Shown here: positions 1-64,000 of the stretch, piece after piece
How positions within the stretch are numbered: the stretch's first letter is position 1
Layout: each line of letters starts with the position of its first letter
Origin: a virus
Length of the DNA stretch: 64,000 nucleotides
Direction: 5' to 3' (one strand)
Virus record (IMG/VR): IMGVR_UViG_3300033996_001333
Location: 3,389 to 67,388 of that record
Position numbers and translations under genes: made by a program
Notes under the pieces: generated by a model
Databases searched by the model: none
The model's input: the letters and a program-made list of their open reading frames with translations, nothing else
Told to the model about the DNA's origin: nothing

Positions 1-348
1 TGTGACTCGAAGGGGTACTGCTGGTGGGGTAATGAAGCCATAGCTGGAAGTTCGCACCCGGTGTTTTCCTGTAGTTGCTGGAAATACTCTGCCAGGGTTG
101 GGGACGGCAGCCACTGGTTGCCCTACTACGCACTTCCTGTGGTACCTGCTCGCCCCAAGCTCTAAACTGGCACGGGTCACAAATCAGACGGCAAGCAGAC
201 CGACTCCACCTAAAAAGTATGCGAACTTTCTAAAAGTTTTCAGAAAAGTGGGTGGCTTGAGCGTCCCACTCCTCTTTTCACGAGCGTTTCCCCCAAGCTT
301 ACGACACAAATTTTCCAGTACTTAGTCTCTCAGACCCACTCACAAACG

Positions 349-807
349 ATGACCATTCAAACAAGACAAGCAGTTTTTGAAACCAACAGTTCAAGCACTC
401 ACTCACTCAGTATCTCTTCAAGTTCCACAGATCTCCTTGATACTTTGCCCTTGAACGAACAGGGGGAAGTGGTCCTCAATGGGGGCCAGTTTGGCTGGGA
501 AGTGGAAGACTACTCCGATGCGGGCACTAAGGCGAGTTACGCGGCCATTTACGTTTCCGAGTGGTCCGGGGAAAAGAGTGCGGAGTTCAAGGAAGTTCTT
601 GACACAGTGATCAAGCAGCAAACGGGTTGCTCAAACGTTGTATACGATTTATCTACAGACTGGTCTCACCCACGGGAAACATCGTACATCGACCACCAGT
701 CTGTTGAAGGGGGTCAGCTAGACTACTTGTTCGAAGACCCAGAACTTTTGCGACAGTTTATCTTTAACCCTCGCAGTGTCCTTCATACCGACAATGACAA
801 CTACTGA
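349..807 (+). CDS. hypothetical protein
   Basis: 152 aa ORF on + strand. No recognisable motif. Confidence 0.4.
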   Translation: MTIQTRQAVFETNSSSTHSLSISSSSTDLLDTLPLNEQGEVVLNGGQFGWEVEDYSDAGTKASYAAIYVSEWSGEKSAEFKEVLDTVIKQQTGCSNVVYDLSTDWSHPRETSYIDHQSVEGGQLDYLFEDPELLRQFIFNPRSVLHTDNDNY

Positions 808-1690
808 GACAGTCCTTCACGCGTACAAAAACGGTAACTGCAACGTTACTTTGTGGTCTGGCGGCACCAAGACTCGAGAGACTCTGGACGCAGACCACCC
901 TTGGGCAGAACACCCGGAAAGCATTGACATCAAGGTTACAAATTTTTGCGACCTTGCGTGCCCTTACTGCCACGAAAACTCCACTCTCGAAGGAAAGCAC
1001 GGGGATCTGAACCGCTTACTTACAGTTTTGGAGCCTTTACCACCGGGCGTAGAGCTGGCGATTGGGGGCGGGAACCCGCTATCCCACCCTGACCTTATCC
1101 CCTTCCTTCGAGAAGTTCGCAATAAGGGTTTGGTAGCCAATTTGACTGTGAATGAACGGCACCTGGAACCTTACCAGTTTCTTTTAGGGTATCTGAGAAG
1201 GAAGGACTTGGTAAAAGGGGTCGGAGTTTCTGTGACCGGTGCAAACCTGCCCCTGGTAAGACAATTCCTGAAAAACAACCCGCACACCGTGTTTCATGTG
1301 ATTGCTGGTGTGCACTCGCCCAGAGTTCTATCAGACCTAAGCACCCTCCCGAACAGCAAAACTCTTGTGCTTGGGTACAAAACCTTTGGCCGTGGTATCC
1401 AGTTCTACGGTAACAAGACCAAGAAGCTTCTTTCCGAATGGTACCGGGCCATCCCAACTTTCCTTGGAAAGATTCACTTATCGTTCGACAACCTTGCTGT
1501 GGAACAACTAAACATCAGAAGATTGCTCACGAACGAGGGTTGGTCAAAGTTTTACATGGGAGACGACGGTAGCTTCACAATGTACATCGACGCTGTCGAA
1601 GGCACGTACGCAAAAACAAGCAGGAGCAGCGAACGCACTCCGTTCGATAGCACGGACCTACTCACTTACTTCCAAAGTTTGTCCAAGTGA
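776..1690 (+). CDS. radical SAM domain protein
   Basis: CxxxCxxC motif (FCDLACPYCHEN) about 60 aa from the N-terminus, followed by a glycine-rich GGGNP stretch. 304 aa. Confidence 0.6.
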   Translation: MSFIPTMTTTETVLHAYKNGNCNVTLWSGGTKTRETLDADHPWAEHPESIDIKVTNFCDLACPYCHENSTLEGKHGDLNRLLTVLEPLPPGVELAIGGGNPLSHPDLIPFLREVRNKGLVANLTVNERHLEPYQFLLGYLRRKDLVKGVGVSVTGANLPLVRQFLKNNPHTVFHVIAGVHSPRVLSDLSTLPNSKTLVLGYKTFGRGIQFYGNKTKKLLSEWYRAIPTFLGKIHLSFDNLAVEQLNIRRLLTNEGWSKFYMGDDGSFTMYIDAVEGTYAKTSRSSERTPFDSTDLLTYFQSLSK

Positions 1691-1691
1691 A

Positions 1692-1739
1692 GGGACGGTT
1701 TTCCGCCCTTGTTTCTGCGCTGCGGATACGCTAAAGTTA
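1692..1739 (+). promoter_or_regulatory. intergenic hairpin-TATAGT element copy 1 (degenerate)
   Basis: GGGACGGTTTTCCGCCCTTGTTTCTGCGCTGCGGATACGCTAAAGT. GC hairpin plus T-tract plus second inverted repeat plus -10-like box. Confidence 0.5.
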
Positions 1740-1745
1740 TCCTGA

Positions 1746-2150
1746 ATGAAGCAGCAAAACACACAACCAACTCCAACCGACACAAAACAGATGAAAAAAG
1801 CTATTTACAAGTTCTTCTTCGATTGCGGACGAATGGGCGAGCTTGAGGGAATTTTCGTTGCCGAACCTCAAGAAGTCAAAAGGTTGATCGATAGCGGGAA
1901 AGAACTTTACTTCGGTGAAGTTCTCGGAAAGCACAGCGAAATTTCCGGAGTTGTCTCCGTGGAAAATTTCATCTTCGTAACAGATGAGGAAGAAATTGTA
2001 AACTTCTTCGAGATTCACGAGATGGCAACGGGCATTAACCCGCTTAGTTACTTCGAAGAAGAGGGTGCTGAGGATGACATTAATGAAGAGGACAGTGGTG
2101 GCGACGTTCTAAGCGAGGACCATTCTTTTGAGGGCTTCCCGTGGAACTAA
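1746..2150 (+). CDS. hypothetical acidic protein
   Basis: 134 aa with Glu/Asp-rich C-terminus. Follows element copy 1. Confidence 0.45.
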   Translation: MKQQNTQPTPTDTKQMKKAIYKFFFDCGRMGELEGIFVAEPQEVKRLIDSGKELYFGEVLGKHSEISGVVSVENFIFVTDEEEIVNFFEIHEMATGINPLSYFEEEGAEDDINEEDSGGDVLSEDHSFEGFPWN

Positions 2151-2365
2151 TCAACACTAAACTGATCGACAAGCTAAGGTCCGTAGCCTCGAAGCGCCAC
2201 CTTTTAGACCGAATGGACGAGCAGGGGGCATATGACTTTGACCTGAGCAACATAGACAGGGTGGACGACGCCTTTGACAGTGGATGCAAAGTCGGAGAGA
2301 TTTATTTTGCACGAGAACTTTGCACACTATTACGCATAGAGTACACAATTGAGTCCGACGACTGA
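2141..2365 (+). CDS. hypothetical protein
   Basis: 74 aa ORF. Start overlaps the upstream stop. Confidence 0.4.
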   Translation: MELINTKLIDKLRSVASKRHLLDRMDEQGAYDFDLSNIDRVDDAFDSGCKVGEIYFARELCTLLRIEYTIESDD

Positions 2366-2379
2366 CTTACTGACCCCCA

Positions 2380-2730
2380 ATGAGCAAACCCCAAACAACC
2401 TTCAGCAACCTCTTAAGCAAACTTCAAGGGCTTAGCCTCAAGCAAACTGGTTACTGGGTTGACGACCTTCCGGAAGACATCTACGAAAACTTCTTCTACG
2501 ACACCAACTACGAAGTTGTGGCTAGGGACTTAGACCTTGATAGGCACAGGTGGTACGAAATTTCCACAGAAGTGATCAAGATTCACGGGTCTTTCCTTGG
2601 AATACGCCAAGTTACCCATATGAAGAACGAAAACGACAGTGTCGGAGACGCTAGCTTCGTGTATCAATTCTTTGAAATGCAGGAGAAAACAGTGACTTCC
2701 TACGAAAAGGTGCCAGGCAAATGCCCTTAA
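2380..2730 (+). CDS. hypothetical protein
   Basis: 116 aa ORF. Confidence 0.45.
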   Translation: MSKPQTTFSNLLSKLQGLSLKQTGYWVDDLPEDIYENFFYDTNYEVVARDLDLDRHRWYEISTEVIKIHGSFLGIRQVTHMKNENDSVGDASFVYQFFEMQEKTVTSYEKVPGKCP

Positions 2731-3065
2731 TTTACGTCTCGGCACCTTACAACGACCGCGACCCTACTGTTGTAAAGTTTCGTATGAACGCGGTGACTTA
2801 CGAACTCGCACACCTTGCATCGAAAGGGTTAGTGGCATTCTCGCCGTTGCTTATGCACTTTGCCCTGAGTTCAGGTATCGACTTGCCTACCGACTACAAA
2901 TTCTGGGAAAACCAGTGCCTAACGCTGCTGAGTAAGTCCGACGAGCTCTACGTCTTAACCTTACCTGGTTGGTGTGAGTCCACTGGAGTTCAGTCCGAGA
3001 TCTCTTTCGCACAGCTAAAGGGATTACCTTTCTCTCTCCACATTCCTGCGCTTCTAGGCGGTTAA
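2721..3065 (+). CDS. hypothetical protein
   Basis: 114 aa ORF overlapping the upstream gene by 10 nt. Confidence 0.45.
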   Translation: MPLIYVSAPYNDRDPTVVKFRMNAVTYELAHLASKGLVAFSPLLMHFALSSGIDLPTDYKFWENQCLTLLSKSDELYVLTLPGWCESTGVQSEISFAQLKGLPFSLHIPALLGG

Positions 3066-3130
3066 CCGTTTGCTCGGGGACGGTTTCCCGGCTTGGTTTC
3101 TCGAAAAGAAAGGGCTATAATACCTATAGC
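3061..3130 (+). promoter_or_regulatory. intergenic hairpin-TATAAT element copy 2
   Basis: GTTAACCGTTTGCTCGGGGACGGTTTCCCGGCTTGG...GGGCTATAATACCTATAGCCC. Double motif plus -10-like box. Confidence 0.55.
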
Positions 3131-3138
3131 CCAAACAA

Positions 3139-3154
3139 CCCCCCCCCCCCCCCC
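3139..3154 (+). repeat. C16 homopolymer tract in the EF-Ts leader
   Basis: 16 consecutive C between the -10-like box and the ATG at 3162. No SD sequence. Confidence 0.9.
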
Positions 3155-3161
3155 AAGTAAC

Positions 3162-3770
3162 ATGTCTTCCACCCCTCCAACAATCCTACAAGTTAAGTCC
3201 CTGCGAGAAAAGACCGGTGCGGGCCTGATTCTCTGCAAAGAAGCACTCATTTTTTCTGACAGTGATGAGGCCGGTGCGATCACGTGGCTGCGGCAGAAAG
3301 GAGTCGCCCTGGCTGACGGCAAGATCGGTCGGAGCGCACGAGAAGGTACTGTGGGCAGCTACATTCACACTGGCGGTAAGGTTGGAGTCCTTATCGAGGT
3401 CAACTGCGAAACGGACTTTGTGGCCAAGTCCGAACCCTTTCAGGAACTTGTTCGAAATCTTTCGATGCAAATTGCAGCGTGCCCCTCTGTGTGCCACGTT
3501 TCAATCTTTGATATCCCTGAGGAGACTCTCCTTGAGGAGACTCGGATTGAGTCCGGAAAGGCAGACCTTGCGAAGAAGCCCGAGGCAATTCGAAACAAGA
3601 TCGTTGAGGGTCGTGTGGCAAAGCGATTCAGAGAGCTGTCTCTCATGGACCAGCCCTACATCAAAGACAACTCAATGAGTATCGAAACATACGTGAAGAA
3701 CTTCGCTGCAATAGTTGGCGAAAACATCGTTGTGAAGCGATTCGTACGTTTTGTCCTCGGCAGCTCTTGA
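3162..3770 (+). CDS. tsf: translation elongation factor Ts (EF-Ts) homolog
   Basis: LREKTGAGLILCKEAL matches the EF-Ts N-terminal UBA-like motif (LRERTGAGMMDCKKAL). GKVGVLIEVNCETDFVAKSEPFQ matches the EF-Ts core (ILEVNCQTDFVAK). The C-terminus matches KPExI..KIVEGR...LSLLxQPFI. The track ORF 3093 has an N-terminal extension through the poly-C tract that is probably not translated. Confidence 0.8.
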   Translation: MSSTPPTILQVKSLREKTGAGLILCKEALIFSDSDEAGAITWLRQKGVALADGKIGRSAREGTVGSYIHTGGKVGVLIEVNCETDFVAKSEPFQELVRNLSMQIAACPSVCHVSIFDIPEETLLEETRIESGKADLAKKPEAIRNKIVEGRVAKRFRELSLMDQPYIKDNSMSIETYVKNFAAIVGENIVVKRFVRFVLGSS

Positions 3771-3784
3771 GTCTCCTTAAACAA

Positions 3785-4051
3785 ATGTGGTGCCCAGCCC
3801 TTTTACCATTGTGGATGCGAATGCCCCTGCCTCCGAGGGGCAAAAGACTCGAAGAGCTTCGAGCTGAGACCCTAGCCCTGAAGGAGGAAGAACTTTCCCT
3901 GAAGGAGGAAGAACTTTCCTACCGAGAAGACACACTGAGGCTAAGAGCCGAAGAGCTGAGGCTAAGAGCCCAGACCCTGGCCCTTAAAGAGCTGGGGCTT
4001 GAAATTGAGTTAAACGAGTTAAACGAGTTGAAACAACCCCGAAAACAATGA
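3785..4051 (+). CDS. coiled-coil protein with internal tandem repeats
   Basis: Repeats EELSLKEEELS and LRLRAEELRLRAQ. The DNA has a 21-bp tandem duplication at 3878-3921 and 3x GAGTTAAAC at 4008-4035. Confidence 0.4.
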   Translation: MWCPALLPLWMRMPLPPRGKRLEELRAETLALKEEELSLKEEELSYREDTLRLRAEELRLRAQTLALKELGLEIELNELNELKQPRKQ

Positions 4052-4260
4052 ACATCGAACTTGCAACACCTGGAACACGAGTAGCCTACGTCCCACTTCA
4101 TGCCTCAGGATGCCTAGACCACTTTGACGTTGAGTACGGCACGGTATCCTCTCACAATGGTAAGAATGTTTTCGTAAAGTTCAACGAGGCAGTGTCCCGT
4201 TTTGGGTGGGACGGGGCTACATCTCAGGCTTGTGACCCTGCCGATTTAGTAAAGGTTTGA
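4048..4260 (+). CDS. hypothetical protein
   Basis: 70 aa. Start overlaps the upstream stop (ATGA). Confidence 0.4.
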   Translation: MNIELATPGTRVAYVPLHASGCLDHFDVEYGTVSSHNGKNVFVKFNEAVSRFGWDGATSQACDPADLVKV

Positions 4261-4354
4261 CCGATTAGCCCTTAGCGGGTTTCCCTGTCTTGTTCACGTT
4301 ACAAACACCCGCTACACTTAGTTATCATACTCCGAAAACAACCTGAGCTTAAGC

Positions 4355-4612
4355 ATGGACAAGCCTTTCCTCTTGATTGCCGGTGATCATTACTACCCTT
4401 CACAAGGGTCAGAAGATTGGATAGCTCGTTTTGAAACTGTGAGCGAGGCTAGAGAGCAAATCGAGTACGTTGATTGTCCACGATTCTTCAAGTCTGGCCC
4501 CATGAAAGGCCAACTAAAAAGCAACAACATAACCTACCGAATTAAGTGCAGCAAAGACCCAGACCAGGAGTACGACTGGTACGAGATTGTTGACGTAAGG
4601 GACTGGGATTGA
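4355..4612 (+). CDS. hypothetical protein
   Basis: 85 aa ORF. Confidence 0.45.
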   Translation: MDKPFLLIAGDHYYPSQGSEDWIARFETVSEAREQIEYVDCPRFFKSGPMKGQLKSNNITYRIKCSKDPDQEYDWYEIVDVRDWD

Positions 4613-4654
4613 AAACCGCTAGTAACACACGTAGACAAACCAGTAACTGGAAAA

Positions 4655-5797
4655 ATGACAATTACACGAAAAGAAATTGAAGACGGGATGATCCTGTTTT
4701 GCAAGTCAGGCAGCCACGCCTATGGCCTCAACACCGAGATGTCCGACTTGGACTTTAAGGGAATCTGTGTGGCGCCACAGCGGTTTTACACCACTCTCGA
4801 AACATTTGAGCAAAAGGATAAGGGGTGGGTAGGGGAGCAACAAGACGAGGGTGAGTTCAACTCTAGATTCCCTGAGTTAGATAACTCGGATTCAGTGGTG
4901 TACGGCATTCGCAGGTACCTGAGCTTGTTGCGGTCGCAAAACCCCAACATTTTGGAGATGCTCTGGCAGACTCCCGACAGCTACCTGTACCTTGACTTTC
5001 TGGGGCAGTCGCTAATTGACAACCGGAGGAAGCTAATTTCCAGGAGAATCTCTGGCACATTCGTTCAGTACGCAAGGTCCCAGATCAAGAAAATGGAGAC
5101 TCACCGCAAATGGCTCTTAAACCCTCCAACACGGCGACCGGAGTGGGAGGACTACGGTGTCTCTTCCCCGAGCTTAACCCCGTCTCAAATCGAGTCTTTC
5201 ATCGAGTACTTGTACTTGCTGATTAAAGACAGAATCGAGTACTACCAACCTTCAGTCGAGCTGTACGAGCTTCTCAACGACCGTGTTGATTGGAAAGGAA
5301 TTTTGAAGCAGAGTGTCTTACCGGAGGAGTGCTTCAATGAAACACAGAAAATCACGAGAGCAAGCGATGAGTACATGGCCCTTCTCCACTCAAGCCAACA
5401 GTACCGGTCAGATTTAAAACGGTGGAGTAATTACCAAGATTGGTTGACTAATCGGAATGTGAAGCGATCCGAAATTGAGCGGGCCTGTGGGTACGACGGG
5501 AAGAACGCCAGCCACTGTGTTCGACTTATGAAAATGGCCATTGAGGGAATGCGAACCGGAGAGCTTCTTGTGAATAGAAAGTTGGTTGGGGACGCAGATT
5601 TTCTTCTGGACATTAAGTACGGCAGGATTACGTATGACGAACTAAGCACAATTGTAACTCAGCTCTTTAAGGAGGCTGAGCACGTGGGGAAGAACGAGTG
5701 CGTCTTGCCGAACACGGTAGATGACCAACTCATCAACACTCTCTGTGCTGAGACTGTGGAAAAATTTCAAAGTCTCGGTTGTATTGAGAACCGGTGA
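4655..5797 (+). CDS. pol-beta-type nucleotidyltransferase (PF10127/RlaP-like)
   Basis: Near the N-terminus, GSHAYGLNTEMSDLDFKG matches the GS...DxD nucleotidyltransferase motif. 380 aa. Confidence 0.55.
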   Translation: MTITRKEIEDGMILFCKSGSHAYGLNTEMSDLDFKGICVAPQRFYTTLETFEQKDKGWVGEQQDEGEFNSRFPELDNSDSVVYGIRRYLSLLRSQNPNILEMLWQTPDSYLYLDFLGQSLIDNRRKLISRRISGTFVQYARSQIKKMETHRKWLLNPPTRRPEWEDYGVSSPSLTPSQIESFIEYLYLLIKDRIEYYQPSVELYELLNDRVDWKGILKQSVLPEECFNETQKITRASDEYMALLHSSQQYRSDLKRWSNYQDWLTNRNVKRSEIERACGYDGKNASHCVRLMKMAIEGMRTGELLVNRKLVGDADFLLDIKYGRITYDELSTIVTQLFKEAEHVGKNECVLPNTVDDQLINTLCAETVEKFQSLGCIENR

Positions 5798-6306
5798 GCG
5801 CAAGGGTAACATTTTCTGTGCGAATGCATACTACTCCCATGACAATTGAGACCGAAGCCGTCGAAAAAATTGAGTTGGTTTTCTCGCACATAAAAAACGT
5901 GCAAAGGAGCTGTTACAAGCTTGGCCTGAAGCTAATGAAACGCGGCGACATTGAGCTGGGGCGCAACTTAATCGCAAACGGGCAGATCCATGACAATTCA
6001 AAGTTTAAGGGAATTGAGTTTGCACACCTTTTTCATTCAGACCCCTTGCTGTCCGAAGTCGTAAAACACCATCAGTCAGTGAACCCGCACCACCCTGAAT
6101 ACTGGGGGAGCATTCACGACATGCCCAAAGTTTACGTCGCGGAGATGGTTTGCGATTGGTACGCAAGGTCCACCGAGTTCGGAACAGGAGTGAGAGAGTG
6201 GATTGACGACAAGGCAACCGAAAAGTTCGCCTTTACAGTTGAAGATCCCATCTACGCGACCATACAGGAAATGCTATCGTTACTCCTTGAGCCTTCCTTC
6301 GCCTGA
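5794..6306 (+). CDS. hypothetical protein, possibly HD-like
   Basis: GTG start overlapping the upstream stop. The His/Asp-rich region HSDP...HHQSVNPHHPEY is only a weak match. Confidence 0.35.
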   Translation: MSARVTFSVRMHTTPMTIETEAVEKIELVFSHIKNVQRSCYKLGLKLMKRGDIELGRNLIANGQIHDNSKFKGIEFAHLFHSDPLLSEVVKHHQSVNPHHPEYWGSIHDMPKVYVAEMVCDWYARSTEFGTGVREWIDDKATEKFAFTVEDPIYATIQEMLSLLLEPSFA

Positions 6307-6333
6307 CTCCTGCAATTTCTTGGCTAAACCAGA

Positions 6334-6398
6334 GGCGGTTAACCGCTTGCTCCGGGGCGGTTTCCCGGCTTGCTTCTGCTCGGCAGAAACGGTATAGT
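6334..6398 (+). promoter_or_regulatory. intergenic element copy 3 (double motif)
   Basis: GGCGGTTAACCGCTTGCTCCGGGGCGGTTTCCCGGCTTGCTTCTGCTCGGCAGAAACGGTATAGT. Confidence 0.6.
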
Positions 6399-6414
6399 AT
6401 TTACATGAGCAGCG

Positions 6415-6693
6415 GTGCTCAGACACTTAGCCCTCAACTCAGGAGATCCAATGGACTTTCAGGAATTTGTCGAATGGGCTTCTAACCAGCCTCAGACCCA
6501 GGGTATTCGGTGGGGTCAGCACCTTGTTAACCAGCTCATGAAGCTGAGCCCCACGGCTTATAGCCGAGTCCCAGAGGACCTAGACCCCTTCTACAGCGAC
6601 ACTCTTGTCCCAGGGTTCCTGGCCTTCCTGGGCGATAACTGGGGGAGTCTTACCACTCCGCTGTACCACCCTGAGATGGAGGAATGCGCTTAG
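6415..6693 (+). CDS. hypothetical protein
   Basis: 92 aa ORF downstream of element copy 3. Confidence 0.45.
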   Translation: MLRHLALNSGDPMDFQEFVEWASNQPQTQGIRWGQHLVNQLMKLSPTAYSRVPEDLDPFYSDTLVPGFLAFLGDNWGSLTTPLYHPEMEECA

Positions 6694-6869
6694 TCCCCCG
6701 GTCAAACAAAGCCAGGGCAGCCCTGGAAAAGTCTATGGGCGGTGACAGCGCCGTTCGGCTGGAAAAACGCACTGGCAACAAAGTACTTGTCTCTTCCAAG
6801 AGTGGGTACTGCGTGTGGGTCGACCTTTCGGGAGACCCGAACTGGGATCTTGTCCTTTAATCCTGCCCC

Positions 6870-7169
6870 ATGAAGTTTATACTGAGTTTAACCCTCTGCG
6901 CTCTATGCTTGTTTTCTTCGGCACAACCTGCTTTCGCCTACCACCCGGAAGGGTGGAGACCTTTCTGGTCAAAGGACGCCCAGAGAGTCACAGAGGAAAA
7001 CTGCAAGTTAGTCGCTGGAGCACAAAGTGTTGGGACACAAACTTGGGAGTTTCTCTACAAGTGCCCCAACGGTGACTCCTTCTGGTCCGAGGTTCTCATT
7101 CCATTCAACCCCACACTGCTTACTCCGCCCTTCTCATCAAATGGAAAAGCGTCACCAGACTCAGACTGA
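6870..7169 (+). CDS. small secreted protein
   Basis: N-terminal signal peptide MKFILSLTLCALCLFSSAQPAFA. 99 aa. Confidence 0.45.
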   Translation: MKFILSLTLCALCLFSSAQPAFAYHPEGWRPFWSKDAQRVTEENCKLVAGAQSVGTQTWEFLYKCPNGDSFWSEVLIPFNPTLLTPPFSSNGKASPDSD

Positions 7170-7356
7170 AGTCCCCTCGCAGACCTTGGGAGACCCCATA
7201 GCCCTGAGTAGCACAGTTGTGGATGGCCTCTGGATCCTGATAATTTTGGCACTATCCCTCTCTGCTCTATTCAGGGTCTCCCGAAGCAGGGTCTTTCGCC
7301 AGAAGTCCCGGTTTTGACTACACTAAAAACACTCTCCGGTAACTCCCGCAAAGTCC

Positions 7357-7542
7357 ATGGAACTCTATCGTAGTCTCACAGCTGAAGAAGAGGACTCTTT
7401 TCGTAGCTGGGCCAGGGAAAACTACGTCCCGTTTTCTGAGATAAAAGGATTCTGGCACCCTTCTGTGCAAGCAGAGTGTGTGCTGATAAACTCTCAAGCT
7501 GGCCAAGATTTCTCCACATCGGCTCTACTGAAGGAGTTTTGA
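7357..7542 (+). CDS. hypothetical protein
   Basis: 61 aa ORF. Confidence 0.35.
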   Translation: MELYRSLTAEEEDSFRSWARENYVPFSEIKGFWHPSVQAECVLINSQAGQDFSTSALLKEF

Positions 7543-7589
7543 CGGCATGCTCCGGTTTACTTTCACTTAGCACTAACTACACTGTTAAA

Positions 7590-7847
7590 ATGAGGCAATC
7601 CAGCCAACCCGACCCCCAGCTCACTCTGATGATCGAAGTTGATGACCTGCTTATGAAGTACCGAAAAGAGATACTCGAAACGAAGCAGGTTATCCCTTGG
7701 GCGGGTACGAAGGTTGGACCCTGCTACGCTGTTCCCCAGGACCAAATTGTAGGTGGGTTTGAGGGGCTGAAGAAAGAGCTTTTGGCGCTTTTAGTACGAA
7801 AATACGACGTGAAACCGATACTTACGGGGCTTGCCGCTCATGATTGA
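7590..7847 (+). CDS. hypothetical protein
   Basis: Internal ATG of track ORF 7476..7847. Coding-like composition. Confidence 0.4.
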   Translation: MRQSSQPDPQLTLMIEVDDLLMKYRKEILETKQVIPWAGTKVGPCYAVPQDQIVGGFEGLKKELLALLVRKYDVKPILTGLAAHD

Positions 7848-8037
7848 AGGGGACCTTGAAAAGTTGGTAGAAAATAGAGACATTCTGAGCTACTCTTACT
7901 CGGAGGTTAAAGGCTGCCAGGGTTCACATGGCGGAGAATACCTGCAACTCATTTTACCGTCCGGAGCTTGCATAGGGATAGGCTCCTGGTCAACACCCAC
8001 CCCTGAAACGAGTGGGCTAAGCATAGAAGTTTATTAG
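7831..8037 (+). CDS. hypothetical protein
   Basis: 68 aa ORF ending just before the ncRNA region. Confidence 0.35.
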   Translation: MPLMIEGDLEKLVENRDILSYSYSEVKGCQGSHGGEYLQLILPSGACIGIGSWSTPTPETSGLSIEVY

Positions 8038-8039
8038 GC

Positions 8040-8400
8040 GGACAGTCCTACCACACGACATTAAACTGGGTGTAGCTCTGGAAGATAGTGCCCTATACAG
8101 GGGTTCGAATCCCCTCACCTCCATTTGAGAACGTGACCGTCCCTTCTTCAACCTTCCGACTTACTGAGAAGGCAGGGTCACTGTGGGTTAAACTCCCACC
8201 TCTAGTCAAGGGGGTGCCATGGTCTCGCTAGGGTAAAGATGTCGCCTGAGTGAAAGCCGCTTGCATAAGCACAAAATAGACGCTAACAACATCGTCAAAT
8301 TCGAGAGGATTGCCGTTGCCGTTTGAGCAACCGCACTCTGACTCATAACTCGGGGGTTTCGGCCCCCTTACACCGCCAACTTTCCTAGCCAAAACAGCAC
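8040..8400 (+). ncRNA. ssrA: tmRNA (ssrA), circularly permuted two-piece type
   Basis: ORF-free 390-nt region. Acceptor piece: T-arm AGGGGTTCGAATCCCCT plus 3' acceptor strand CACCTCC at 8099-8123. Coding piece: GGGGGTGCCATGGTCTCGCTAGGG at 8210 resembles the tmRNA 5' end GGGGCUG.AAUGGUUUCGACG, and pairs with the 3' strand including a G3-U wobble. The tag ORF at 8282-8326, GCT AAC AAC ATC GTC AAA TTC GAG AGG ATT GCC GTT GCC GTT TGA, encodes (A)ANNIVKFERIAVAV*. Compare the Synechocystis tag ANNIVPFARKAAPVAA. Confidence 0.65.
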
Positions 8401-8428
8401 CCTACACTCCAACCCACGCTGAAACACT

Positions 8429-8797
8429 GTGAACCTTGAACTAAAGGCCCTTAGTCCTTCAGGAAAGAAAAAGGCCAAGAAACTAATGTTGGACCCCGTA
8501 GAAATACGAAACTACGGTGTATTTAACTGGGCAGATTTCAAAAGTTCAGAAGACTTCTACCGGTTTAAGGTGGAGTGGGACACACACCAGGTCATGCGGG
8601 AGATCTTGTCTGGTTTGAACACCGAAGAGGTCACCCCGAATCCGACGAGCGACGCGGGAATTAACTGGACGAACTTGTCCGAGTCTCAAGAGAAAGTATT
8701 TAAGAACTTTGCCTGCATCGTCCTTGACCTAAGGCAGAAAGTGGAAAACGCTGAAGAAGCGGCGAGAGGAGTTTCACGGAGGTTGGACCGAGTATGA
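8429..8797 (+). CDS. hypothetical protein
   Basis: 122 aa ORF. Confidence 0.45.
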   Translation: MNLELKALSPSGKKKAKKLMLDPVEIRNYGVFNWADFKSSEDFYRFKVEWDTHQVMREILSGLNTEEVTPNPTSDAGINWTNLSESQEKVFKNFACIVLDLRQKVENAEEAARGVSRRLDRV

Positions 8798-9029
8798 AGT
8801 TGTTGTTGCTGAGGGGCCAGACGGAAGAAGGTATATAGCCGAACAAATAGAGCTTTCGAACTCAGTTTGGGACTACGACAGAGAAAGTTGGTTAGTAACT
8901 GAGTTTGGTCCTAGAATTGGTTCCGATGTGTTGCCTTCAGATTGGTGGGACAAGGACGCCATAAACCACTGGGGACGTTCTCAAACTTACGACAATCTTG
9001 ATGCGTTTGCCATACTAGCATCCCACTAA
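8733..9029 (+). CDS. coding-like ORF without a canonical start; possible +1-frame continuation of 8429..8797
   Basis: Open frame YEVVVAEGPDGRRYIAEQIELSNSVWDYDRESW...DNLDAFAILASH* with no ATG or GTG. It overlaps the previous ORF in another frame. Confidence 0.3.
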   Translation, partial: GRKWKTLKKRREEFHGGWTEYEVVVAEGPDGRRYIAEQIELSNSVWDYDRESWLVTEFGPRIGSDVLPSDWWDKDAINHWGRSQTYDNLDAFAILASH

Positions 9030-9083
9030 GACTCCGACACGTTAACCCATCAGAACCAGGCAGGGGCCTAAATCAGTAGGAAA

Positions 9084-9779
9084 ATGAAGATCCAATCAAA
9101 ATTCAAGGACTACTACGACTATGTGGAGTATTTGTACTCTCAAGAAGGTGGTGACCCCTCGAACACTTACGTTCGCAAAGAGCTGTCACAGCCTGACCAA
9201 CCGGACTCTTCGAATGTGTACGTAAACGTCAACGAAACCGAACGCATACCAGAAGTACCCACCAGAAGAGACTACTACGGGGAGATCCTTCCGTGGGCGT
9301 TTAAGTGGTGCTCAGTTTGCGGAGAGCTGTACCTTCTTGTCTCAAAGATAAGTTTTACTCCTGATTGGAGACTAATTACAGAAGACCACCCCTCTCTGCG
9401 CATGGTACACAGCAGCCACCGAAGATGGTTCGAAGAAATTAGGATGGACGAAATATGGGGAGTTCCGAACAAAAGTTGTGTCGATATCTCAAGACAACTT
9501 CAGGTTCCCGTATTCGTGATAGAGCCCACTCCGAGGTTCAGCGGACTCAAAAAGTCGCCTCAAGTGGCCGTAAGTCGCGAGATCCCAATCCTTGGGAAGT
9601 TGGGATTCGCCTCAGCAATTCCGGCTGAGCAAATGTACCAAAATATATCAATGTTTATGGCCTCGCTGAGGGATAGCCCAGACAGTGTTCCGCCTGTGAG
9701 TGTATCGGACAAGGATCGACTCGTGCAGAAGGGGTTTGACGCTAAGATATCTTTTCGAGGAAAGTTCCCCCGTGCATAG
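9084..9779 (+). CDS. hypothetical protein
   Basis: 231 aa ORF. Confidence 0.5.
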   Translation: MKIQSKFKDYYDYVEYLYSQEGGDPSNTYVRKELSQPDQPDSSNVYVNVNETERIPEVPTRRDYYGEILPWAFKWCSVCGELYLLVSKISFTPDWRLITEDHPSLRMVHSSHRRWFEEIRMDEIWGVPNKSCVDISRQLQVPVFVIEPTPRFSGLKKSPQVAVSREIPILGKLGFASAIPAEQMYQNISMFMASLRDSPDSVPPVSVSDKDRLVQKGFDAKISFRGKFPRA

Positions 9780-9868
9780 CCCTTGCCCATGGTGCGAGAC
9801 TCTAACCCTTACCTTGGGTCTTATATCCACCCAAGCAAGCCCGCTCAAACAAGAACCATACAAGGAAA

Positions 9869-10730
9869 AATGACAACTTTCGACAAATGCCTCGGAGCCT
9901 TTATTGGCCTTGCGATCGGTGACGCGATGGGTGCGCCAGTGGAGTTCTCTCCACCGGGGACCTTTGAGACCGTCACAGGTTACCGAGCAGGGGGGCCCTT
10001 TAATCTGCCGTCAGGCTACTGGACGGACGACACATCGCAGGCTGTTTGCCTTGCCGAGTCTTTTATTCATTGCAATGGGCAGATCAATCTTGGAGACCAA
10101 ATGCGTCGGTACTCCAACTGGTACGAGTACGGAAGGAACAGCTCAACAGGTGTCTGTTTTGACATCGGCAATGGAACACTTCGTGCAATTGAGACTTTTC
10201 TCGTTGAGGGGTCTTTGAGTCTCTATCCGGAGAATTCGAAAGGAAACGGGTCTTTGATGCGTTTATCCCCCGTTTCTATTGTGTACCACAAGTCAAGTGA
10301 GCAGGACGCTGTAGCAGCGTGTGACGCGTCATCATCAACAACCCATGGCCACTTGGCATCCGACCTATGCAAAGATCTCGGTCGTTTGCTGCACCAATAC
10401 TTAAATGGCACGGGGGGAAAACCTGAAGTCTCGCCGGAGGGAATTGAAAATTCCGGGTACGCACCGAAGTCCTTAAACGCCGCACTCTACCACTTTGGGT
10501 CAACTTCGTCCTTTGAAGAGGCCATCCTGCAGGCTGTGAACTACGGGGACGACTCAGACACGGTTGCTGCGATTACGGGGCAGCTAGCAGGTGCTTACTA
10601 CGGTTACAAGGCTATTCCTAAGCGATGGGTTTCGGGGTTGCACGACAGCGAAAGACTTTTGCTCATAGCGAGCACTTTGTACGACCTTTCGTTTGGGACG
10701 GTTTCCCCCCTTGTTTCTACTCTGAAATAA
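9869..10730 (+). CDS. ADP-ribosylglycohydrolase (ARH/DraG family)
   Basis: GAFIGLAIGDAMGAPVEF, YWTDDTSQ, GNGSLMRLSPV and YGDDSDTVAAITGQLAGAYYG are ARH family signatures. Start taken at MTTFDK. Confidence 0.75.
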
Positions 10731-10738
10731 CGTATAAT
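10695..10738 (+). promoter_or_regulatory. intergenic element copy 4
   Basis: GGGACGGTTTCCCCCCTTGTTTCTACTCTGAAATAACGTATAAT. Overlaps the 3' end of the ARH gene. Confidence 0.5.
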
Positions 10739-10766
10739 ACCCTTACTTAAGCTCTCGAAACCGCAA

Positions 10767-11138
10767 ATGCATTTCTACGCGATCACACGCCGCGACCTTG
10801 ACCCTGCTCAGCAAGCTATTCAGGCGGCTCACGCACAAGTCGAGTTTGCGAGAGTACACCCTGATTCTTTAGCCCAAGACCACCCACCTTTCGTATGGCT
10901 ATCGGCTGAGAACAAGTGGGAGCTTTTGCAACTCTCGTGTGTTCTTCGGAGTTACGGACTCTCGGTGGTAGAATTTCACGATCCGGACTACAAGGGGTTT
11001 GACCCCAGTGCCCTAGCGTGCCTGGTCGACGAAGACCACCGTTATTTGCTCTCTGAGTTCCCTTTATGGGTTCCGTTCAGGACGCAGTGGTATAACTTTT
11101 CGGTGCCCGACCGCTTGGTGAACCACGCGGAGGGGTAA
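10767..11138 (+). CDS. hypothetical protein
   Basis: 123 aa ORF between the ARH and ART-like genes. Confidence 0.45.
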   Translation: MHFYAITRRDLDPAQQAIQAAHAQVEFARVHPDSLAQDHPPFVWLSAENKWELLQLSCVLRSYGLSVVEFHDPDYKGFDPSALACLVDEDHRYLLSEFPLWVPFRTQWYNFSVPDRLVNHAEG

Positions 11139-11147
11139 AGTACCTTA

Positions 11148-12368
11148 GTGCTTAGTTCGGTTGTACGAATGTACGGAGAAATTTCCCCCGATACCCTAGC
11201 GTTAATACACGACTTCACACGTTGTGTGAAACCGGACGGCGGGGTGTATGGTACAGCAGGACAGTGCCGCAAGGGGGTGGAGTCCGCAAAGGAAACTCGC
11301 AGCATTCGAAGAGAATCTGTTCTCAAGAATGTCAAGATTTACGAAAAGAATGACCCTGACGCTCTAAACAAGAATCTAAGGACTCTTGAGAGGATGTTCT
11401 TATCAAAGCCAGGGTACCGCACACCTCTCACAGAGAGTGCCCTCACCGCAATGCGATACCTTCGCCTAAAGTCCCACTTGGAGAAGAAGGCAGAGCAAAC
11501 ACAACAAAAGGGAGCCCTTCAGGATCAATACGAAGAATTAGTGAGAAACTCACCGAAGTACACGCAAACACCAGGATCGAGCAAACCTTTACCGAAAGCC
11601 TCGGTTGAGAAAGAGGTTGAGCTTCTCGAAAAGGAACTTGAAGCACTGAAGAAAAGAGTCCGAGTAATAGGGGAGCCTACCGACGACGTGTCAAGAGAGA
11701 AGCTTTTACACCTGCAAAAGGAAGGTATGGAGCTCGGTCGAACACTTTCGAGTGCTCGCAAGGGCACCTTGTTACCGCCGATTCTCACTTCTGTGTACGA
11801 ACGGCAAGGGTTCAATGCTCGACCGGAGGTTGTTGCAACGCGATCGGGACTGGAATCAAGAAAGGATATAGCCAGGAACCCTGACGGAAGACCAATTGTA
11901 GCTTATCGCGGTATAAGTTCAAATGAGTTTTCATTGCAGTTCAAAGGTGGTGGTCCCGAAGGAGACAAGCATTTTCCTGGTGGCGGAATTTATGGGAATG
12001 GGAGCTATTCTGCTTCTGCCCCTTTGTCTGGCAAGGTTAAGCATGATAAGTGGGCTCAAGACACGGCGAAGGACTACACGGGTGAAAGTGGGGATAAGTC
12101 AATAAGGGTTTCAGCCTTTGCATTCCGGTCTGACGCTCTACTCGTACAGTTTGAGGGGGACGGGAAGCAGTTTAAGCAGTGGGAAGGAGAGACCCTGCAG
12201 AAAGCAAGAGAGATTACGGGGTACGACCATCACGATGTGGGGTCAGCCGCTGCATCTCTGGGAATACATGCGTATAGAGTTCCACAGACCGATGGCCAAG
12301 ACTTCTGGGTTGTACTTAATCGGGGAGCAATTATCGTCGCAAACGACCCCGAATTAACACCGGACTAA
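11148..12368 (+). CDS. putative ADP-ribosyltransferase (Alt/Mod-like R-S-ExE candidate)
   Basis: The C-terminal half has AYRG (Arg), GSYSAS (STS-like) and QWEGE (ExE-like). The N-terminal half is coiled-coil. Confidence 0.4.
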   Translation: MLSSVVRMYGEISPDTLALIHDFTRCVKPDGGVYGTAGQCRKGVESAKETRSIRRESVLKNVKIYEKNDPDALNKNLRTLERMFLSKPGYRTPLTESALTAMRYLRLKSHLEKKAEQTQQKGALQDQYEELVRNSPKYTQTPGSSKPLPKASVEKEVELLEKELEALKKRVRVIGEPTDDVSREKLLHLQKEGMELGRTLSSARKGTLLPPILTSVYERQGFNARPEVVATRSGLESRKDIARNPDGRPIVAYRGISSNEFSLQFKGGGPEGDKHFPGGGIYGNGSYSASAPLSGKVKHDKWAQDTAKDYTGESGDKSIRVSAFAFRSDALLVQFEGDGKQFKQWEGETLQKAREITGYDHHDVGSAAASLGIHAYRVPQTDGQDFWVVLNRGAIIVANDPELTPD

Positions 12369-12369
12369 A

Positions 12370-12525
12370 ATGAACATCAACAACCCCACCACCAGTCGCA
12401 CTCTCGCGGCACTCATCCAGAACATTGCAGCGGATTCCCGCGAGCAGTTTCGACAGGATGCCGCCAAGGCCCCAGACATGAAAACCTTTCTGAAAGGGTT
12501 GAACCGATACAAATCAACTCTGTGA
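12370..12525 (+). CDS. small hypothetical protein (51 aa)
   Basis: ATG immediately after the upstream stop. Below the track size cutoff. Confidence 0.35.
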   Translation: MNINNPTTSRTLAALIQNIAADSREQFRQDAAKAPDMKTFLKGLNRYKSTL

Positions 12526-12913
12526 GACTTTCTTGCGGTGAGACTGCTTATGGCGAAGCAATGGAAAAGCTTTTCACAGCCCAGTGGAACATTCCTCAAG
12601 CAGCCGCTGCACTCGGAAAGCCAGCGAGCGAGGAAAGCTGGGAAGAAACGAAAGAATTATTCCGTGAGTATTGCTTGGAACACCCACCTATCGCCTTCAA
12701 CGCCGGGTAGTTTACCAACTCGAGAAAGCGATATACTGTGAAAGTCCTGAGACGTAAATACGTCGCCCGTTATGAGTGGGTTCCCTGTCTTCGCAGACAA
12801 GGTAGGACTCGGAGCCTAACATTGCGCTCTTAAATCAACTGTGCCGTGGGAAAACGCACCTTGAAACAGGTGAGTGACCGTTTCCTATACGGATGCCGAA
12901 TTCTCTTCAATAA

Positions 12914-13552
12914 ATGCTCAACCTTGCTACACTTGTGGCCGTCTCCCTCGTTGGAACTGCTGCAACCCCCTTCAGCAACACCGTTGCCGCTAGGGACATT
13001 GCCCCAGAAACAACTTTCGAATCGCGCTTCATTTGCACAGGCTGCGGTCCAATCAATTCTCTGCCAACTCTCGCTTACAAGCTCACACCAGAGCGTAGAG
13101 CCCTGTTAAACACCATTCGCTTCGCTGAAGGAACCTGGAAAGAAGGCCATAGTGATGGCTACCGGGTTGTATTTGGGGGTGGAACGGTGTCCACGCTAGA
13201 CAGACATCCAAATCAAGTACGTTACTCGCTGCGTTATGCTAGCGCAGCGGCAGGTGCCTACCAGTTCATGCCCGCCACTTGGCGAGAGGCGTCCATCAAA
13301 CTAGGTCTCAACGACTTCGGGCCAGCCAGCCAGGACCAGGCTGCTCTTTATTTGATTGACAGGCGCAACGCTCTCGGTCTAGTTGACGCGGGACGAATCA
13401 CTCCGACACTAGTATCAAAGCTCGCACCAGAATGGGCTTCCCTTCCAACTTACAATGGAAGCAGTTACTACGATCAGCCGGTCAAAACCTACGACAACCT
13501 TCGCCTCTTCTACGAAAACAACTTGGCGATGCTGCGCCAGGAGGAAGGTTGA
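12914..13552 (+). CDS. lambda R-type lytic transglycosylase endolysin with N-terminal signal/SAR segment
   Basis: AEGT, GYRVVFGGG, DRHP, AAGAYQFMPATW, LGLNDFGPASQDQAALYLIDRRNAL and WASLP align to lambda R (SEGT, GYDVIVGGE, SDHP, GAGRYQLLSRWW, LGLKDFSPKSQDAVALQQIKERGAL, WASLP). N-terminal hydrophobic MLNLATLVAVSLVGTAA. Confidence 0.75.
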   Translation: MLNLATLVAVSLVGTAATPFSNTVAARDIAPETTFESRFICTGCGPINSLPTLAYKLTPERRALLNTIRFAEGTWKEGHSDGYRVVFGGGTVSTLDRHPNQVRYSLRYASAAAGAYQFMPATWREASIKLGLNDFGPASQDQAALYLIDRRNALGLVDAGRITPTLVSKLAPEWASLPTYNGSSYYDQPVKTYDNLRLFYENNLAMLRQEEG

Positions 13553-13671
13553 TGGGCGGTTTCCCGAACTTTACCTTAGGCTCTTTACGAGTTATACTGG
13601 GGTCCAGCCCGAAACGGCTTCAGCTAGGAACACCTTCGCTGGGCCAACGGGCACTGAGCCGTGGTTGCGCA

Positions 13672-14061
13672 ATGCAACAAACACGGATGTTCAACTCTAC
13701 TTTATCCATGCGTCTTACAAGACTCGCTTCATTCTTCCTCGCTGCCGGACTTCTTTCCGGAGCCCCCGCTCAAGCCAAGCAGTGCGGTCAAGCCAGCTGG
13801 TACGGTCCAGGACTGTACGGAAACAAAACTGCCAACGGCGAGACCTACCGTCCTGGGACAATGACTGCTGCTCACCCCTACCTCCCCCTCGGGTCTTGGG
13901 TGCGAGTTGTCAATCGCGACAACGGTCTTATTGCCGACGTTCGCATTAACGACCGGGGACCGTTCGTTGGTGGACGAATCATCGACTTGGGACACGGATC
14001 TGCTCAACGCCTTCGAGTAACTGAGAGTGGACTCGCTAACGTTTGCATCACTCGCATTTAG
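13672..14061 (+). CDS. RlpA-like double-psi beta-barrel protein (secreted)
   Basis: GQASWYGPGLYGNKTANGETY...GSWVRVVNRDNG...VRINDRGPFVGGRIIDL is an RlpA/DPBB signature. Signal peptide present. Internal start of track ORF 13432. Confidence 0.65.
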   Translation: MQQTRMFNSTLSMRLTRLASFFLAAGLLSGAPAQAKQCGQASWYGPGLYGNKTANGETYRPGTMTAAHPYLPLGSWVRVVNRDNGLIADVRINDRGPFVGGRIIDLGHGSAQRLRVTESGLANVCITRI

Positions 14062-14068
14062 CCCCTTC

Positions 14069-14100
14069 GGGTGATGACCCTGGTTATCACCCTTTTCCTT
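14069..14100 (+). terminator. rho-independent terminator
   Basis: GGGTGATGACCCTGGTTATCACCC hairpin followed by TTTTCCTT. Confidence 0.55.
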
Positions 14101-14102
14101 AG

Positions 14103-14381
14103 TTGTCTTTCCCAATGATCTTCTACGATTCAGCCACCGCTCAACGATTTGGGACTCAATTGTGCGAAGCACGGCTTTCTCAGGGATGGTCCAAGCAGGA
14201 CATTGCGTTTGCCGCACAAATACCCGTAGAACTTCTTCGAAAGATTGAGCGTGGCTCCGAGGTAGACGTGGGATTTGTGGCAGATGTTGCAAAAGTGCTT
14301 GGGATTGTATTCACAATACTGCCTTTCCGTTCAACACCGTTTTTTACCGTCGAATGTAATTCTCTTGAGGTTAATCCATGA
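14103..14381 (+). CDS. XRE-family HTH protein
   Basis: LSQGWSKQDIAFAAQIPVELLRKIERG is HTH-like. Confidence 0.5.
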   Translation: MSFPMIFYDSATAQRFGTQLCEARLSQGWSKQDIAFAAQIPVELLRKIERGSEVDVGFVADVAKVLGIVFTILPFRSTPFFTVECNSLEVNP

Positions 14382-14623
14382 AAATGTTACAGCTTAAGCA
14401 GAAAGAACCCAACGGCTTCACCCTCTTAGAACTCGTAATTTGCGTCTCCATCACTCTCATACTCCTTTCTATTTCATCGAGTTTACTCTTTGGTAAAAGT
14501 CCGTACAGAATGAGTGACTGTGTTCGATCCGGGGGAAACTGGACCGAAGGCACGGAGAACGGCAGCCCTCTCGCTCTTTGCACTTATGGCCCTGGCCATG
14601 GCTCCACAAGTCCTGAGAACTAA
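14378..14623 (+). CDS. small membrane protein with prepilin-type N-terminal motif (alternatively holin/spanin-like)
   Basis: KEPNGFTLLELVICVSITLILLSI resembles the G/FTLIE class III signal of type IV pilins. Start overlaps the upstream stop (ATGA). Confidence 0.45.
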   Translation: MKMLQLKQKEPNGFTLLELVICVSITLILLSISSSLLFGKSPYRMSDCVRSGGNWTEGTENGSPLALCTYGPGHGSTSPEN

Positions 14624-14745
14624 CGCAACCACCGTAGTTGTAACTCTAAGAGGGTTAGCAAAGTTTTGCAAAGGTTCGCACCCTTACAACTACTTTCCGG
14701 GAATTGTAACCCGGTTCTGTACAGAAAACACACACAAAAACAAAC

Positions 14746-15312
14746 ATGACTTTTAAACTTATTGCCGCATTGGCAGTTGTCTCCTTCCTGTCAACTCCTG
14801 TAATGGCGTCCGAGGTTGGAAATTACGTCGGAGTTGGAGTGAATCTTAACCGCCAAGGCGTTGACGGTACTGAGTACACTTCGAATCGCACGGTCGCTGG
14901 TGTCGCAGTTCAGTCTCGGTTCCGTCTGAGCGAGCCATCCAAGGTATCCGCTTCTGTTCGCCCGTACTTTAACTTTGCGGCTGGACCGAACAGCCAAACT
15001 GGTACTGCCGCTGGTGTCCTTGGCACCGTTGATTTCTCCCTTACCGGACGCGAAGTTGCTGATTCGTATATGAGTGACACGAACCTTTACGTTGGTGTGG
15101 GGGGTCAATGGGCGTTGACAAACAACGGACAAGCCAATTACCAGACGAGCGTAGGCCAAGGTTCCCAGTTCCTCTTCGTTGCTGGTGTTGAGCGTTCCTT
15201 CTCGCCGTCCCTCGTCGGGTTCGCTGACGTGAAGTTCCCCACTCAAACGAATGGTGTTTCGGGGACGGCCTACGCACCTGTCGGCACCGTTGGCCTGGGA
15301 TTCAAGTTCTGA
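14746..15312 (+). CDS. outer-membrane beta-barrel protein (OmpA/OmpW-like)
   Basis: Signal peptide MTFKLIAALAVVSFLSTPVMA, alternating beta-strand pattern, C-terminal GLGFKF aromatic terminus. Confidence 0.55.
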   Translation: MTFKLIAALAVVSFLSTPVMASEVGNYVGVGVNLNRQGVDGTEYTSNRTVAGVAVQSRFRLSEPSKVSASVRPYFNFAAGPNSQTGTAAGVLGTVDFSLTGREVADSYMSDTNLYVGVGGQWALTNNGQANYQTSVGQGSQFLFVAGVERSFSPSLVGFADVKFPTQTNGVSGTAYAPVGTVGLGFKF

Positions 15313-15327
15313 TCCCCGTCTAATAAA

Positions 15328-15353
15328 AGGGAGGGTAACCCTCCCTCTTTCCT
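15328..15353 (+). terminator. rho-independent terminator
   Basis: AGGGAGGGTAACCCTCCCT followed by CTTTCCTT. Confidence 0.5.
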
Positions 15354-15366
15354 TCAAAACCACAAA

Positions 15367-15708
15367 ATGATCAACTTTCGACAGGACATAAAAGAACGAC
15401 TTGAGCGGTCTAAGTTGACAGAACTAGACCTTGAAGAAGCTTGTTGCAACTACGTTTATTTGCGGCTGGGTGTAAACCCTTGCATGTCACTTAAGCAGTA
15501 CTACGAGATGAAGGGAGTGTATGTAAACGACTACAGCGAGGATAGCGATGTCAATAAACCTCTTTGGGTGGAACAGATTCACCATGTCATGTCGTTTATA
15601 GAAATGACGCTGGCTGTTTCTGGCATGGTAAGCACTAAGGCGGACAGGCAAATAGACGAGATTTTTAGGGCGGCAGCAGAGGAACCCTCACGGGTTGCCC
15701 CCGATTAA
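15367..15708 (+). CDS. hypothetical protein
   Basis: 113 aa ORF. Confidence 0.45.
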   Translation: MINFRQDIKERLERSKLTELDLEEACCNYVYLRLGVNPCMSLKQYYEMKGVYVNDYSEDSDVNKPLWVEQIHHVMSFIEMTLAVSGMVSTKADRQIDEIFRAAAEEPSRVAPD

Positions 15709-15724
15709 ACATACGGTGGGTCAA

Positions 15725-15771
15725 GGGGACGGTTTCCCGCCCTTGTTTCTGCATCGCAGAAACGCTATATT
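15725..15771 (+). promoter_or_regulatory. intergenic element copy 5 (canonical)
   Basis: GGGGACGGTTTCCCGCCCTTGTTTCTGCATCGCAGAAACGCTATAT. Confidence 0.6.
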
Positions 15772-15794
15772 AAATCAGTTGAAGGACACCCGCA

Positions 15795-16163
15795 ATGACA
15801 AACCCGCAGTGGGACGACAAAGAGTACCGGGAAGCTTATATGGAAGCATCCATTGAGCAAGCGATTTCCTGGCAAGTAAAAATAAACAGGCAAAAGCGAG
15901 GTTTAACAAAACAACAACTTGCAGATAAGGCTGGAGTTAAAGTGGGAGTTATAGAGAGGTTAGAAGACCCCGAGATAAACGACCACAGCATCGATCTCCT
16001 GGTGAAAGTGGCCAAAGCTTTTGACTGTGCTCTGTCAATTAAACTAATTCCCTACGAGCAACTCGCGCAAGAAAGTCTCGATTTGTCCGAAGAGGCTCAG
16101 TATGCCCCACCCTTTCACACTCGCACCTACCCGTTAACCCACTCGCCGGAACAAACCCAATGA
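15795..16163 (+). CDS. XRE-family HTH protein
   Basis: RQKRGLTKQQLADKAGVKVGVIERLE is HTH-like. Confidence 0.5.
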   Translation: MTNPQWDDKEYREAYMEASIEQAISWQVKINRQKRGLTKQQLADKAGVKVGVIERLEDPEINDHSIDLLVKVAKAFDCALSIKLIPYEQLAQESLDLSEEAQYAPPFHTRTYPLTHSPEQTQ

Positions 16164-16426
16164 CACCCCTTAGAGACAGAATCCAAGTACTTACCAAGCA
16201 AAACCTCCAACAACTAATCGAAGACTACGAGCAGTTCGAGAGAGACGGGGCGATTGGAGACTGCTACCTTCGTTCAACTGCGAAAGAATTTGCAGAGTCT
16301 CTCGGGATACAGGTATCCGACGTGTTGTGGATGGATAGGGTCGCCTTCGAGGCATACCGTGAGCTTTTCTATCGAGTACTGCAGGACTTACCGTACGAGT
16401 GCAGCGGAAGTGGGTACAAGGTCTAG
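16160..16426 (+). CDS. hypothetical protein
   Basis: 88 aa. Overlaps the upstream stop. Confidence 0.45.
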   Translation: MTPLRDRIQVLTKQNLQQLIEDYEQFERDGAIGDCYLRSTAKEFAESLGIQVSDVLWMDRVAFEAYRELFYRVLQDLPYECSGSGYKV

Positions 16427-16440
16427 TTTTACCCCGTGCG

Positions 16441-16488
16441 CGGCGGGAAACCGTCCTTTACCCTCGCCCCTAAACAAGCTATAGTAAG
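16441..16488 (+). promoter_or_regulatory. intergenic element copy 6 (GC hairpin in inverted orientation)
   Basis: CGGCGGGAAACCGTCC...CTAAACAAGCTATAGT. Confidence 0.45.
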
Positions 16489-16507
16489 CTCACACCGTAA
16501 AACAACA

Positions 16508-17449
16508 ATGCACGTGACCGAAACTAAAGAGTATCAGAAAACAGAGCCGATTGAGGTTTACTCGAATCGCGACGGACAAAACCTGTACAAGATTTCAAAG
16601 ACCTCCTTTACGTTCAGTGCCGGTGAAAGGCAGGTCCGGTTGCACGACACTCCAACAAATTCGACTGACATTATCGTAGACGCAGACATACACAGCGGAG
16701 AAAGTTTCGCAGAACTTCTTCTGACTCTGTCGGCCATCAAAGACCTTCCTGTGCTGCGAAGTCTACAATTGGACATCCCGTACTTACCTTATAGCCGCCA
16801 AGACCGCCAGTGCGCTGAAGGGGAAGCGTTTTCGCTAAGAACTTTTGTAAAAGCTCTCGCCCCTTATCTTAAGGGAGTGTGCGACCGGGTGTACACATGG
16901 GACGTGCACAGCCACGTTGCAAATGAGCTCTTTCGAACCGAAATCGGCTGCGAGTTCAACAACCTACAACCCCAACTGTTTCTCCAGAAGTTCAAAGACC
17001 GGGGGCAAGAGTTTAGTGCTGAGACAATTGTGATTGCTCCGGATAAAGGTGCAGTCGAAAGAGCAACCCTCGTACAACAAACACTGGGGCTCCACTCTGT
17101 AGTGTACGCTACGAAAGTTCGCAACCCTGAAGACGGGCAAATCCTAAGGACGGAAGTTCCAGAAGACGTCAGTTACAAGGGCAAAAACCTTCTGATTGTG
17201 GACGACATCTGCGATGGCGGTCGCACCTTTATCGAACTCGCCAAGGTGCTACGTCAGTTCGACCCGTCTCGAATTGACCTCTATGTAACTCACGGAATTT
17301 TCTCCAAGGGTTTTAAGGTGTTTGGGAGCTTAATCGACAACTTTTTCGTTGCGAACTTGCTCCCGTATAAAGCCTTTTACCAAGAGTTACCCTCGTACTT
17401 GACCTACCTTCGTACCGAAAACTACCCCACCCCACGCAACCAACCATGA
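16508..17449 (+). CDS. ribose-phosphate pyrophosphokinase homolog (Prs-like, or ADP-ribose pyrophosphokinase Adps-like)
   Basis: IPYLPYSRQDRQ matches MPYxGYARQDR. LIVDDICDGGRT is the PRPP-binding loop. Stop overlaps the next ATG. Confidence 0.75.
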   Translation: MHVTETKEYQKTEPIEVYSNRDGQNLYKISKTSFTFSAGERQVRLHDTPTNSTDIIVDADIHSGESFAELLLTLSAIKDLPVLRSLQLDIPYLPYSRQDRQCAEGEAFSLRTFVKALAPYLKGVCDRVYTWDVHSHVANELFRTEIGCEFNNLQPQLFLQKFKDRGQEFSAETIVIAPDKGAVERATLVQQTLGLHSVVYATKVRNPEDGQILRTEVPEDVSYKGKNLLIVDDICDGGRTFIELAKVLRQFDPSRIDLYVTHGIFSKGFKVFGSLIDNFFVANLLPYKAFYQELPSYLTYLRTENYPTPRNQP

Positions 17450-18960
17450 AAATTTTTGCGCCCCACGCAACCGACTTTTACAAGACAGGACACCCTTCGC
17501 AAAACCCTGAAGGCACCGAAGTAATCTACGCCAACATGACGGCAAGGTCCGACCGTCTGGCGAACATGCCCGCTGACTTCGACCACAAGATCGTCGTGGC
17601 CAACATCCAGGGGACAATGAAATGGATGCTGAGGGATCTTTGGAATGAGACCTTTTTTCAGCAACCCAAGGCCAAGGTGTTGGACAAATACAAGCGGCGA
17701 ATGGACTCCTCGCTCGGAGAAGGTGTTGTCGGCACTGACCACATTGCTGAGCTTCACGACCTGGGTTACATGCCGCTGCATGTGAAGGCACTACCCGAGG
17801 GCAGCCGTGTTAACATCGGAGTGCCGTTTCTGACGGCGCAAAACACACACAATGAGTTTAAGTGGCTGGCCCCGTGGTTAACCAACTATGTCGAAACCGC
17901 CAAGTCGTCTGAGCTGTGGAAGGCCATCAACGTGGCAACCATCGCCTACGAGTTTCGCCGTCTTCTCGACCACTACGCTGAAACCACAGGGAGTAATCCG
18001 CAGTTTGTTGACTTTCAGGGGCACGACTTCTCCGCTCGCGGAGTCGGAGGCATTCACGATGCCGCTGCGCACCAAATCGGCCACCTTTTTTCCTTCAAGG
18101 GCACGGACACAATCCTTTCCATTGATTATTTGGAGGATTACTACGATTGCGGTTCCAATTTCATTGGGGGTAGTATTCCCGCTACGGAACACAGTGTGAC
18201 CTGCCTTGGCGGTCAAAGAAACGAATTAGAGACAATTCGTCGAATTATTACAAAAGTATACCCAACTGGGCCGGTCAGTGTAGTTTTTGACACTTGGAAC
18301 TACTGGGATGCACTGACTGTTATTGCACCCGCACTTAAGGAAGACATCTTAAATCGTCGTCCGAATTCTCAGGGCATCGCTAAGGTCGTATTCCGTCCCG
18401 ACAGTGGTGACCCTGAGAAAATCATCTGCGGTGACGCTGACGCTGAGCCAGGTAGCCGAGAGTACAAAGGTTCGCTTGAGCTTTTATGGGAGGTCTTCGG
18501 AGGAACGGTAAACGAGAAGGGTTTCAAGGTACTGAACCCTCGAGTTGGCTTAATTTACGGCGACTCAATCACTCTTCCACGGGCCAGGGCCATCCTGGAG
18601 CACATGAGGCAGCTTGGGTGGGCGTCCGAAAACATCGTGTTCGGTATCGGTTCCTACACCTATCAATACCATACACGGGACACGTTCGGTATCGCATACA
18701 AAACGACCTGGGGGCAAATTAACGGTGTCGCCGTTGAAACTATGAAGGACCCCATTACGGATCGCGGCACGAAAAAGTCGGCGTTGGGTCTACTGCGAGT
18801 TGAAAAGGATGGGGAGAACTTTGTTCTTCATCAACAGCAGACTCGTGAGCAAGAGCAGCGAGGCGAGCTTCGCACCGTGTTCTTAAACAGCGTGGTTTAC
18901 GGGGAGGATGTAAACTCACTGCCTAACATTCGTACTCGACTTCTCAACCCCGCAGCTTAG
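17446..18960 (+). CDS. nicotinamide phosphoribosyltransferase homolog (Nampt/NadV-like, or Namat-like)
   Basis: 504 aa. N-terminal TDFYKTGH (compare the Nampt TDSYK motif), internal FKGTDT. ATGA overlap with the Prs-like gene. Confidence 0.7.
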   Translation: MKIFAPHATDFYKTGHPSQNPEGTEVIYANMTARSDRLANMPADFDHKIVVANIQGTMKWMLRDLWNETFFQQPKAKVLDKYKRRMDSSLGEGVVGTDHIAELHDLGYMPLHVKALPEGSRVNIGVPFLTAQNTHNEFKWLAPWLTNYVETAKSSELWKAINVATIAYEFRRLLDHYAETTGSNPQFVDFQGHDFSARGVGGIHDAAAHQIGHLFSFKGTDTILSIDYLEDYYDCGSNFIGGSIPATEHSVTCLGGQRNELETIRRIITKVYPTGPVSVVFDTWNYWDALTVIAPALKEDILNRRPNSQGIAKVVFRPDSGDPEKIICGDADAEPGSREYKGSLELLWEVFGGTVNEKGFKVLNPRVGLIYGDSITLPRARAILEHMRQLGWASENIVFGIGSYTYQYHTRDTFGIAYKTTWGQINGVAVETMKDPITDRGTKKSALGLLRVEKDGENFVLHQQQTREQEQRGELRTVFLNSVVYGEDVNSLPNIRTRLLNPAA

Positions 18961-19059
18961 GCTTGGTACAAGGGGGTTTACACCCCCTGTTCCGGGGTAT
19001 AATTCTGAAAGAACTGACGTTCCCTCGTGCGATGGGGAAACACTTAAATCACCAAGGTC

Positions 19060-19650
19060 ATGGACTACAAGACAATCGCATACAAGAAAACCATTCTGGT
19101 TTTAAATGCCACGTACGAACCCTTGAACCAGACCTCGTGGCGAAGGGCTAGAGTGCTTGTATTGAAGGACAAGGCCCATGTCGTGTCCAGCCGCACCATT
19201 CGCCTAAAGACATACGTTAAGGTTCCCCAAGCCAAGATGGCAGCGGCGAAGCCCTCTCGCACCTTGATTCTAAAACGGGACAATCACACCTGCCAGTATT
19301 GCGAGTACTCCGGTCCTAAACTAACACTGGATCACGTTTTACCAAAGTCAAGAGGTGGCCAAGACACGTGGCAAAACCTTGTCACCAGCTGCCTTGAGTG
19401 CAACAATTGCAAGGACAATCGCACCCCGGAAGAGTGGGCGGTTGCCCTGAAGAAGGTGTTTTCGAAGGAAACCACGAATGTTTCTTCACTGCCTTTTAGC
19501 TGGGATAGCTTTCAGATTGGGATGATGGAAACCCGCGTCACTCGACGTGGCACCACTCTCGCCTCAAAACCGAAGGCACCTTACAGCAAAATGTCCGTTA
19601 CAATCAGCACGGCGGAAGTTGAAGAGTGGCGTGAGTACGTCTATGTCTGA
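19060..19650 (+). CDS. HNH endonuclease
   Basis: CQYCEY...LTLDHVLPKSRGG...WQNLVTSCLECNNCK is an HNH motif. Confidence 0.75.
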   Translation: MDYKTIAYKKTILVLNATYEPLNQTSWRRARVLVLKDKAHVVSSRTIRLKTYVKVPQAKMAAAKPSRTLILKRDNHTCQYCEYSGPKLTLDHVLPKSRGGQDTWQNLVTSCLECNNCKDNRTPEEWAVALKKVFSKETTNVSSLPFSWDSFQIGMMETRVTRRGTTLASKPKAPYSKMSVTISTAEVEEWREYVYV

Positions 19651-20020
19651 CTCTGGGCAGTGTATACGACACTCCCATGAGGACCTAAAGGGGACATCCT
19701 GGTGCGGGAGAACCCTTTGTAGCTCCGACTGGGTGTTTCAGAGTTTAGACCATGCTGCGTGCGCTCAAATGGGCGAGAGTTGCCAAGTTCCTTGCAAAAG
19801 GTGCCTAGAGACGGCTACGGAAGCATTGAGGGGGAGCTATACGCTACCCGCCCAGCAAAACAGCAACCCTGAGCAAACCACCCCGGACGACTCCATTCAT
19901 GGGCATAAGATACTTGGAGAACTACAGAGAATTGTAGACCTTATTGGGGAAGGGCAGGTTAGACTGGATTCCACAACACAAGATATCACCTATAGTAATC
20001 TTTGGGACCTTTACGACTGA
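19643..20020 (+). CDS. hypothetical protein
   Basis: Internal ATG of track ORF 19547 overlapping the HNH stop. Confidence 0.4.
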   Translation: MSDSGQCIRHSHEDLKGTSWCGRTLCSSDWVFQSLDHAACAQMGESCQVPCKRCLETATEALRGSYTLPAQQNSNPEQTTPDDSIHGHKILGELQRIVDLIGEGQVRLDSTTQDITYSNLWDLYD

Positions 20021-20027
20021 GTTCACC

Positions 20028-20306
20028 ATGTTAAATAAACGCCTACAAGAAATCCTAAGCCAGCACCCTGACGACTTCGAAGTTATCCTGGCTACTCGCA
20101 GAAAACACGGCTATTGCTTTGAGAACGAGTTTACTATAGACAACATGGAAGTAAATCATTGTAGCTATACCACAAAGTGGCAGAGTAACATCGATCACTA
20201 TTCCTTCGTATACACTATATGTCAGTATCGAGACGAAGTTGACGGTGAACTTGTTGACCTTGAAATTCCCATGGTAACAAAGAGAGTCATAGTTTTAGAG
20301 GCTTAG
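20028..20306 (+). CDS. hypothetical protein
   Basis: Internal ATG (MLNKRLQEIL) of track ORF 19944. Confidence 0.45.
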   Translation: MLNKRLQEILSQHPDDFEVILATRRKHGYCFENEFTIDNMEVNHCSYTTKWQSNIDHYSFVYTICQYRDEVDGELVDLEIPMVTKRVIVLEA

Positions 20307-20309
20307 TCT

Positions 20310-20492
20310 GTGCGAAAGGTTAAAGGAATAGTAAAGGGAGCGAAGTTGCTGGCTGAACTCACCCTGTACTTTGCCGTGGCGTGCGGATCAGCTTATGGTG
20401 CCTTGAGACAGGGTTGGCCACCCGAGATTCTGGCGGTGTCAGTAATTGCCGGCGGGTGGACTTACTTATTCTTGGACTCAGATGGCTACTAG
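20310..20492 (+). CDS. small membrane protein
   Basis: GTG start, two hydrophobic segments, 60 aa. Confidence 0.35.
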   Translation: MRKVKGIVKGAKLLAELTLYFAVACGSAYGALRQGWPPEILAVSVIAGGWTYLFLDSDGY

Positions 20493-20504
20493 CCCACATA
20501 CTCG

Positions 20505-20565
20505 ATTAACCGTTTGCTTTAGGGCGGTTCTCCGCCTTGTTTATGCTCCGAAAAAGCGGTAAAAT
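20505..20565 (+). promoter_or_regulatory. intergenic element copy 7 (double motif)
   Basis: GATTAACCGTTTGCTTTAGGGCGGTTCTCCGCCTTGTTTATGCTCCGAAAAAGCGGTAAAAT. Confidence 0.5.
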
Positions 20566-20592
20566 AACCAAGTAGCCAAGACCCATACAAAA

Positions 20593-21072
20593 ATGACACC
20601 TTCCCCTCTGTATAAATCCAGTGGTAGCTACTTTATTGACTTTCCACCCCTACCTGGAGAGGAGGAGGGATGCAATCACGTAGAAATATACGAGTACGAC
20701 CACTGTGAGTGGTTCTGGTTGAACGAGGAAGAACACTCGGGTCCTTGGGGTAGCCTCAAAGAAGCTGAAGGGTCAGCACGTGGAATTTACGCAAGCAAGT
20801 GTTTGGAGAGAGTTCGCAACGATCTAAAAGACGCTTTTGAGCCCTTTAATGGCGAATGCTTAGATGCGTCTAACGTGGAAACCCTCAAGGACTCTCTACG
20901 AGACGTGATTGTAAAGTACATCCCACTACCGTCTGTGCCAGTACTAAACTGGAAAGTTTTTTGCGACGATTCAAACAACTCTCCGCAAGATATCGGCAAT
21001 GGCGTGATAAACGTTACAATCATCTGCTCAACCTCAAGAACCAGTAAACACGAGACCCCAAATGACCAGTAA
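20593..21072 (+). CDS. hypothetical protein
   Basis: 159 aa ORF. Confidence 0.5.
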   Translation: MTPSPLYKSSGSYFIDFPPLPGEEEGCNHVEIYEYDHCEWFWLNEEEHSGPWGSLKEAEGSARGIYASKCLERVRNDLKDAFEPFNGECLDASNVETLKDSLRDVIVKYIPLPSVPVLNWKVFCDDSNNSPQDIGNGVINVTIICSTSRTSKHETPNDQ

Positions 21073-21183
21073 CAACGGAAATCAATCACCGTACACTCCA
21101 CGAAAACCAGTTTTACCGACACCGCCAGTAGTGCGGTCAAATAAGTCTAGCCCTTACGACGCAAGCGGGAGACCTAAAGCAGA

Positions 21184-21447
21184 ATGACACCAAATTCTCT
21201 TCAACTCACAATAAAAACATTTAACTACTGGAAGAATTGGATTTCGGTACCACAGGAAACTACCCTTTGGGCCCTCAATTGTGACACTGAAGGTCTTTTC
21301 TGGCACGACGGCCACCACGCAACTTTCTGGTACCTGCTGAGTGTTTCGTGGTATGCCATGAACGATAAGCTTTACGCTTACACCGGCTGCAAAGAACCTT
21401 TTGACGGGTTGCTTCAGGACTTTGATCTTGACGAATACTACTCCTGA
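21184..21447 (+). CDS. hypothetical protein
   Basis: 87 aa ORF. Confidence 0.45.
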   Translation: MTPNSLQLTIKTFNYWKNWISVPQETTLWALNCDTEGLFWHDGHHATFWYLLSVSWYAMNDKLYAYTGCKEPFDGLLQDFDLDEYYS

Positions 21448-21454
21448 CTTCACC

Positions 21455-21781
21455 ATGAACTTTCGAACCGCATGGCTTCGCTTTTACTACTCGGTAAAAG
21501 ACTCTTTCGATGTGTTGGAGTGTCCTGACGACTACGATCACAGTGAGTCAGCCTTACCTCCACATGTTGACTGCCGGTTTATCCACGTCAACTCGAGATC
21601 AGGTGCGCTAGGGAACTTTCGGTGGGTAAACTCAAACCCTTCCTCAGAGGGCTGTGTCAATACCTGGGGACGAATCATCTGGGCTGGACGATGGTCCCTG
21701 TTTGTTGTACCAGGTCGAATTCCCCGGTCCACGAGAAGCAAAAGACTCGAAGAGCTTCGGGCTCCGCGTTGGGGCGGTTAA
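21455..21781 (+). CDS. hypothetical protein
   Basis: Internal ATG (MNFRTAW). The 3' end runs into the intergenic element and contains the 24-mer shared with 3838-3862. Confidence 0.4.
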   Translation: MNFRTAWLRFYYSVKDSFDVLECPDDYDHSESALPPHVDCRFIHVNSRSGALGNFRWVNSNPSSEGCVNTWGRIIWAGRWSLFVVPGRIPRSTRSKRLEELRAPRWGG

Positions 21782-21839
21782 CCGTTTGCTCCGGGGCGGT
21801 TTCCCCGCCTTGCCTTTCCGAGAGGAAAGCGGTATACTT
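21772..21839 (+). promoter_or_regulatory. intergenic element copy 8 (double motif)
   Basis: GGCGGTTAACCGTTTGCTCCGGGGCGGTTTCCCCGCCTTGCCTTTCCGAGAGGAAAGCGGTATACT. Confidence 0.6.
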
Positions 21840-21866
21840 AACTTGTGACCCCCAAAGACTCTTCAA

Positions 21867-22025
21867 ATGGCACAGAAACTTTTCAAAGTTGAGCGGTACG
21901 AATTTGACTTTGTGCTGGTCGAAGACGCAAAACAGGCCAGAGACTTTGAGATCGGGGACAGCGACCCGACAAAGACTGTGACTGAGATCACAGAGATGTC
22001 TCCCGAACAAGAGGGGTTTAAATAG
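21867..22025 (+). CDS. small hypothetical protein (52 aa)
   Basis: MAQKLFKVERYEFDF... directly downstream of element copy 8. Confidence 0.35.
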   Translation: MAQKLFKVERYEFDFVLVEDAKQARDFEIGDSDPTKTVTEITEMSPEQEGFK

Positions 22026-22240
22026 AACCCGTGCGATGCTAGATCCCGCACTTGGGCTGACGAAACCTGCGGCGAATGGCTCAAGCGTACCGAAAGGGAC
22101 CGTCTTCGTGAGAAAGAAGCAGAGCAACTTGTAGGACTTGCCTTGTCTAAGCTTTCCTCAGTGGAGAAAGCCGCAGTTTTGGAATGGGCGTCGAAACAAC
22201 CTAAGGTCTGACCTTTGCTCTGGTAACCTACTACAAGAAA

Positions 22241-22483
22241 ATGCCCAACCCAACTAGCGAAATCTTCGACAAGATCCTAAGTTTCGACCCCCTTGATGCC
22301 GCCGAACGTTTAACCGGATATTTCTACAAAGAGAGCTCAGGAACAGTGTCCCTCGGAATGGCAATGGCTCAGGAACACAATCGTCTAAAGTCCCGAGCTC
22401 TGTCTGATGCCAACGACCGATTGAAGTGCAGAAGGCGATCCAAGGGCGGTTACCTTAAACCCACACAAAATTGTTCAACATAG
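22241..22483 (+). CDS. hypothetical protein
   Basis: 80 aa ORF. Confidence 0.4.
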   Translation: MPNPTSEIFDKILSFDPLDAAERLTGYFYKESSGTVSLGMAMAQEHNRLKSRALSDANDRLKCRRRSKGGYLKPTQNCST

Positions 22484-22526
22484 CTAGAGAAACCTTCAAC
22501 GAGACTCCAAGGTACACAGCCACCGA

Positions 22527-22931
22527 ATGAAACTCCTAACCCACCAGAGAAGCCACGACTCGAACCCACTAAGAGACGACTTTCTCTTCGACGACGGAAA
22601 CTTTTACCGCAGAGTAAGTCCGAGAGAGATACCACCAGAATGGCTCGAGTCCACAGGCTATGATATCCACGGGTATTACCCTATAGCCAACCCAAACAAA
22701 GTCAAAGATCTAGAAACAGCGTACCAACAGTGGTCATCACCCACTAATCCAGAGAGACAAACTTGCAAGCCTATGGCAACCCCTACGATAGACCCTCAGC
22801 AGATTCAGCAACTTATTGAGGCAATTCAACAGCTTTCCGCAAAGCTCGACGCCCTTTCAGTCGTTGACCACACCGTGGACAAGATAACGGATAGCATTCT
22901 CACGTACAGTCTGCTTTTCCCGAAGATTTGA
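22527..22931 (+). CDS. hypothetical protein
   Basis: 134 aa ORF. Confidence 0.45.
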   Translation: MKLLTHQRSHDSNPLRDDFLFDDGNFYRRVSPREIPPEWLESTGYDIHGYYPIANPNKVKDLETAYQQWSSPTNPERQTCKPMATPTIDPQQIQQLIEAIQQLSAKLDALSVVDHTVDKITDSILTYSLLFPKI

Positions 22932-22946
22932 CACTATGGGCCGCCA

Positions 22947-22993
22947 AGGGCGGTTACCCCCCCTTGTTTCTGCGCCGCAGAAACGCTATAGTA
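22947..22993 (+). promoter_or_regulatory. intergenic element copy 9 (canonical)
   Basis: GGGCGGTTACCCCCCCTTGTTTCTGCGCCGCAGAAACGCTATAGT. Confidence 0.6.
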
Positions 22994-23015
22994 GTTAGGT
23001 TGGAACCGAAGCACC

Positions 23016-23333
23016 ATGGAAAACCCCCCTGAGTATATCACGATTAAACAGACCTGCTTTCTGGACCACGAAACCACCTTCAGTGGGAAGTTTAGCGACA
23101 TAAAGAAAGCTCTTGACAAGCTCGAAAGAGATGGTTGGGAGGGTATTGAGCTTACTAGTGGGAAGTACGAGGGGTCTGATGTGTTCAATCTCTATAGGCA
23201 CCGCCTAGAAACAGACGAAGAGCGGGACAAAAGGGTGAAGGCTCTTGGTCAAAAGGCGAAAAAAGAAGCTATTGCAAAGGAAGTGCGGCGGCAAAGGTAC
23301 GAAACGTTAAGGAAGGAATTTGAAAAAGATTAG
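23016..23333 (+). CDS. hypothetical protein
   Basis: 105 aa with Lys/Glu-rich C-terminus. Confidence 0.45.
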   Translation: MENPPEYITIKQTCFLDHETTFSGKFSDIKKALDKLERDGWEGIELTSGKYEGSDVFNLYRHRLETDEERDKRVKALGQKAKKEAIAKEVRRQRYETLRKEFEKD

Positions 23334-23385
23334 TTGCCCCGCACCCCTTAACCCCTACCTAAGACACTCGACTATCTAATCTCGC

Positions 23386-23592
23386 ATGGACCCGAATCGC
23401 AACTCACTCGAAACCCTTCTCAAATTGCCAACTCACCGGCTGTTAACCTATTATCGTGCAAACTTTTCCAGCTTCGCCTACGACGAAGACGAAGAGGGTT
23501 CCGCAACTAAGCATTTTGAGCACCGAAAAGCCGCAATCAAGGAAGAGCTGGCACGTCGAGAGCATGTTTCTAGGGCTAAGACCCGCAACTGA
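23386..23592 (+). CDS. hypothetical protein
   Basis: 68 aa ORF. Confidence 0.4.
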   Translation: MDPNRNSLETLLKLPTHRLLTYYRANFSSFAYDEDEEGSATKHFEHRKAAIKEELARREHVSRAKTRN

Positions 23593-23633
23593 CCTGTTAC
23601 CCCTAAACTTCACATTCATCCCACTAGTGTAAA

Positions 23634-23867
23634 ATGGCAAGAATCACCGAAGAACAAGGTTTAAGCTTAGCTCAAGATGTTTGGATTGTTGACTTGCATG
23701 AGTCTGAGCGAGAATGGGGAAGCGAGTCCTGGTCCGAATTCTTCACGACTTTTGTGGAGGCCAACGAGCGGTATACTACAGTGAACGCCGTAAACCCTGC
23801 GGATCATGTTCCCGACTACTACATCGTTGCATCGAAGCCTCGCAAGGCCATCCCGCGTCTTACTTGA
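23634..23867 (+). CDS. hypothetical protein
   Basis: 77 aa ORF. Confidence 0.45.
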   Translation: MARITEEQGLSLAQDVWIVDLHESEREWGSESWSEFFTTFVEANERYTTVNAVNPADHVPDYYIVASKPRKAIPRLT

Positions 23868-23876
23868 CTACCTTGA

Positions 23877-23946
23877 GGGGCGGTTAACCCCCTTGCCCTA
23901 GGGCGGTTTACACCCTTGTTTCTGCTCTGCAGAAACGGTATAATTG
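23877..23946 (+). promoter_or_regulatory. intergenic element copy 10 (double motif)
   Basis: GGGGCGGTTAACCCCCTTGCCCTAGGGCGGTTTACACCCTTGTTTCTGCTCTGCAGAAACGGTATAAT. Confidence 0.6.
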
Positions 23947-23950
23947 GTTC

Positions 23951-24601
23951 GTGACCAAAGCACCCCAACCCATGAAGTCTCCCCCTGAATCAGTTACAGG
24001 AAAACTTTTGCTGAAGCCAGGGGACAGTGTGTTTGTTCCTGGAAAAATACTTAAAAATTCACCCGACGGTCGAACCTGGGGCACTGAAGTTCCTTACCTT
24101 CACTTTCGGAAGAGTCCAGTAAAAGACGGTCTCTACGTTGTGTCCGACATCTGGATGCACCCGAAAGCAACAGACCCGAACGTTCCATCCTCGTACTGCT
24201 ACACTCTGGTAAGAGTCCGTGAGGATCGAACCTGGACAAATGAACGGCGTAATCACAGAACACTAAGAAGCTGCTTCTCCCCGGAAGACATGTCAGAGAC
24301 AAAACTCCCGTACAACTGCCTCGACTGGGACCAGCTCCTTCGAGACCAAGTAGTTACGTCCTACGCGTACACCCCTGGTGAAAAGTTCGACATGGACGAG
24401 TTTAGAAAAGATCTGGGCCAAGTTCTTTACAAGCACAAGGTTACTCTGTCAGTAGACACGAAGTTCTCCGACGACTGGGACGAGCACGGCACAAACCACC
24501 TTGTTGTCCTCGCTAACGGGGAAATAAGGGGTGACCTTGGGTCTGACTTTCCAAAGCGGAGATCAGCGCCAGCCTGGGACAGTGGGAAACGAAATCGCTA
24601 G
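23951..24601 (+). CDS. hypothetical protein
   Basis: 216 aa ORF upstream of the RNA ligase. Confidence 0.5.
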   Translation: MTKAPQPMKSPPESVTGKLLLKPGDSVFVPGKILKNSPDGRTWGTEVPYLHFRKSPVKDGLYVVSDIWMHPKATDPNVPSSYCYTLVRVREDRTWTNERRNHRTLRSCFSPEDMSETKLPYNCLDWDQLLRDQVVTSYAYTPGEKFDMDEFRKDLGQVLYKHKVTLSVDTKFSDDWDEHGTNHLVVLANGEIRGDLGSDFPKRRSAPAWDSGKRNR

Positions 24602-24656
24602 TCCCAACCTTGCCCAGATAAACAAAACTCAACGGTCCCACCCACCTAAAGCTGTC

Positions 24657-25769
24657 ATGGAACCTTTAAACCTGCGCCACTTTCTAATCGACTGGTTAAA
24701 CTACCGGGTCGAGACTGCTTTTGAAGCACTTGCCGAGCACGACATTCGTGTTGCTCGCGACGAACGTTACCCTGCTCTTTTTAACTTGAAGTATGGCAGT
24801 GTAATGGCGGACAAGTCACTACCGATTGTTCGTGCCTGCCGTGGTGCCGTAGTCGAACTTGTTGACGATGGCACGGGCTCCCCGTACTTTCGGCTGGTTG
24901 CGTACGCCTTCGACCGCTTTTTCAACGTTGGCGAGGGGTATGCCGCTGAGATTGATTGGTCCACTGCCCGTGTAGCTGAGAAGTATGACGGGTCTCTGAT
25001 CAAGTTGTTCAACTATAAAGGAGAGTGGTTGGTATCAACATCGGGTTCAGTCGCTGGTTCTTCGGAAGTCGGGACCACGGGTCGCTCCTTCTCCGAGTTG
25101 TTTTGGCACGTTTTTAACGAAGTTGGATATGACCGGGCTGACCTCGACCCTTATTTTGTCTACGTCTACGAGTTGTGCCACAAAGACAACAAAATTGTTG
25201 TAGACTACGAGACTCCCTTACTACCTCTTCTGGCTGTTCGAAGCCGCTTTGACGATCTAAACGAAGTGGATCTCAAGCATTTTGAAAACCGCTTCAACAT
25301 CGCTCAGACCTACGACCTGCGCTCACATGAAGCTGTAACGCAGTTTGTAAACGACTCCTCTCGTGGTACCGCTGAAGGCGTAATTATTGTCGACGGAAAC
25401 GGAAACCGCCAGAAAGACAAGTCCAACGTCTATTGTCAGTTGCACAGGGTTAAAGGAAACGGCGAACCGGATTTCTCCGAGCTTTTCCTGAACGACGACT
25501 TGGAAGAGTTTCTGCTTCACTTTCCCGAGTATCGTGGGGGTTTTGACGTTCACCTGCGTTCCATCGAAGTGATGGAGAGTGCGGTGAGCGAGAACATGAG
25601 GGCTCACAACCATCTTAACCAGAAGGATTTCGCTCAAGCCGTACTTGCCGAGTCAAAAGAACTTTCTGGAGCATGCTTTGCGATTCGATCCGGCAAAGTC
25701 GGATCCTTTGCAGAGTGGCTCGAAGGTTTAACCCCGAAAAAGCTCGACGTTTTGCTCGGAATTTCCTGA
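24657..25769 (+). CDS. RNA ligase, T4 Rnl1-like
   Basis: AEKYDGSLIKLF is nucleotidyltransferase motif I (KxDG), like T4 Rnl1 KEDGSL. 370 aa taken from the internal ATG (MEPLNL). Confidence 0.65.
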   Translation: MEPLNLRHFLIDWLNYRVETAFEALAEHDIRVARDERYPALFNLKYGSVMADKSLPIVRACRGAVVELVDDGTGSPYFRLVAYAFDRFFNVGEGYAAEIDWSTARVAEKYDGSLIKLFNYKGEWLVSTSGSVAGSSEVGTTGRSFSELFWHVFNEVGYDRADLDPYFVYVYELCHKDNKIVVDYETPLLPLLAVRSRFDDLNEVDLKHFENRFNIAQTYDLRSHEAVTQFVNDSSRGTAEGVIIVDGNGNRQKDKSNVYCQLHRVKGNGEPDFSELFLNDDLEEFLLHFPEYRGGFDVHLRSIEVMESAVSENMRAHNHLNQKDFAQAVLAESKELSGACFAIRSGKVGSFAEWLEGLTPKKLDVLLGIS

Positions 25770-25805
25770 CTAGTCCCTTTCTCCTTGCGCACCTACCCGA
25801 GACAA

Positions 25806-26039
25806 ATGTACAAAGTCACATTCACAAACGCCCACCTCGAAAACAGCACCATCGAGTGCGATTATCTCATAGAACTAAGCGGTATTCCGGCAAAGGGAAG
25901 CACGTTGACACTAGAGCAAGTAACCTACCGTGTAGGCGATGCCCACTGGGTTATTAACTATGATGACAGCCCCATGAATAGAGGGAGGCACGCCGACGTT
26001 TCCGTACAGATTGAGTTGTTTCCCGTTCCCTTCAACTAA
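25806..26039 (+). CDS. hypothetical protein
   Basis: Internal ATG (MYKVTF) of track ORF 25785. Confidence 0.4.
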   Translation: MYKVTFTNAHLENSTIECDYLIELSGIPAKGSTLTLEQVTYRVGDAHWVINYDDSPMNRGRHADVSVQIELFPVPFN

Positions 26040-26050
26040 CCTGAGCCAAA

Positions 26051-26533
26051 ATGGCAAAGTCCCCTCACTACATCAACTCCAAAGGTGAAGAAATCGACTT
26101 CACAGTTCAAGTAGCCACTCGTCCGAATCTCCGAGACGGAATTTCGTATATGTTCCAATACCGTGGAAAGTCCATTCTTGAGCAGATGTTTGACAAGTGC
26201 GAAGTTGACTCTTCCGTAGAAGAATTTGACCTTGAGTACCCCGAACGATGGGCGAACTTGCTGGAGCTGAGGGCCATTCCTGATCGAATGCTGGTGTGCT
26301 TCCCCAACCTTAGAAAGGTATTCGTTCAAACCCACTCTGTTTACCTTATTCAGAGCGTGCATAGTGGCCACGTTTTTGTCGAACAACTAATAGATGCTGA
26401 CGGTAATAAAATAACTTACTACGACGAGGGAAACGCCACAGACTTGACAAAGCGATATTGCCCACCTAATCGAGAGTGTAAGGGACTCATGGTTGTGTCT
26501 CCCACTTCAGCTCAGTACATTCCAGGGGGTTGA
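26051..26533 (+). CDS. hypothetical protein
   Basis: 160 aa ORF. Confidence 0.5.
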   Translation: MAKSPHYINSKGEEIDFTVQVATRPNLRDGISYMFQYRGKSILEQMFDKCEVDSSVEEFDLEYPERWANLLELRAIPDRMLVCFPNLRKVFVQTHSVYLIQSVHSGHVFVEQLIDADGNKITYYDEGNATDLTKRYCPPNRECKGLMVVSPTSAQYIPGG

Positions 26534-26598
26534 GGGGGAAACCGCCCCGGAAAACGGCGGTTTCCACCCTTGTTTTCTTCGGAAAACAACGCTATAAT
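26534..26598 (+). promoter_or_regulatory. intergenic element copy 11 (double motif, first unit inverted)
   Basis: GGGGGAAACCGCCCCGGAAAACGGCGGTTTCCACCCTTGTTTTCTTCGGAAAACAACGCTATAAT. Confidence 0.55.
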
Positions 26599-26644
26599 AG
26601 GTTCGTGCAGGGGCAAACCCTCTCCAAACATTTCTCGATCCAAA

Positions 26645-26941
26645 ATGTCAATGCGAACCATCGTTAAAGGCTACCGGAGTCCCGAAGACCCTGAGCACCA
26701 AAAGCACCTTAAAGTCTTGAGGGTCTGTCGCGAGGTAGGAGTTTCTCTACCAGAAGAAACCTCTGAGTACTTTGGATCCTACGAGCCAGAGTGTATTGAC
26801 CCCGACAGCACCTTGGAGGTTGAAGTACCGTTTGTACCGTTTCGACAAGTTCATCCGATTGAGGGCGTACACGGATACGAGGTTGTAGTGAGCGAAATTC
26901 CAAAGGGGGTGCACAAAATCCGCTTCGAAAACAGCTACTAG
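26645..26941 (+). CDS. hypothetical protein
   Basis: Internal ATG (MSMRTIV) of track ORF 26570. Confidence 0.45.
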   Translation: MSMRTIVKGYRSPEDPEHQKHLKVLRVCREVGVSLPEETSEYFGSYEPECIDPDSTLEVEVPFVPFRQVHPIEGVHGYEVVVSEIPKGVHKIRFENSY

Positions 26942-27387
26942 GGTCCCCCTTTCCTTTTCCACCCCTACCCACCCCAGCTCAATGTTCTTTCTCTTTACCG
27001 CAGCATACGCCAGCACCTGCTGTGGAGCCTACTGTGCTCTTCTTGAAAGGAAGTACCTATCCGGCAGTTCAGCTTTGTTAGCATGGGTGTGGCCGATAAC
27101 CGCATTGGTCTTCGTTTCACGCAAGGTTTTCTTAGCAATTGTTGACTAGTGCAACCCACTCCAAAAATGACGACTCTAACAATCTGTCTGAGAAGCGGCA
27201 ACCAACTGCGCCTTCCCCACATCCAAGACTGGAAGATTCGCACTGTAAGTAAGAAAGTTGCGTATTTGGAAAAAGAGGGGTCGGTTTGCAAACTTGCTCC
27301 CTTACCCGAAACTTATTATTGATAGCATAGATCTTTCGCAGATTGAAGCGATCACCTCCACCTAGCCATCCGAAAGCCCAAAGCGAG

Positions 27388-28026
27388 ATGAACCCGCAAC
27401 TTTCAAACAAAGTCAACAGCTTGTGGGGTCTTGGCCTCTTTGCGGCTGCAAGAGAGTATACGACTACTCTGAAAAGCCGCTGCGACAGAAAAGTCAGCGA
27501 GGTTCCATACTTTCTCTGGAAAAGCTGGGCGCTGACGGAGGCGTTCGAGGCTGGCGCTGTTTTTGCTCTTTCACGTGGAAGGCTCTTGTCTCTATCCCAG
27601 CTGGAACTGTACCTTGGGCTTAAGAACCAGTTCGACGAGTTTCCTCGCAGCGACTACAACGACCTGGACTTGTACGGCATTAAGACAGACTTAGGGAGAC
27701 TCGATGTGAAAACCGCAACGAAAGAACTGCTAAGAAACCTAAAGCCACGCTGTGATTACTGGCGTCCTTTTCCTTTCTCCAACCTGTGGCACGGTTGGGC
27801 GTTAATGGAAGCCTACAAAGATGGGGCAGTGTTTGCAGTTAGCGACGGGAGTTTCACTTCCTTAGGAAACTTCCATGAGCATCACAATAAGTACACGAGG
27901 TACCTGCGACTCAGAGAAAAAGTCTCTGGAGTGCCTTGTGCGGAGCAAACCTTTTTCTACATAAACCCTCTTAAAACGGGAGGGCTTGAAGCTCAATCCA
28001 CGTGCGAGTGGTCCCTCCCTTTGTAG
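27388..28026 (+). CDS. hypothetical protein with internal duplication
   Basis: Two homologous halves: FLWKSWALTEAFEAGAVFALSRG and NLWHGWALMEAYKDGAVFAVSDG. Confidence 0.45.
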   Translation: MNPQLSNKVNSLWGLGLFAAAREYTTTLKSRCDRKVSEVPYFLWKSWALTEAFEAGAVFALSRGRLLSLSQLELYLGLKNQFDEFPRSDYNDLDLYGIKTDLGRLDVKTATKELLRNLKPRCDYWRPFPFSNLWHGWALMEAYKDGAVFAVSDGSFTSLGNFHEHHNKYTRYLRLREKVSGVPCAEQTFFYINPLKTGGLEAQSTCEWSLPL

Positions 28027-28035
28027 TAAACTCCA

Positions 28036-28404
28036 TTGAAAATGTCAGAGATCAAAGTTGTAAACAAGTACCACTTGGGGCGAGAGACGAAGCCCCCCGA
28101 GGGTGTTGTACGCCGAGCAATTCACCGTGGAACTGCCCTTGGTAATCCGCTGCCGATGAAGGACTCTAGCCAGGTCGAGAGAGACCGCGTCTGCGATGGT
28201 TACGAAGAGTGGTTGCCTCCAAGGCTACTTCAGAAAGGTGCCGAACTTGCGCAGTTTCAAGAGTTGCTCGCGATTGTTCAAGATCCGAGCGTGAAGTCCC
28301 TGGAGCTAATTTGCTTTTGTGCGCCAAAGCGTTGTCACGGAGACACTGTGAAGAGACTACTTGAGCTTTCCTCTGCCCCTCTGCATGGTCCTGAGGACCC
28401 ATAG
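28036..28404 (+). CDS. DUF4326-like protein
   Basis: LICFCAPKRCHGDTV resembles the DUF4326 C.CAP..CHGD motif. Confidence 0.45.
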   Translation: MKMSEIKVVNKYHLGRETKPPEGVVRRAIHRGTALGNPLPMKDSSQVERDRVCDGYEEWLPPRLLQKGAELAQFQELLAIVQDPSVKSLELICFCAPKRCHGDTVKRLLELSSAPLHGPEDP

Positions 28405-28447
28405 GGCGGTTTCCCCCTTGCCCTTTTTCGTAATAAAAGGTATAGTA
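28404..28447 (+). promoter_or_regulatory. intergenic element copy 12 (short)
   Basis: GGGCGGTTTCCCCCTTGCCCTTTTTCGTAATAAAAGGTATAGT. Confidence 0.5.
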
Positions 28448-28469
28448 TTAATGTGACTCCCCCGAAGCA

Positions 28470-28697
28470 ATGACAATTGATGAAACGAACCTTCTTTATG
28501 CAAAGGCAAAACTACGAAAAGACGGTGTTTACTCTTTTCATGGGAATTACTGGGCAGTCAAAGACAGACAGTTTGTCGCCTTTATGGACCTCGCAGGAGT
28601 GTGCTATCAAAGGTTTAGTTCATTTAACGTTTTAATTGCACATTTTGAGTCTTACGGTCGAAGAAAGAAATTAAGGGAGTGGTTGCTCTCCCAATAG
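28470..28697 (+). CDS. hypothetical protein
   Basis: 75 aa ORF. Confidence 0.4.
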   Translation: MTIDETNLLYAKAKLRKDGVYSFHGNYWAVKDRQFVAFMDLAGVCYQRFSSFNVLIAHFESYGRRKKLREWLLSQ

Positions 28698-28726
28698 CCC
28701 ATTCAGTCTCACCTTTACCACAAAAC

Positions 28727-29749
28727 ATGACCACTTCAACATCGGCTCCTAACATTCGCACTGCTCTAGTTAGGCTAATCGAGGTGGCTGAAGCCACAGC
28801 TGACTCCTTCAACATCGGCTTAATGAATGACGCCATTGATGCAGCTACCGCTGCACTAAATGCCGAGCCGAGTGAGAATGTGCCAATTCCAGACCATGCG
28901 AGCATGCTCGCTTTCGCATGTGGCCGTGAGCCCTGGGCAACATGGCTGAAATCTGGAGGCTCCCTGGAATCGGCTCACCTTGAGCTGTCTGATCTGATGC
29001 TGGCTGTTCTTGCCCGATGGGGCCAATCCACCCCGCCAGCGCCGGAGCCGGGGGAGGTGGCGGGGGTTGCGGAATGGATGAACAAGCGTGGACAGACGGC
29101 AGACCTAGGAGTAAAGGATTGGTATTTCCGCTCTGCCACCCTGCTCCAGCAGCAGGCTGCCGAGCTGGCTGCCCTGCGGATTGCGCATGAGGCGGATCAA
29201 GGGAAAGTGGAAGAGACTGTCGATGCCTTGGTAAAAGCTGAGGCCACCTTGACAGATGTAGTTGAGGGAGAGTCCCCCGTTGATTGCGGTCCCAGCAATG
29301 ATCATAATTATTTTGCCGAACAATGTGGTCACCTTGAAGCAGGTCTTGAAAAATGTGAAGAACTCCTGGAAAGTATACGGTCAGTGATCAAGAGACATGA
29401 AATCGGAAAGCATAGCCCATCAAACGGCTTAGAGTCAGTATCAGTATCCGAGCGGCTGCCAGGAAGAGAGGATTGTGATAATGAGGGACGCTGCTGGTGG
29501 TTGATGCAACCCCTTGCGGCTACGGCTTCACCGTCCTGGGTGTTTGGTTTATCTTCCATTAAAGATGATCAGGGTGGAGTATTTTTCCAAACCCACTGGC
29601 TCCCCCACGATGCCATTCCTCTACCTCAGAATGTGGGAGTGCTATCTTCAGATGGCGGATATGAAGCGGGAAATATGTGGGTGGGCCACACTCGCCCCAA
29701 CAGTGACGCCAGTGGGGTTGAGCAAGCAGCTACCAGGGGAGAAGGATGA
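28727..29749 (+). CDS. hypothetical protein
   Basis: Internal ATG (MTTSTSAPNIRTAL). About 340 aa. Confidence 0.5.
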   Translation: MTTSTSAPNIRTALVRLIEVAEATADSFNIGLMNDAIDAATAALNAEPSENVPIPDHASMLAFACGREPWATWLKSGGSLESAHLELSDLMLAVLARWGQSTPPAPEPGEVAGVAEWMNKRGQTADLGVKDWYFRSATLLQQQAAELAALRIAHEADQGKVEETVDALVKAEATLTDVVEGESPVDCGPSNDHNYFAEQCGHLEAGLEKCEELLESIRSVIKRHEIGKHSPSNGLESVSVSERLPGREDCDNEGRCWWLMQPLAATASPSWVFGLSSIKDDQGGVFFQTHWLPHDAIPLPQNVGVLSSDGGYEAGNMWVGHTRPNSDASGVEQAATRGEG

Positions 29750-30396
29750 GGGAGTCTAATTTCCACCGGAAACACCTTGTTTCTAAGGACTTTTCGGGGT
29801 CCGATATGCCTTACAGCACTTTCTTCGGGTCCAAACTCTGGCGTGTTGATTTCAGCTTCACTGACTTAACTGGTGCTGACTTTAGGCACTCCCTCATTCG
29901 CCGTTGCAACTTTAATGGTGCTATACTCAAAGGTGCTTTGTTTGATGGGTGTAGATTCGGGGCACTCAAATCTTCTTTTGTGGGTACCACCCTACCCCAC
30001 CTTGGGGGTATTCCAGTCCAGGGGGCATTTCATGCTTATACGATAGCCGACTCTGGCTTGATTAGACTTGTTGTCCCTGCAGACGCCAGACGAGGGGTTA
30101 GTCTTCAGGGGTGTAAGTGGGTGTCTCATGCAAGAGTTTGCGAAGGCTCCGGAAGGTGCTGGGGTGTCGTTCACAGAGGGGTGTACAAAAGAGCAAAGTA
30201 TATTAAGGGGGAAGTTTCATCCCCTGGGTGGAATATAGTCGTCTTCCTAACCAGGGGTGAAGCACTTGACGCTTTGGAGGAAGCCGCACGATTCAGTGTG
30301 CTGAAGCCTTACCCGTTGGATTTTGAAGGGAGCTACGGGGACTGGGAGAGCAGAAGGCGGCTTCCCCTACTTGCCTCCGTGGATCAAACGAGCTAA
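29746..30396 (+). CDS. hypothetical protein with pentapeptide-repeat-like segment
   Basis: FSFTDLTGADFRHSLIRRCNFNGAILKGALFDGCRFG. ATGA overlap with the upstream gene. Confidence 0.45.
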   Translation: MRESNFHRKHLVSKDFSGSDMPYSTFFGSKLWRVDFSFTDLTGADFRHSLIRRCNFNGAILKGALFDGCRFGALKSSFVGTTLPHLGGIPVQGAFHAYTIADSGLIRLVVPADARRGVSLQGCKWVSHARVCEGSGRCWGVVHRGVYKRAKYIKGEVSSPGWNIVVFLTRGEALDALEEAARFSVLKPYPLDFEGSYGDWESRRRLPLLASVDQTS

Positions 30397-30405
30397 ACTT
30401 ACCTC

Positions 30406-30735
30406 ATGAATAAGAAAGTTAAAAAGCGACTCCAATCGCGCGTCCAACGTGAAGTTTTCGACTTCTCGCACCCTCTGGACCTGGGCAAAGTGGTACGCAA
30501 AATTAAGAAGAATAGGAGAGCCATTCAGGCGCTCCGGGCTTTTCACTTTGCTTACGACCCAGACAGAAGGAGCGGCGAGGAAACCTATGGCTACACGAGT
30601 CTAGAAAGCATCGAGTCAAGCCTTGAGTATATTTGTGATCGCTGGGGCTGCGCCTTTCGCTTAACTTGGCTCCTCGGAGTCCCGAACGCGGTAGCCAACC
30701 TAAAGAGTCCCCCAAGTTATCGAAATGACGTCTAA
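30406..30735 (+). CDS. hypothetical protein
   Basis: 109 aa ORF. Confidence 0.45.
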   Translation: MNKKVKKRLQSRVQREVFDFSHPLDLGKVVRKIKKNRRAIQALRAFHFAYDPDRRSGEETYGYTSLESIESSLEYICDRWGCAFRLTWLLGVPNAVANLKSPPSYRNDV

Positions 30736-31036
30736 TCCCACAAAAGTTCTTCAGACTGAAATTGAGTCCCTCTTAAAATCTCTGAAAAAAGACATTCAAA
30801 ACGACTATCGTGCTTACGAAGAAGACACCCTTCCAGGGATTTTGGTGACGATTGGTGCCGATTTGAACGATGACGGTTCCTTCTCTTGGGGTTTCCAAAC
30901 CGGAGACAACAGCTATACTGGAGGAGCTTACGGCTTCCCCCACTGGGCAGTAGTCGGTCTCTATCGCCGAAGCAACTGCCGTGCTCTTGCGCAAGACGTC
31001 GTAGAGCAGATAACTGCGGAGTCAAACTTCAAGTAG
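30725..31036 (+). CDS. hypothetical protein
   Basis: 103 aa ORF. Confidence 0.45.
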   Translation: MTSNPTKVLQTEIESLLKSLKKDIQNDYRAYEEDTLPGILVTIGADLNDDGSFSWGFQTGDNSYTGGAYGFPHWAVVGLYRRSNCRALAQDVVEQITAESNFK

Positions 31037-31073
31037 CCCAACCTCTTACAACCCTAACCACACCCCGAGTAAA

Positions 31074-31433
31074 ATGCCCTGCCGTGACCCTTTTTATGAT
31101 GTGCCTCACCACGACTTCCGCTCTCCTAAGAGCGAGAGTGCCGGAGAACAAGCAAAGGACAACTTGCGCCTGTACGGTGTGTCCGTAAGCGACGCGGAAC
31201 TTCCTGGAGCGCTCATGGAAATTTCATGCTATGCGTTCACTGAGCTTGAAAAAACAAGGGATGTTTTTGATGTGCACGTCCTAGATTTGGAGCTAGACCC
31301 GGTTCCCCCTGTTTACCAGGAATGGTGGGCCAATCACAAGTTACGAGATGCTGAGCGAATGAAGGTAGTTAAGGAAATTGCCTTGGCCAAGTTGACTGAG
31401 GAGGAGAAAAGAGCCTTAGGACTTTGCACGTAA
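31074..31433 (+). CDS. hypothetical protein
   Basis: 119 aa ORF. Confidence 0.45.
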   Translation: MPCRDPFYDVPHHDFRSPKSESAGEQAKDNLRLYGVSVSDAELPGALMEISCYAFTELEKTRDVFDVHVLDLELDPVPPVYQEWWANHKLRDAERMKVVKEIALAKLTEEEKRALGLCT

Positions 31434-31485
31434 CTACGTGGTTGTTCCCTGGCCCCTTACCCCCTGATCCCCCAGCACGCTAATC

Positions 31486-31896
31486 ATGCAAACCGAGACC
31501 CAATTCCGTGAAAATATAGGTAAGCTTAGAGTGCTAGAAGACGGCTGGCTTGACGGCGAGTGCAAAGCCCCTTCGAAAGAGCTTTTGGATTGGTTCGAAA
31601 GCTGGGTGTTTGATTTTTTCTACAAGAACTTCCCTCCAAACTCGTACCCAACGGTCTTTTCAGGCTGTGATGGTGGTCTCGAACTTGAGTGGTTGACTTC
31701 CGGTTTATGCCCCTCACTCGATATCGATCCCTGTTATGTAACCAACAAGCAACCCGCATGGTTTCACATGATTGACCCGTATTCCCCTGAAGGTTACTTT
31801 GAACTTTACGTTAGTCTAGATGACCCTGCGGACCGGGAATGGGTCGGGAAGCTACGAGAAGTTCTAGCACAACCTACTCAAAAAACAATCAAATGA
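31486..31896 (+). CDS. hypothetical protein
   Basis: 136 aa ORF. Confidence 0.45.
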   Translation: MQTETQFRENIGKLRVLEDGWLDGECKAPSKELLDWFESWVFDFFYKNFPPNSYPTVFSGCDGGLELEWLTSGLCPSLDIDPCYVTNKQPAWFHMIDPYSPEGYFELYVSLDDPADREWVGKLREVLAQPTQKTIK

Positions 31897-32270
31897 CAAT
31901 CATTTACGCTGTTATAGACTTCTACGGGACAGAAGAAGCCGAGGTAGTGGGCTTATTCTCGACCATGAAACTCGCTGAGGACCTAAAAAAGGAACTTCCC
32001 TACTCGGAAATCAAAGAGTACTTCTTGGATCCTCTTACGGAAAACCCCCCTGGGCAAGAGTTCTGGTTTGTGAAAGTAGTGTCTGGTGAGGTTAAAGAGT
32101 GTTACTCTGTGGGCGCTTGTTGCGGCGCTATTCCACCCCCGAGAGAACTCCGTATCAGTTCTAAAGGGGAACTCATAAGCACGACGCACTGTTGGGCGAA
32201 CGACGAAAAACAAGCCAAGTCAATTTCCCTAAACGATTATTTTGTGCAGACTTGCACAATAACGGATTAG
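31893..32270 (+). CDS. hypothetical protein
   Basis: Internal ATG (MTIIYAV). ATGA overlap with the upstream gene. Confidence 0.45.
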   Translation: MTIIYAVIDFYGTEEAEVVGLFSTMKLAEDLKKELPYSEIKEYFLDPLTENPPGQEFWFVKVVSGEVKECYSVGACCGAIPPPRELRISSKGELISTTHCWANDEKQAKSISLNDYFVQTCTITD

Positions 32271-32291
32271 ACGACTACTTTACTGGAACAA

Positions 32292-32858
32292 ATGAACAAA
32301 CTAAGATCAATTACTGATAAGGTATTAAGAGTTGGCTGGGAGGACAGTGCCCGTGGCGGAAGGCGACCCTTTCGCTTATCCGTGTGGATTGAAGACACAC
32401 TACATTGGTGGAAAACGGGAGAGTCAACGATTCACTGTGTGAATGGGCTTAAACATCACCGGGTTTTTCTGAGTGCCACGGGAGCCCCGCACACGGCACC
32501 GCTTGATGCACCTTTCACTAGACGGGGAGAGGAAAGGCCACCCCTTAATACAAGTCTGATCACGGTGATGGAAGATAGCATTTCGAGACTAGAGCAAATG
32601 ACGAGAGACACGAGAGAGAAAACGGCTCGAATTCGTGAGGAAACAGCGATAATTGAAGAGGAGACCGCCCAGTTTCGGGAGCACACAGAACGGCTTAAGG
32701 AAGAAAATTCAAGACTGCGGGAGGAGGTTCGCCTTAAGCAGATTCAGCGCCGTGAGCGGAGGATAAAAAGGGAAAGGGAAGCGGAGGACAGGTTGCAAAG
32801 CATTGAGCTAAGACTGCAAAAATTGGAGGATGCCCTCGAAAAGCCATTCGCAGGGTAA
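32292..32858 (+). CDS. coiled-coil protein
   Basis: C-terminal heptad-rich REKTARIREETAIIEEETAQFREHTERLKEENSRLREE. Confidence 0.45.
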   Translation: MNKLRSITDKVLRVGWEDSARGGRRPFRLSVWIEDTLHWWKTGESTIHCVNGLKHHRVFLSATGAPHTAPLDAPFTRRGEERPPLNTSLITVMEDSISRLEQMTRDTREKTARIREETAIIEEETAQFREHTERLKEENSRLREEVRLKQIQRRERRIKREREAEDRLQSIELRLQKLEDALEKPFAG

Positions 32859-32895
32859 GCGACCTTTCGAGTTGTTAGGGTCGTGCAAAGTTTTA

Positions 32896-32960
32896 GGGGG
32901 CAAACCGCCCTAAACGTTCTGTTTTCCGTCTTGTTTCTGCGGGGCAGAAACGGTATACTA
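32896..32960 (+). promoter_or_regulatory. intergenic element copy 13
   Basis: GGGGGCAAACCGCCCTAAACG...CTTGTTTCTGCGGGGCAGAAACGGTATACT. Confidence 0.55.
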
Positions 32961-32985
32961 AATGAGTTGAGTTCCCCCAAAAACA

Positions 32986-33225
32986 ATGGATTCCACTAAC
33001 GCATCCGATTTGCTTACAACGCTTGAAAACCGTGTCTTGCACGAGAACGAGAAGCGAGGGGAAGCAGAGGCGAAAGCCGAACGTTTCGCTCACGCACTCG
33101 TAACCGTTTTGGATGGAGTGCAAGACCACGAACTGCAGATCATGACGGGTCTGTGTGAAGCCGACTGCAACGAGATAGCTCGCACTCGCTCTGAGGCTGC
33201 CACTCTTGTTCGTGTGCGTCTCTGA
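32986..33225 (+). CDS. hypothetical protein
   Basis: 79 aa ORF. Confidence 0.4.
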   Translation: MDSTNASDLLTTLENRVLHENEKRGEAEAKAERFAHALVTVLDGVQDHELQIMTGLCEADCNEIARTRSEAATLVRVRL

Positions 33226-33316
33226 GGGGGTAACCGGTTGCCCTGGGGCGGTTTACCCCCTTGCCCTTCCGAAGGGAAAACGGTATAGTTACTTCAGTCC
33301 ACTTGAGCAACCATGT
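33226..33316 (+). promoter_or_regulatory. intergenic element copy 14 plus conserved leader
   Basis: GGGGGTAACCGGTTGCCCTGGGGCGGTTTACCCCCTTGCCCTTCCGAAGGGAAAACGGTATAGTTACTTCAGTCCAC...GCAACCATG. Leader shared with 36876, 37186 and 51340. Confidence 0.55.
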
Positions 33317-33417
33317 TTCCCCTGAACGACCTTTCCGCACTTCACAGCATCTTCTTCACGTTGCTTGGTCTGGTTTCATTGATTCTTGTCCTCAATCGGC
33401 CCCAAACCCGAGCTTGA
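33313..33417 (+). CDS. small hydrophobic peptide (34 aa)
   Basis: MFPLNDLSALHSIFFTLLGLVSLILVLNRPQTRA. ATG at the conserved ...GCAACCATG leader. Confidence 0.3.
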   Translation: MFPLNDLSALHSIFFTLLGLVSLILVLNRPQTRA

Positions 33418-33455
33418 CTCCCTCCACAAATTCCCCCGTCTCATTACCAAACAAA

Positions 33456-33917
33456 ATGACTCTTACGGCACAAGCGGTCCGGCATGCCCAGGCAATCGCG
33501 TTAGACACCAACCCTGGCCTTCCCGCCTTACCTTTCATTCCTGCTACTTGGCTCCCGTCCGACGGCCTTTCTCCTGATCAGCAGGAGGCTAACCTGCTAC
33601 ATGTGGCCTTGTGGGTGGTCGAACGCGATTTGCACAACTTTGATATGGATCAGTGGCACGCCGCCTGGGTTCACTTGTTTGGTGTAGCTCGCAGGGGCTC
33701 CCTGCACATGCTCAACGCATGTGGAACTATCCACTGCATCGCCGGTTTCAGCCAGTTGATGGCGGGTCAGATGGGGTTTGAGCTCACCCCCTGTCTCGCT
33801 GGGACTCGATTGCTTGGTGCAGAAGCCGCATGCCACTTTCGGGACAGCAACGAAGATGGCCTTGCATTCCTTAAAGAGGTGATTGCTCGTAACTCCGCCA
33901 CGTCATTTTCACTATGA
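33456..33917 (+). CDS. paralog A of the LPxLPHIP/CGTVHC family (unknown function)
   Basis: LPALPFIPATW...EANLLHVALWVVERD...CGTIHCIAGFSQLMAG...FLKEVIARNS. One of four paralogs. Confidence 0.55.
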   Translation: MTLTAQAVRHAQAIALDTNPGLPALPFIPATWLPSDGLSPDQQEANLLHVALWVVERDLHNFDMDQWHAAWVHLFGVARRGSLHMLNACGTIHCIAGFSQLMAGQMGFELTPCLAGTRLLGAEAACHFRDSNEDGLAFLKEVIARNSATSFSL

Positions 33918-34363
33918 ACACGATTCTCACCAGGCTTGCCGTTGATTCTATTCGTCACGCCCTGGCCTTGAACACCGGCCCCGGCATTCCACGGCTACCA
34001 CACATTCCAAACAACCTGCTGACGGACATTCTGTTCCCGAAACAGCGGGAGGAAAATCTTTTATTCCTTTCCCTGTGGGTGATTGAGAGAGACTCACATA
34101 ATCTTGAAATGAGTACTTGGCATGCGGATGCCAAGACAGGCTACACAGGAGTCGTAACCCTTCAAAACTGTGGCGAGGTCCATTGCATTTCGGGATTCGC
34201 ACAAGTTATGTGTGGTGAAAAGGGCTTCTTCATGTACCCTGGATTTGTTGGTCGCTTGCTACTTGGGGACGAAGCAGGCACGCACTTCACTGACAGCAAC
34301 GCCGACGCACTTTGCTTCCTTCGCCGAGTTATTTCACGTAATTCCCCTGGTGCTAGTGCTTGA
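33914..34363 (+). CDS. paralog B of the LPxLPHIP/CGTVHC family
   Basis: IPRLPHIPNNL...ENLLFLSLWVIERD...CGEVHCISGFAQVMCG...FLRRVISRNS. ATGA overlap with paralog A. Confidence 0.55.
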   Translation: MNTILTRLAVDSIRHALALNTGPGIPRLPHIPNNLLTDILFPKQREENLLFLSLWVIERDSHNLEMSTWHADAKTGYTGVVTLQNCGEVHCISGFAQVMCGEKGFFMYPGFVGRLLLGDEAGTHFTDSNADALCFLRRVISRNSPGASA

Positions 34364-34370
34364 AACAAGA

Positions 34371-34673
34371 ATGGAAACCGAAAACCTAAACCTGCGGTCT
34401 TTGTGCCGCAAGCAACAAATTGCACTTGCAGTGTTGCGGTCAATGTGCAATTCACAGACGGGCCACCTAGTACTTGAGAATTGGGAGCCAACACTCGACG
34501 ATCTCGACCGCCGTGTGGATGCAGCACTGGCTGAGGTCCCTGCCCCAGGAGACAACTTTCCTGAGAAAACCGGCTTCTTTCGCAAGGCGAAGAATGCAGT
34601 TTTCGACTTTCTGTGCGGCTTCAATCTCCATGACAATGGTGATTGCTACAGGGCAACAACCCACCCACGTTAA
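34371..34673 (+). CDS. hypothetical protein
   Basis: Internal ATG (METENLNLRSL) of track ORF 34170. Confidence 0.4.
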   Translation: METENLNLRSLCRKQQIALAVLRSMCNSQTGHLVLENWEPTLDDLDRRVDAALAEVPAPGDNFPEKTGFFRKAKNAVFDFLCGFNLHDNGDCYRATTHPR

Positions 34674-34737
34674 ACTACGGGTGTAAACTACGACCCGTGA
34701 GACCCTGCTCACTTAAAAACAACGAACCTTAAACAAA

Positions 34738-35148
34738 ATGACTACCTCTACCGAAACACGTCCGAGCACTCAGGCAAGTTCACTAACCATCCCTAGTCTC
34801 CCGCACATTCCAGAAAGTTGGGACATTGTGCTTTCCCCTGAACAACAAGGAGAGAACTTACGGCACGTTGCACTCTGGATTGTGGAGCGTGACTTGGATA
34901 ACTTCAATATGTTTGCGTACCACCTGAATGGGGACTACACCAATTACTGGGAGGGAATAAACACCAGTAACTGCGGTACGGTTCACTGCATCGGAGGTTT
35001 CTCACAAGTTATGTGTGGAGAACTGGGCTTCACTGTCCACCCTCGGATTGCAGGAAACAGGCTGTTAGGAGAAGAGGCCGAAAGCCACTTCTCGGACACC
35101 ACTGAAGACGGTCTTGCTTTCCTTCGGGAAGTGATCGCTCGCGGTTAG
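34738..35148 (+). CDS. paralog C of the LPxLPHIP/CGTVHC family
   Basis: IPSLPHIPESW...ENLRHVALWIVERD...CGTVHCIGGFSQVMCG...FLREVIARG. Confidence 0.55.
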   Translation: MTTSTETRPSTQASSLTIPSLPHIPESWDIVLSPEQQGENLRHVALWIVERDLDNFNMFAYHLNGDYTNYWEGINTSNCGTVHCIGGFSQVMCGELGFTVHPRIAGNRLLGEEAESHFSDTTEDGLAFLREVIARG

Positions 35149-35149
35149 T

Positions 35150-35368
35150 ATGCAACGAAACTACCCCTTCAGTCGAAAACACCGTCACCCGAAGGGGTCT
35201 CGGTGGGTCGAGGTGAAAGATGGGCTGAGGCTAACCCCAAATGAGAAGCTCATTCGTAAGCTGGACAAAGAGCGGGGTTCCCCCGAAGAGGTTACGCCAG
35301 TTGAAATACAAGTCTCATTAGGGCTTGTCCTCGTGGTGCTACTTTCGGTGCTTTATCTATTCGGTTGA
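35150..35368 (+). CDS. small protein with C-terminal transmembrane segment
   Basis: ...VSLGLVLVVLLSVLYLFG at the C-terminus. 72 aa. Confidence 0.4.
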   Translation: MQRNYPFSRKHRHPKGSRWVEVKDGLRLTPNEKLIRKLDKERGSPEEVTPVEIQVSLGLVLVVLLSVLYLFG

Positions 35369-35517
35369 TTCCCCCAGTTTGTCACATTAAATTCGACACA
35401 GTTTACCTCCCCATCGAAGACGCAATTTCTGCCGCCGCAGACTGGTGAGAACTATCAACCTGAAATCGACGGGCACTCTCTCATTAGGGTTTTATCGGTC
35501 GTTTCTCCGTAGCATAA

Positions 35518-35567
35518 GGGCAGGGCGGTTTCCCCCCTGCCTTTCCGGAAGGAAAGCGGTAAACTAA
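35518..35567 (+). promoter_or_regulatory. intergenic element copy 15
   Basis: GGGCAGGGCGGTTTCCCCCCTGCCTTTCCGGAAGGAAAGCGGTAAACT. Confidence 0.55.
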
Positions 35568-35586
35568 ACTAGTTCAAAGCACTCAG

Positions 35587-35916
35587 ATGAATCTCGCTCA
35601 GCTCGAAAAGAGCATCCCCAACAGTTACACTCTAACAATTTCAAAGTCCCTAAAGAGGGACCAGGGCGACTGGTGGGACCGCTGGACCTGGGCCTTAAAC
35701 AGCAGCGACAAACTCTACGAATCCCCCTGGTTCGGCTTCTCAACGTTACACGAAGTTCTCGAGGATCTTTCCACTCACCTTGAGCTTTACTCCGAGCTTT
35801 TTCAGAGCGACACGGCACACAAGGAAGAAACGGAAGAGGTGCTCACAGATGGCGAGCTCGATGAGCTTGTTAGGTGTTTGTCCTATCAGGACCCCGAACC
35901 CCGAATATCTAACTAG
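35587..35916 (+). CDS. hypothetical protein
   Basis: 109 aa ORF. Confidence 0.45.
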   Translation: MNLAQLEKSIPNSYTLTISKSLKRDQGDWWDRWTWALNSSDKLYESPWFGFSTLHEVLEDLSTHLELYSELFQSDTAHKEETEEVLTDGELDELVRCLSYQDPEPRISN

Positions 35917-35947
35917 CTTACCTTAAACCGCACCCCTAAACCTGAAA

Positions 35948-36838
35948 ATGACAGTCACACTGAAAGCCACTCATCTTGTAAACGAGGGAAGCTACCTTGT
36001 TCAGAGGAGCCGTCACAATGGCCTTGAGGTAGATGGAATCCCTATAACAACAAACACTTTCGTTGTGTCGGATCTATCGACCATCCTCAATGTTAACGTA
36101 ATTCCCGCCACAATTACGCATTACACGGGAGAGAATGGCGACACGATGCCAGTTGAATCTTTTAGGAGGGAGAAAGAATACCTTAGCTCCAAAGGTTTTC
36201 CGGAAGAGGGGTACTCAAGCTGCTACATCTTTGAGAATCTCGACGACGAATTTACCTATAAGCGTTTTATCCAAAGGTGGAAGCCGGTGTACGGCGTGTC
36301 ACGAACGGTAAAGGAGCCTGTCACAGTTGAATTGACGGAAGTTCGGACCGACTCCGGCGACCCAGACATTCAGTCTATGTGGAACTCTCCGCAATGCGCA
36401 ACCAAGGCACACCTATACACCTTAGACCGCAATGCGATTTCTCTCCGAGACTTCAAAGCTTGTTGCGAAGCTCATGGCTTAGACTACAATATCCCGTCCC
36501 ACAGCGGTATTCGATTTGCAAAGATCGACGGGAAGTACGCCGGGTTTGACGACATGGACTTTTCCAAGTCTCCCCCTTTCATTGGTACTCTCGACCAGTG
36601 CAAAGCAGAAAAGTTGTCTCTTTACAAGAGGGTGACGAATACTATCAAACTATACATTGCGAAGTATAGGACGAAACCCGCACTGAAAAACGCTGCAGAG
36701 GTTCTATCCGATCTAGACACCATTTGGGTCTTGGTACAGAAAGCCACACCCATGAAAGCCTCTCGCGACAATCACACTGCCGCACTCGCCGCAATCAGTA
36801 AGCTGCAGACCTCGGTTCGTGAGGAGTTGTTGGACTAA
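35948..36838 (+). CDS. hypothetical protein
   Basis: 296 aa ORF. Confidence 0.5.
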   Translation: MTVTLKATHLVNEGSYLVQRSRHNGLEVDGIPITTNTFVVSDLSTILNVNVIPATITHYTGENGDTMPVESFRREKEYLSSKGFPEEGYSSCYIFENLDDEFTYKRFIQRWKPVYGVSRTVKEPVTVELTEVRTDSGDPDIQSMWNSPQCATKAHLYTLDRNAISLRDFKACCEAHGLDYNIPSHSGIRFAKIDGKYAGFDDMDFSKSPPFIGTLDQCKAEKLSLYKRVTNTIKLYIAKYRTKPALKNAAEVLSDLDTIWVLVQKATPMKASRDNHTAALAAISKLQTSVREELLD

Positions 36839-36907
36839 GGCGGTTCACCCCCTTGCCTTCCCGGCAGGAAAGCGATATAGTTACTTCAGTCCACGCACGC
36901 AACCATG
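36838..36907 (+). promoter_or_regulatory. intergenic element copy 16 plus conserved leader
   Basis: GGCGGTTCACCCCCTTGCCTTCCCGGCAGGAAAGCGATATAGTTACTTCAGTCCACGCACGCAACCATG. Confidence 0.55.
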
Positions 36908-37123
36908 ACCTTCGACCCTCAAGCAGAAGCACGCTCAATGCTGCTTTGTTGGGAAAAGTACTACGTTATTCCACCTAACACTAAAACACTTCGAGATTGC
37001 GCTGAGCATGGCGCTACACACTGCGCCTACGGCTGGCCAAAGTTTCCGGACCCCAGATGGAACAGTGAGCAGATCGAAGCGTATCTTGCTGCCTACTGCT
37101 CTGCCCCGCATAGTCCGTGCTGA
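36905..37123 (+). CDS. hypothetical protein (duplicated N-terminus M-T/A-F-x-PQAEA)
   Basis: The first ~25 codons are near-identical in DNA to the gene at 37217. Confidence 0.45.
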   Translation: MTFDPQAEARSMLLCWEKYYVIPPNTKTLRDCAEHGATHCAYGWPKFPDPRWNSEQIEAYLAAYCSAPHSPC

Positions 37124-37148
37124 GGCACACCCACCGATCCCTTTCTTT

Positions 37149-37219
37149 GGGGCGGTTTACCCCCTTTCTTTCTCGAAGAGAAAGCGGTATAGTTACTTCA
37201 GTCCACGCACGCAACCATG
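37149..37219 (+). promoter_or_regulatory. intergenic element copy 17 plus conserved leader
   Basis: GGGGCGGTTTACCCCCTTTCTTTCTCGAAGAGAAAGCGGTATAGTTACTTCAGTCCACGCACGCAACCATG. Confidence 0.55.
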
Positions 37220-37492
37220 GCCTTCCACCCTCAAGCAGAAGCCGATCTCGAAGCACTTTGGCTGGGGCTTCCCGAAGAAACCCGAAGCAAGGTTGAGAAG
37301 ATGCCCGCAGGTTTGCGAGATTCTTTTCTGAAGTTGGCCCACTCCTATGCACTTTCCGCCTACGAACTTGGATCTCGGCGATCCAGGCAAGACTGCCACC
37401 GGGCTATTTTACTTGTGGCTGAGAAGGTGCATCCCGACAGCAACTTGGAAAGTTTTCTGGAGCCTGACTACGGAATGGTGCCCCGTGCGTAG
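37217..37492 (+). CDS. hypothetical protein (duplicated N-terminus)
   Basis: MAFHPQAEADLEAL. Shares promoter, leader and start with the gene at 36905. Confidence 0.45.
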   Translation: MAFHPQAEADLEALWLGLPEETRSKVEKMPAGLRDSFLKLAHSYALSAYELGSRRSRQDCHRAILLVAEKVHPDSNLESFLEPDYGMVPRA

Positions 37493-37528
37493 ATCTACCA
37501 ACGAACCAATGAATCTTAGCAAAGTTTT

Positions 37529-37783
37529 TTGAATTTCCGCTACCCCCTGAACCGAAGCAAAGCCGTGATCAACCCTAAGCCACCGATAACAGATGCGCAA
37601 AGTAACATGTTAAGGCTTATTGAACGCAGCACGGACTCAGGGGACGGATGGCGCTCAGTGTCTAGCCTCCTTTGGAATCTAGTGGTGGAGCAAAGCCATC
37701 CAGAACTAACTGAGTTGGATCAAGAAAACAAGCGGGTCCGGTTTACACCGGAAGGACTCATTGTGATGAAGTATTTGCCATGA
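37529..37783 (+). CDS. hypothetical protein
   Basis: 84 aa ORF. Confidence 0.35.
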   Translation: MNFRYPLNRSKAVINPKPPITDAQSNMLRLIERSTDSGDGWRSVSSLLWNLVVEQSHPELTELDQENKRVRFTPEGLIVMKYLP

Positions 37784-38034
37784 CTCTTGAGTCACCAATT
37801 CTTAATCTTGCAGAGTTTCTCGGCAAAGAAGTTATCATTCTGCTACGCAACGGTCCTACACAAGCCGGAGTTATTATACCTTCTTCGATTGAGTTGCTGC
37901 CATGGGGCTGGATGACCGGGTTGTACCCCTACTCCATAGACTCAGCTCCAGCTCTTACTTGGACCGGCACAGGTCGGTGGGATATTATTGATGAACACGA
38001 GTACGACATTATGAAAATTGATCTAAAAAACTGA
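37780..38034 (+). CDS. hypothetical protein
   Basis: 84 aa. ATGA overlap with the upstream gene. Confidence 0.4.
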   Translation: MTLESPILNLAEFLGKEVIILLRNGPTQAGVIIPSSIELLPWGWMTGLYPYSIDSAPALTWTGTGRWDIIDEHEYDIMKIDLKN

Positions 38035-38044
38035 ATGAGAAACA

Positions 38045-38600
38045 ATGATTGAGGCTAAAGGGGCAATGAAAGTGTACACAGGAATTGGGGGGCGAGAGAC
38101 ACCTGGTCCGATTCTGGCACTTATGGGCCGAATTTCGGCAAGGATGGACCGTCTAGGATTCACACTGCGCTCGGGTGGTGCAGACGGGGCTGACTCAGCT
38201 TTTGAGGAACACTCTACGAGAAAAGAGATATTTCTCCCGTACAACGGCTTTAATGGAAGGCACCACGATGGCGTATCCTACTTTGACTACCTTTTGTGTC
38301 CAGGACGAGAGCTAGCTCAAGAAAGCGTGGAGCGGTTCCACCCCGCACCCTCTCGGCTCTACGGTAAGGGGCGAAAGTTAATGGCTAGGAACGCGATGCA
38401 AGTCCTAGGGAGAGACTGCAAGAGCCCAACAGACGTGGTAATTTGCTGGACAAAAACGGTAAGGATGTCGGTGGAACTTCGCAGGGGATTCGCATCGCTA
38501 GGTTTCACAACATTCCTATCCTTAACCTTGGCAACTCGGCCACAGAGACCTATCTCACTGCTTTCACAGACGATTCCGACTCGCCTTTTGTACTTCCTTA
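38045..38600 (+). CDS. SLOG-family protein (DUF2493/DprA-like), apparently frame-shifted
   Basis: YTGIGGRETP...LRSGGADGADSAFEE is a DUF2493/SLOG motif. Near 38452-38456 (CAAAAAC) the coding signal moves to the -1 frame, which reads ...GKDVGGTSQGIRIARFHNIPILNLGNSATETYLTAFTDDSDSPFVLP*. The track ORF tail beyond about 38470 reads as non-coding. Confidence 0.45.
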
Positions 38601-38666
38601 GGGCGGTTTCCCGGTTATCCTGGGGCGGTTTCCCCGTTTGTTTTCCAGACGGAAAACGCTATAGTA
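38601..38666 (+). promoter_or_regulatory. intergenic element copy 18 (double motif)
   Basis: GGGCGGTTTCCCGGTTATCCTGGGGCGGTTTCCCCGTTTGTTTTCCAGACGGAAAACGCTATAGT. Confidence 0.55.
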
Positions 38667-38708
38667 TGTTTATACGGGACAAAACCCGCAATCCATCCCT
38701 CAGACAAA

Positions 38709-38987
38709 ATGGCATTCACATCCGAAGGAACAATCGAGATCGACCTTCCCGAGTTATGGGAATGGGTTCACGACAACTATCTCCCTGTCCCCAGGGGGTC
38801 TGAGGTACGTTATGGGGTGCCCCGCATCAACCGTGGGAACTCCGTCATGGAAATTGACTTTGCGGCTGCTACCGAGTGCGATCCGGCGGATTGGGCGGTG
38901 AAGCCGAAGGCGGTGACCCAGTGGGATTCTACTGGCGCTGCACCAACTGAGGGTCCTACCGAGGGGGGGAGCTCAACATACCATTGA
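38709..38987 (+). CDS. hypothetical protein
   Basis: 92 aa. The 3' end contains a G7 tract at 38963-38969. Confidence 0.45.
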   Translation: MAFTSEGTIEIDLPELWEWVHDNYLPVPRGSEVRYGVPRINRGNSVMEIDFAAATECDPADWAVKPKAVTQWDSTGAAPTEGPTEGGSSTYH

Positions 38988-38988
38988 G

Positions 38989-39138
38989 CTGCGTGTATCG
39001 CAAAACTTTTATGACGTGGTGACCCTTCTTGCAAAGACTGACGGTATAAGTAAAGCCGACGTCATAAGAAGGGCTGTGGAGCTATTCGCCAGAGAGGCAG
39101 CCGAAGAGCTCCAGAGAACTCACCCACTTAACAACTAA
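38989..39138 (+). CDS. ribbon-helix-helix (CopG/Arc-like) domain, no canonical start
   Basis: ELRVSQNFYDVVTLLAKTDGISKADVIRRAVELFAREAAEEL is a classic RHH pattern. It lies in the +1 frame relative to 38709..38987, immediately after the G7 tract. Confidence 0.4.
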   Translation: MRVSQNFYDVVTLLAKTDGISKADVIRRAVELFAREAAEELQRTHPLNN

Positions 39139-39159
39139 AAACAAACACCCTAAGGAAAA

Positions 39160-40281
39160 ATGGCAAACATCGAACGCAAACTCGCCTCCGTCCGACAAGT
39201 AACGGAGATTCGCCCAATCCCGGACGCCGACGCAATTGAGTGCGCCATCGTGGGAGGTGGCTGGCCCGTTGTCGTGAAGAAGGGGGAGTTCCAAGCTGGC
39301 GATCTTGCAATCTACTTCGAGATTGACTCGTGGATCCCCCACGGGCTTGCCCCGTTCTTGTCAAAGGGGAAGGAACCAAGGGAGTACAATGGAGTGAAGG
39401 GGGAAAGGTTGAAAACCGTCCGGCTCCGTGGCCAAGTCTCTCAGGGTCTCCTACTTCGCTTCTCGGACATCTCTCCAAGCTTCTACGTTGTTTCGCTAGC
39501 TGAACCTTATGGGGGGAGGGGATCTCTCCGAGTTGATGAGTGTGTGTGGGAAGAAGGCGAAGATTTCACTCTAGAGTTTGGCATTCAGAAATGGGAGGCC
39601 ACGGTCCCCGCTTGCCTTGCCGGACAAGTGCGTGGAAACTTCCCGAGTTTTTTGGTTAAGAGTGACCAAGAGAGATGTCAAAATATCGTGAGAAAAATCT
39701 TCGAGGAGCACAAGGAGGAAACCTACGAAGTATCCTTGAAGCTGGACGGGTCTTCCTGCACCATTTATGCCCGAGACGGGGACAGTGGCGTGTGTAGCCG
39801 CAACCTAGACCTTAAGGAAACAGAAGGAAACAGCTTCTGGAAGGCTGCTCGAGAACAAGGTGTAATCGACGCCTTGCTGTCCTATAATAAGGAAACCGGT
39901 CGCAACATTGCTCTTCAGATGGAGCTGTGCGGTGAAGGAATTCAAGGAAACCAAGAAGGAATCAAAGGACAACGGCTTTTTCTTTTTGACGTCTTCGACA
40001 TCGACACTCAGACCTACATGAAGCCGGGGCAGCGACTTGTTTTCCTTGACGAGGTTTTGACTGAGCTTGGGGCCAAGTTGGAACACACTCCCATTATTGA
40101 CCTTCGAACTTACGTTGCCGGACGATTCGCCAACCTTGACGAGCTACTTGCTTATGCAGATGGTCCGTCTATGAACCCAAAAGTCAAGCGTGAAGGTGTG
40201 GTGTTCAAATCGTACGACTCCGCGTTCTCCTTCAAGGCCATTAGCAACGAGTGGTTGCTGTGGAAAGGGAAGAAAGGGTGA
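39160..40281 (+). CDS. RNA ligase, DraRnl/DRB0094-like (Rnl5 family)
   Basis: N-terminal KLASVRQVTEIRPIPDADAIECAIVGGGWPVVVKKGEFQAGDLAIYFEIDSWIP resembles the DRB0094-family N-domain. Motif I candidate VSLKLDGSS (KxDG). Confidence 0.55.
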   Translation: MANIERKLASVRQVTEIRPIPDADAIECAIVGGGWPVVVKKGEFQAGDLAIYFEIDSWIPHGLAPFLSKGKEPREYNGVKGERLKTVRLRGQVSQGLLLRFSDISPSFYVVSLAEPYGGRGSLRVDECVWEEGEDFTLEFGIQKWEATVPACLAGQVRGNFPSFLVKSDQERCQNIVRKIFEEHKEETYEVSLKLDGSSCTIYARDGDSGVCSRNLDLKETEGNSFWKAAREQGVIDALLSYNKETGRNIALQMELCGEGIQGNQEGIKGQRLFLFDVFDIDTQTYMKPGQRLVFLDEVLTELGAKLEHTPIIDLRTYVAGRFANLDELLAYADGPSMNPKVKREGVVFKSYDSAFSFKAISNEWLLWKGKKG

Positions 40282-40299
40282 GGGTGAATTGCCCCTTAA

Positions 40300-40343
40300 G
40301 GGCGGTTTCCCGCCCTTGTTTCTCCGGGGGCAAAACGCTATAA
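40300..40343 (+). promoter_or_regulatory. intergenic element copy 19 (canonical)
   Basis: GGGCGGTTTCCCGCCCTTGTTTCTCCGGGGGCAAAACGCTATAAT. Confidence 0.6.
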
Positions 40344-40376
40344 TAAATGAGTCAGTTCACCCCGCACTAAACCTAA

Positions 40377-40649
40377 ATGTCCGCCCCAACCTCGTATGAG
40401 TACCCTCAGGGCACTACTCCCGAAGCGATTGAAGCCTTTCGCACCATCTGGTGTCAAACACCCGAAGACGACATCCGCTTAGGTCCCGTCTTTGAAATAT
40501 TCCTGAAGGGGTTTGTTGCCGGTCGGATTTCCATATTTGAGCAACTTTCCTACGGCATCTCGGACTTGGACGAGAGGGTTGAGGACCTGGAGCGATTCCG
40601 AAACGCAACCGCAAATTACGACTCGTTCGGCGACTACACACGACAATAA
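40377..40649 (+). CDS. hypothetical protein
   Basis: 90 aa ORF. Confidence 0.45.
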   Translation: MSAPTSYEYPQGTTPEAIEAFRTIWCQTPEDDIRLGPVFEIFLKGFVAGRISIFEQLSYGISDLDERVEDLERFRNATANYDSFGDYTRQ

Positions 40650-40762
40650 AGCCACTATTCCAAACTCTCCTGACCTAACCTTAGTTGTAGCTGTACGTTA
40701 TTCACATACGGCTCAGTACGCCCTACGGTTACACTCTCCGGTCCAAACCGCAAATCTCAAAA

Positions 40763-40975
40763 ATGGAACTACTTGCCATAGCCCTGTTCAGTGTAGCCAT
40801 CGGTGCCATAGGCTACACCTGCGATCGACGAGACTGGAACGGGGGCTTCTGCAGGGAGTCCGGTAAACCGTGGGTTCAGTTTGACACCGCAAGCGATGGC
40901 TCCCGAGGATATAGGGACGGGTCTGATAACTACATTTGGATTTCTTATCCCGTCGACCACTCGAAAGTTTCCTAG
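40763..40975 (+). CDS. hypothetical protein
   Basis: 70 aa with N-terminal hydrophobic segment. Confidence 0.4.
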   Translation: MELLAIALFSVAIGAIGYTCDRRDWNGGFCRESGKPWVQFDTASDGSRGYRDGSDNYIWISYPVDHSKVS

Positions 40976-41023
40976 TGCCCTCAACCGTGCCATTTCAACT
41001 CCCCATATACACAACCACCCCAA

Positions 41024-41326
41024 ATGATAAATCCAGAAGACCGAATCTTGTTCGACCCTCTCACTGAAACTTTCACGTATCCTGACGGGATTCAAGAAAC
41101 CCTGGCCCAATACAAACGACGAACTTACCAGTTCGAGTACATTCGCAATCTCCAGAGTGCACTCGAAGAACTTAAGGTTCTTTACCAAAACCCTGGCTGC
41201 ATGACCAAATCCGAGTACGAAAAGGCCAAAGAGAAAATCCAGGACGAGTTCGACTACTGGGAACTCAACCTTTTCATCGAGTACGACGATGACGACTTTG
41301 GTAGTTCACCTAAGTATCCGCATTAA
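41024..41326 (+). CDS. hypothetical protein
   Basis: 100 aa ORF. Confidence 0.45.
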   Translation: MINPEDRILFDPLTETFTYPDGIQETLAQYKRRTYQFEYIRNLQSALEELKVLYQNPGCMTKSEYEKAKEKIQDEFDYWELNLFIEYDDDDFGSSPKYPH

Positions 41327-41359
41327 CACAAAACTCTGGCTAACTCATCACTCGTCAAA

Positions 41360-41527
41360 ATGTCTCCACTACTCTCCGCGCTCATCTGGATGTTTATAAT
41401 GTGGGTGTCCATATTTTTGGGTCTCGTACGTTACAGGGAAAATAAACTAGGGTGGGCTTCCTTTAATTTTTTGACCACCGTATTAGCACTTTGCAACCTT
41501 ATAGGTTTGCTTCTGAAACCCAATTAA
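41360..41527 (+). CDS. small membrane protein (55 aa)
   Basis: MSPLLSALIWMFIMWVSIFLGLV... has two hydrophobic segments. Below the track cutoff. Confidence 0.35.
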   Translation: MSPLLSALIWMFIMWVSIFLGLVRYRENKLGWASFNFLTTVLALCNLIGLLLKPN

Positions 41528-41531
41528 CCGT

Positions 41532-42041
41532 ATGAGTACACTTTATAGGGCCAACGGAGACCTGTTAGTGCTGGCTCGCAAGGGTCAGTTTGACATAATT
41601 GTCCACGGCGCCAATTGTTTTAATAAGATGGCTTCAGGCATCGCGGGGCAAATAAGCCGTGAGCACCCTGAAGCAGCGAACGTTGACCTTTCCACTCGGG
41701 CAGGGGACCGGGGCAAACTCGGTCGTTTTACCATGGCACAGGTTCAAGGGAGCGGTAACCATACTTTCTACATTGTCAACGCATATACTCAGTACTCGTA
41801 CGGAAGGGGCAAAGACATTTTCGAGTATGACTTTTTCCGAGACTTTCTCAAAAGTTTTCAAACTTTTTTAAGGAGCGGCGCCATGGCTGCGCCACTGGAC
41901 GGGAAGTTTGCGGTAGGATTCCCATACATTGGGTGCGGTCTCGCTGGCGGAGACGAAGAAAAGATAGTGAATATGCTCGAAAGTTTTTCCGGATCGTGCC
42001 ACGATATTGCGGAAGTCACTCTCGTACGGTACGTGCGATGA
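41532..42041 (+). CDS. macro domain protein (ADP-ribose binding/hydrolase)
   Basis: IVHGANCFNKMASGIAGQI and GFPYIGCGLAGGD match the macro-domain patterns VNAAN...GGGVA.AI and FP.I.tGi.G. Confidence 0.65.
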   Translation: MSTLYRANGDLLVLARKGQFDIIVHGANCFNKMASGIAGQISREHPEAANVDLSTRAGDRGKLGRFTMAQVQGSGNHTFYIVNAYTQYSYGRGKDIFEYDFFRDFLKSFQTFLRSGAMAAPLDGKFAVGFPYIGCGLAGGDEEKIVNMLESFSGSCHDIAEVTLVRYVR

Positions 42042-42216
42042 CCTCTCTGCAGTGGTTAAACATCGCCTCGTGTGCTGCTCGTCGCCTCTTTGGCCTACGA
42101 CTTCAAGGGTCGTCCACTGCCGAGTCTCAGACCGGAGAGAAAGCAACTATAGACATGGCGCTGTCCAAGGCGAATTTAAGATCGTATTTCCAGCCGAACA
42201 GCACAAGATGACAGTT

Positions 42217-42262
42217 GGGGGCGGTTTCCACCCTTTGCTTTTCGGGGTAAATGGGCTATACT
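42217..42262 (+). promoter_or_regulatory. intergenic element copy 20
   Basis: GGGGGCGGTTTCCACCCTTTGCTTTTCGGGGTAAATGGGCTATACT. Confidence 0.5.
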
Positions 42263-42317
42263 AGCTTTAGGGAGTTCACCCTCTACAACGAACTCCTAGA
42301 AACCTTTCTCAAAGAAA

Positions 42318-42638
42318 ATGAAAACCTTTCTTGAACCCTTGCGCAGAGTCAACTACGTGGTTGTTGGTAACAGAGCCGTGGACGCGGCACTGACTACGAT
42401 TGCGTGGTCCGTTCTCCTTTTTGGCCTTGCGGGCAAGGCTGCTAAGGCTCTAAGACCCCACCTTGTCGTTGCCCTGAAGGCACTGCTTAATGCCCTGGAG
42501 GAGCCACCGTCACCGGTCCAACCCCTTGCTCTTGCAGAGTCTCCTGCGCCATCCCCGGTTGTCTCAGCACCTGCTGTCGCCAGAAAAAGGCCCACCCGTC
42601 GCGAGCCTGCACAACACAAAGGATTTCTACGTGGCTAA
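42318..42638 (+). CDS. hypothetical protein
   Basis: 106 aa, Ala/Pro-rich. Confidence 0.4.
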   Translation: MKTFLEPLRRVNYVVVGNRAVDAALTTIAWSVLLFGLAGKAAKALRPHLVVALKALLNALEEPPSPVQPLALAESPAPSPVVSAPAVARKRPTRREPAQHKGFLRG

Positions 42639-42682
42639 GGGCGGTTTCCCGCCCTTGCCTTTCAGACGGAAAAACGCTATAG
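42639..42682 (+). promoter_or_regulatory. intergenic element copy 21 (canonical)
   Basis: GGGCGGTTTCCCGCCCTTGCCTTTCAGACGGAAAAACGCTATAGT. Confidence 0.6.
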
Positions 42683-42689
42683 TTATATC

Positions 42690-43427
42690 ATGAATAACGT
42701 TACTTCCAATTTTGCCTTCATCGGCGACCTACACTCTCAGAGAAAGCCCCTGCTCAAAGCACTCGATTATTGCCGAGGAGCAAATTGCACACCAATTTTC
42801 CTCGGCGACCTTTTTGACTCTCGCATGGAAACAAGCGACAGTGTGGGTGTGTACAAAGCCGTTCGGCAAGCCGTGGAAGAAGGGGCGATTGTGCTTCGAA
42901 GCAACCACCAAAACAAGCTGGAGCGTTACGCTCGCGGGAACAACGTGGTTCTTAAAGAGGGCTTTGAGCGTACTGTGCAAGACTTCTCAGACGCAGGTAT
43001 CCCTATTGAGGAAGTCTCTGCCTGGCTGGAAACTTTTCCCTACGGGGTTGCCTTGCGAGATTCCAGAGGGACAGAGTACCGTTGTGCTCACGCGATGTTT
43101 CCGAAGTGGGTTCTTGTTCCGCCGTCTTACACAGGAGTATACCGTGTGAATGAGGTTACGAGAAAAGCCAAGGACTACATGCTATTTGGTCCTCGCCGTC
43201 CCGGTGCGGTGTACCCTCAAGATGAGACTCGTGTCTTTTGGTGGGAAGAGGAATGCGATCGGACCTGGGTTCGTGTCGCAGGGCACTACCACCACGTTCA
43301 CACGAGCGAGAAGAGCCTGGTTCTCGACGGTCAGATGGGTGGCAGCACTCAGAAAAGTTTTGACCCGGCGCACGCTCGCCTCTGTGTGTGGAACCTGGAA
43401 GAACAGACCCTTGTTCAGTTTGCTTAG
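42690..43427 (+). CDS. calcineurin-like metallophosphoesterase
   Basis: FIGDLHSQ...IFLGDLFDSR...SNHQN matches the GDxHG / GDxxDRG / GNH(E/D) pattern. Confidence 0.6.
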   Translation: MNNVTSNFAFIGDLHSQRKPLLKALDYCRGANCTPIFLGDLFDSRMETSDSVGVYKAVRQAVEEGAIVLRSNHQNKLERYARGNNVVLKEGFERTVQDFSDAGIPIEEVSAWLETFPYGVALRDSRGTEYRCAHAMFPKWVLVPPSYTGVYRVNEVTRKAKDYMLFGPRRPGAVYPQDETRVFWWEEECDRTWVRVAGHYHHVHTSEKSLVLDGQMGGSTQKSFDPAHARLCVWNLEEQTLVQFA

Positions 43428-43445
43428 TCTCCCAACCCTTAACTT

Positions 43446-43670
43446 ATGAACCCCAACCCCTACGACACTGCCTTACATGGTAAGGCGTTTTCCCTTGGCG
43501 ATGCGATTCAGACTCGACTATGGGACCTTTCCGTGCAATGTCATCTCCTCCTTGATCGCGGACAGTTTGACCTCGTAAGGTTACTCCAAGCTGAGGGCGA
43601 AGCTCTCGCTCAGGCATACGAAAACCAAGAACCCTTCCTTGTAACACACTTTAACCGGAATGAAAGCTGA
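43446..43670 (+). CDS. hypothetical protein
   Basis: 74 aa ORF. Confidence 0.4.
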   Translation: MNPNPYDTALHGKAFSLGDAIQTRLWDLSVQCHLLLDRGQFDLVRLLQAEGEALAQAYENQEPFLVTHFNRNES

Positions 43671-44004
43671 CAGAGTAGTTCGAGGCGGCAAAGTCGCCGT
43701 TTTATATAGCCCAGGCTTTGGCGCTGGTTGGAGCACATGGAACTCCAGTGATGGTGAGGGTACCGACGGTCTCGAAAACTTTCTGTTGTTCGACCCCACC
43801 CTGGTGCACATGGTTGAAGACGACCGCCGAGACTCCATTCCAGAGTACGTTGAGTCCGTTTATCCTGACTCCCACTTTTATGGCGGCGGCGCGAGACAAC
43901 TTTCAATTTACTGGGTACCTGAAGGGGTTATGTTTAAGGTTACGGAATACGACGGGTCTGAGTCCCTTGAGTTTCGTGACGCTGAAGACTGGAAAATTGC
44001 TTAG
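43660..44004 (+). CDS. hypothetical protein
   Basis: 114 aa ORF. Confidence 0.45.
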   Translation: MKADRVVRGGKVAVLYSPGFGAGWSTWNSSDGEGTDGLENFLLFDPTLVHMVEDDRRDSIPEYVESVYPDSHFYGGGARQLSIYWVPEGVMFKVTEYDGSESLEFRDAEDWKIA

Positions 44005-44025
44005 TTGCCTACCCTGTAACCCCAC

Positions 44026-44187
44026 ATGCTAATACGAGTTCTTGGTGTCGCTGCTGGCATGTCCCTACTTCTGCTCATTCTTCTTTTGAGGGGACTTCCA
44101 GTGGTGTTCTTCCTTAAAATTGTACCGCTAGCACTCCTCCTTGGTGTCGCAGTTGCGTTTATTTACGCCGGCATTTCTCCGGATTAA
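44026..44187 (+). CDS. small membrane protein (53 aa)
   Basis: MLIRVLGVAAGMSLLLLILLLRGLPVVFFLKIVPLALLLGVAVAFIYAG. Confidence 0.35.
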   Translation: MLIRVLGVAAGMSLLLLILLLRGLPVVFFLKIVPLALLLGVAVAFIYAGISPD

Positions 44188-44204
44188 CACTCGCTCTTTT
44201 AATT

Positions 44205-44360
44205 ATGGAAACCGTCACGATTTCAAAAACCGAATACGAAAGATTAGTTGAAGGGCAACTTGAACTCAACGCTCTTCATCAATTTGGGGTTGATAACTGG
44301 TGTTGGTACGATGACGCCGTTAGTTCAATTCAAGAAGAAGAAGAAAATGATGAGCCCTAG
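44205..44360 (+). CDS. small acidic protein (51 aa)
   Basis: METVTISKTEYERLVEGQLELNALHQFGVDNWCWYDD... Confidence 0.3.
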   Translation: METVTISKTEYERLVEGQLELNALHQFGVDNWCWYDDAVSSIQEEEENDEP

Positions 44361-44401
44361 ACTCATCTTTTAACCACAACACCCACTCTCAAACTTCTAT
44401 T

Positions 44402-45220
44402 ATGTCACTCGCAAAAATTGGTATCGGCGTTGGTGCCGGTGCTCTCCTTCTCGCCCTCACCGCTGGTCAGTTCACTACGATCAACACCGGTGAAAACGGG
44501 CTCTATGTCGGTTTCGACGGCCAAGTGAAAAACGAGGTTCTGACACCAGGCATTAAGTACGACGGGTTCGGATCCATTAAGGTGTTCAACACCCGAAAGA
44601 TCACGGTAACTGCAAACGACCTTCGCCCGAAGACCAAGGACAACACCATCATGAAAGAGATGGATGTTACTGTAACATACAGCATCAACCCTAACTCCCT
44701 TTACGAGTTCTTCACCAACTACGATCTGACTAATCACGGGATTGCCGAAAATGGTCAGCTTCAATTAATGTCCAGCTACATTTCCAGGTTGATTACATCC
44801 GCCGTAAATCAGTCTGTCGATGAGTTCCCCGCACTAGCTGTAAACAGCAGCCTGGAACAGATTCAAGACACAATCAAAACCAACCTGTCCGAAGCTCTTC
44901 GAAAGAACGGCCTTGACGGTAAAATAACCGTCGACTCCATCATCGTAGGCAAAGCTGACTTACCAGACGAATTGGTGGCGTCGGTGAATCGTGTAGTTGC
45001 CGCCCAATCTGGTTTAAAAGAGCAGCAAGTTAAGACTGAAACGGCTCAACTTAAGGCCGAGGAAAACAAGGCACTGGCGTCCACAGTGACTTCGCAGTCT
45101 CTTGAGTACCAACGTCTTGAGGTTCTCCGTGAAGCCATGAAAAACGGCAGTATTCAAAAGATTCTGATTAACGGTGCCAACGTGCTCTCCCTATCCGAGG
45201 GTGTTTTTAACTCGAAGTGA
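44402..45220 (+). CDS. SPFH/Band 7 (prohibitin/HflC-like) domain protein
   Basis: N-terminal transmembrane segment followed by INTGENGLYVGFDGQVKNEVLTPGIKY...ITVTANDLRPKTKDNTIMKEMDVTVTYSI. Confidence 0.6.
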   Translation: MSLAKIGIGVGAGALLLALTAGQFTTINTGENGLYVGFDGQVKNEVLTPGIKYDGFGSIKVFNTRKITVTANDLRPKTKDNTIMKEMDVTVTYSINPNSLYEFFTNYDLTNHGIAENGQLQLMSSYISRLITSAVNQSVDEFPALAVNSSLEQIQDTIKTNLSEALRKNGLDGKITVDSIIVGKADLPDELVASVNRVVAAQSGLKEQQVKTETAQLKAEENKALASTVTSQSLEYQRLEVLREAMKNGSIQKILINGANVLSLSEGVFNSK

Positions 45221-45231
45221 GTGTGGTCCGG

Positions 45232-45283
45232 GGGTAAGGACGGGAAACCGCCCCTTGCTTCCCCGTAGCAAACACGCTAGTAT
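45232..45283 (+). promoter_or_regulatory. intergenic element copy 22 (GC hairpin inverted)
   Basis: GGGGGTAAGGACGGGAAACCGCCCCTTGCTTCCCCGTAGCAAACACGCTAGTATT. Confidence 0.5.
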
Positions 45284-45340
45284 TACCTTACATTGACCCG
45301 CGCATTGGCGCCATAGCCCACAGGAAACCGCAAAGAAAAC

Positions 45341-45730
45341 ATGGGAATGTACACAGAGATTTACGTCAACGTTGACCTCAAAGCATCGACACCTGACGAC
45401 GTCATTACCGTTCTCAAGGCAATGTGCGGAAAGCTTGACAAGGAGGCGGAAAGAGATGCCCTGAAGGACCTTCCAGACCGCTGGGGTCAGCTTTTCAGTG
45501 ACGGCAGCTATTACACTCCACGAACACACTGCAAGTTCCTAGAACAAGACACGATCTCAAAGCAGTGGGCACTCCTAGGAAAAGGCGACATTAAGAACTA
45601 CCGGGGAGAAATTCAGGAGTTCTTTGAATGGATTTCGCCGTGGGTAGACGGCAATAAGGGTGACTTTATTGGCTACTCACGGTACGAGGAAGACCAACAA
45701 CCGCAACTCTACTTCTTGACAAAACAATGA
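45341..45730 (+). CDS. hypothetical protein
   Basis: 129 aa ORF. Confidence 0.5.
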   Translation: MGMYTEIYVNVDLKASTPDDVITVLKAMCGKLDKEAERDALKDLPDRWGQLFSDGSYYTPRTHCKFLEQDTISKQWALLGKGDIKNYRGEIQEFFEWISPWVDGNKGDFIGYSRYEEDQQPQLYFLTKQ

Positions 45731-45936
45731 ACTTCGACAACTTTGGCCAAATTTGGAACGAGTCCCTTGGCCGATTCACAAAGTCCGGGCGCGACGCCAT
45801 TCACGAAACGAAAATTGAGGAATGGGTAGATAGGGGCATTGACCTTGCCTTTGACCCTTCCTTCTGGGAAGGTATGGTTCGTGAAGCCGTAGAACGTCTT
45901 CAAGAAGAGATCGCAGGTACGGACAACCTGCGCTGA
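45727..45936 (+). CDS. hypothetical protein
   Basis: 69 aa. ATGA overlap with the upstream gene. Confidence 0.4.
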   Translation: MNFDNFGQIWNESLGRFTKSGRDAIHETKIEEWVDRGIDLAFDPSFWEGMVREAVERLQEEIAGTDNLR

Positions 45937-45985
45937 TTGCACCGCCGTCCGACCCAAACTCCTGATCAACCAACCCCGCAAAACC

Positions 45986-46489
45986 ATGGGACTTGACTCC
46001 TACCTTTACGCTGAGAAATACCTTGGCAACTACGACCATTCGTCCGACGAAGAAAAAGAAACGTATAACAAGATTGTAACAGCTTTGGGTCTGACCGACT
46101 TTGCAGCCGTTGGGCGCAACAGTCTTTACACGCGAGTCGAAGTTGCTTACTGGCGTAAAGCCAACCACATTCACAAGTTTTTTGTGGATCTATCTGAGGG
46201 AGAAGACAACTGCGAAGACATTGATGTTGGCCGAGACGACTTGGTAGAACTTCTCTCTCGGTGCAAAAAACTCCTCGAAAGTAGGGACACCCCTGCGGAA
46301 ACAAACACAGTAAACCCTGCGGAGATCCTACCCACCGAAGGGGGATTCTTCTTCGGCTCGACAGACTACGGTGAGAATTACTACGCCGACCTTGAACACA
46401 CAGTCAAAGTCCTGGAGAAAGTCCTCAACCACCCTGCGATTCCTGAAGGGGACTACAGTTGGAGATTCGTGTACCGGGCCTCCTGGTAG
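45986..46489 (+). CDS. hypothetical protein
   Basis: 167 aa ORF. Confidence 0.5.
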   Translation: MGLDSYLYAEKYLGNYDHSSDEEKETYNKIVTALGLTDFAAVGRNSLYTRVEVAYWRKANHIHKFFVDLSEGEDNCEDIDVGRDDLVELLSRCKKLLESRDTPAETNTVNPAEILPTEGGFFFGSTDYGENYYADLEHTVKVLEKVLNHPAIPEGDYSWRFVYRASW

Positions 46490-46648
46490 TTCCCAGGATT
46501 TACTGCGTTAGGTTTTAACTATGCTTGGGTGTCGATGGCTCAGCAACCTTTGAGGATTTCCTCCACCATTTGACCATCGAGTCCTTACCCATAGCGCAAA
46601 GTTGATACAGCTTTAATTTGTATCCAAACAAACAATCAACTTGAGAAA

Positions 46649-48133
46649 ATGACAACGCCATCCTTTTTAAACGCACTCGAAAACGAGTTTAACCAAACCA
46701 TCACCGCTAACGGTGCAAAGGCATACAAGTCCACCGAGTCTAAGTGCCTGGACCTCTTTGGAAAGATTGCAGCTTGCCGTGACAACATCAGCGAAGCAAC
46801 TCGCCTATTCAATCTTGCTTATGCCGAAAACCCTGAGACCGCAACTCGAATCCTGTTTTGGGCACGCGACATTCGTGGGGGCCAGGGAGAGCGAAAGATC
46901 TTTCGAGAAGTTTTTAAGGAACTCGTCCTCAATGACGCTGCAATTGGTGCCAGGCTAGTTAGCCTGATTCCACAGTACGGTCGCTGGGATGATGTGGTAG
47001 CCCTCGACGGTACCTTAGTTTGGGGCATCGCACTCGAAGCAATTAAGGCACAACTGAACGCCGACCTAAATACGGAAGTTGGAAAGTCAGTGTCACTTCT
47101 GGCAAAGTGGCTGCCTTCCATTAACGCTTCCAGCCAGGACTCTAAGAGGATTGGCCGAAAAATTGCCGAAGCAATGGGTTGGACCGAGAGACAGTACCGC
47201 AAGGCACTGACTGCCCTCAGGACCCAAGTCAAAATTGTTGAGCAGCCAATGTGTGCTCGTGAGTGGGAAAGCATTGACTATAGCAAGTTGCCTTCTCGGG
47301 CCGGCTTTATGTACCGTAAAGCTTTCGTCAAGCGCGACGGCAACCGCTACCAATCCTACCTTGACTCGGTAGAAAAAGGTGAGGCAAAAATCAATGCCGG
47401 TACGATCTACCCTTACGAGATCGTGCACAAGTACCTTTACGGGGGCGATAGGAGTGATCAAACCTTAAACTTAATGTGGGAAGCTCTACCCAACTACATG
47501 GAAGGAGAGCAGCTGAACGGCCTGGTAATTGCCGACGTCTCAGGATCAATGGGAAACAACGGCGGCATGCCCATGGCGGTTTCAATCTCGCTGGCGATGT
47601 ACATCGCTGAGCGTAACACCGGGGCATGGAAGGATAAGTTCCTAACCTTCTCCGGAAGTCCGCAGTTGCAGTCGGTTACAGGGAGAAACGTTGCTGAGCG
47701 TGTTAGTAACCTTAGTCGGGCCGACTGGGGTGCGAATACAGACCTGCAAGCAGTCTTCAATCTTGTGTTGGCTACCGCAACGAGGAACCATATTCCTGAG
47801 GGGGAAATGCCGCGCAAGCTCATCATTGTCTCAGACATGCAGTTTGATTCCTGCTGCAGAAACAACTCAGTGACAAACTTTGAGGCGGTGCGAATCAAGT
47901 ATGCTCAAGCAGGGTATTCCTTGCCGGAACTTGTCTTCTGGAATGTTAGCTCTAGCGGCAACGTACCTATGAAAATGCATGATACGGGGACTTGCCTGGT
48001 CTCCGGATGCAGCCCTTCAATCCTGAAAGCTGTGCTTACTGGCGGGGTAATTACGCCTGTAGGGGTTATGCGTGACGCTGTTTACACTGAAAGGTACGAC
48101 GCTGTCGGTGCCGTATTTGCTGAAGGAGCATGA
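46649..48133 (+). CDS. vWA/MIDAS protein with N-terminal helical TROVE/DUF2828-like region (Ro60-like architecture)
   Basis: C-terminal LVIADVSGSMGNNGGMPMAVSISLAMYIAE carries the vWA MIDAS motif DxSGS. The helical N-terminal 300 aa and the 494-aa size fit DUF2828/Ro60-like proteins. Confidence 0.5.
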   Translation: MTTPSFLNALENEFNQTITANGAKAYKSTESKCLDLFGKIAACRDNISEATRLFNLAYAENPETATRILFWARDIRGGQGERKIFREVFKELVLNDAAIGARLVSLIPQYGRWDDVVALDGTLVWGIALEAIKAQLNADLNTEVGKSVSLLAKWLPSINASSQDSKRIGRKIAEAMGWTERQYRKALTALRTQVKIVEQPMCAREWESIDYSKLPSRAGFMYRKAFVKRDGNRYQSYLDSVEKGEAKINAGTIYPYEIVHKYLYGGDRSDQTLNLMWEALPNYMEGEQLNGLVIADVSGSMGNNGGMPMAVSISLAMYIAERNTGAWKDKFLTFSGSPQLQSVTGRNVAERVSNLSRADWGANTDLQAVFNLVLATATRNHIPEGEMPRKLIIVSDMQFDSCCRNNSVTNFEAVRIKYAQAGYSLPELVFWNVSSSGNVPMKMHDTGTCLVSGCSPSILKAVLTGGVITPVGVMRDAVYTERYDAVGAVFAEGA

Positions 48134-48315
48134 TCTGGATCAAATTGCCGGGTGCCCTCTGCATCGTTCTGCAAACCGTTTTCATAACTTTGAAGGTAGC
48201 GGGTCAGGTTTCCTGGCCCTGGCTCACAGTGCTTTCACCGACCCTTGTGCCAATTTTTCTACTTGGGTCGGGAGCCCTTTGGATGATTCTTCAACTACTT
48301 TCGCATGAGAAATAA
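48130..48315 (+). CDS. small membrane protein
   Basis: Two hydrophobic helices. ATGA overlap with the upstream gene. Confidence 0.4.
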   Translation: MIWIKLPGALCIVLQTVFITLKVAGQVSWPWLTVLSPTLVPIFLLGSGALWMILQLLSHEK

Positions 48316-48318
48316 CTA

Positions 48319-48507
48319 ATGTTTGAGAATCTCGCAGTTTCGTTAATGACAGCCCAGGGTCTCCTCCTCGGGTTGAAATTAACGGGGCAAATAACCTGGC
48401 CATGGCTCTCAGTGTTTAGCCCAATCGTAATCTTAGGCTCTGTGTCCATTTTGTCACTCATTCTGCTTCTGCTACTGTCGAATTTGTATGCAAGGTCAAC
48501 CAAGTGA
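48319..48507 (+). CDS. small membrane protein (paralog of the previous)
   Basis: VSLMTAQGLLLGLKLTGQITWPWLSVFSPIVILGS resembles ITLKVAGQVSWPWLTVLSPTLVPIFLLGS in the preceding ORF. Confidence 0.4.
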   Translation: MFENLAVSLMTAQGLLLGLKLTGQITWPWLSVFSPIVILGSVSILSLILLLLLSNLYARSTK

Positions 48508-48760
48508 ATCGCATAGCGAGTGGGCTCCCTTTTCCTCTTCTTTGCGGGAGGAGTACGACAGTCTTGTAGAAAACTTACGAAGTCGTGGCCTAGACAATGT
48601 TATTTCTTGGGAGAACTTTCTAAGAGACTTCACACCCTTAGTTGGACACGAAATACCAACCGAGTACCGCCATTACGACGTAAGAGTGTCGGAAGATGGT
48701 GAAGTTATCGAGTTGTACAAGGGGACTCGACGAGTAACAAATTTGAGCCAGGGCGGTTAA
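48488..48760 (+). CDS. hypothetical protein
   Basis: 90 aa ORF. Confidence 0.4.
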   Translation: MQGQPSESHSEWAPFSSSLREEYDSLVENLRSRGLDNVISWENFLRDFTPLVGHEIPTEYRHYDVRVSEDGEVIELYKGTRRVTNLSQGG

Positions 48761-48808
48761 CCGCCCCTAGCGGTTCGGTTTTCACCCTTTCCTTCGCTCA
48801 GCAAAACC
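48751..48808 (+). promoter_or_regulatory. intergenic element copy 23 (double motif)
   Basis: GGGCGGTTAACCGCCCCTAGCGGTTCGGTTTTCACCCTTTCCTTCGCTCAGCAAAACCGCTATAGT. Confidence 0.55.
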
Positions 48809-48822
48809 GCTATAGTTCACGT

Positions 48823-49272
48823 ATGGAAAACACCCCAGTATACAGCATCTTCTCGGGGATACCTCCTTTCTCAGTTAGCCCTAAAGCAATGTGGAAGTTT
48901 AACAAACCCCTGAGTCAATTGCGCTCCTTTCGTGACAGTTTACTGAGGGACGACCAACACACCTACGCCGCAAGGCTTGGAGAAATTGTGGAGTCCCTCG
49001 AAGAGTGGTATGAAGGTTCCATGGAGTCGAGCGAAGAGGTAGAGGGGGCTGAGGGAGTAGGTGGCTTTGAGGAGTTAAGCAAAGTGTACAGAGAGGCAAA
49101 CTCAATCTACGAGTCTAAGCTCTCCGATGAAGCCAAGTATGACCTTATTTTCTCCAAGAAGATATCGCAAAAAGTCCCCTTCTCGTGGTACGACCCTGAC
49201 ACATCTTACGAGGAGGACGTAAGGTACTTTATGAACGCCTTTCGAGAGTACATGGGTGATTCTCCGCGATAG
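48823..49272 (+). CDS. hypothetical protein
   Basis: 149 aa ORF. Confidence 0.5.
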   Translation: MENTPVYSIFSGIPPFSVSPKAMWKFNKPLSQLRSFRDSLLRDDQHTYAARLGEIVESLEEWYEGSMESSEEVEGAEGVGGFEELSKVYREANSIYESKLSDEAKYDLIFSKKISQKVPFSWYDPDTSYEEDVRYFMNAFREYMGDSPR

Positions 49273-49399
49273 GTGCCGTGCGGGATCTCTGCTTGAGTCC
49301 GTTTACCCCTAGCACTTCCAACCTATGATACGGATGTGGAGCTCAAGGTTCCACTCCTCGCCCCCTTAACCTCCACCCAGCAAAGCGGTGCGAAAAAAC

Positions 49400-49521
49400 C
49401 GAAGAGTAGCCAAGTGGTTAGGCAGCGGTAATGCAAAAAGATTACCTAGCTTAGGTAATTCAGCAACTACCCAATACGCAAAAGGAACCGCCATACGCAA
49501 GTTCGAATCTTGCCTCTTCGA
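49400..49521 (+). tRNA. tRNA-like gene with about 50-nt insertion in the anticodon region
   Basis: Acceptor CGAAGAG/CTCTTCG, D-arm GCC-AAGTGGTTA-GGC, T-arm GCAAG-TTCGAAT-CTTGC, variable CATAC. The anticodon-stem-like helix GCGGT/ACCGC encloses 57 nt. Anticodon undetermined. Confidence 0.4.
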
Positions 49522-49683
49522 CTTTGCCTTCGGCAAACATAGATAGTTCAGCGATTTACCCTAACTCTCTTGGGAAAAACAACTATCTAGCTAAACCCAA
49601 ACTTTATCCCCATAATGATAGTAAAAGACCTTTATTCTCGATCCAAGTAATTTGCCAAGCAAACTTAGATAGAACAAAAAGAT

Positions 49684-49929
49684 ATGACACCCACTGAAGC
49701 AGGTTTTGACGGTGACAAGGGCATACGACTAGGAATGACAAACATGCAGGGCGGTGGATTGTACCGGCTTCCACGGAGTAAAACTGCACCCACAAACTCC
49801 CAAAACAAATCGTTAAAGAACATGCTGGTCTGGCATTACCCTGACGACAGCGACTCTAAGCTCTTGTTCTGTAACTCTGACGGAGAGTGGTTTAACTTAA
49901 CCTTTGAACCCATTAACATTGGAGAGTAG
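49684..49929 (+). CDS. hypothetical protein
   Basis: 81 aa ORF between the tRNA-like genes. Confidence 0.4.
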   Translation: MTPTEAGFDGDKGIRLGMTNMQGGGLYRLPRSKTAPTNSQNKSLKNMLVWHYPDDSDSKLLFCNSDGEWFNLTFEPINIGE

Positions 49930-49985
49930 CTCAAGGGCTAAGAAAAACTTTCAGTATCGCTCCAGGTAGTTTTCGGAGCAAATAC

Positions 49986-50097
49986 GGGACCGTAGCTCAA
50001 CTGGTAGAGCACGAAAAGTTATCTTGACAAAGATACATCAGCAATTAAATTACCTCTTTTAAAGGCGCGGTTGCAGGTTCGAGTCCTGCCGGTCCCA
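49986..50097 (+). tRNA. tRNA-like gene with about 40-nt insertion in the anticodon region
   Basis: Acceptor GGGACCG/CGGTCCC, TA, D-arm GCTC-AACTGGTA-GAGC, T-arm GCAGG-TTCGAGT-CCTGC. 61 nt lie between the D-arm and the T-arm where 21-22 are expected. Confidence 0.4.
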
Positions 50098-50111
50098 TTC
50101 CCATTTTTGCT

Positions 50112-50654
50112 ATGACTAACAGCAAGACCTCATTTCTCCTAACTCAAAACCACCTGAAACTGCTGAGAAGAATGCACGTTGGGTGGAGCAACTGTGAATT
50201 CGGTGCTCCGGAAATAGACCCGAAAAGACCGTATGGCAACAGTTGGGTTATCGGAGACATACACGAAATTCTGACTGGAGAAGACCTAGAAGAATTGACC
50301 GAGTCACAGGAAGAGGAGTACAGGCAACTTCACGAACAAACTCAAACAGCCCTCCAAATCATTCTCTCTACGGGGAAGTTTGAGGAAGGTTTGTACATGC
50401 TTACTGAACCGTATTCTTCTACATGGGTGCGGAAAGCCATGATCAATTCCATGGCCTACAAAGACTACACAGCCAGTATGGTCTTCGATACTGAAGACAA
50501 GATTATTGTTGGTCGTGTCCTAGACATCGACGACATTATCTCGTTTCACGGCGAAACGATAGCTGAATTTGAATCCAACTTTCATGCAGCCATCGAAGAC
50601 TATCTAGCCGCATCCCAGGAACTTGGCTCTTCGCCGGAAAAGCCCGCAAGTTAA
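50112..50654 (+). CDS. hypothetical protein flanked by tRNA 3'-end repeats
   Basis: 180 aa. Begins 15 nt after the tRNA-like gene and is followed by a 28-nt copy of the tRNA 3' end. Confidence 0.5.
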   Translation: MTNSKTSFLLTQNHLKLLRRMHVGWSNCEFGAPEIDPKRPYGNSWVIGDIHEILTGEDLEELTESQEEEYRQLHEQTQTALQIILSTGKFEEGLYMLTEPYSSTWVRKAMINSMAYKDYTASMVFDTEDKIIVGRVLDIDDIISFHGETIAEFESNFHAAIEDYLAASQELGSSPEKPAS

Positions 50655-50662
50655 GGTACTTC

Positions 50663-50690
50663 GAGTGTCTAAGGTTCGGTTTCAGGTTCG
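50663..50690 (+). repeat. partial duplicate of the tRNA 3' end (direct repeat of 50069-50097)
   Basis: TCAGGTTCGAGTCCCGCCGGTTCCA resembles GCAGGTTCGAGTCCTGCCGGTCCCA. No matching 5' acceptor strand upstream. Confidence 0.5.
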
Positions 50691-50720
50691 AGTCCCGCCG
50701 GTTCCATTTTCACACGAACA

Positions 50721-50918
50721 ATGAACAGAGTTTCAATTGCGATCTTGGCGCTTTGCACCGCTTTATCTGGCAACGAGGCATTGTGCAAGACTCAAGTGGT
50801 AGTAACAGGCAGGAACGCAGAAGAAGTACAAAGAAATGCGTTCAGGGCCAAAATGAGCTACCCGCTCAGACCGGTGAAATGTAGTCAACGGTGCTCTCAA
50901 TTGCGGGAAAGAGACTGA
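50721..50918 (+). CDS. small secreted protein
   Basis: Signal peptide MNRVSIAILALCTALSGNEA. 65 aa. Confidence 0.4.
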   Translation: MNRVSIAILALCTALSGNEALCKTQVVVTGRNAEEVQRNAFRAKMSYPLRPVKCSQRCSQLRERD

Positions 50919-50942
50919 GGTTCGGGTCTTAGCTCCAGAGGA

Positions 50943-50987
50943 AGGGCGGTTTACCCCCTTGCCTGTCTGAAAGAAAGGCGGTATGAT
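50943..50987 (+). promoter_or_regulatory. intergenic element copy 24
   Basis: GGGCGGTTTACCCCCTTGCCTGTCTGAAAGAAAGGCGGTATGAT. Confidence 0.5.
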
Positions 50988-51010
50988 TATAGGGTAGCCG
51001 AGCAAGTCCA

Positions 51011-51289
51011 ATGGAGCAGCCCACAAATCTCTCTCCCGAAGCACAAGCAATTCGTGCTCAAGCCATCAATGCGTATTGGAGCAGGGCTAGAACCGAAGTT
51101 GATCTGATTGTAGCAGCCGCTCTTCGCGCTGCCGCTGACCAGGTTGTTCCCGAGGATTACGCTTCTTTCACTGGGAATACAGAGTGGGACAATGGTCTAG
51201 AAGCAAGGAACGACTCTGTCCGTGAGTCCCTCCTTGGTATTGCCGCTGAGCTAGAGAGTCGATTCACTAGCTCGATCCAAGAGCGGTAA
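51011..51289 (+). CDS. hypothetical protein
   Basis: 92 aa ORF. Confidence 0.45.
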   Translation: MEQPTNLSPEAQAIRAQAINAYWSRARTEVDLIVAAALRAAADQVVPEDYASFTGNTEWDNGLEARNDSVRESLLGIAAELESRFTSSIQER

Positions 51290-51379
51290 ACCGTTTTCCT
51301 CGGGCGGTTTACCCCCCTTTCCTTTCCGACAGGAAAGCGGTATAGTTATTTCAGTCCAAGCAACCCCTCACAAACCATG
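51285..51379 (+). promoter_or_regulatory. intergenic element copy 25 plus conserved leader
   Basis: GGTAAACCGTTTTCCTCGGGCGGTTTACCCCCCTTTCCTTTCCGACAGGAAAGCGGTATAGTTATTTCAGTCCAAGCAACCCCTCACAAACCATG. Confidence 0.55.
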
Positions 51380-52204
51380 CCCGCTTTCGCCATCACCAAC
51401 GACCTTAACTGGTCCGTCTCCCCAAGGCCCACGGCATCGCTTAACTCCCAGGGAGTCTGGGTTGCGGATCCAGACCGCAAAGCGATACACCGGGACGACA
51501 CCGACGAACGCCTCGGATATGTTTCCACCGGGTACGAGGTGGTGCAAAATGCCCAGCTTCTCCAGATGATCAACCCTATGGTTGAAGAGGGGCTTCTGGT
51601 AGTGGAAAACATGGGATACTTGGCTCACGGGGCCAAGGTGTTTGCCCAGGCGAAAATCAACCAGGAGTTTCGTGTAGTTGGCGAGGACTACAACGCCTAC
51701 ATTACTCTTCTGAATGGGCACACGGGAAACGCCTCCGTGGCCATCGGTCCGGTTGCCACTCGCGTAATTTGCGGCAACACTTTTTCGATGGCTTACTCTA
51801 ACATCGGAGAAAAATTCCGCCACTCTTCCGGAGTGAACGAGCGGGTTTTGGCGAGCACCGCAGTTCTTGACTACGTTAACGGGGCGATGAAGAAGTACTC
51901 CGAGAGCGTTGAAACCATCGCAAGTGCAACTTGCACTTCAACCCAATTCCGTGCCTTCCTTGAGGCAACTTACAAGAAAGAAGCGGACAAAATGCGCAAT
52001 GTCAACGTTCTCAACGACCTGTTTTACAATGGGGCGGGAAACGAAGGGCGTACCTTTTACGATGCCATGAATGCGGTTACGGACTTTAGTTCCAATCGTA
52101 GTCGAAAGAGCGAGACCGGACGCTTCGGTTACGCAAACTTCGGTCAAGGCGCAACCATCAACCAGCGGGCCATGGAAGTAGCCCTTGAAATGGCTACTGT
52201 CTAA
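51377..52204 (+). CDS. DUF932-like phage/plasmid protein
   Basis: 275 aa. Overall pattern (...YVSTGYEVVQN...GAKVFAQAKINQEF...) recalls the DUF932/TIGR03299 family. Low certainty. Confidence 0.4.
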   Translation: MPAFAITNDLNWSVSPRPTASLNSQGVWVADPDRKAIHRDDTDERLGYVSTGYEVVQNAQLLQMINPMVEEGLLVVENMGYLAHGAKVFAQAKINQEFRVVGEDYNAYITLLNGHTGNASVAIGPVATRVICGNTFSMAYSNIGEKFRHSSGVNERVLASTAVLDYVNGAMKKYSESVETIASATCTSTQFRAFLEATYKKEADKMRNVNVLNDLFYNGAGNEGRTFYDAMNAVTDFSSNRSRKSETGRFGYANFGQGATINQRAMEVALEMATV

Positions 52205-52228
52205 CTAGCGAGTGTCGGGCCCAGGGGT

Positions 52229-52277
52229 GGGGGCGGTCTCCCGCCTTGCCCCCCTGCCGTGCACATGCTAAAGTTAG
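52229..52277 (+). promoter_or_regulatory. intergenic element copy 26 (degenerate)
   Basis: GGGGGCGGTCTCCCGCCTTGCCCCCCTGCCGTGCACATGCTAAAGT. Confidence 0.4.
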
Positions 52278-52304
52278 TCAGCTAACCCTAAACCTCAACC
52301 CTCA

Positions 52305-52550
52305 ATGAAGTACCGCATTCGAGAAGAAATCCGTACCGAAAACGGTGAAAGGATTAGCCGGTTCTACTGCGAACACAGGTTCCTGTGGTTATGGTGGGAC
52401 ACTTTTATCCACTATGGAAGTGTAGATGATGAAGACGAAATAGGTAAAAGGACAACGATTTATTTTAATACAAAACAAGAAGCGCTAAAGGCTTTGCGCG
52501 ATCATCTTCAGCCCCCAAAGTTAACAGAAGTGAGATTTCACGAAGTATGA
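52305..52550 (+). CDS. hypothetical protein
   Basis: 81 aa ORF. Confidence 0.45.
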   Translation: MKYRIREEIRTENGERISRFYCEHRFLWLWWDTFIHYGSVDDEDEIGKRTTIYFNTKQEALKALRDHLQPPKLTEVRFHEV

Positions 52551-52837
52551 GACCCGCAAACCTTTGCTTTAACGCTGTCGTAGGCCTTATGTCCATTACT
52601 GCGGCACTCGGACTAGTAATTCTAGTGGTGGCGGCAATTGACGTGGCCATCCGTAGAGCCGATGAGAATACCTCCAAGACTGAGAGAGAAGAAGCGAAGG
52701 TCTTAGCCGAAAAGTGCAAGCTGGTGAGTAACTCAGTTCGTGCAGACCCGTACATAACCGAGAGGCCCCTAAGCCTCCACATTTGCAACGACCAGGGGGT
52801 CTCAACTTATTTTGTAACGCGTAAGCCGTTCCCCTAA
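52547..52837 (+). CDS. membrane protein
   Basis: N-terminal transmembrane helix. ATGA overlap with the upstream gene. Confidence 0.45.
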   Translation: MRPANLCFNAVVGLMSITAALGLVILVVAAIDVAIRRADENTSKTEREEAKVLAEKCKLVSNSVRADPYITERPLSLHICNDQGVSTYFVTRKPFP

Positions 52838-52909
52838 AGTTGCTTAGCGAGGGAAACCCCTCACCGTTCCCCTTTTTCCAAACAAACTACTGTATTTTCG
52901 AACGAAACA

Positions 52910-53461
52910 ATGACCTCAGCAACTTGCACCGAAGCACTGACGCCAGCTGAAGCCACTCGGGTTGCTCACCGGATGTGCACATCACAAGGGCTCCCTCCGC
53001 TCCCGCATATCCCGGCGAATTTCCTACTCGCCCTTGACGCCTTAGAGGAGTGCACGTACAGAAACGTAGAAGACTTGGGAGGGTTGACACCCGAACAACA
53101 GGAAGCCAATCTCCTCCATGTCGCACTATGGATTGTTGAGCGCGACCGGAAAAACCTCCACATGGAGAGGTGGCACAAGCTCTGGTTTGACATTTCCCCA
53201 ACAACTTACGAAGACTGGTGCTTCTACGAGGAACCTTCGAACGAAGCCGGTTTTCACACGTGCGGGACCGTCCACTGTCTGGCGGGCTTCGCGCAGGTTA
53301 TGGGGGGGATTGGTGCTTTTGCTCTCACACCTGACGAAGCGGGAGAGGTGCTTCTCGGATCGAATGCAGCAGGCCACTTCTTCGACACTGACGAACAAGC
53401 ACTTGTTTTCCTGGAACAAGTTATTGAACGTAATTCCCATTCAGTACCCCCCACTGAGTAG
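52910..53461 (+). CDS. paralog D of the LPxLPHIP/CGTVHC family
   Basis: LPPLPHIPANF...EANLLHVALWIVERD...CGTVHCLAGFAQVMGG...FLEQVIERNS. A fourth copy 18 kb from the A-C cluster. Confidence 0.55.
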   Translation: MTSATCTEALTPAEATRVAHRMCTSQGLPPLPHIPANFLLALDALEECTYRNVEDLGGLTPEQQEANLLHVALWIVERDRKNLHMERWHKLWFDISPTTYEDWCFYEEPSNEAGFHTCGTVHCLAGFAQVMGGIGAFALTPDEAGEVLLGSNAAGHFFDTDEQALVFLEQVIERNSHSVPPTE

Positions 53462-53462
53462 T

Positions 53463-53756
53463 ATGAAAATCACGTATAACGCACCGTCGAAAGTTGAACG
53501 CACCGTCAAACTTAACGAGTCCGATTTCCCGCCCCTTTATGGCGCGATCCGAGACTGTTTCCTGCAGAGACTTAAATCTTTCGGCTTGTCCAACCCGTTC
53601 TTCCCCTTTGAGTACGAAGCGATCGAGTTCTGTCGCACGGCGGGAGTTGATACGACTAATCGCATAGACGTGGTCGAATTCTTTGAGACGCTTCTTTTGA
53701 GGGGAACCCCGGAAGTTTCAAACATTTCGGAGGAAGATGAAAACGGCAATCACTAG
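53463..53756 (+). CDS. hypothetical protein
   Basis: Internal ATG (MKITYNAPSK). Confidence 0.4.
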   Translation: MKITYNAPSKVERTVKLNESDFPPLYGAIRDCFLQRLKSFGLSNPFFPFEYEAIEFCRTAGVDTTNRIDVVEFFETLLLRGTPEVSNISEEDENGNH

Positions 53757-54180
53757 CTTAAGGGTGGCCGAGAAGGTTTCGGTGCAGTCGGGAGACTTCC
53801 CCGACATCCCCTATCTTATTGTCAACCTAACATGGAAAGTATCCCCCAACAGCACGCACTTTCAGTGGTTTCTCGACGATACGAAAGATATCGTGCAGCA
53901 GTTAAGCGTCGTAAATCCTGAAAAATGGGACGACCCGTTCTCACTATTCGAAATAGAATTTGAAAAAGTTTGGATTCCGCACGGAGATAGGTGGAAGTAC
54001 ATTCCAAAGTTCAACACTTTCTGGTACAAGGATTACGTTTCAGACTGCCCGGTCGTTAGGGCCACCTTAAAAGAGCTCGAACACTTTCAGCAGAGGGAAG
54101 AGTTTTCGTCGGAGTACCGGTTTTTTGATGAGAGTATTTTGTACAAGCATCTCTCGGTCTTGTGCACCTTTACGGACTGA
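53737..54180 (+). CDS. hypothetical protein
   Basis: 147 aa ORF. Confidence 0.45.
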   Translation: MKTAITSLRVAEKVSVQSGDFPDIPYLIVNLTWKVSPNSTHFQWFLDDTKDIVQQLSVVNPEKWDDPFSLFEIEFEKVWIPHGDRWKYIPKFNTFWYKDYVSDCPVVRATLKELEHFQQREEFSSEYRFFDESILYKHLSVLCTFTD

Positions 54181-54518
54181 TCCGGGTAAATTACACTATA
54201 CAGACCTTTCGCAGAGCAACGTTGGAACAAACGAATAAAGAGCCAGAATGTTGCCGCAGAAGTTTCGGCGCATCCTTGATTGACACAGCTAAACGAATGC
54301 TGGAAGATCCGTCGTTCGCCCCTCGCCAAGTGGCAAAGGACCGACTCGCACTTTGTGAGAGCAACGTGTGCGGATCCTTTGAAGAAAAAAGTTCAACCTG
54401 TGACGAGTGCGGATGCTTTCTTCCCGCTAAGACAACCATGGCAAACATGCGGTGCCCGCGAGACTACTGGGTTGAGTGGGTGAGAGGGGAGTCCAATGAC
54501 GCGGGAGAGGGGGCTTAA
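54162..54518 (+). CDS. Cys-rich hypothetical protein (possible zinc ribbon)
   Basis: CESNVCGSFEEKSSTCDECGC...MRCPRDYW. Confidence 0.35.
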   Translation: MHLYGLIRVNYTIQTFRRATLEQTNKEPECCRRSFGASLIDTAKRMLEDPSFAPRQVAKDRLALCESNVCGSFEEKSSTCDECGCFLPAKTTMANMRCPRDYWVEWVRGESNDAGEGA

Positions 54519-54580
54519 GTCAGGGGTGCCTTGCAGATAAGGTTTACTCCCCCTTGTGGAACGCTATTCTAAACGTGAAA

Positions 54581-54652
54581 GCCCTGGTAGCTCAGTGGAA
54601 GAGCACTGTCCTTCTAAGACACCGGTCGTGGGTTCGAATCCCCCTCAGGGCG
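54581..54652 (+). tRNA. tRNA-Arg (anticodon UCU)
   Basis: GCCCTGG-TA-GCTC-AGTGGAA-GAGC-A-CTGTC-CTTCTAA-GACAC-CGGTC-GTGGG-TTCGAAT-CCCCC-TCAGGGC-G. 72 nt, one mismatch each in the anticodon and T stems. Confidence 0.6.
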
Positions 54653-54696
54653 TCGGTTGCCTTTGCAGCCACACTAAACAACAACAACAATACAAA

Positions 54697-54861
54697 ATGG
54701 CAAATCTTTCTCTAGTTGATCGTGCCGCACGAATTAGCAACAAAAGCCCCAGGGGAGCAAAGCTCCTTCTGAAGCTCAGCGAGGCAATCACCGGCACTGA
54801 AGTTCAAAGGGCCCTTGACGAATTTGACTTGGCGTTCGGAGTTCAAACTCCCTCTGTCTGA
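54697..54861 (+). CDS. small hypothetical protein (54 aa)
   Basis: MANLSLVDRAARISNK... with an A-rich start context. Within track ORF 54556. Confidence 0.35.
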   Translation: MANLSLVDRAARISNKSPRGAKLLLKLSEAITGTEVQRALDEFDLAFGVQTPSV

Positions 54862-54903
54862 GCTTTACCTTGGGTTCCATCCCACACGGTGGTTCCCTTT
54901 CCT

Positions 54904-54992
54904 GGGCGTGTGGTGTACGGTGCACAGGGACCCTTATACAGTCCTCTCCGGCAGATTACCGGCTAGTTAGGGTTCGACTCCCTACACGCCTA
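54904..54992 (+). tRNA. class II-like tRNA (long variable arm), anticodon uncertain (possibly UAU)
   Basis: Acceptor GGGCGTG/CACGCCT, T-arm AGGG-TTCGACT-CCCT, variable hairpin CCGG-CAGATTA-CCGG. The anticodon stem GGACC/AGTCC has a 31-39 mismatch. 89 nt. Confidence 0.45.
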
Positions 54993-55082
54993 CTTAGTTT
55001 CAAGTCCTCGAAAACTCGTTAAAGAACACACCCACAGGTCATATCCGGTGAACGACACAGGAGTGGCCCACCACGGTGACAA

Positions 55083-55167
55083 GGAAGAGTGGCTGAGCGG
55101 CCGAAAGCAGCAGCTTCGAACACTGTAGAGGGTTAAACCTCCGGGGGTTCAAATCCCCCCTCTTCCG
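55083..55167 (+). tRNA. tRNA-Ser (anticodon CGA)
   Basis: GGAAGAG-TG-GCTGAGCGGCCGAAAGC, a class II D-arm aligning to E. coli tRNA-Ser. Anticodon loop TTCGAAC, variable arm GAGGGTTAAACCTC, T-arm GGGGG-TTCAAAT-CCCCC, acceptor CTCTTCC. Confidence 0.6.
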
Positions 55168-55234
55168 TTTACGGTTTCCCCTTTGAACACATAGAGGTTC
55201 AACGGCGCTAAAGAAACCGTTATACACATGCAAA

Positions 55235-55576
55235 ATGACAATTAAAGACAAACCGGAATTCGTGAATGAAGTAATTTCACGGGTGATTAACAACGCACCA
55301 ATAAGCGAAGTTCTCCGCGTATACTCTCTCTCCGTGAAAGCGGCAATTGACGAACTTGACGACGACGGCTTCTTTCAGGCCGTGCTTAACGCGGGGTACA
55401 CAGACCTGATTGAAAAGTACGCTGACTTAGACGACCTTGACGAATTTGTTGAGGGTTTCTCGGGTAGTGAGGGAAGTGTGGTCTACGAGAACACAGGAAG
55501 GTCGGAAGTTCAAAGTGCTCTTGACGAGCTTAACCTTGACGTTGGTCTGTGCCTGGACGAATGTTCCCCTTCCTAG
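55235..55576 (+). CDS. hypothetical acidic protein
   Basis: 113 aa ORF. Confidence 0.45.
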   Translation: MTIKDKPEFVNEVISRVINNAPISEVLRVYSLSVKAAIDELDDDGFFQAVLNAGYTDLIEKYADLDDLDEFVEGFSGSEGSVVYENTGRSEVQSALDELNLDVGLCLDECSPS

Positions 55577-55755
55577 ACGAGACTGACTGGCTTTTGCCTC
55601 TGAGGCAAGCGTCCTTTTTAGCAGAGAAGCGCGCACTATCCTTGGAAAGTCGCGTAAGAGAACTGAGGCGAACTAAGCGGAAACTGAGGCAGAGGAGAGT
55701 AGAGCTACAGAAAGAAGAGTCTCAGATTCTGCGGGCTATACTTAAAACCCGGTGA
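55549..55755 (+). CDS. hypothetical basic protein
   Basis: 68 aa, Arg/Lys-rich C-terminus. Confidence 0.35.
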   Translation: MPGRMFPFLDETDWLLPLRQASFLAEKRALSLESRVRELRRTKRKLRQRRVELQKEESQILRAILKTR

Positions 55756-55756
55756 A

Positions 55757-55803
55757 AGGGGACGGTTTCCACCCTTGCCTTTCTGGATCAAAGGGGCTAT
55801 AAT
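55757..55803 (+). promoter_or_regulatory. intergenic element copy 27
   Basis: GGGGACGGTTTCCACCCTTGCCTTTCTGGATCAAAGGGGCTATAAT. Confidence 0.55.
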
Positions 55804-55833
55804 GGGTGTGTAAGCGAGCTTAGTTCTTCAAGT

Positions 55834-56358
55834 ATGAAGCGTGCCATCAAAATTGACGGCAAGGTTACCGTCCCCAATTTCACTATTGAAAAACTCCTGC
55901 GGTCGGTGTCAGAAGACGCAGCGGGCACCAGTAGGTCCGACCCACGGTTGTGGACTCTCGGCGATGTCGGGTCCAAGCCAGTGCCGGACTGGCTTCGCTC
56001 CACTTTGCAAGAGGCACTTTTGCTTCTAAATCGTGCAGAACAGCAATACAGGTTTCCATCCCCGACTGAAAATATGCGTCGCGAGGGCGCCACGGTTGTG
56101 TACGGGAAAGGGTCCGTAGGTTCGCACGAAGACTACGAAATGACTGGTTTGTCTCTCTTGGTTTTTCTCGGGGGGCACACCCCTGACGACGAAGCACCCT
56201 ACGGCAGCCAGCTCATATCTGAAGGCGAATTTTACGCTGGCGGAAAAATGACATTGATGAGGCCAGGGGACGCGCTAGTTTTTGACGATAGGAAAACGCA
56301 CTCTTGGATGGCCAACGGCTGCTGGTTCTTTATCGTTAGCCCCCTCAACAAAGTTTAG
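55834..56358 (+). CDS. hypothetical protein
   Basis: 174 aa ORF. Confidence 0.5.
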   Translation: MKRAIKIDGKVTVPNFTIEKLLRSVSEDAAGTSRSDPRLWTLGDVGSKPVPDWLRSTLQEALLLLNRAEQQYRFPSPTENMRREGATVVYGKGSVGSHEDYEMTGLSLLVFLGGHTPDDEAPYGSQLISEGEFYAGGKMTLMRPGDALVFDDRKTHSWMANGCWFFIVSPLNKV

Positions 56359-56359
56359 T

Positions 56360-56569
56360 ATGCCAAAACTTCTCCCACTTAATTCTTTCGTCGAACAAGT
56401 TGCACAACATTCCTTTAACAACTGGGATGGTGGCGGAGACGGCAGAATTGCGGACTTATTTTGGCCTGCGATTATCTACGGTGTGCCTGAAGTTGATTTA
56501 GAAAGGAAGGTTAGGGCAAAGTTTCAGGACATAAAAGCTGAGTATAACGAAAGATTCATCTTCAACTAA
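56360..56569 (+). CDS. hypothetical protein
   Basis: Internal ATG (MPKLLPLNSF). Confidence 0.4.
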   Translation: MPKLLPLNSFVEQVAQHSFNNWDGGGDGRIADLFWPAIIYGVPEVDLERKVRAKFQDIKAEYNERFIFN

Positions 56570-56587
56570 CCAACCGACAAGTGAAAG

Positions 56588-57193
56588 GTGCCGAAAAGTA
56601 TTCTCTGCCAAATTAACCCCCGAGGGCGCCTACAAAAACCTGAAACACTTCAGGAGTACGGAAAGCTTCGGGACTACATGATTCAAAGGCCCTGGGAGTC
56701 GCTCAGTGACGGGGACTTCATTGAGCTAGTTACCGAGAAAGGTTGCACCTTTTACGGTTGCCTGTTCAAAGGACTCGACCTCATGGAACTTCAGTATCAG
56801 CGTTTGTGCTGGCATACGCAAACTCTCATTGGAGTGGACTTTGACAAGTGCGAAGTTCACCCCGAGAAAATGGTCAAGCTTTACACTGAGCTAGGCTACA
56901 AGCCTTGGCTCGCTTACCGAACGTTTTCTGACGGCCAACACCTTGGAAAAAGCTCCTACCGGCTCCTGTGGAAAGTTGACGTGAATCTAAATGTTTCCTA
57001 CGAAGAAACTCATGGCTTTATCAAAGCACTTGCCGCGTTAGCTGGGAAAGGGGTGGCGGACAAGCATAGCATGGACCCTAGCCGAATGTGGCAAGGTTCT
57101 CGAAAGGGATACGTGCACTACGACCCTGACGCCCCTTTGCTCGACCTGACGGGGCATCCGGTCCCGAAAACACCTAAAACACCTGACACTTAG
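56588..57193 (+). CDS. hypothetical protein
   Basis: 201 aa with a GTG start. Confidence 0.45.
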   Translation: MPKSILCQINPRGRLQKPETLQEYGKLRDYMIQRPWESLSDGDFIELVTEKGCTFYGCLFKGLDLMELQYQRLCWHTQTLIGVDFDKCEVHPEKMVKLYTELGYKPWLAYRTFSDGQHLGKSSYRLLWKVDVNLNVSYEETHGFIKALAALAGKGVADKHSMDPSRMWQGSRKGYVHYDPDAPLLDLTGHPVPKTPKTPDT

Positions 57194-57202
57194 AAAACAT
57201 CT

Positions 57203-57706
57203 GTGAAAACCGCTGTAACGTTTGGTCGGTTTAACATTGGTCATCCTGGCCACGTTGAGCTAGTTAAAAAGTTACTCACCCTCGGTTCGACCGCTAAAGT
57301 ATATGTGTCCGTGGGGAGAAAGAACAACGATTGGGACCTTCGAGTTTTACTTCTGCGAACGCTATGCCGCCAAGCAAGCATTGACCTGAGTAGGGTATCA
57401 TTTCTAAAGGCCATCGATCCCTATGCGGGGTTGTCAGATGTGCTAAAAAGCAGGAAGCCAAGCGAGGTGGTTCTCGTTCTGGGGTCTGACCAAGCTTCAC
57501 TCGGACTGCAACTTTCGCACTGCTTTGGTGTTTCTTTTCACGAGAACGAACGAAGTGGTTCGAGCACGGCACTAAGAAAGGTTTTAGACCAAGGCAAAAC
57601 TCCTGCGCCTTTCCAGGGAAACAGGTACGCTTTTAAACTTGCAACACTCTTGAGGCACAATGAAAAGTTCCGAAAAGCTCAAAGAAAAGTTAAGGCGTCT
57701 GCTTAA
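57203..57706 (+). CDS. cytidylyltransferase-fold nucleotidyltransferase, NMN adenylyltransferase (NadM)-like
   Basis: TFGRFNIGHPGHVELVKK resembles the (H/T)xGH motif GRFQPFHxGH of NadM-type NMNAT. GTG start. Confidence 0.5.
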   Translation: MKTAVTFGRFNIGHPGHVELVKKLLTLGSTAKVYVSVGRKNNDWDLRVLLLRTLCRQASIDLSRVSFLKAIDPYAGLSDVLKSRKPSEVVLVLGSDQASLGLQLSHCFGVSFHENERSGSSTALRKVLDQGKTPAPFQGNRYAFKLATLLRHNEKFRKAQRKVKASA

Positions 57707-57881
57707 GGGCTGCCCTGGCGTCAAAGTGGGTGCGTCATGGCCCTGGAACGACCTGGAGTTTAGAGAGATTGCCTGGGTGGTTCAAGACTATGTGAACAAC
57801 AGTGGGGACGTTGTGAATGAGGACCCTCTTCATGAGTGGGTTGAAGAGTATAACTTTTTCCGGTCTGAGACCAAAAGCTAA
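57660..57881 (+). CDS. hypothetical protein
   Basis: 73 aa ORF. Confidence 0.35.
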   Translation: MKSSEKLKEKLRRLLKGCPGVKVGASWPWNDLEFREIAWVVQDYVNNSGDVVNEDPLHEWVEEYNFFRSETKS

Positions 57882-57887
57882 AGTTGG

Positions 57888-57950
57888 CCGGTAAACCGCT
57901 TGTCCTTGGGCGGTTTCCCGCCTTGCCCTGACGAGGAATAACGGTATAAT
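57888..57950 (+). promoter_or_regulatory. intergenic element copy 28 (double motif)
   Basis: CCGGTAAACCGCTTGTCCTTGGGCGGTTTCCCGCCTTGCCCTGACGAGGAATAACGGTATAAT. Confidence 0.55.
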
Positions 57951-57956
57951 ATAAAT

Positions 57957-58421
57957 ATGGAAAACAACCTCGAAGCATATGTGATGGTCGGTGCCCCTGG
58001 CTCCGGTAAGTCAACCCATGTGGCTAAGCTACTAGAGCTTCACCCAGATGCCGTTGTACTTTCCGGCGATGAAATCCGCGCCGAGCTCTACGGGAACGCG
58101 GACATTCAGGGAAATTACGTAGAAATCCACGACCGCATGCTTGAGATTCTGGAGGAGAGTGTCGGTCGCACCGTGATTATGGACGGAACACATTACAGGG
58201 CAGCTTACCGCAAGGAAGCAGTTGCCATGCTAAACTCGTACGGTTACTGCAAAATCACCGCTGTTGTCCTTGACAAGCCTCTCGCCGTTTGCTTGCGGCA
58301 AAATGCCTCTCGCGACCGCAAGGTTCCGGAAGAAGTAATTGAGCGCATGCACGCCTCCTTACAAGCTTCCCTCAAGAATATCACCAACGAACCCTTCCAC
58401 CGTACTGACTTTGTATACTGA
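57957..58421 (+). CDS. P-loop polynucleotide kinase-like protein (T4 Pnk kinase-domain-like)
   Basis: VMVGAPGSGKST Walker A motif. 154 aa, about the size of the Pnk kinase module. Confidence 0.55.
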   Translation: MENNLEAYVMVGAPGSGKSTHVAKLLELHPDAVVLSGDEIRAELYGNADIQGNYVEIHDRMLEILEESVGRTVIMDGTHYRAAYRKEAVAMLNSYGYCKITAVVLDKPLAVCLRQNASRDRKVPEEVIERMHASLQASLKNITNEPFHRTDFVY

Positions 58422-58425
58422 CGAA

Positions 58426-59133
58426 ATGATAACTTACGACGAAAAGTTACACCCAGGTGACGTAGTTGCCCTTGGTGACATTCACGCGACCTGGACTCTT
58501 TTCGAACAATTTCTAAATTGGGTGAAAGGGTCTCAAGCCACCGTCATACTTTTAGGTGACATGATTGATCGTGGTAGGGGCGACCTGAAAGTTTTGGAGT
58601 ATACGAAAAAGCTCCTCGACGATCCGGAAAGTTGGGGGCTTCAAGCCTTTTATGCCCTGATGGGGAACCACGAGAGGATGTTTCTTGACGCCCTTGACGA
58701 CCCAAGTAGTTACGCTCTGTGGATTCAAAACGGCGGAAACTATGACCAGGTGGGTGAGATGGAAAGAAAGCATAAGGAGTGGATTCGGGAGCTGCCCTTA
58801 TACATGACAATTGCGGACACTCTCTTCATTCACGCGGGGATCTACCCCGGTCACGACCCTGCAAAGCTCATTGTCGATGGAAGGGGGGAGGCACTGCTAT
58901 GGATTCGTCAACCTTTCTTGACCTATGGGCCGGAATTCGAAGGGTGGAACCCGAGACTGAAGAAAGTTGTTCACGGGCATACTCCCACCAACTTCGAAGA
59001 GCCCCCACAGGACTATATCCCGATTGTGATGGGGCAACGCGTAAATATTGACACATGCGCATACTCCAAGCCAAAGGGTCGCCTAACCGCTTACAACGTT
59101 ACTCGAAATACTTTTCACCAGTTCTCACGGTAA
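58426..59133 (+). CDS. calcineurin-like metallophosphoesterase (lambda phosphatase/Pnkp phosphoesterase-like)
   Basis: VVALGDIHATW...ILLGDMIDRGRG...MGNHE matches GDxHG / GDxxDRG / GNHE. Confidence 0.65.
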   Translation: MITYDEKLHPGDVVALGDIHATWTLFEQFLNWVKGSQATVILLGDMIDRGRGDLKVLEYTKKLLDDPESWGLQAFYALMGNHERMFLDALDDPSSYALWIQNGGNYDQVGEMERKHKEWIRELPLYMTIADTLFIHAGIYPGHDPAKLIVDGRGEALLWIRQPFLTYGPEFEGWNPRLKKVVHGHTPTNFEEPPQDYIPIVMGQRVNIDTCAYSKPKGRLTAYNVTRNTFHQFSR

Positions 59134-59176
59134 CCTTACAAGGACTAGTATAGAGCCAAGTTCCGACACCAAAACA

Positions 59177-60061
59177 ATGAAACTGCTTCTCGTAGACACA
59201 TCTGCACTATTTTATCGCTCTCGATCAGCTCTCTGTCGAGCTATGGGTGAAATGGTTACGAGCTATGGAGCTCCAGTAACTGGGACTTATGGGTTTTGCA
59301 ACGCCTTACTTGCCGTGATGGCTCAGTACGAGTACGATTGCGTAGTTCCTTGTACAGATAAAGGTGGAAACTTTCGCAAGAAAGAATCCGGTACTTATAA
59401 GGCGAACCGAGAAAAAGCCAGCGTTGAGCACTACTCCGACCTTTCCCTCCTGGTTGAAGACGTCCTTCCAGCTCTTGGCTTTTCGCCAGTGGGTGCCCAG
59501 GGTTTTGAGGCGGACGATGTTGTAGCCCATATTTCTCGTAACTCTCCTGGATATAGTGAAGTTCACATTTTGACTTGCGACAAGGACTTGCTTCAGCTTG
59601 TCAACGACAGAGTAAAGGTACTGCTTTTCAACTCAGCTAAGAAAATGGAGCTGGTTGACATTGAGGGGGTTAAAGGGCACTTCGGTGTTCCCCCCTCAGA
59701 CGTCAAGTTCTTCAAGGCTTTGTCTGGGGACTCCTCAGATAACATATCAGGTGTCTCCGGCGTTGGCCCGAAAACCGCTGTGAAGATAATCCAAGAGTGC
59801 CACACCAGCGGTACAAACTCAGAGCTGTCGCTCACCGATCGAATCGCGTTCCATCCTAAGGTGGTTTCAACTGCGTCCACATTCTTTAGTAACCTTCGCT
59901 TGGTCACTCTTGAGAACGACGTCCCCGACATGTCGTGGTACGCCTCTTCACCGCCGTCTGAACAGAGTGTAAAAGCAGTCTTTGAGGGCTTAGAGTTCAA
60001 GTCATACTTAAAGCCAGCACGGTTGAGCAAGATTCTGGAAACACTCAAGGTTGTTTCGTAG
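59177..60061 (+). CDS. 5'-3' exonuclease / flap endonuclease (T4 RNase H-like)
   Basis: MKLLLVDTSALFYRS, FEADDVVAHI and ILTCDKDLLQLV align to T4 RNase H. H3TH motif GVSGVGPKTAVKII. Confidence 0.7.
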   Translation: MKLLLVDTSALFYRSRSALCRAMGEMVTSYGAPVTGTYGFCNALLAVMAQYEYDCVVPCTDKGGNFRKKESGTYKANREKASVEHYSDLSLLVEDVLPALGFSPVGAQGFEADDVVAHISRNSPGYSEVHILTCDKDLLQLVNDRVKVLLFNSAKKMELVDIEGVKGHFGVPPSDVKFFKALSGDSSDNISGVSGVGPKTAVKIIQECHTSGTNSELSLTDRIAFHPKVVSTASTFFSNLRLVTLENDVPDMSWYASSPPSEQSVKAVFEGLEFKSYLKPARLSKILETLKVVS

Positions 60062-60338
60062 GACGAATAACTACCGATCACACCTTCGGACCATGAAATA
60101 CCCACGTGTCCGCCCCAGACTCACTTACCTCCGCATCCTTGGAAATATTGCGTTGGTAGTTGGACAATTTGTTTTGCTTTTCTTGGACCGCAAGGTGGGC
60201 CTATTAATTCTGATTACAGGGAGCACTCTGAGCCTTCCATTCTTTGTAAAGAAAAAGCAGTGGGATGTGGTAGCTGTCATCGTAGTAGGAATTACCCTGA
60301 ACGTCTTTGGGCTAATACACAATCCAGTCCCTAACTAG
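60051..60338 (+). CDS. membrane protein
   Basis: Three hydrophobic segments. 95 aa. Confidence 0.4.
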   Translation: MFRRTNNYRSHLRTMKYPRVRPRLTYLRILGNIALVVGQFVLLFLDRKVGLLILITGSTLSLPFFVKKKQWDVVAVIVVGITLNVFGLIHNPVPN

Positions 60339-60353
60339 TCCTTGTGGGAGAGT

Positions 60354-60420
60354 GGGCGGTTAGCCCTCCTTCATGGGGCGGTTTTCGCCCTTTGTTTCTG
60401 CCTCGCAGAAACGGTATAGT
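60354..60420 (+). promoter_or_regulatory. intergenic element copy 29 (double motif)
   Basis: GGGCGGTTAGCCCTCCTTCATGGGGCGGTTTTCGCCCTTTGTTTCTGCCTCGCAGAAACGGTATAGT. Confidence 0.6.
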
Positions 60421-60422
60421 AA

Positions 60423-60860
60423 ATGTATGGAAAACGACTCAGTCCGCTCCAAACTTGGACCCCGCCAAAAGGGCCGAAAACGAAAAGGCAGGGCCAAGCC
60501 CCAAGCTCTTCGCCAAGCGAGAGCTCGCCGCGCCAGCCTCCTTCAAAAGTTGACCCCTCAGTCCCACCCGCAAGCAAAGCAATGACCTGCACCCCTGCCA
60601 CTGAGAAGAGTGAAACTAATGCTTCTGCCCTTGCGTCTGAGTACAACGGGGTTTGGGCGTCTGTTCACGATGCCCGAAAGAAGCTTATCCAAGCGAACTG
60701 CCCCTCTCGCGGTACTAGGGATGAGGAAGCATGGGAGTTATTCTGCGAGGAACGGGAAGCGGCTCTTGAAAAGCTCAGGCAAGTAGAGGACTACCTCATG
60801 GACTTGGCTTTCCAGTACTCCTGCGAAGCTTCTCGCAACCTTTCTGTGGAGCATGTGTAG
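60423..60860 (+). CDS. hypothetical protein (the first 50 codons overlap an alternative basic 52-aa ORF 60428..60586 in another frame)
   Basis: The C-terminal half is coding-like. The N-terminal part is low-complexity. The alternative frame encodes MENDSVRSKLGPRQKGRKRKGRAKPQALRQARARR... Confidence 0.35.
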   Translation: MYGKRLSPLQTWTPPKGPKTKRQGQAPSSSPSESSPRQPPSKVDPSVPPASKAMTCTPATEKSETNASALASEYNGVWASVHDARKKLIQANCPSRGTRDEEAWELFCEEREAALEKLRQVEDYLMDLAFQYSCEASRNLSVEHV

Positions 60861-60863
60861 GAC

Positions 60864-61193
60864 ATGGAAAACAGCAACTTAAGCAAAATTAAGCCGAAAC
60901 TGCGAACGAACGGCAGAGTCTCGGGGAACTTCGGAAGGAACAAAATCCAAGGTAAACTAGGAACCCTGGACATCAGCTCTGAGGTACTGAACAAGGAAAA
61001 CCTGCAGATCCCAAACCGGGCCGCAGTTTACGAGCGACTCGAACAAGCCTATAATACCACCACGGACCCTAAACTTAGGGCCACCCTGGCTGAAATGCTT
61101 AGAAAGCGAAAAGCTACGGTCCGAGTCAGAGATGTGACGAAAACCAGCAAACCACGATCAGACTACTGGGATGAGGTCAACCGTGTTCGATAA
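60864..61193 (+). CDS. hypothetical protein
   Basis: 109 aa ORF. Confidence 0.45.
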   Translation: MENSNLSKIKPKLRTNGRVSGNFGRNKIQGKLGTLDISSEVLNKENLQIPNRAAVYERLEQAYNTTTDPKLRATLAEMLRKRKATVRVRDVTKTSKPRSDYWDEVNRVR

Positions 61194-61422
61194 ACCTGCC
61201 CCGTACAAGTCACCCCTTCGAGTTGGGTTTAACTTCCCATCGTTCGTAACCTACAAGTGCCCCACTACGGATGTACTCGTGGGAAAAGTTTACAAAAATG
61301 CCGAAGGAAAGTGGTATCTTACCTCTTCGTACCTAAGGTGGCAACCAATCGAGGTTTTCACTAAGATAGGGGGCTTTCTCTTCCTAAACCAACTTCACAA
61401 GAGGCGACACCATACCCAATGA
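61171..61422 (+). CDS. hypothetical protein
   Basis: 83 aa ORF. Confidence 0.4.
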   Translation: MRSTVFDKPAPYKSPLRVGFNFPSFVTYKCPTTDVLVGKVYKNAEGKWYLTSSYLRWQPIEVFTKIGGFLFLNQLHKRRHHTQ

Positions 61423-61541
61423 AACCAACAAACCCCACTCGAACACTCAACCATCTGAACCTTGTTAAGAAGGGTACCCAGAAGAGGGTGGCACTCTACA
61501 AGGCTCAGCTTGAAATGGCCAAAAAACCACAATCCTAACCC

Positions 61542-61805
61542 ATGAGCCATACTTCCGCGATTACACAGGTCTTTACACAAGGTGAAGGTGAAGAAATTCA
61601 CCGTTCGGTGAGTCTCCCCAACTCAGACTGGCTCGTTTTAGCTCAGTGTGCCGAAGCCTTTTCCTCCACCTTTAGGGCACAAGCGAGTCAGGTAGTTGCC
61701 ACTTATGTGACACGTGGACAGCTTGATTTGGCTGTGAGCGAGGCAGCGAAAATGAACATATTGCTTCAACAGCTAGACAGCATTCACATTGCCCTTATGT
61801 CGTGA
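61542..61805 (+). CDS. hypothetical protein
   Basis: 87 aa ORF. Confidence 0.4.
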   Translation: MSHTSAITQVFTQGEGEEIHRSVSLPNSDWLVLAQCAEAFSSTFRAQASQVVATYVTRGQLDLAVSEAAKMNILLQQLDSIHIALMS

Positions 61806-62203
61806 CGCCTAAAAATAACCCCTTAGTGGTGTTTGATATTGACATGACACTCACGAGTGAGTGGTATTACGAAGACAATGTTGCAACGCTTCGAGCCAAT
61901 TTGCCACTCGTTCAACTTGCAGTATCTCTAGCTGTATCCGGTGTTACAATCCTTATATCCACTGCTCGCCCAAATCGTCTTCGAGCCGACTCAGAAAACT
62001 GGCTACAAAGTGTGGGTGTTAAGTTCGACGCCTTATACATGAGAGAGGACGGGGACGATCGCCCCGACCACTACGTTAAGACCGAGCAAGCTCTCGCAAT
62101 TATTGAAGATTTCGGACGTCCTTCACTTTGGTACGACGACAACCAAGACAACTGTAAAGTTGTGAGAGAACTTGGGATTCCTTGTGTTCAGGTTATGCAA
62201 TGA
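61802..62203 (+). CDS. HAD-superfamily phosphatase (Pnk 3'-phosphatase-like)
   Basis: VVFDIDMTLTS is the DxDxT HAD motif I. GTG start overlapping the upstream stop. Confidence 0.55.
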   Translation: MTPKNNPLVVFDIDMTLTSEWYYEDNVATLRANLPLVQLAVSLAVSGVTILISTARPNRLRADSENWLQSVGVKFDALYMREDGDDRPDHYVKTEQALAIIEDFGRPSLWYDDNQDNCKVVRELGIPCVQVMQ

Positions 62204-62246
62204 TTCATACACACTCGCACCACCCCCTAGGAAAAGAAGAGACATA

Positions 62247-62612
62247 ATGGCTACCATGGCCGAAATGAGCTTCCACCTACCTAATGTCGTGCCAGAGAGA
62301 CAGGAGCTTGTTGCAAACCTTATGGTAGAGCAACTTCGTGGTGCTTCCCACCTGCCAAAACAACACCCTCAACGCCAAACAACAACCATGAAAATTGATT
62401 CCGTTATTTCTGTTTCACTTCCTCGCGAGACATGGTCGCTCATAAACGACCTTCTCAAGGAGAAGCAAGCGTCTTTCGAACGTGACATTGACCGAGTGGA
62501 CGACATCGGTAGGGCTGACTACGCTCAAGTTCTAATTGATTGCGCCGAGCAATGCAAGCAAGCATCAGACGAAATCTGTTTAGCACATTCCCTGGCGTCT
62601 TTCGACCTTTGA
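62247..62612 (+). CDS. hypothetical protein
   Basis: Internal ATG (MATMAEMSF). Confidence 0.4.
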   Translation: MATMAEMSFHLPNVVPERQELVANLMVEQLRGASHLPKQHPQRQTTTMKIDSVISVSLPRETWSLINDLLKEKQASFERDIDRVDDIGRADYAQVLIDCAEQCKQASDEICLAHSLASFDL

Positions 62613-62668
62613 GCACAGACGCTGAGCGGAGCTCAACTTCCAGGTTAGTACCCCAACCCTTCAGTCAA

Positions 62669-62977
62669 ATGTTGTCCACTGACACACGACTCCAGCTACA
62701 AGATATTGCCGACCGTATCTCAAGACACGAGGAGATTTCCCTTAAGGAGATTTCCCTTATTCAGAAATGGTCAGACCACAATCGCCACGCCTACGAGATC
62801 CTTCAGAAAGCACGTCGGAGGGCAATCTCGGGGGAGCCTGAGCCGGGGTCTCTCGACGAACTTATCGACGGGATGAACCTCGGCTTTGCGGATCCTTCCT
62901 CTCATTTAGTTGGACCCCAATCCCCAGACGATCTTGCAAACTTTTTCAGGGCGCCTCCGTGGCTGAGACATGACTAA
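62669..62977 (+). CDS. hypothetical protein with 15-bp tandem repeat
   Basis: Internal ATG. GAGATTTCCCTTAAG GAGATTTCCCTTATT at 62731-62762 encodes EISLKEISLI. Confidence 0.35.
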   Translation: MLSTDTRLQLQDIADRISRHEEISLKEISLIQKWSDHNRHAYEILQKARRRAISGEPEPGSLDELIDGMNLGFADPSSHLVGPQSPDDLANFFRAPPWLRHD

Positions 62978-63145
62978 GGGCCATGGTACTTCTGAGACAT
63001 GGGCAGAGGCCAAGCTCGAGACTTTAGATCCCACGACCCCATGGTACGAGTTTCTCTCCTACTGTGAAGCTTGTCGAAGCTTAAACGTGAAAGCGTCTGT
63101 AGGTCGCTTCACCCGTTACCAAAACTATATTCAAACAATTTCGCT

Positions 63146-63949
63146 ATGAGTTACACAGGACAGTTAATAACCTTTGAAGGTCTTGACGGCTGCGGAAAAA
63201 CAACTCAGCTTAAGGCTGTTTCTGAGTGGCTTTCGAGCAGTGGTCAATTACCTGGGGGGGTGAAAGTTGTCACAACTCGAGAGCCAGGATGTTTACCAGG
63301 TGTGCGAGACTTGCTTAAGGACCCTAAGGCTGCGATCACACCGAAAGCCGAACTTTTACTGCTCATGGCCGACCGGGCTCAGCACGTTGCAACAGTAATA
63401 ATGCCGGAGCTAGAAAAGGGCAACTGGGTGTTATGCGACCGATTTTACGCAAGCACCTTAGCCTATCAAGGGTGGGGACGAGGTTTGGGATCTGAAGCGG
63501 TAGAGAAAGCCCACGAACTTGCCTGCGGAGTCTTGTACCCTGACTTAGAACTGTTTTTCGACGTTCCCGTTGATGAGTCTATGAGACGGCTCTCAAGGCG
63601 AGAAAACGACGGGCTGACTGTCCGAGACAGATTTGAGCGGTCAGAACGACCTTTTTTCGACCGTTTGCTTACAGGGTTTCAAACCCCTAACGAACAACTG
63701 GGACTGAAATGTTACCCCGTGGTTACAATCGACGGGTGTCAAACGGTTGACGAGGTTACTCAGGAATGCATACGACAAGTGTCCAAGCTTTTACCACGTG
63801 AGGAGAACTTCACGAATGTGCCACCGTGCCGAGCAAAAGATCCTGAGTTTTGGTACGACACTTCTAAAGAAACTTACAAAGTTCGGCTTGAGCGGGAGAC
63901 CTCATGGAGTCAGCCACGATCTTGCAAGACTGACGAAAAACTTTGTTAA
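63146..63949 (+). CDS. tmk: thymidylate kinase with C-terminal extension
   Basis: ITFEGLDGCGKTTQ is the Tmk P-loop. Start at the internal ATG (MSYTGQ). 267 aa, about 60 aa longer than a typical Tmk. Confidence 0.65.
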   Translation: MSYTGQLITFEGLDGCGKTTQLKAVSEWLSSSGQLPGGVKVVTTREPGCLPGVRDLLKDPKAAITPKAELLLLMADRAQHVATVIMPELEKGNWVLCDRFYASTLAYQGWGRGLGSEAVEKAHELACGVLYPDLELFFDVPVDESMRRLSRRENDGLTVRDRFERSERPFFDRLLTGFQTPNEQLGLKCYPVVTIDGCQTVDEVTQECIRQVSKLLPREENFTNVPPCRAKDPEFWYDTSKETYKVRLERETSWSQPRSCKTDEKLC

Positions 63950-64000
63950 AACTTCCACATTTGATATGAAACCTTTTCTACACGGGAGGATACATGCCAG

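Follow-up and report, generated by a model that had tools for sequence, protein, structure and literature searches.

Permuted tmRNA genes are already known from cyanophages: those of S-CBWM1 and S-CAM3 were catalogued by Buchholz et al. 2022 (PMC9004378), with the S-CBWM1 gene (MG450654 / NC_048106, Aokuangvirus) listed as 'Permuted' in Table S1, and S-SSM7 and Sf-FS3 provide further precedents. Among lytic aquatic phages, a two-piece tmRNA has also been described for the OM43 phage Melnitz and for pelagimyophages, the proposed role being to maintain translation or to tag proteins during infection (Buchholz et al. 2022, PMC9004378). Mycobacteriophages encode related molecules in the standard gene order, namely the one-piece tmRNAs of the Bxz1 group and the TLD-only RNA of DS6A, for which a decoy role has been proposed (PMC4131195, PMC11915505). 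In the sequence records, the tmRNA is unannotated in S-CBWM1 and Sf-FS3, and in S-SSM7 a CDS labelled 'hypothetical protein' overlaps it; we found no discussion of a tmRNA in the literature on S-CBWM1 and S-CREM1.

In the present study, we analyzed a 64-kb stretch of viral DNA (hereafter the window), for which a sequence-only reading had proposed a phage-borne, circularly permuted tmRNA with a cyanobacterial ANNIV-type tag. The novelty implied by that reading does not hold, since cyanophage permuted tmRNAs had already been catalogued (PMC9004378, Table S1), but the permuted order, the tRNA-like domain and the tag type are all supported by two detectors and by covariation in 23 relatives. ARAGORN, run as had been suggested, called a permuted tmRNA ('tmRNA*') at 8034-8417 with the tag ANNIVKFERIAVAV*, and the Rfam model RF04321 (tmRNA_permuted) matched over its full length (model positions 1-213), its 67.9 bits exceeding the gathering score of 47 (E = 6e-11, whole 64-kb window); a chance resemblance is extremely improbable. 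Of the Rfam models suggested, RF01851 (cyano_tmRNA) reached 54.7 bits, below its gathering score of 70. The parts themselves were recovered where they had been placed: the block given as 390 nt and ORF-free has no ORF of at least 60 aa within 8038-8428, the T-arm, 3' acceptor strand and discriminator read AGGGG-TTCGAAT-CCCCT-CACCTCC-A at 8099-8123, the 5' acceptor strand GGGGGTG (8210-8216) follows after 86 nt and forms 7 bp with the 3' strand, G3:U70 among them, CCATGGTCTCGCTAGGG stands directly 3' of it, and the frame GCT AAC AAC ATC ... GCC GTT TGA occupies 8282-8326. Helix 2, in turn, had been sought in the wrong place (8040-8090 with 8370-8400), as the Rfam alignments and the covariation put it at 8068-8095 with 8229-8247. 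For the regions first proposed, UUAGGCGG (8034-8041) could pair with CCGCCAA (~8374-8380), but this helix was set aside as the relatives show no consistent covariation there and their tails are unalignable. The features of the gene are collected in Table 1.

Table 1. Features of the permuted tmRNA gene, in window coordinates.
Feature	Position	Strand	Basis or remark
5' leader of acceptor piece, predicted 5' end	8034-8067	+	ARAGORN start 8034; RF01851 start 8043
Leader small hairpin, loop CUACCACAC	GUC 8045-8047 / GAC 8057-8059	+	
Helix 2, 3' strand	8068-8098	+	Rfam alignments
Helix 2, distal part	GGGUG 8068-8072 / 8243-8247	+	64% paired (alignment A2)
Helix 2, proximal part	UGCCCUA 8089-8095 / 8229-8235	+	85% paired, 4/7 pairs changed on both sides (A2)
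T-arm AGGGG / UUCGAAU / CCCCU	8099-8115	+	Sequence, RF04321 alignment
3' acceptor strand CACCUCC and discriminator A8123	8116-8123	+	
Intervening segment, 86 nt, presumably excised	8124-8209	+	
Closing stem of intervening segment	GAG 8127-8129 / CUC 8200-8202	+	
Long imperfect hairpin in intervening segment	8133-8181	+	
T-arm-like hairpin GUGGG-UUAAACU-CCCAC in intervening segment	8183-8199	+	
5' acceptor strand GGGGGUG, G3 = 8212	8210-8216	+	
D-loop analogue CCAUGGUCUCGC	8217-8228	+	Family consensus GGUUUCGA
Helix 2, 5' strand (UAGGGUA 8229-8235; CGCCU 8243-8247)	8229-8247	+	
Pre-tag hairpin GCUU-GCAU-AAGC	8259-8270	+	Where the cyanobacterial model puts pseudoknot 1
Frame-setting UAGAC, A four nt upstream of resume codon	8277-8281	+	Sequence
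Tag frame: resume GCU 8282-8284, 14 codons giving ANNIVKFERIAVAV, stop UGA 8324-8326	8282-8326	+	ARAGORN
Helix 5-like hairpin	GCCGUUGC 8312-8319, loop CGUUUGA 8320-8326, GCAACCGC 8327-8334	+	
Motif GCACUCUGAC, 3' of stop codon	8333-8342	+	Nearly invariant in family
Terminal hairpin GGGGGU-UUCG-GCCCCC	8352-8367	+	Probable 3' end region of coding piece

Viral and metagenome contigs yielded 23 distinct relatives, with the GCACUCUGAC motif serving as a search handle; ARAGORN misses some members of this family, which we refer to as VAV after the tag ending, and so does Rfam at the gathering threshold. Paired cells make up 90.5% in the 23 relatives, against 79.1% after shuffling (0 of 500 shuffles reached 90.5%) and 41-49% when the partners are slid. 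In 23/23 relatives every pair of the acceptor stem is kept (100% paired), the stem occurring in eight different sequences with U70:G3, C71-G2 and C72-G1 invariant and U70 and A73 present in all, and the T-arm is likewise 100% paired, with compensatory changes at 4/5 pairs. In the 24 family members, tag residues N2, I4, V5, F7, A11, V12 and A13 are each written with two to four synonymous codons, and selection, as read from these codons, acts on the tag peptide. The paired T-arm and acceptor stem with their compensatory changes, the invariant G3:U70 and the synonymous tag codons together indicate a functional, translated RNA. The frame-setting UAGAC is equivalent to E. coli UAGUC with its A86 (PMC2481249), and its A at -4 is kept in every aligned relative. 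The helix 5-like hairpin, whose loop contains the last Val codon and the stop, is 92.7% paired in the 23 relatives, one of its pairs appearing as UA, AU, UG, CG and GC.

At the terminal hairpin, 89.9% paired with compensatory changes at 4/6 pairs, most relatives continue into a U-run that the window lacks; the hairpin and the U-run of the relatives suggest an RNA end near 8370. No consensus match to a sigma-70-type promoter or an intrinsic terminator was found in 7600-8600. The pre-tag hairpin is uninformative, as it is 96% paired but nearly invariant, and we make no claim for a pairing of GAGUG (8249-8253) with the CACUC of GCACUCUGAC, whose complement is missing in L120 and weak in L052. The leader motif AGUCCUACC..ACGAC is common to the window gene, S-CBWM1 and most relatives, other lineages having GCC/GGC for GUC/GAC in the alignments. 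The window gene is atypical in its D-loop analogue: the conserved GGUUUCGAC, which contacts the T-loop and SmpB, is here GGUCUCGCU, with GG kept and GAC replaced. This UCGCU for UCGAC is confined to the window lineage (the window, L015, L298 and L292), all other relatives and the hosts having UCGAC, and the adjacent closing pairs of helix 2 have gone from C-G and G-C to U-A and A-U. The two hairpins after the tag frame in RF01851 are unaligned in the window, and the 3' pseudoknot motif GGGGUGAGGUCAGCCUUAUCACCCAAAUGACC is absent from the alignments of every VAV-family member; RF01851 scores are 76-159 for VAV-family members and fall below the gathering score of 70 in the window lineage.

Among isolates, S-CBWM1 alone was matched by nucleotide search (79% identity over ~190 nt, ~65% overall). 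It resembles the window gene in the leader motif AGUCCUACCACACGAC, the GGGGGUG/CACCUCC acceptor stem, helix 2, the pre-ORF hairpin, a short ANKIV-type tag with a non-AA ending (ANKIVAFHRQAVSCA) and a position among phage tRNA and auxiliary genes, whereas it keeps the 3' pseudoknot (RF01851, 123 bits against 54.7), has an intervening segment of 17 nt instead of 86 and ends its tag in SCA instead of VAV; its genome has no other nucleotide-level match to the window by megablast. With picocyanobacteria (Synechococcus, Cyanobium, Prochlorococcus; RF01851) the window gene shares the permuted order, G3:U70, A73, the CCA left unencoded (UUU follows A8123), the ANNIV/ANKIV tag start, F7, R9 and the terminal hairpin. 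The tag start ANNIV-x-F-x-R matches the cyanobacterial one, but the window tag (AANNIVKFERIAVAV) has 14 residues and ends in VAV, against 16 residues with a PVAA ending in the host tags (AANNIVRFSRQAAPVAA) among the matches listed; the hosts moreover carry a pseudoknot after the stop codon, which the window lacks, and place the stop 3' of the tag-end hairpin rather than inside its loop. The T4-like cyanomyoviruses (S-CAM3, S-SSM7, Sf-FS3 and many IMG/VR contigs) also have phage-borne permuted tmRNAs of the cyanobacterial type, often with non-canonical tag ends, and in several of them the intervening segment is 81-90 nt, similar to the 86 nt of the window. However, their tags carry an N-terminal extension (A[NK]TSD.AANNIVAFSR...) and finish in STVAA, ELATA or ELVTA, their 3' pseudoknot is kept, and their long intervening segments are genuine tRNA-Tyr/tRNA-Asn genes, where the window has a tRNA-like fold only. 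The Melnitz type differs in being alphaproteobacterial, with ...ALAA tags and a glutamine riboswitch (none was detected by Rfam in the window), and the DS6A RNA in having no tag frame, which the window gene has in conserved form.

The VAV-type tag was found in none of 185,579 species genomes by a specific scan, and all its occurrences so far are on contigs that are viral or unassigned metagenomic, where it occurs on at least three different tRNA-like-domain backbones; a generic scan with a 14-base tag pattern gave at least 120 matches, mostly chance, with 21 cyanobacterial tmRNAs among the matches listed. The window tmRNA is 46-50% identical to those of the hosts, 65% to that of S-CBWM1 and 70% to that of L052, and so is not a recent host capture. 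Phage carriage of permuted tmRNAs being known, what appears to be undescribed is a phage-only VAV subfamily, with 14-residue VAV tags, the stop codon in a hairpin loop and no 3' pseudoknot.

The 86-nt intervening segment of the window has a minimum free energy of -26.8 kcal/mol (z = -2.1), and that of L282 has the same three-way layout with other stem sequences (z = -2.8); the segment is identical in L011 and L015 and degraded in L292 and L298. As a tRNA gene it was rejected, with no ARAGORN call at 60% of the default thresholds and no Rfam tRNA match, its tRNA-like traits being the T-arm-like hairpin and the short closing stem only. Judged from the predicted fold, it may be taken in the window lineage as a stripped-down tRNA; on the tentative redesign reading taken up below, such a tRNA-shaped cassette between the two halves would recruit RNase P and RNase Z for cutting the precursor, and its origin may lie in the genuine tRNA genes that other cyanophage tmRNA genes have at this place. 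Single-sequence folding of the precursor reproduced the acceptor stem, and the intervening segment folded as before, but the T-arm was mispaired with the terminal hairpin (z = -1.5), so thermodynamic folding alone is uninformative for it.

The gene layout suggests the following scenario. The region would be transcribed as a single precursor with the surrounding + strand genes, and its tRNA-like ends would be cut by host tRNA-processing enzymes, RNase P acting 5' of G8210 and a 3' cut after A8123 being followed by CCA addition, with the 86-nt segment discarded. Two RNAs would result, an acceptor piece from ~8034/8043 to 8123 and a coding piece from 8210 to ~8370, joined by the acceptor stem and helix 2. 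Host AlaRS would charge the molecule through G3:U70 and A73, host SmpB and EF-Tu would deliver it to stalled ribosomes, and translation would resume at the GCU at 8282, adding (A)ANNIVKFERIAVAV. No SmpB was found by Pfam across essentially all + strand ORFs of the 64-kb window, and the gene would accordingly rely on the SmpB of the host. The likely benefit would be that ribosomes are kept free during infection while host and phage mRNAs are cleaved. The region around the tmRNA encodes EF-Ts, several RNA ligases, an RlaP nucleotidyltransferase, NAD salvage enzymes and tRNAs, a setting that suggests a block keeping translation running under host attack.

We hold with considerable confidence that this is a genuine and selectively maintained permuted ssrA of the cyanobacterial type on a large uncultivated phage, with picocyanobacteria as the most likely host; a cyanobacterial host is suggested by the tmRNA type and fits the EF-Ts encoded in the window, which has only cyanobacterial proteins as its nearest named relatives. 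It is very improbable that the gene sits in cellular DNA (a genomic island or prophage by the host ssrA) or is an ssrA fragment left at an attachment site, even though numerous elements insert into tmRNA genes and take along pieces of these genes (PMC11915505, PMC9004378) and neither a major capsid nor a terminase gene was recognised in the window. The gene is complete rather than a 3' fragment, with both halves and the full tag frame; Pfam found no integrase domain in the window; the tmRNA is too far from those of the hosts, and its tag type is missing from the species genomes scanned. The phage-borne character claimed at the outset is borne out by the surroundings: three IMG/VR viral contigs, 88-277 kb long, match the window (over 3380-9555 it shares 99.4% identity with the 277-kb UViG_3300044625_001067, other relatives lying on viral contigs of 88 and 190 kb), all 28 ORFs of at least 200 aa are on the + strand, the PHROG and Pfam matches are typical of phages, and phage-auxiliary genes are present (T4-type RNA ligases, a T7 gp5.9-like domain, HNH, a tRNA cluster). 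The whole window had no megablast match in 50,697 phage records, and the only tblastn matches of the neighbouring ORF 9084-9779 were distant ones, in Ralstonia and Cellulophaga phages. The gene could instead be a decaying passenger, acquired long ago, nonfunctional in the window lineage and heading for loss. L255, a 94.5%-identical relative, has lost ~425 nt spanning the tRNA-like domain and the first tag codons, and the gene is hence dispensable, at least in some settings; the D-loop of the window departs from the consensus, the 3' pseudoknot is missing, and L292 and L298 show a degrading intervening segment. Nevertheless, decay is improbable: the stretch running from T-arm through stop codon, together with the intervening segment, is 96-100% identical between the window and L015 while the flanks are at 65-95%, the mature parts of L298 are unchanged despite ~12 changes in its intervening segment, the changes peculiar to the window at the helix 2 base compensate each other, and the pseudoknot is absent from the whole, otherwise well-conserved VAV family. 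Only slightly less remote is the thought that the phage RNA acts mainly as a decoy or inhibitor, titrating host SmpB, AlaRS or EF-Tu and thereby shutting down host trans-translation. TLD-only molecules are known from phages, and one resembling them is an inhibitor of tmRNA in E. coli (PMC4131195, PMC11915505), and the atypical D-loop analogue and the lack of a phage SmpB in the window would suit such a role, but a pure decoy needs neither an intact tag frame under peptide-level selection, nor the frame-setting UAGAC, nor a covarying stop-codon hairpin, all of which are kept.

The tag ending invites two readings. In the sequences recovered, VAV is a fixed trait of the phage-only subfamily, and it would probably act as a weaker or differently routed degradation signal; the escape of AVAV-tagged proteins from ClpXP might be one such effect. 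The ending is conserved and seemingly phage-specific. The conserved AVAV could, on the other hand, reflect an RNA-structure constraint of the stop-codon hairpin and not selection for protein fate, which we consider a serious contender, if somewhat short of an even chance. In the last four codons, the first and second positions are all base-paired, the last codon is always GUU in an invariant CGUUUGA / UGUUUGA loop, and Val-ending ssrA variants are still degraded, and destabilise proteins, in Synechocystis (PMC2860132). Against such a constraint, host tmRNAs also have a tag-end hairpin and yet keep VAA, and other cyanophage lineages end independently in ATA, VTA, VPA or SCA, which speaks for relaxed or changed degron selection in phages generally. 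That the VAV tmRNAs represent a phage-specific redesign of trans-translation, uncoupled from the host ...VAA degron and equipped in the window lineage with a tRNA-shaped cassette, is a tentative idea that we regard as rather unlikely; were it true, the breakdown of rescued products during infection would be slower or take another route, and VAV would share this uncoupling with the ...ATA and ...VTA ends found in other cyanophage tmRNAs.

Phage-encoded tmRNAs are known but functionally unexplored, and the window adds a well-supported example from a ~277-kb uncultivated cyanophage-like genome. Comparison reveals a coherent phage-only subfamily, with a fixed non-canonical tag end and a reduced architecture, which is a concrete sequence set for testing the fate of the tag. 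If the altered C-terminus changes what becomes of tagged proteins, then phages would tune the protein quality control of their hosts, beyond the rescue of ribosomes.

The permuted tmRNA gene proposed by the sequence-only reading was recovered by ARAGORN, which called a 'tmRNA*' with the tag ANNIVKFERIAVAV*, and the T-arm with its 3' acceptor strand, the 5' acceptor strand and the tag frame were all present (Table). With the Rfam models the proposal stood in part: RF04321 (tmRNA_permuted) matched end to end at 67.9 bits (gathering score 47; E = 6e-11, whole window), whereas the older, cyanobacteria-specific RF01851 fell short of its gathering score of 70 with 54.7 bits, because 83 nt stand in the window at a place where the model has 9 and because the model hairpins after the tag frame remain unaligned. 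The claimed ORF-free block is likewise real, with no ORF of at least 60 aa between those at 7831-8037 and 8429-8797, and no consensus promoter or terminator was found flanking the gene. The D-loop analogue reads UCGCU in the window versus UCGAC.

Features of the window, with the deletion site in a related contig
Feature	Position	Strand	Details
Permuted tmRNA gene	8034-8417		ARAGORN
RF04321 match	8068-8326		
RF01851 alignment	8043-8367		
T-arm, 3' acceptor strand, discriminator	8099-8123		AGGGG-TTCGAAT-CCCCT-CACCTCC-A
5' acceptor strand	8210-8216		GGGGGTG
Tag frame	8282-8326		GCT AAC AAC ATC GTC AAA TTC GAG AGG ATT GCC GTT GCC GTT TGA
UUCG-capped terminal hairpin	8352-8367		last element; U-run after it in most relatives
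EF-Ts homologue	3093-3770	+	PF00889, 100 bits
RlaP nucleotidyltransferase	4655-5797		
Ribose-phosphate pyrophosphokinase + nicotinamide phosphoribosyltransferase	16436-18960		
T4 Rnl1-type ligase	24531-25769		
Second RNA ligase	39160-40281		PHA02142 OB domain
DUF2828/DUF7788 protein	46649-48133		PHROG 'RNA-binding protein'
Cytidylyltransferase-like protein	57203-57706		
PNKP-type phosphatase	61802-62203		
T7 gp5.9 RecBCD-inhibitor domain, small ORF	44205-44360	+	PF25708, 51.8 bits
tRNA	49986-50097	+	Rfam, 48.5 bits; no ARAGORN call
tRNA-Ile (anticodon tat), 90 nt	54904-54993	+	ARAGORN; not in Rfam at gathering threshold
Deletion site in L255	4189-4540 of L255		IMGVR_UViG_3300044970_001522, 190 kb

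Relatives were sought by pattern scans of IMG/VR and JGI metagenomes followed by ARAGORN, and permuted tmRNAs of cyanobacterial type were found on dozens of viral contigs. The window tmRNA is a member of a distinct family with 14-residue tags ending in VAV (ANNIVKFERIAVAV; ANKIVKFERIAVAV; ANKIVKFERTAVAV; ANKIVKFERAVVAV; AN[NK]IVSFRRTAVAV; ANNIVSFSRTAVAV). In an alignment of 23 distinct full-length members, with intervening segments removed and pairs counted on the structure read from the window, standard pairs occupied 90.5% of cells, against 79.1% in column shuffles (0/500 reaching the observed value) and 41-49% with slid partners. All 23 have fully paired T-arms and acceptor stems, with double changes in four of five T-arm pairs and four of seven acceptor pairs, the invariant acceptor pairs being G1-C72, G2-C71 and G3:U70; among the eight acceptor-stem sequences of the family (e.g., GGGUCCG/CGGAUCC and GGGGCUA/UAGCUCC), U70 and A73 are always kept. 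Proximal helix 2 is 85% paired, and its base in the window lineage carries compensatory U-A and A-U in place of C-G and G-C. Fixed tag residues are written with synonymous codons (AAC/AAT, ATC/ATT, GTC/GTA/GTT, TTC/TTT), A11 and V12 with four codons each across the family, and the frame-setting A (for its role, see PMC2481249) is retained 4 nt upstream of the resume codon (UAGAC at 8277-8281). From T-arm to stop codon, intervening segment included, the window and the related 88-kb viral contig L015 are 96-100% identical, while the flanks are 65-95% identical. Together, the covariation, the synonymous tag codons, the retained frame-setting A and the conservation above the flanks show selection on this RNA for alanine charging and tag translation.

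Several members of the family depart from this plan. Two loci (L246, L261) have the T-loop GGCAGUA instead of UUCGAxU, the rest of the tmRNA being intact with acceptor stem GGGGCUA/UAGCUCC. Three others (L259, about 1030-1290; L275; L276), missed by ARAGORN and by Rfam at gathering threshold, lack the pre-ORF hairpin, have a helix 2 that is very short, and read CTC at the position of the GCN resume codon of relatives (GCG in their sister L284). The gene can also be lost: a deletion of about 425 nt in L255, a viral contig about 94.5% identical to the window, corresponds to window positions about 7874-8298 and took out the small ORF at 7831-8037, the tRNA-like domain with the intervening segment, and tag codons 1 to 5, leaving only ...AAATTCGAGAGGATTGCCGTTGCCGTTTGA and the 3' hairpin.

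The family has an anatomy of its own 3' of the tag. Host tmRNAs (Synechococcus, Cyanobium and Prochlorococcus MAGs/genomes) carry a pseudoknot, GGGGUGAGGUCAGCCUUAUCACCCAAAUGACC, and a terminal hairpin 3' of the stop codon, as do those of phage S-CBWM1 and T4-like cyanophages, whereas the pseudoknot is missing in every VAV member. In this family the UGA stop and the Val codon before it sit in the 7-nt loop CGUUUGA, and the stem that closes this loop covaries (GUUGC/GCAAC in the window, GUGGC/GCCAC in L052, GUAGC/GCUAC in L120), is 92.7% paired and shows five pair types at one pair; the nearly invariant GCACUCUGAC follows. This 3' module occurs on three different leader/tRNA-like-domain backbones: S-CBWM1-like (window, L015, L052 and a metagenome set), tRNA-flanked (L042, L062) and promoter-led (L120), so it is either old or exchanged. 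Identity of the window tmRNA is 46-50% with host tmRNAs, 65% with that of S-CBWM1 and 70% with L052; it was not captured recently from a host.

The segment between the halves measures 86 nt in the window lineage, 4-17 nt in most phage genes and 6-98 nt in hosts. In several T4-like cyanophage contigs it is 81-90 nt long and forms a complete tRNA gene with spacers of 2-5 nt, namely tRNA-Tyr (L050, L072, L075, L064, L099, L121) or tRNA-Asn (L063, L073, L094, L114, L115, L116); there, tRNA processing would free both tmRNA pieces simultaneously. The window segment gave no tRNA call with ARAGORN, and a tRNA was rejected. Its predicted fold (z = -2.1) has a short closing stem, a long hairpin and a T-arm-like hairpin of 5-bp stem and 7-nt loop. 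The same layout recurs with other stems (UUAGACC/GGUCUAA, GAGAG/CUCUC; z = -2.8) in the 82-nt segment of L282, whose acceptor stem, GGGUCCG, also differs from that of the window. In L292 and L298, of the window lineage, the segment bears about 12 changes, several of them pair-breaking (z = -0.4 and -1.0), and the mature parts are unchanged. We infer a spacer that is discarded; it may be left over from a nested tRNA or may serve in processing as a tRNA-like element under weak constraint.

That the gene is phage-borne was upheld by the 99.4% identity of window 3380-9555 to IMG/VR UViG_3300044625_001067 (277,244 bp), and L015 is 91-94% identical to the window. Isolate phages gave no nucleotide match except the tmRNA stretch of Synechococcus phage S-CBWM1 (about 190 nt, 79% identity). 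All 28 ORFs of at least 200 aa lie on the plus strand, and the functions returned by PHROG and Pfam searches are phage-auxiliary, including, besides those tabulated, ADP-ribosylglycohydrolase, HNH endonuclease, 5'-3' exonuclease and thymidylate kinase. ARAGORN and Rfam gave three or four tRNAs, in one of which (49986-50097) the anticodon-arm core, 13 nt in the Rfam model, is 52 nt long and so carries about 39 inserted nt. The RNA-repair and NAD-salvage genes, which are scattered over the window, together with the tRNAs, EF-Ts and tmRNA, look like a translation-maintenance or counter-defence block.

The nearest named relatives of the EF-Ts are all cyanobacterial (60-63% identity), metagenome contigs encode closer, unnamed relatives (74-95%, about 200 aa), and tblastn against 50,697 phage records gave few matches, mostly resembling bacterial contamination. 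One of these metagenome contigs is 33,119 bp long, and the contig of L246, with its VAV-type tmRNA, has that length too. Because the EF-Ts relatives and the tmRNA type are cyanobacterial, the host is best taken as a probable picocyanobacterium. Pfam searches of ORFs found no SmpB gene in the 64-kb window, and the tmRNA would thus be served by host SmpB, AlaRS, EF-Tu, RNase P and CCA-adding enzyme.

Listings of phage tmRNAs go back to the Bxz1-type mycobacteriophages (PMC4131195), and 79 unique phage sequences are in the 2025 tmRNA database (PMC11915505). Of the 18,146 phage genomes of Buchholz et al. (2022), 402 had tmRNA genes, with 53 unique two-piece sequences, 50 of them from aquatic phages (PMC9004378). 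Since S-CBWM1 and S-CAM3 already stand as 'Permuted' in their Table S1, permuted tmRNAs of cyanobacterial type are an established kind of phage gene. We found no prior description of the VAV subfamily with its reduced 3' architecture and tRNA-like intervening segment, nor of the general departure of cyanophage tags from a terminal AA. Permuted tmRNAs are unannotated in the GenBank records of S-CBWM1 (23,885-24,202; L001/L093), Sf-FS3 (L301) and S-SSM7 (L302), the last overlapped by a 'hypothetical protein' CDS, SSSM7_025.

As for the tag ending, 19 of the 21 cyanobacterial tmRNAs from species genomes among the matches listed end in AA and two in VA, and all permuted ones listed have tags ANNIVRFSRQAAPVAA or close variants. 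The pattern ANNIV/ANKIV..F...AVAV-stop, in a search limited to AAC-AAN-ATC codons and not exhaustive, occurred in none of 185,579 species genomes. In a tag-agnostic viral scan, cyanophage tags ended in AA at about 26 loci, TA at about 20, AV at eight, CA at two and PA at one; among isolates, S-SSM7 ends in ...ELVTA, Sf-FS3 in ...ELATA and S-CBWM1 in SCA, not AA. Non-canonical endings are thus frequent among cyanophage tmRNAs but rare among those of hosts. Because the AVAV codons are at the same time part of the hairpin, constraint on the RNA cannot be told apart from constraint on the peptide. Given that Synechocystis reporters with ssrA ends ASV or AAV accumulate above LVA-tagged and below untagged protein (PMC2860132), it seems more likely that VAV would act as a weaker degron than that it would confer full escape.

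Follow-up and report, generated by a model that had tools for sequence, protein, structure and literature searches.

A candidate toxin-like effector module with a divergent ADP-ribosyltransferase fold next to an ADP-ribosylglycohydrolase gene in a phage genome

Background

Host takeover by phages, and the conflicts between toxins and immunity proteins, depend centrally on phage ADP-ribosyltransferases (ARTs) and the antidotes to them. A 64,000-nucleotide stretch of the virus record IMGVR_UViG_3300033996_001333 (IMG/VR; positions 3,389 to 67,388), referred to here as the window, raises the question of whether such an enzyme and its antidote are encoded side by side. An earlier note on this DNA had proposed that an ADP-ribosylglycohydrolase (ARH) gene, a putative ART gene of the R-S-ExE class and a macro domain gene 30 kb downstream make up an ADP-ribosylation toolkit, with a writer and an eraser. 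We examined these genes and their neighbours (Table 1). In our reading, to which we give about an even chance, the region encodes a toxin-like effector module of the phage and not just a writer with its eraser.

The closest known system is Bxa-Bsi-BAH. Bxa, from a Bacteroides stercoris prophage, carries MuF at its N-terminus and has ADP-ribosyltransferase activity, and it is neutralised both by Bsi, a small binder that occludes the active site, and by BAH, an ARH-family hydrolase (PMC11699363). Small ORFs that follow MuF toxins are a further precedent (PMC5576092).

Table 1 Features identified in the window (nucleotide positions within the window; residue numbers count from the GTG)
Feature	Position	Strand	Description or basis
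p231	9084..9779	+	231 aa, function unassigned, conserved left flank; PHROG 4243 E 9e-20
ARH	9870..10730	+	ARH/DraG/Tri1 family, PF03747; lineage-specific insertion between p231 and p123
p123	10767..11138	+	123-aa conserved protein, possibly PTH2-like; synteny, weak profile matches
ART-fold effector gene	11148..12368	+	406 aa from GTG; probable true start ATG 11169, giving 399 aa
Two-cysteine N-terminal leader, aa 22-43	11211..11276	+	DFTRCxxPxGxxYGTxGxCRKG; family conservation
Long helical (coiled-coil-like) linker, aa 51-204	11298..11759	+	AlphaFold2 prediction
C-terminal divergent ART-fold domain (C-domain), aa 206-406	11763..12365	+
Conserved residues of the C-domain	R254 11907-11909; Y287 12006-12008; H374 12267-12269; D385 12300-12302; N391-R392 12318-12323	+
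p51	12370..12525	+	51-aa partner ORF, start 2 nt after the stop of the ART-like gene; candidate immunity protein or chaperone
p62	12522..12710	+	62-aa conserved small ORF; conserved downstream of p51
PRPP synthetase	16436-17449	+	Pfam Pribosyltran / Pribosyltran_N
NAMPT	17446-18960	+	Pfam NAPRTase E 5e-34
RNA-repair-type cluster with macro gene	39160..43427	+
RNA ligase	39160-40281	+	Pfam PHA02142 OB-fold and RNA_ligase
Macro-like gene	41532-42041	+	PHROG 335 E 5e-39
Pnkp-like metallophosphoesterase	42690-43427	+	Metallophos 6e-6; NCBIfam bacterial Pnkp 1e-8; PHROG 8238
NMNAT-like cytidylyltransferase	57203..57706	+	tblastn; without the cysteine leader

The ADP-ribosylglycohydrolase gene

The ARH protein matched Pfam PF03747 (ADP_ribosyl_GH), the check suggested by the earlier note, with 208 bits against a curated cutoff of 26.2, and the E-value of 2.3e-61 places this family match far beyond chance; it also matched PHROG 6572 (E 8e-61). 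All four ARH/DraG motifs that the note had quoted were found. The ORF that it had placed at 9869-10730 exists, with the start off by one base: the ATG lies at 9870, the frame read from 9869 contains 12 stop codons, and the longest ORF over the gene starts at TTG 9783. In a blastn search of positions 9000-13600 against a collection of deposited phages, the sole match was 122 nt within ARH.

The motifs GDAMGAPVEF, WTDDTSQ and GDDSDTVAAITGQLAGA aligned residue for residue with the solved structures 2cwc (E 3e-63) and Tri1 6dre (E 6e-56). GDAxG, WTDDTS and GDDxDT are kept in this alignment, and with them the metal site of the family (GDAxGxPxE / T-D-D-T / D-x-D-T). We take the aligned positions to be metal-coordinating from what is known of ARH1, ARH3 and DraG, and none of the residues whose loss had been named as an objection is missing. 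Judged from the alignment, ARH looks catalytically intact.

In the Serratia T6SS pair Tre1-Tri1, the ARH Tri1 protects against an ART toxin by taking ADP-ribose off arginine, and its N-terminal extension is the part that occludes the toxin. The Tri1 ADP-ribosylarginine hydrolase model was the best NCBIfam match of the window ARH (E 5e-69), and Tri1 was its second-best solved relative. On the other hand, the match reached 233 bits against an equivalog cutoff of 490, the alignment covers Tri1 only from residue 66 onward, and there is no T6SS context at the window locus. As the DraG model also scored under its equivalog cutoff (135 bits, cutoff 337), specificity for ADP-ribosylated arginine is not assignable to this enzyme.

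The ART-fold effector protein

The second gene downstream of ARH is the 406-aa ORF that had been described there, and the N-termini of its homologues in the alignment of the ART-like protein family line up with the MYG encoded at 11169. AlphaFold2 gave a full-length model with a pLDDT of 88.9, in which the N-terminal half, described earlier as a coiled coil, is predicted to be helical over aa 51-204. Within the predicted structure, the C-domain has the split beta-sheet of the ART fold. Structure comparison thus bore out the proposal that the neighbour of ARH has an ART-superfamily fold; its structural neighbours were diphtheria/exotoxin-A-like and RES-like, the best being protein-modifying toxins of the DT/ExoA type.

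Sequence profiles gave no such assignment. Pfam and NCBIfam searches with the ART-like protein returned no match, neither to the ART models expected by the earlier note (Alt-like, ADPrib_exo_Tox) nor to MuF (PF04233), and a Pfam domain was present in 0 of 37 full-length homologues. Searches against PDB sequences and profiles with the protein, its close family, a 24-sequence profile and a diverse 34-sequence profile found nothing relevant. The Pfam ART-type matches that could be located in relatives fell in domains other than this one. One of 64 distant relatives had a weak Pfam PARP match (E 6e-4), which may or may not overlap the C-domain; two scans of 10 proteins each and a motif search did not find this relative again. 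The sole PHROG match of the C-domain is annotated as a minor head protein, and clusters of homologues are named only as hypothetical proteins.

Conserved residues were examined in 164 C-domain sequences. R254 is kept in 162, G285 in all, Y287 in 161, N391 in 159 and R392 in all 164, and both R254 and G255 are invariant in 38 close homologues. R254 ends the predicted strand 251-255 and Y287 lies on strand 285-290; judged from this order of structural elements, they may line the NAD+ pocket. D385, which starts strand 385-389 in the subfamily of the window, is Asp in 101 of the 164 sequences, and most of the others have Asp at 374. His at 374 is accompanied by D385 in 64 of 67 sequences, while position 385 varies freely when Asp is present at 374, which indicates that an acid is kept at one or the other position in nearly every sequence. 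An Asp at these alternative positions is our candidate for the catalytic acid, and among the 164 sequences no conserved Glu was found where the fifth core strand begins, the place of the catalytic Glu in ARTs. Taken together, R254, Y287, N391-R392 and the covarying acid look like an active site.

These residues do not fit the R-S-ExE class to which the protein had been assigned (T4 Alt/ModA/ModB, C3, VIP2; ADPrib_exo_Tox). The Arg of the AYRG motif was well chosen, being R254. The GSYSAS segment does lie on a conserved strand, but the motif that is conserved there is G-N-G-[ST]-Y287 and not S-T-S. The supposed ExE motif QWEGE (aa 344-348) is best regarded as a chance match, since its glutamates vary, W345 being its only conserved residue, and since it lies inside the predicted helix 340-357. 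With neither S-T-S nor ExE, no Pfam ART match and structural neighbours of other types, the R-S-ExE class was rejected. The classical ADPrib_exo_Tox domain is moreover separate from the C-domain in the polyvalent relatives P0180 and P0105. What the effector has in common with the group of Alt, ModA, ModB, C3 and VIP2 is its phage origin, its membership of the ART superfamily and an Arg on strand 1.

The C-domain also differs from the H-Y-E clade of diphtheria toxin, exotoxin A and cholix. Its first strand carries Arg (YRG) in place of His, it has no conserved Glu and instead has Asp at 374 or 385 together with the invariant N-R, and its sequence identity to these toxins is 10-14%, with no profile-level similarity. 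RES-domain toxins (MbcT/ParT) are recognised by a RES profile and a cognate antitoxin, and no Pfam RES match was obtained.

The C-domain may use NAD+ without being a protein ART, that is, as an NADase or NAD+ phosphorylase (RES/MbcT) or for ADP-ribosylation of phosphates or nucleic acids (Tpt1/KptA, DarT), in which case an arginine-type ARH would not be its eraser. We regard this as unlikely, given that the best structural matches are protein-modifying toxins, that no Pfam match to RES, PTS_2-RNA or DarT was found and that three different arrangements place ARH close to the gene.

The small downstream ORF and the spread of the C-domain

The constant companion of the C-domain is p51. A homologue of p51 lies directly downstream of the stop codon of the C-domain in 88 of 91 loci, those with MuF-fused forms included, so p51 is an obligate partner of the domain. 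Across seven loci, p51 homologues show 43-92% identity; a homologue search gave 23 clusters, none named and none with a Pfam domain, and no fusion of p51 to the C-domain was found in the tail of the cyanophage PSS2 protein gp030 or in any collected protein. The position of p51 is that of the small downstream ORF of MuF toxin/immunity systems, and by analogy p51 is most likely a binding-type inhibitor, i.e. a candidate immunity protein, or a chaperone. Since p51, and not ARH, is the constant partner, the layout resembles a phage toxin with two immunity proteins more than a simple writer and eraser.

The C-domain family comprises 931 representative clusters at 50% identity, and in 132 of 163 proteins the domain stands at the C-terminus. 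It is usually the last domain of phage MuF head proteins, in which a Zeta-toxin kinase, or a classical ART as a domain of its own, is often present too. MuF proteins carrying the C-domain, with or without Zeta_toxin, include PSS2 gp030 and 6 of 8 long relatives; besides PSS2 gp030, MuF-borne C-domains were seen in P0065, P0070, P0074, P0088, P0090, P0095 and P0119. PSS2 gp030, the sole match to the window C-domain in the annotated phage collection, is 31% identical to it over aa ~1179-1376. It differs in being a 1499-aa polyvalent head protein with MuF and Zeta-toxin kinase domains, encoded beside the portal gene, in having a further ~120 aa after the C-domain-like region and in that no p51 homologue was detected downstream of it. 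Other polyvalent relatives pair the C-domain with a classical ART, NUDIX or DUF3626 domain. From their descriptions, 'Ct_MAD' and the C-terminal domain of Mu gpF (a BECR-type RNase fold or the COG2369 C-terminus) appear to be distinct from the ART-like domain studied here.

It could be argued that the ART fold of the C-domain is that of a pseudoenzyme or serves for binding, as a structural part or scaffold of the head or ejection apparatus without NAD+ chemistry, with p51 as its assembly partner and ARH unrelated. The active-site-like set of invariant R254, Y287, N391 and R392, the glycine-rich loops and the covarying acid argue against this, and the tight pairing with p51, which resembles that of a toxin and its immunity protein, points to catalysis, as does the combination of the C-domain with NAD/ADP-ribose enzymes in polyvalent proteins. 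We give a low probability to a scaffold without catalysis.

The leader motif occurs once in the 64-kb window. It is conserved across the effector family, where it is sometimes duplicated, and it is present in 39 of 155 proteins bearing the C-domain. It also heads the NMNAT-like protein gp158 of S-CBWM1 and a 428-aa protein of locus L010, and it is found on the unrelated proteins P0038 and P0039 and on the products of neighbouring genes in L004 and L008.

Linkage of ARH to the ART-like gene

Three arrangements bring ARH and the ART-like gene close together: that of the window and L011-13, that of L092 and that of L090/L094. In two of the gene orders, from lineages that are 51-61% identical, it is adjacent or separated by one small gene, and in L092 this is a p62 homologue lying between ARH and the ART-like gene. 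In L003, L011-L013, L015, L016, L090 and L094, p123 and the ART-like gene are preceded by a p231 homologue, and p123 adjoins the ART-like gene or ARH in L003-L008, L011-L016, L090, L093 and L094. The p123 protein matched PHROG 1866 (E 7e-5) and PHROG 3668 'hydrolase' (0.04); the sole solved-structure match of its profile, Ta0108 of the PTH2 family, was not significant (E 0.35).

ARH is missing at the position that it has in the window in L003, L015 and L016, and in most related ART-like loci none lies within 8-10 kb. Thus, ARH is a facultative component. The earlier proposal of a writer/eraser pair stands in so far as the two genes recur together in several lineages; the pairing is not obligate.

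Given that most related loci lack ARH and that L093 has it without the ART-like gene, it may serve another purpose. It could be independent of its neighbour and, in counter-defence or host takeover, strip off the ADP-ribose added by host ARTs, its place being no more than a hypervariable accessory slot. In L093 the slot is the same (ARH-p123-lysozyme) but the ART-like gene is missing, and in L090/L094 ARH is 6.5-7 kb away, beside a Band_7 gene. Moreover, the stretch from p123 to DPBB appears mosaic, as it is 78-95% identical to L011 while its flanks are 98-100% identical. Against this stand the finding of ARH no more than one small gene away from the ART-like gene in two gene orders, in divergent lineages, the immunity hydrolase Tri1 as its best family match and the precedent of Bxa and BAH. 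We consider independence of ARH possible, if on the unlikely side.

NAD+ salvage and RNA-repair genes

Downstream of the effector locus, the window encodes a PRPP synthetase and a NAMPT, and this order is found downstream of the ART-like gene or ARH in L004, L006, L008, L011-L016 and L093. The NMNAT-like gene was identified by tblastn with S-CBWM1 gp158 (E 9e-13) and the 428-aa protein of L010 (E 3e-21), and a Pfam CTP_transf_like match (7e-5) was obtained in one window ORF. A megablast search of positions 14001-39000 against the deposited phage collection gave no match. It is pure speculation that the effector might act on the PRPP synthetase of the host, like the RES toxin ParT, and that the phage enzyme would be a bypass.

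The macro domain gene reported earlier was found as an ORF and is macro-like by its PHROG match, but it scored under the cutoff of Pfam Macro (PF01661; 17.1 bits, cutoff 22, E 0.005). Its best solved relative was yeast Poa1, an ADP-ribose-1''-phosphate phosphatase (E 7e-4). Its place in an ADP-ribosylation toolkit was not upheld: the gene is 30 kb away and, being flanked by the RNA ligase and the Pnkp-like phosphatase, probably serves RNA repair or ADP-ribose-1''-phosphate processing rather than acting as a second eraser.

Discussion

Compared with Bxa-Bsi-BAH, the window has a C-domain from an ART-fold family that is also carried on MuF head proteins, p51 as the small ORF beside a toxin-like domain in the place of Bsi, and an adjacent ARH-family hydrolase in that of BAH. 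It differs from Bxa in that its C-domain, known here from its sequence and model, matches no ART profile and has no conserved Glu, and in having a cysteine-motif leader and coiled coil in place of MuF. Unlike BAH, the window ARH is facultative, and the window genome is jumbo phage-like (closest relative ~277 kb) and not a known prophage.

Our preferred reading is that of an effector module, in which the effector consists of a two-cysteine leader, a helical linker and a highly divergent ART-fold C-domain. The C-domain would most likely be delivered into, or act in, the newly infected cell, because in many other phages MuF head-morphogenesis proteins carry it as cargo at their C-terminal end; T4 Alt is likewise carried in the phage head and injected (PMC5512222). 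Delivery in the virion would then extend to a stand-alone effector that lacks MuF. There the C-domain would act with NAD+ on a host target, which it would modify or deplete, and it would presumably be toxic, while p51 would keep it harmless in the producing cell as a binding-type inhibitor or chaperone. ARH may act as a second, facultative layer that some lineages have gained and that removes the ADP-ribose attached by this or another transferase; action on the product of the effector would make the arrangement mirror that of Bxa, with its small binder and its hydrolase. The PRPP synthetase, NAMPT and NMNAT-like genes of the phage may keep NAD+ available.

A bolder proposal, which we find rather improbable, is that the C-domain represents an undescribed ART clade with a catalytic set that lacks Glu, made up of the Arg and Tyr of strands 1 and 2, an Asp that changes position and the invariant Asn-Arg, and with a chemistry or target unlike those of the phage ARTs known so far. 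It would always be inhibited by p51, and in jumbo phages the cysteine leader, also present on an NMNAT, would be an address label for NAD-handling cargo.

The C-domain defines a large ART-fold family that matched no Pfam, NCBIfam or solved-structure profile in our searches. If it is inactive, an ART fold has been recruited as a virion component. If it is active, it would be a new catalytic variant, probably with new targets, in the NAD+ biology of phages, and the dual immunity of Bxa, by a binder and a hydrolase, would extend beyond prophages of the gut to large phages of aquatic origin with NAD+ salvage genes.

A divergent ADP-ribosyltransferase fold

The 406-aa ORF, here the ART-like gene, exists, and its homologues indicate the ATG at 11169 as the true start. 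The protein had no match in Pfam, NCBIfam or PDB sequences; its C-terminal half matched a 'minor head protein' family in PHROGs. By tblastn, one annotated relative was found, cyanophage PSS2 gp030, in its C-terminal region; the gene of this 1499-aa MuF and Zeta-toxin 'head morphogenesis' protein adjoins the portal gene. A database search yielded 37 full-length homologues, none of which had a name or a Pfam domain. The AlphaFold2 model built from the homologue alignment was confident (pLDDT 88.9), with long helices (aa 51-204) between a small beta motif at the N-terminus and an alpha+beta C-terminal domain (C-domain, aa 206-406), whose listed fold relatives include many PARPs, the anti-CRISPR ADP-ribosyltransferase (ART) AcrF11, Rhs ART toxins and DarT. 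Searched against 1.84 billion representatives, a C-domain profile matched 931 representative clusters at E <= 1e-3.

Residues were counted in 164 domain sequences aligned to the C-domain profile. G285 and R392 were found in all 164, R254 in 162, Y287 in 161, N391 in 159, D363 in 140 and H275 in 127. The strand IVAYR ends with R254; Y287 is on the core strand that follows, within G-N-G-[ST]-Y-x-A, which resembles the G-x-G-x-Y-F-A strand found in PARPs and in exotoxin A. An earlier note had read the protein as a putative R-S-ExE ART from the motifs AYRG, GSYSAS and QWEGE. The first two fall on conserved positions; in the last, the supposed ExE, which is inside a predicted helix, W345 alone is conserved. 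No conserved glutamate was detected in the C-domain among the 164 sequences. Position 385, the first of strand 385-389, is Asp in 101/164; at position 374, Asp occurs in 86 sequences and His in 67. These positions covary: His374, as in the window, is accompanied by Asp385 in 64/67 cases, whereas with Asp374 position 385 varies freely. Therefore almost every member has Asp at position 374 or 385, as though a catalytic acid had moved. By the order of secondary-structure elements in the model, position 385 would be that of diphtheria toxin Glu148.

Thus the fold of the C-domain is ART-like, its Arg/Tyr/Asp/Asn-Arg set agrees with neither the R-S-ExE nor the H-Y-E pattern, and no described ART family matched it by sequence. 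Calling the protein an ART holds at the level of fold, but not with the ExE and type first assigned to it. Compared with the defining features of R-S-ExE ARTs, the protein did not qualify, and this identity was rejected. Whether the C-domain is catalytically active we consider about evenly balanced.

Domain architectures and a mobile leader

The C-domain ends the protein (tail <=15 aa) in 132/163 cases. MuF was at the start of 6 of the 8 long relatives scanned, 3 of these 6 also having a Zeta-toxin kinase, and was also found in P0119 and in 5/64 relatives scanned. Since two relatives (P0180 and P0105) carry a classical ADPrib_exo_Tox/ART domain separate from and upstream of the C-domain homologue, and in another (P0154) the homologue comes after DUF3626 and NUDIX domains, the C-domain is a distinct module, found with NAD/ADP-ribose enzymes in polyvalent head-associated proteins. 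In the literature, such C-terminal domains of MuF proteins have been read as effectors that travel in the capsid and are delivered together with the DNA (PMC5576092, PMC5512222, PMC9503650).

The domain is present twice within three single proteins (P0108, P0120 and P0121), and some phage genomes have two diverged ART-like paralogues, 44-49% versus 90-93% identical to the window; loci L011 and L017 share one 277-kb contig, and L012 and L039 one of 190 kb. In L009, 2.7 kb downstream of the ART-like gene and its small partner, a gene for 309 aa weakly matches the classical ADPrib_exo_Tox domain; therefore some such phages carry both a canonical and a divergent ART.

The window type has an N-terminal two-cysteine leader, M-x-G-x-[FI]-S...DFTRCxxPxGxxYGTxGxCRKG, in 39/155 domain proteins, often with M-x-G-x-F-S ahead and sometimes twice in one protein. 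The leader is mobile, heading unrelated proteins in related phages: NMNAT-like proteins of Synechococcus phage S-CBWM1 and L010, the unrelated P0038 and P0039, and neighbouring genes in L004 and L008. It might be a shared targeting or packaging label, which is a guess.

A small ORF follows the toxin-like gene

The 51-aa ORF p51 starts 2 nt past the ART-like stop codon. Its homologues in seven loci were 43-92% identical, and in 88/91 loci with sequence past the domain stop codon an HMM detected a homologue immediately after it, including loci with ~740-aa domain forms, the size class of P0074 (MuF by Pfam). The homologue search with p51 reached no named family, and no fusion of p51 to the C-domain was found. 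A small ORF directly after a toxin is the layout expected of a toxin with a binding-type immunity protein (PMC5576092), and by analogy we infer that p51 may be such a protein for a C-domain toxin.

The ADP-ribosylglycohydrolase and its linkage

The ADP-ribosylglycohydrolase (ARH) ORF was present with all four motifs quoted previously; its start is the ATG at 9870, one base further on than noted. Because it matched Pfam ADP_ribosyl_GH (E 2.3e-61), aligned with T. thermophilus ARH 2cwc (3e-63) and Tri1 6dre (6e-56), and kept GDAxG...E, WTDDTS and GDDxDT in these alignments, it is, judged by sequence, an ordinary, bona fide ARH-family enzyme. The best NCBIfam models, Tri1 and DraG, both scored under their equivalog cutoffs, so that neither assigns it a substrate. 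In a survey, ARH-type domains occurred in about 5% of jumbo phages, where they were argued to act on macromolecular ADP-ribose adducts (PMC9503650).

The order p231-ARH-p123-ART-like-p51-p62-lysozyme was found in the window and L011-L013, and the same order without ARH in L003, L015 and L016. No ARH lay within 8-10 kb in L004/5, L008/14, L009/18-21 and L010. In L092, an ARH (61% identical) is followed by a p62-like ORF and an ART-like gene (51% identical); in L090 and L094, the ARH is 6.5-7 kb upstream of p231-p123-ART-like; L093 has ARH-p123-lysozyme with no ART-like gene in 20 kb. The association is facultative both ways, and its recurrence in different gene orders argues for some functional tie.

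The 123-aa protein p123, encoded between the ARH and the ART-like gene, is conserved beside either of them in many relatives. Its sole solved-structure match, to the PTH2-family protein Ta0108, was non-significant (E 0.35).

Genome setting

All substantial ORFs are on the + strand, and the genes are those of a large phage: lysozyme, a DPBB lytic transglycosylase, an EF-Ts homologue (6e-30), tRNAs and the genes listed in the table. Other ORFs match thymidylate kinase, 5'-3' exonuclease, DUF932, DUF1937 and DUF4326. No DNA-level relative was found among deposited phages: megablast of 14001-39000 gave no match, and blastn of 9000-13600 matched only 122 nt of the ARH. Near relatives are present in IMG/VR, the closest being L011, on the 277-kb contig, with an ART-like protein 93-94% identical; further homologues were on phage contigs of 65-268 kb. 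Across 9084-18960 the divergence from L011 forms a mosaic: identity is 100% for the p231, ARH and Prs proteins and 98% for NAMPT, and only 78-95% for the p123-to-DPBB segment, which suggests recombination or faster evolution of an effector island.

In conserved synteny 4-6 kb downstream of the ART-like region are the genes for PRPP synthetase and NAMPT; an HNH endonuclease gene comes next, and relatives keep this order. With the NMNAT-like gene, the first two make up an NAD+ salvage set, which is circumstantially in keeping with a phage that uses up NAD+ and also restores it.

The macro ORF is present and macro-like, though under the Pfam threshold. No tie to the ARH locus, 30 kb away, was found. 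An RNA ligase gene ends 1.25 kb ahead of the macro gene, and 0.65 kb past it comes a metallophosphoesterase (best NCBIfam model, bacterial Pnkp). Among solved structures, the closest to the macro protein is that of yeast Poa1, which is an ADP-ribose-1''-phosphate phosphatase. The window also has another RNA ligase, RlaP and a PNKP-type domain; among its ORFs is one with an AAA_33/HAD_PNKP match. The more economical reading is that the macro gene serves RNA repair or the processing of by-products. The RNA-repair set is extensive (4655-6306, 24531-25769 and 39160-43427, the last including the macro-like gene and Pnkp-like phosphoesterase).

Features of the window and of related loci
Feature	Sequence	Coordinates	Strand	Remark
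RlaP	window	4655-5797	+
DUF5662	window	5794-6306	+
Permuted (two-piece) tmRNA	window	8068-8326	+	Rfam tmRNA_permuted, 67.9 bits (gathering score 47); ARAGORN 8034-8417, predicted tag ANNIVKFERIAVAV; 1.5 kb upstream of ARH
p231	window	9084-9779	+
ARH	window	9870-10730	+
p123	window	10767-11138	+
ART-like gene	window	11148-12368	+
Two-cysteine leader	window	11211-11276	+
p51	window	12370-12525	+
p62 (62 aa)	window	12522-12710	+
PRPP synthetase and NAMPT	window	16436-18960	+
HNH endonuclease	window	19060-19650	+
T4 Rnl1-type ligase	window	24531-25769	+
Pentapeptide-repeat protein	window	29746-30396	+
Second RNA ligase, PHA02142 OB fold	window	39160-40281	+
Macro gene	window	41532-42041	+
Band_7 protein	window	44402-45220	+
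DUF2828/DUF7788 protein	window	46649-48133	+
tRNA, 112 nt	window	49986-50097		Rfam; possibly intron-containing; absent from ARAGORN calls
tRNA-Ile(tat), 90 nt	window	54904-54993		ARAGORN; below Rfam gathering score
NMNAT-like gene	window	57203-57706	+
Leader-bearing gene	L002	4004-4663
Leader-bearing gene	L004	5333-5998
Leader-bearing gene	L008	6424-7998
Leader-bearing gene	L010	4907-6193
Weak ADPrib_exo_Tox gene	L009	12033-12962

Comparison with a known toxin system

The toolkit of ARH, ART and macro domain proposed in the earlier note was partly right; it missed the key partner, p51, and the macro gene probably belongs elsewhere. By its proposed roles, the locus has its best functional analogue in the prophage toxin Bxa, a MuF-ART that two proteins neutralise: Bsi is small, binds the toxin and blocks it, and has been modelled in the toxin's active site, while BAH, encoded next to it, is an ARH and takes the modification off (PMC11699363). 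Unlike Bxa, the window protein has no MuF, a new leader, atypical catalytic residues and a jumbo-phage setting. As in the Bxa system, there would by analogy be three roles, taken here by an ART-fold domain of non-canonical type, an obligate partner of 51 aa and an optional ARH.
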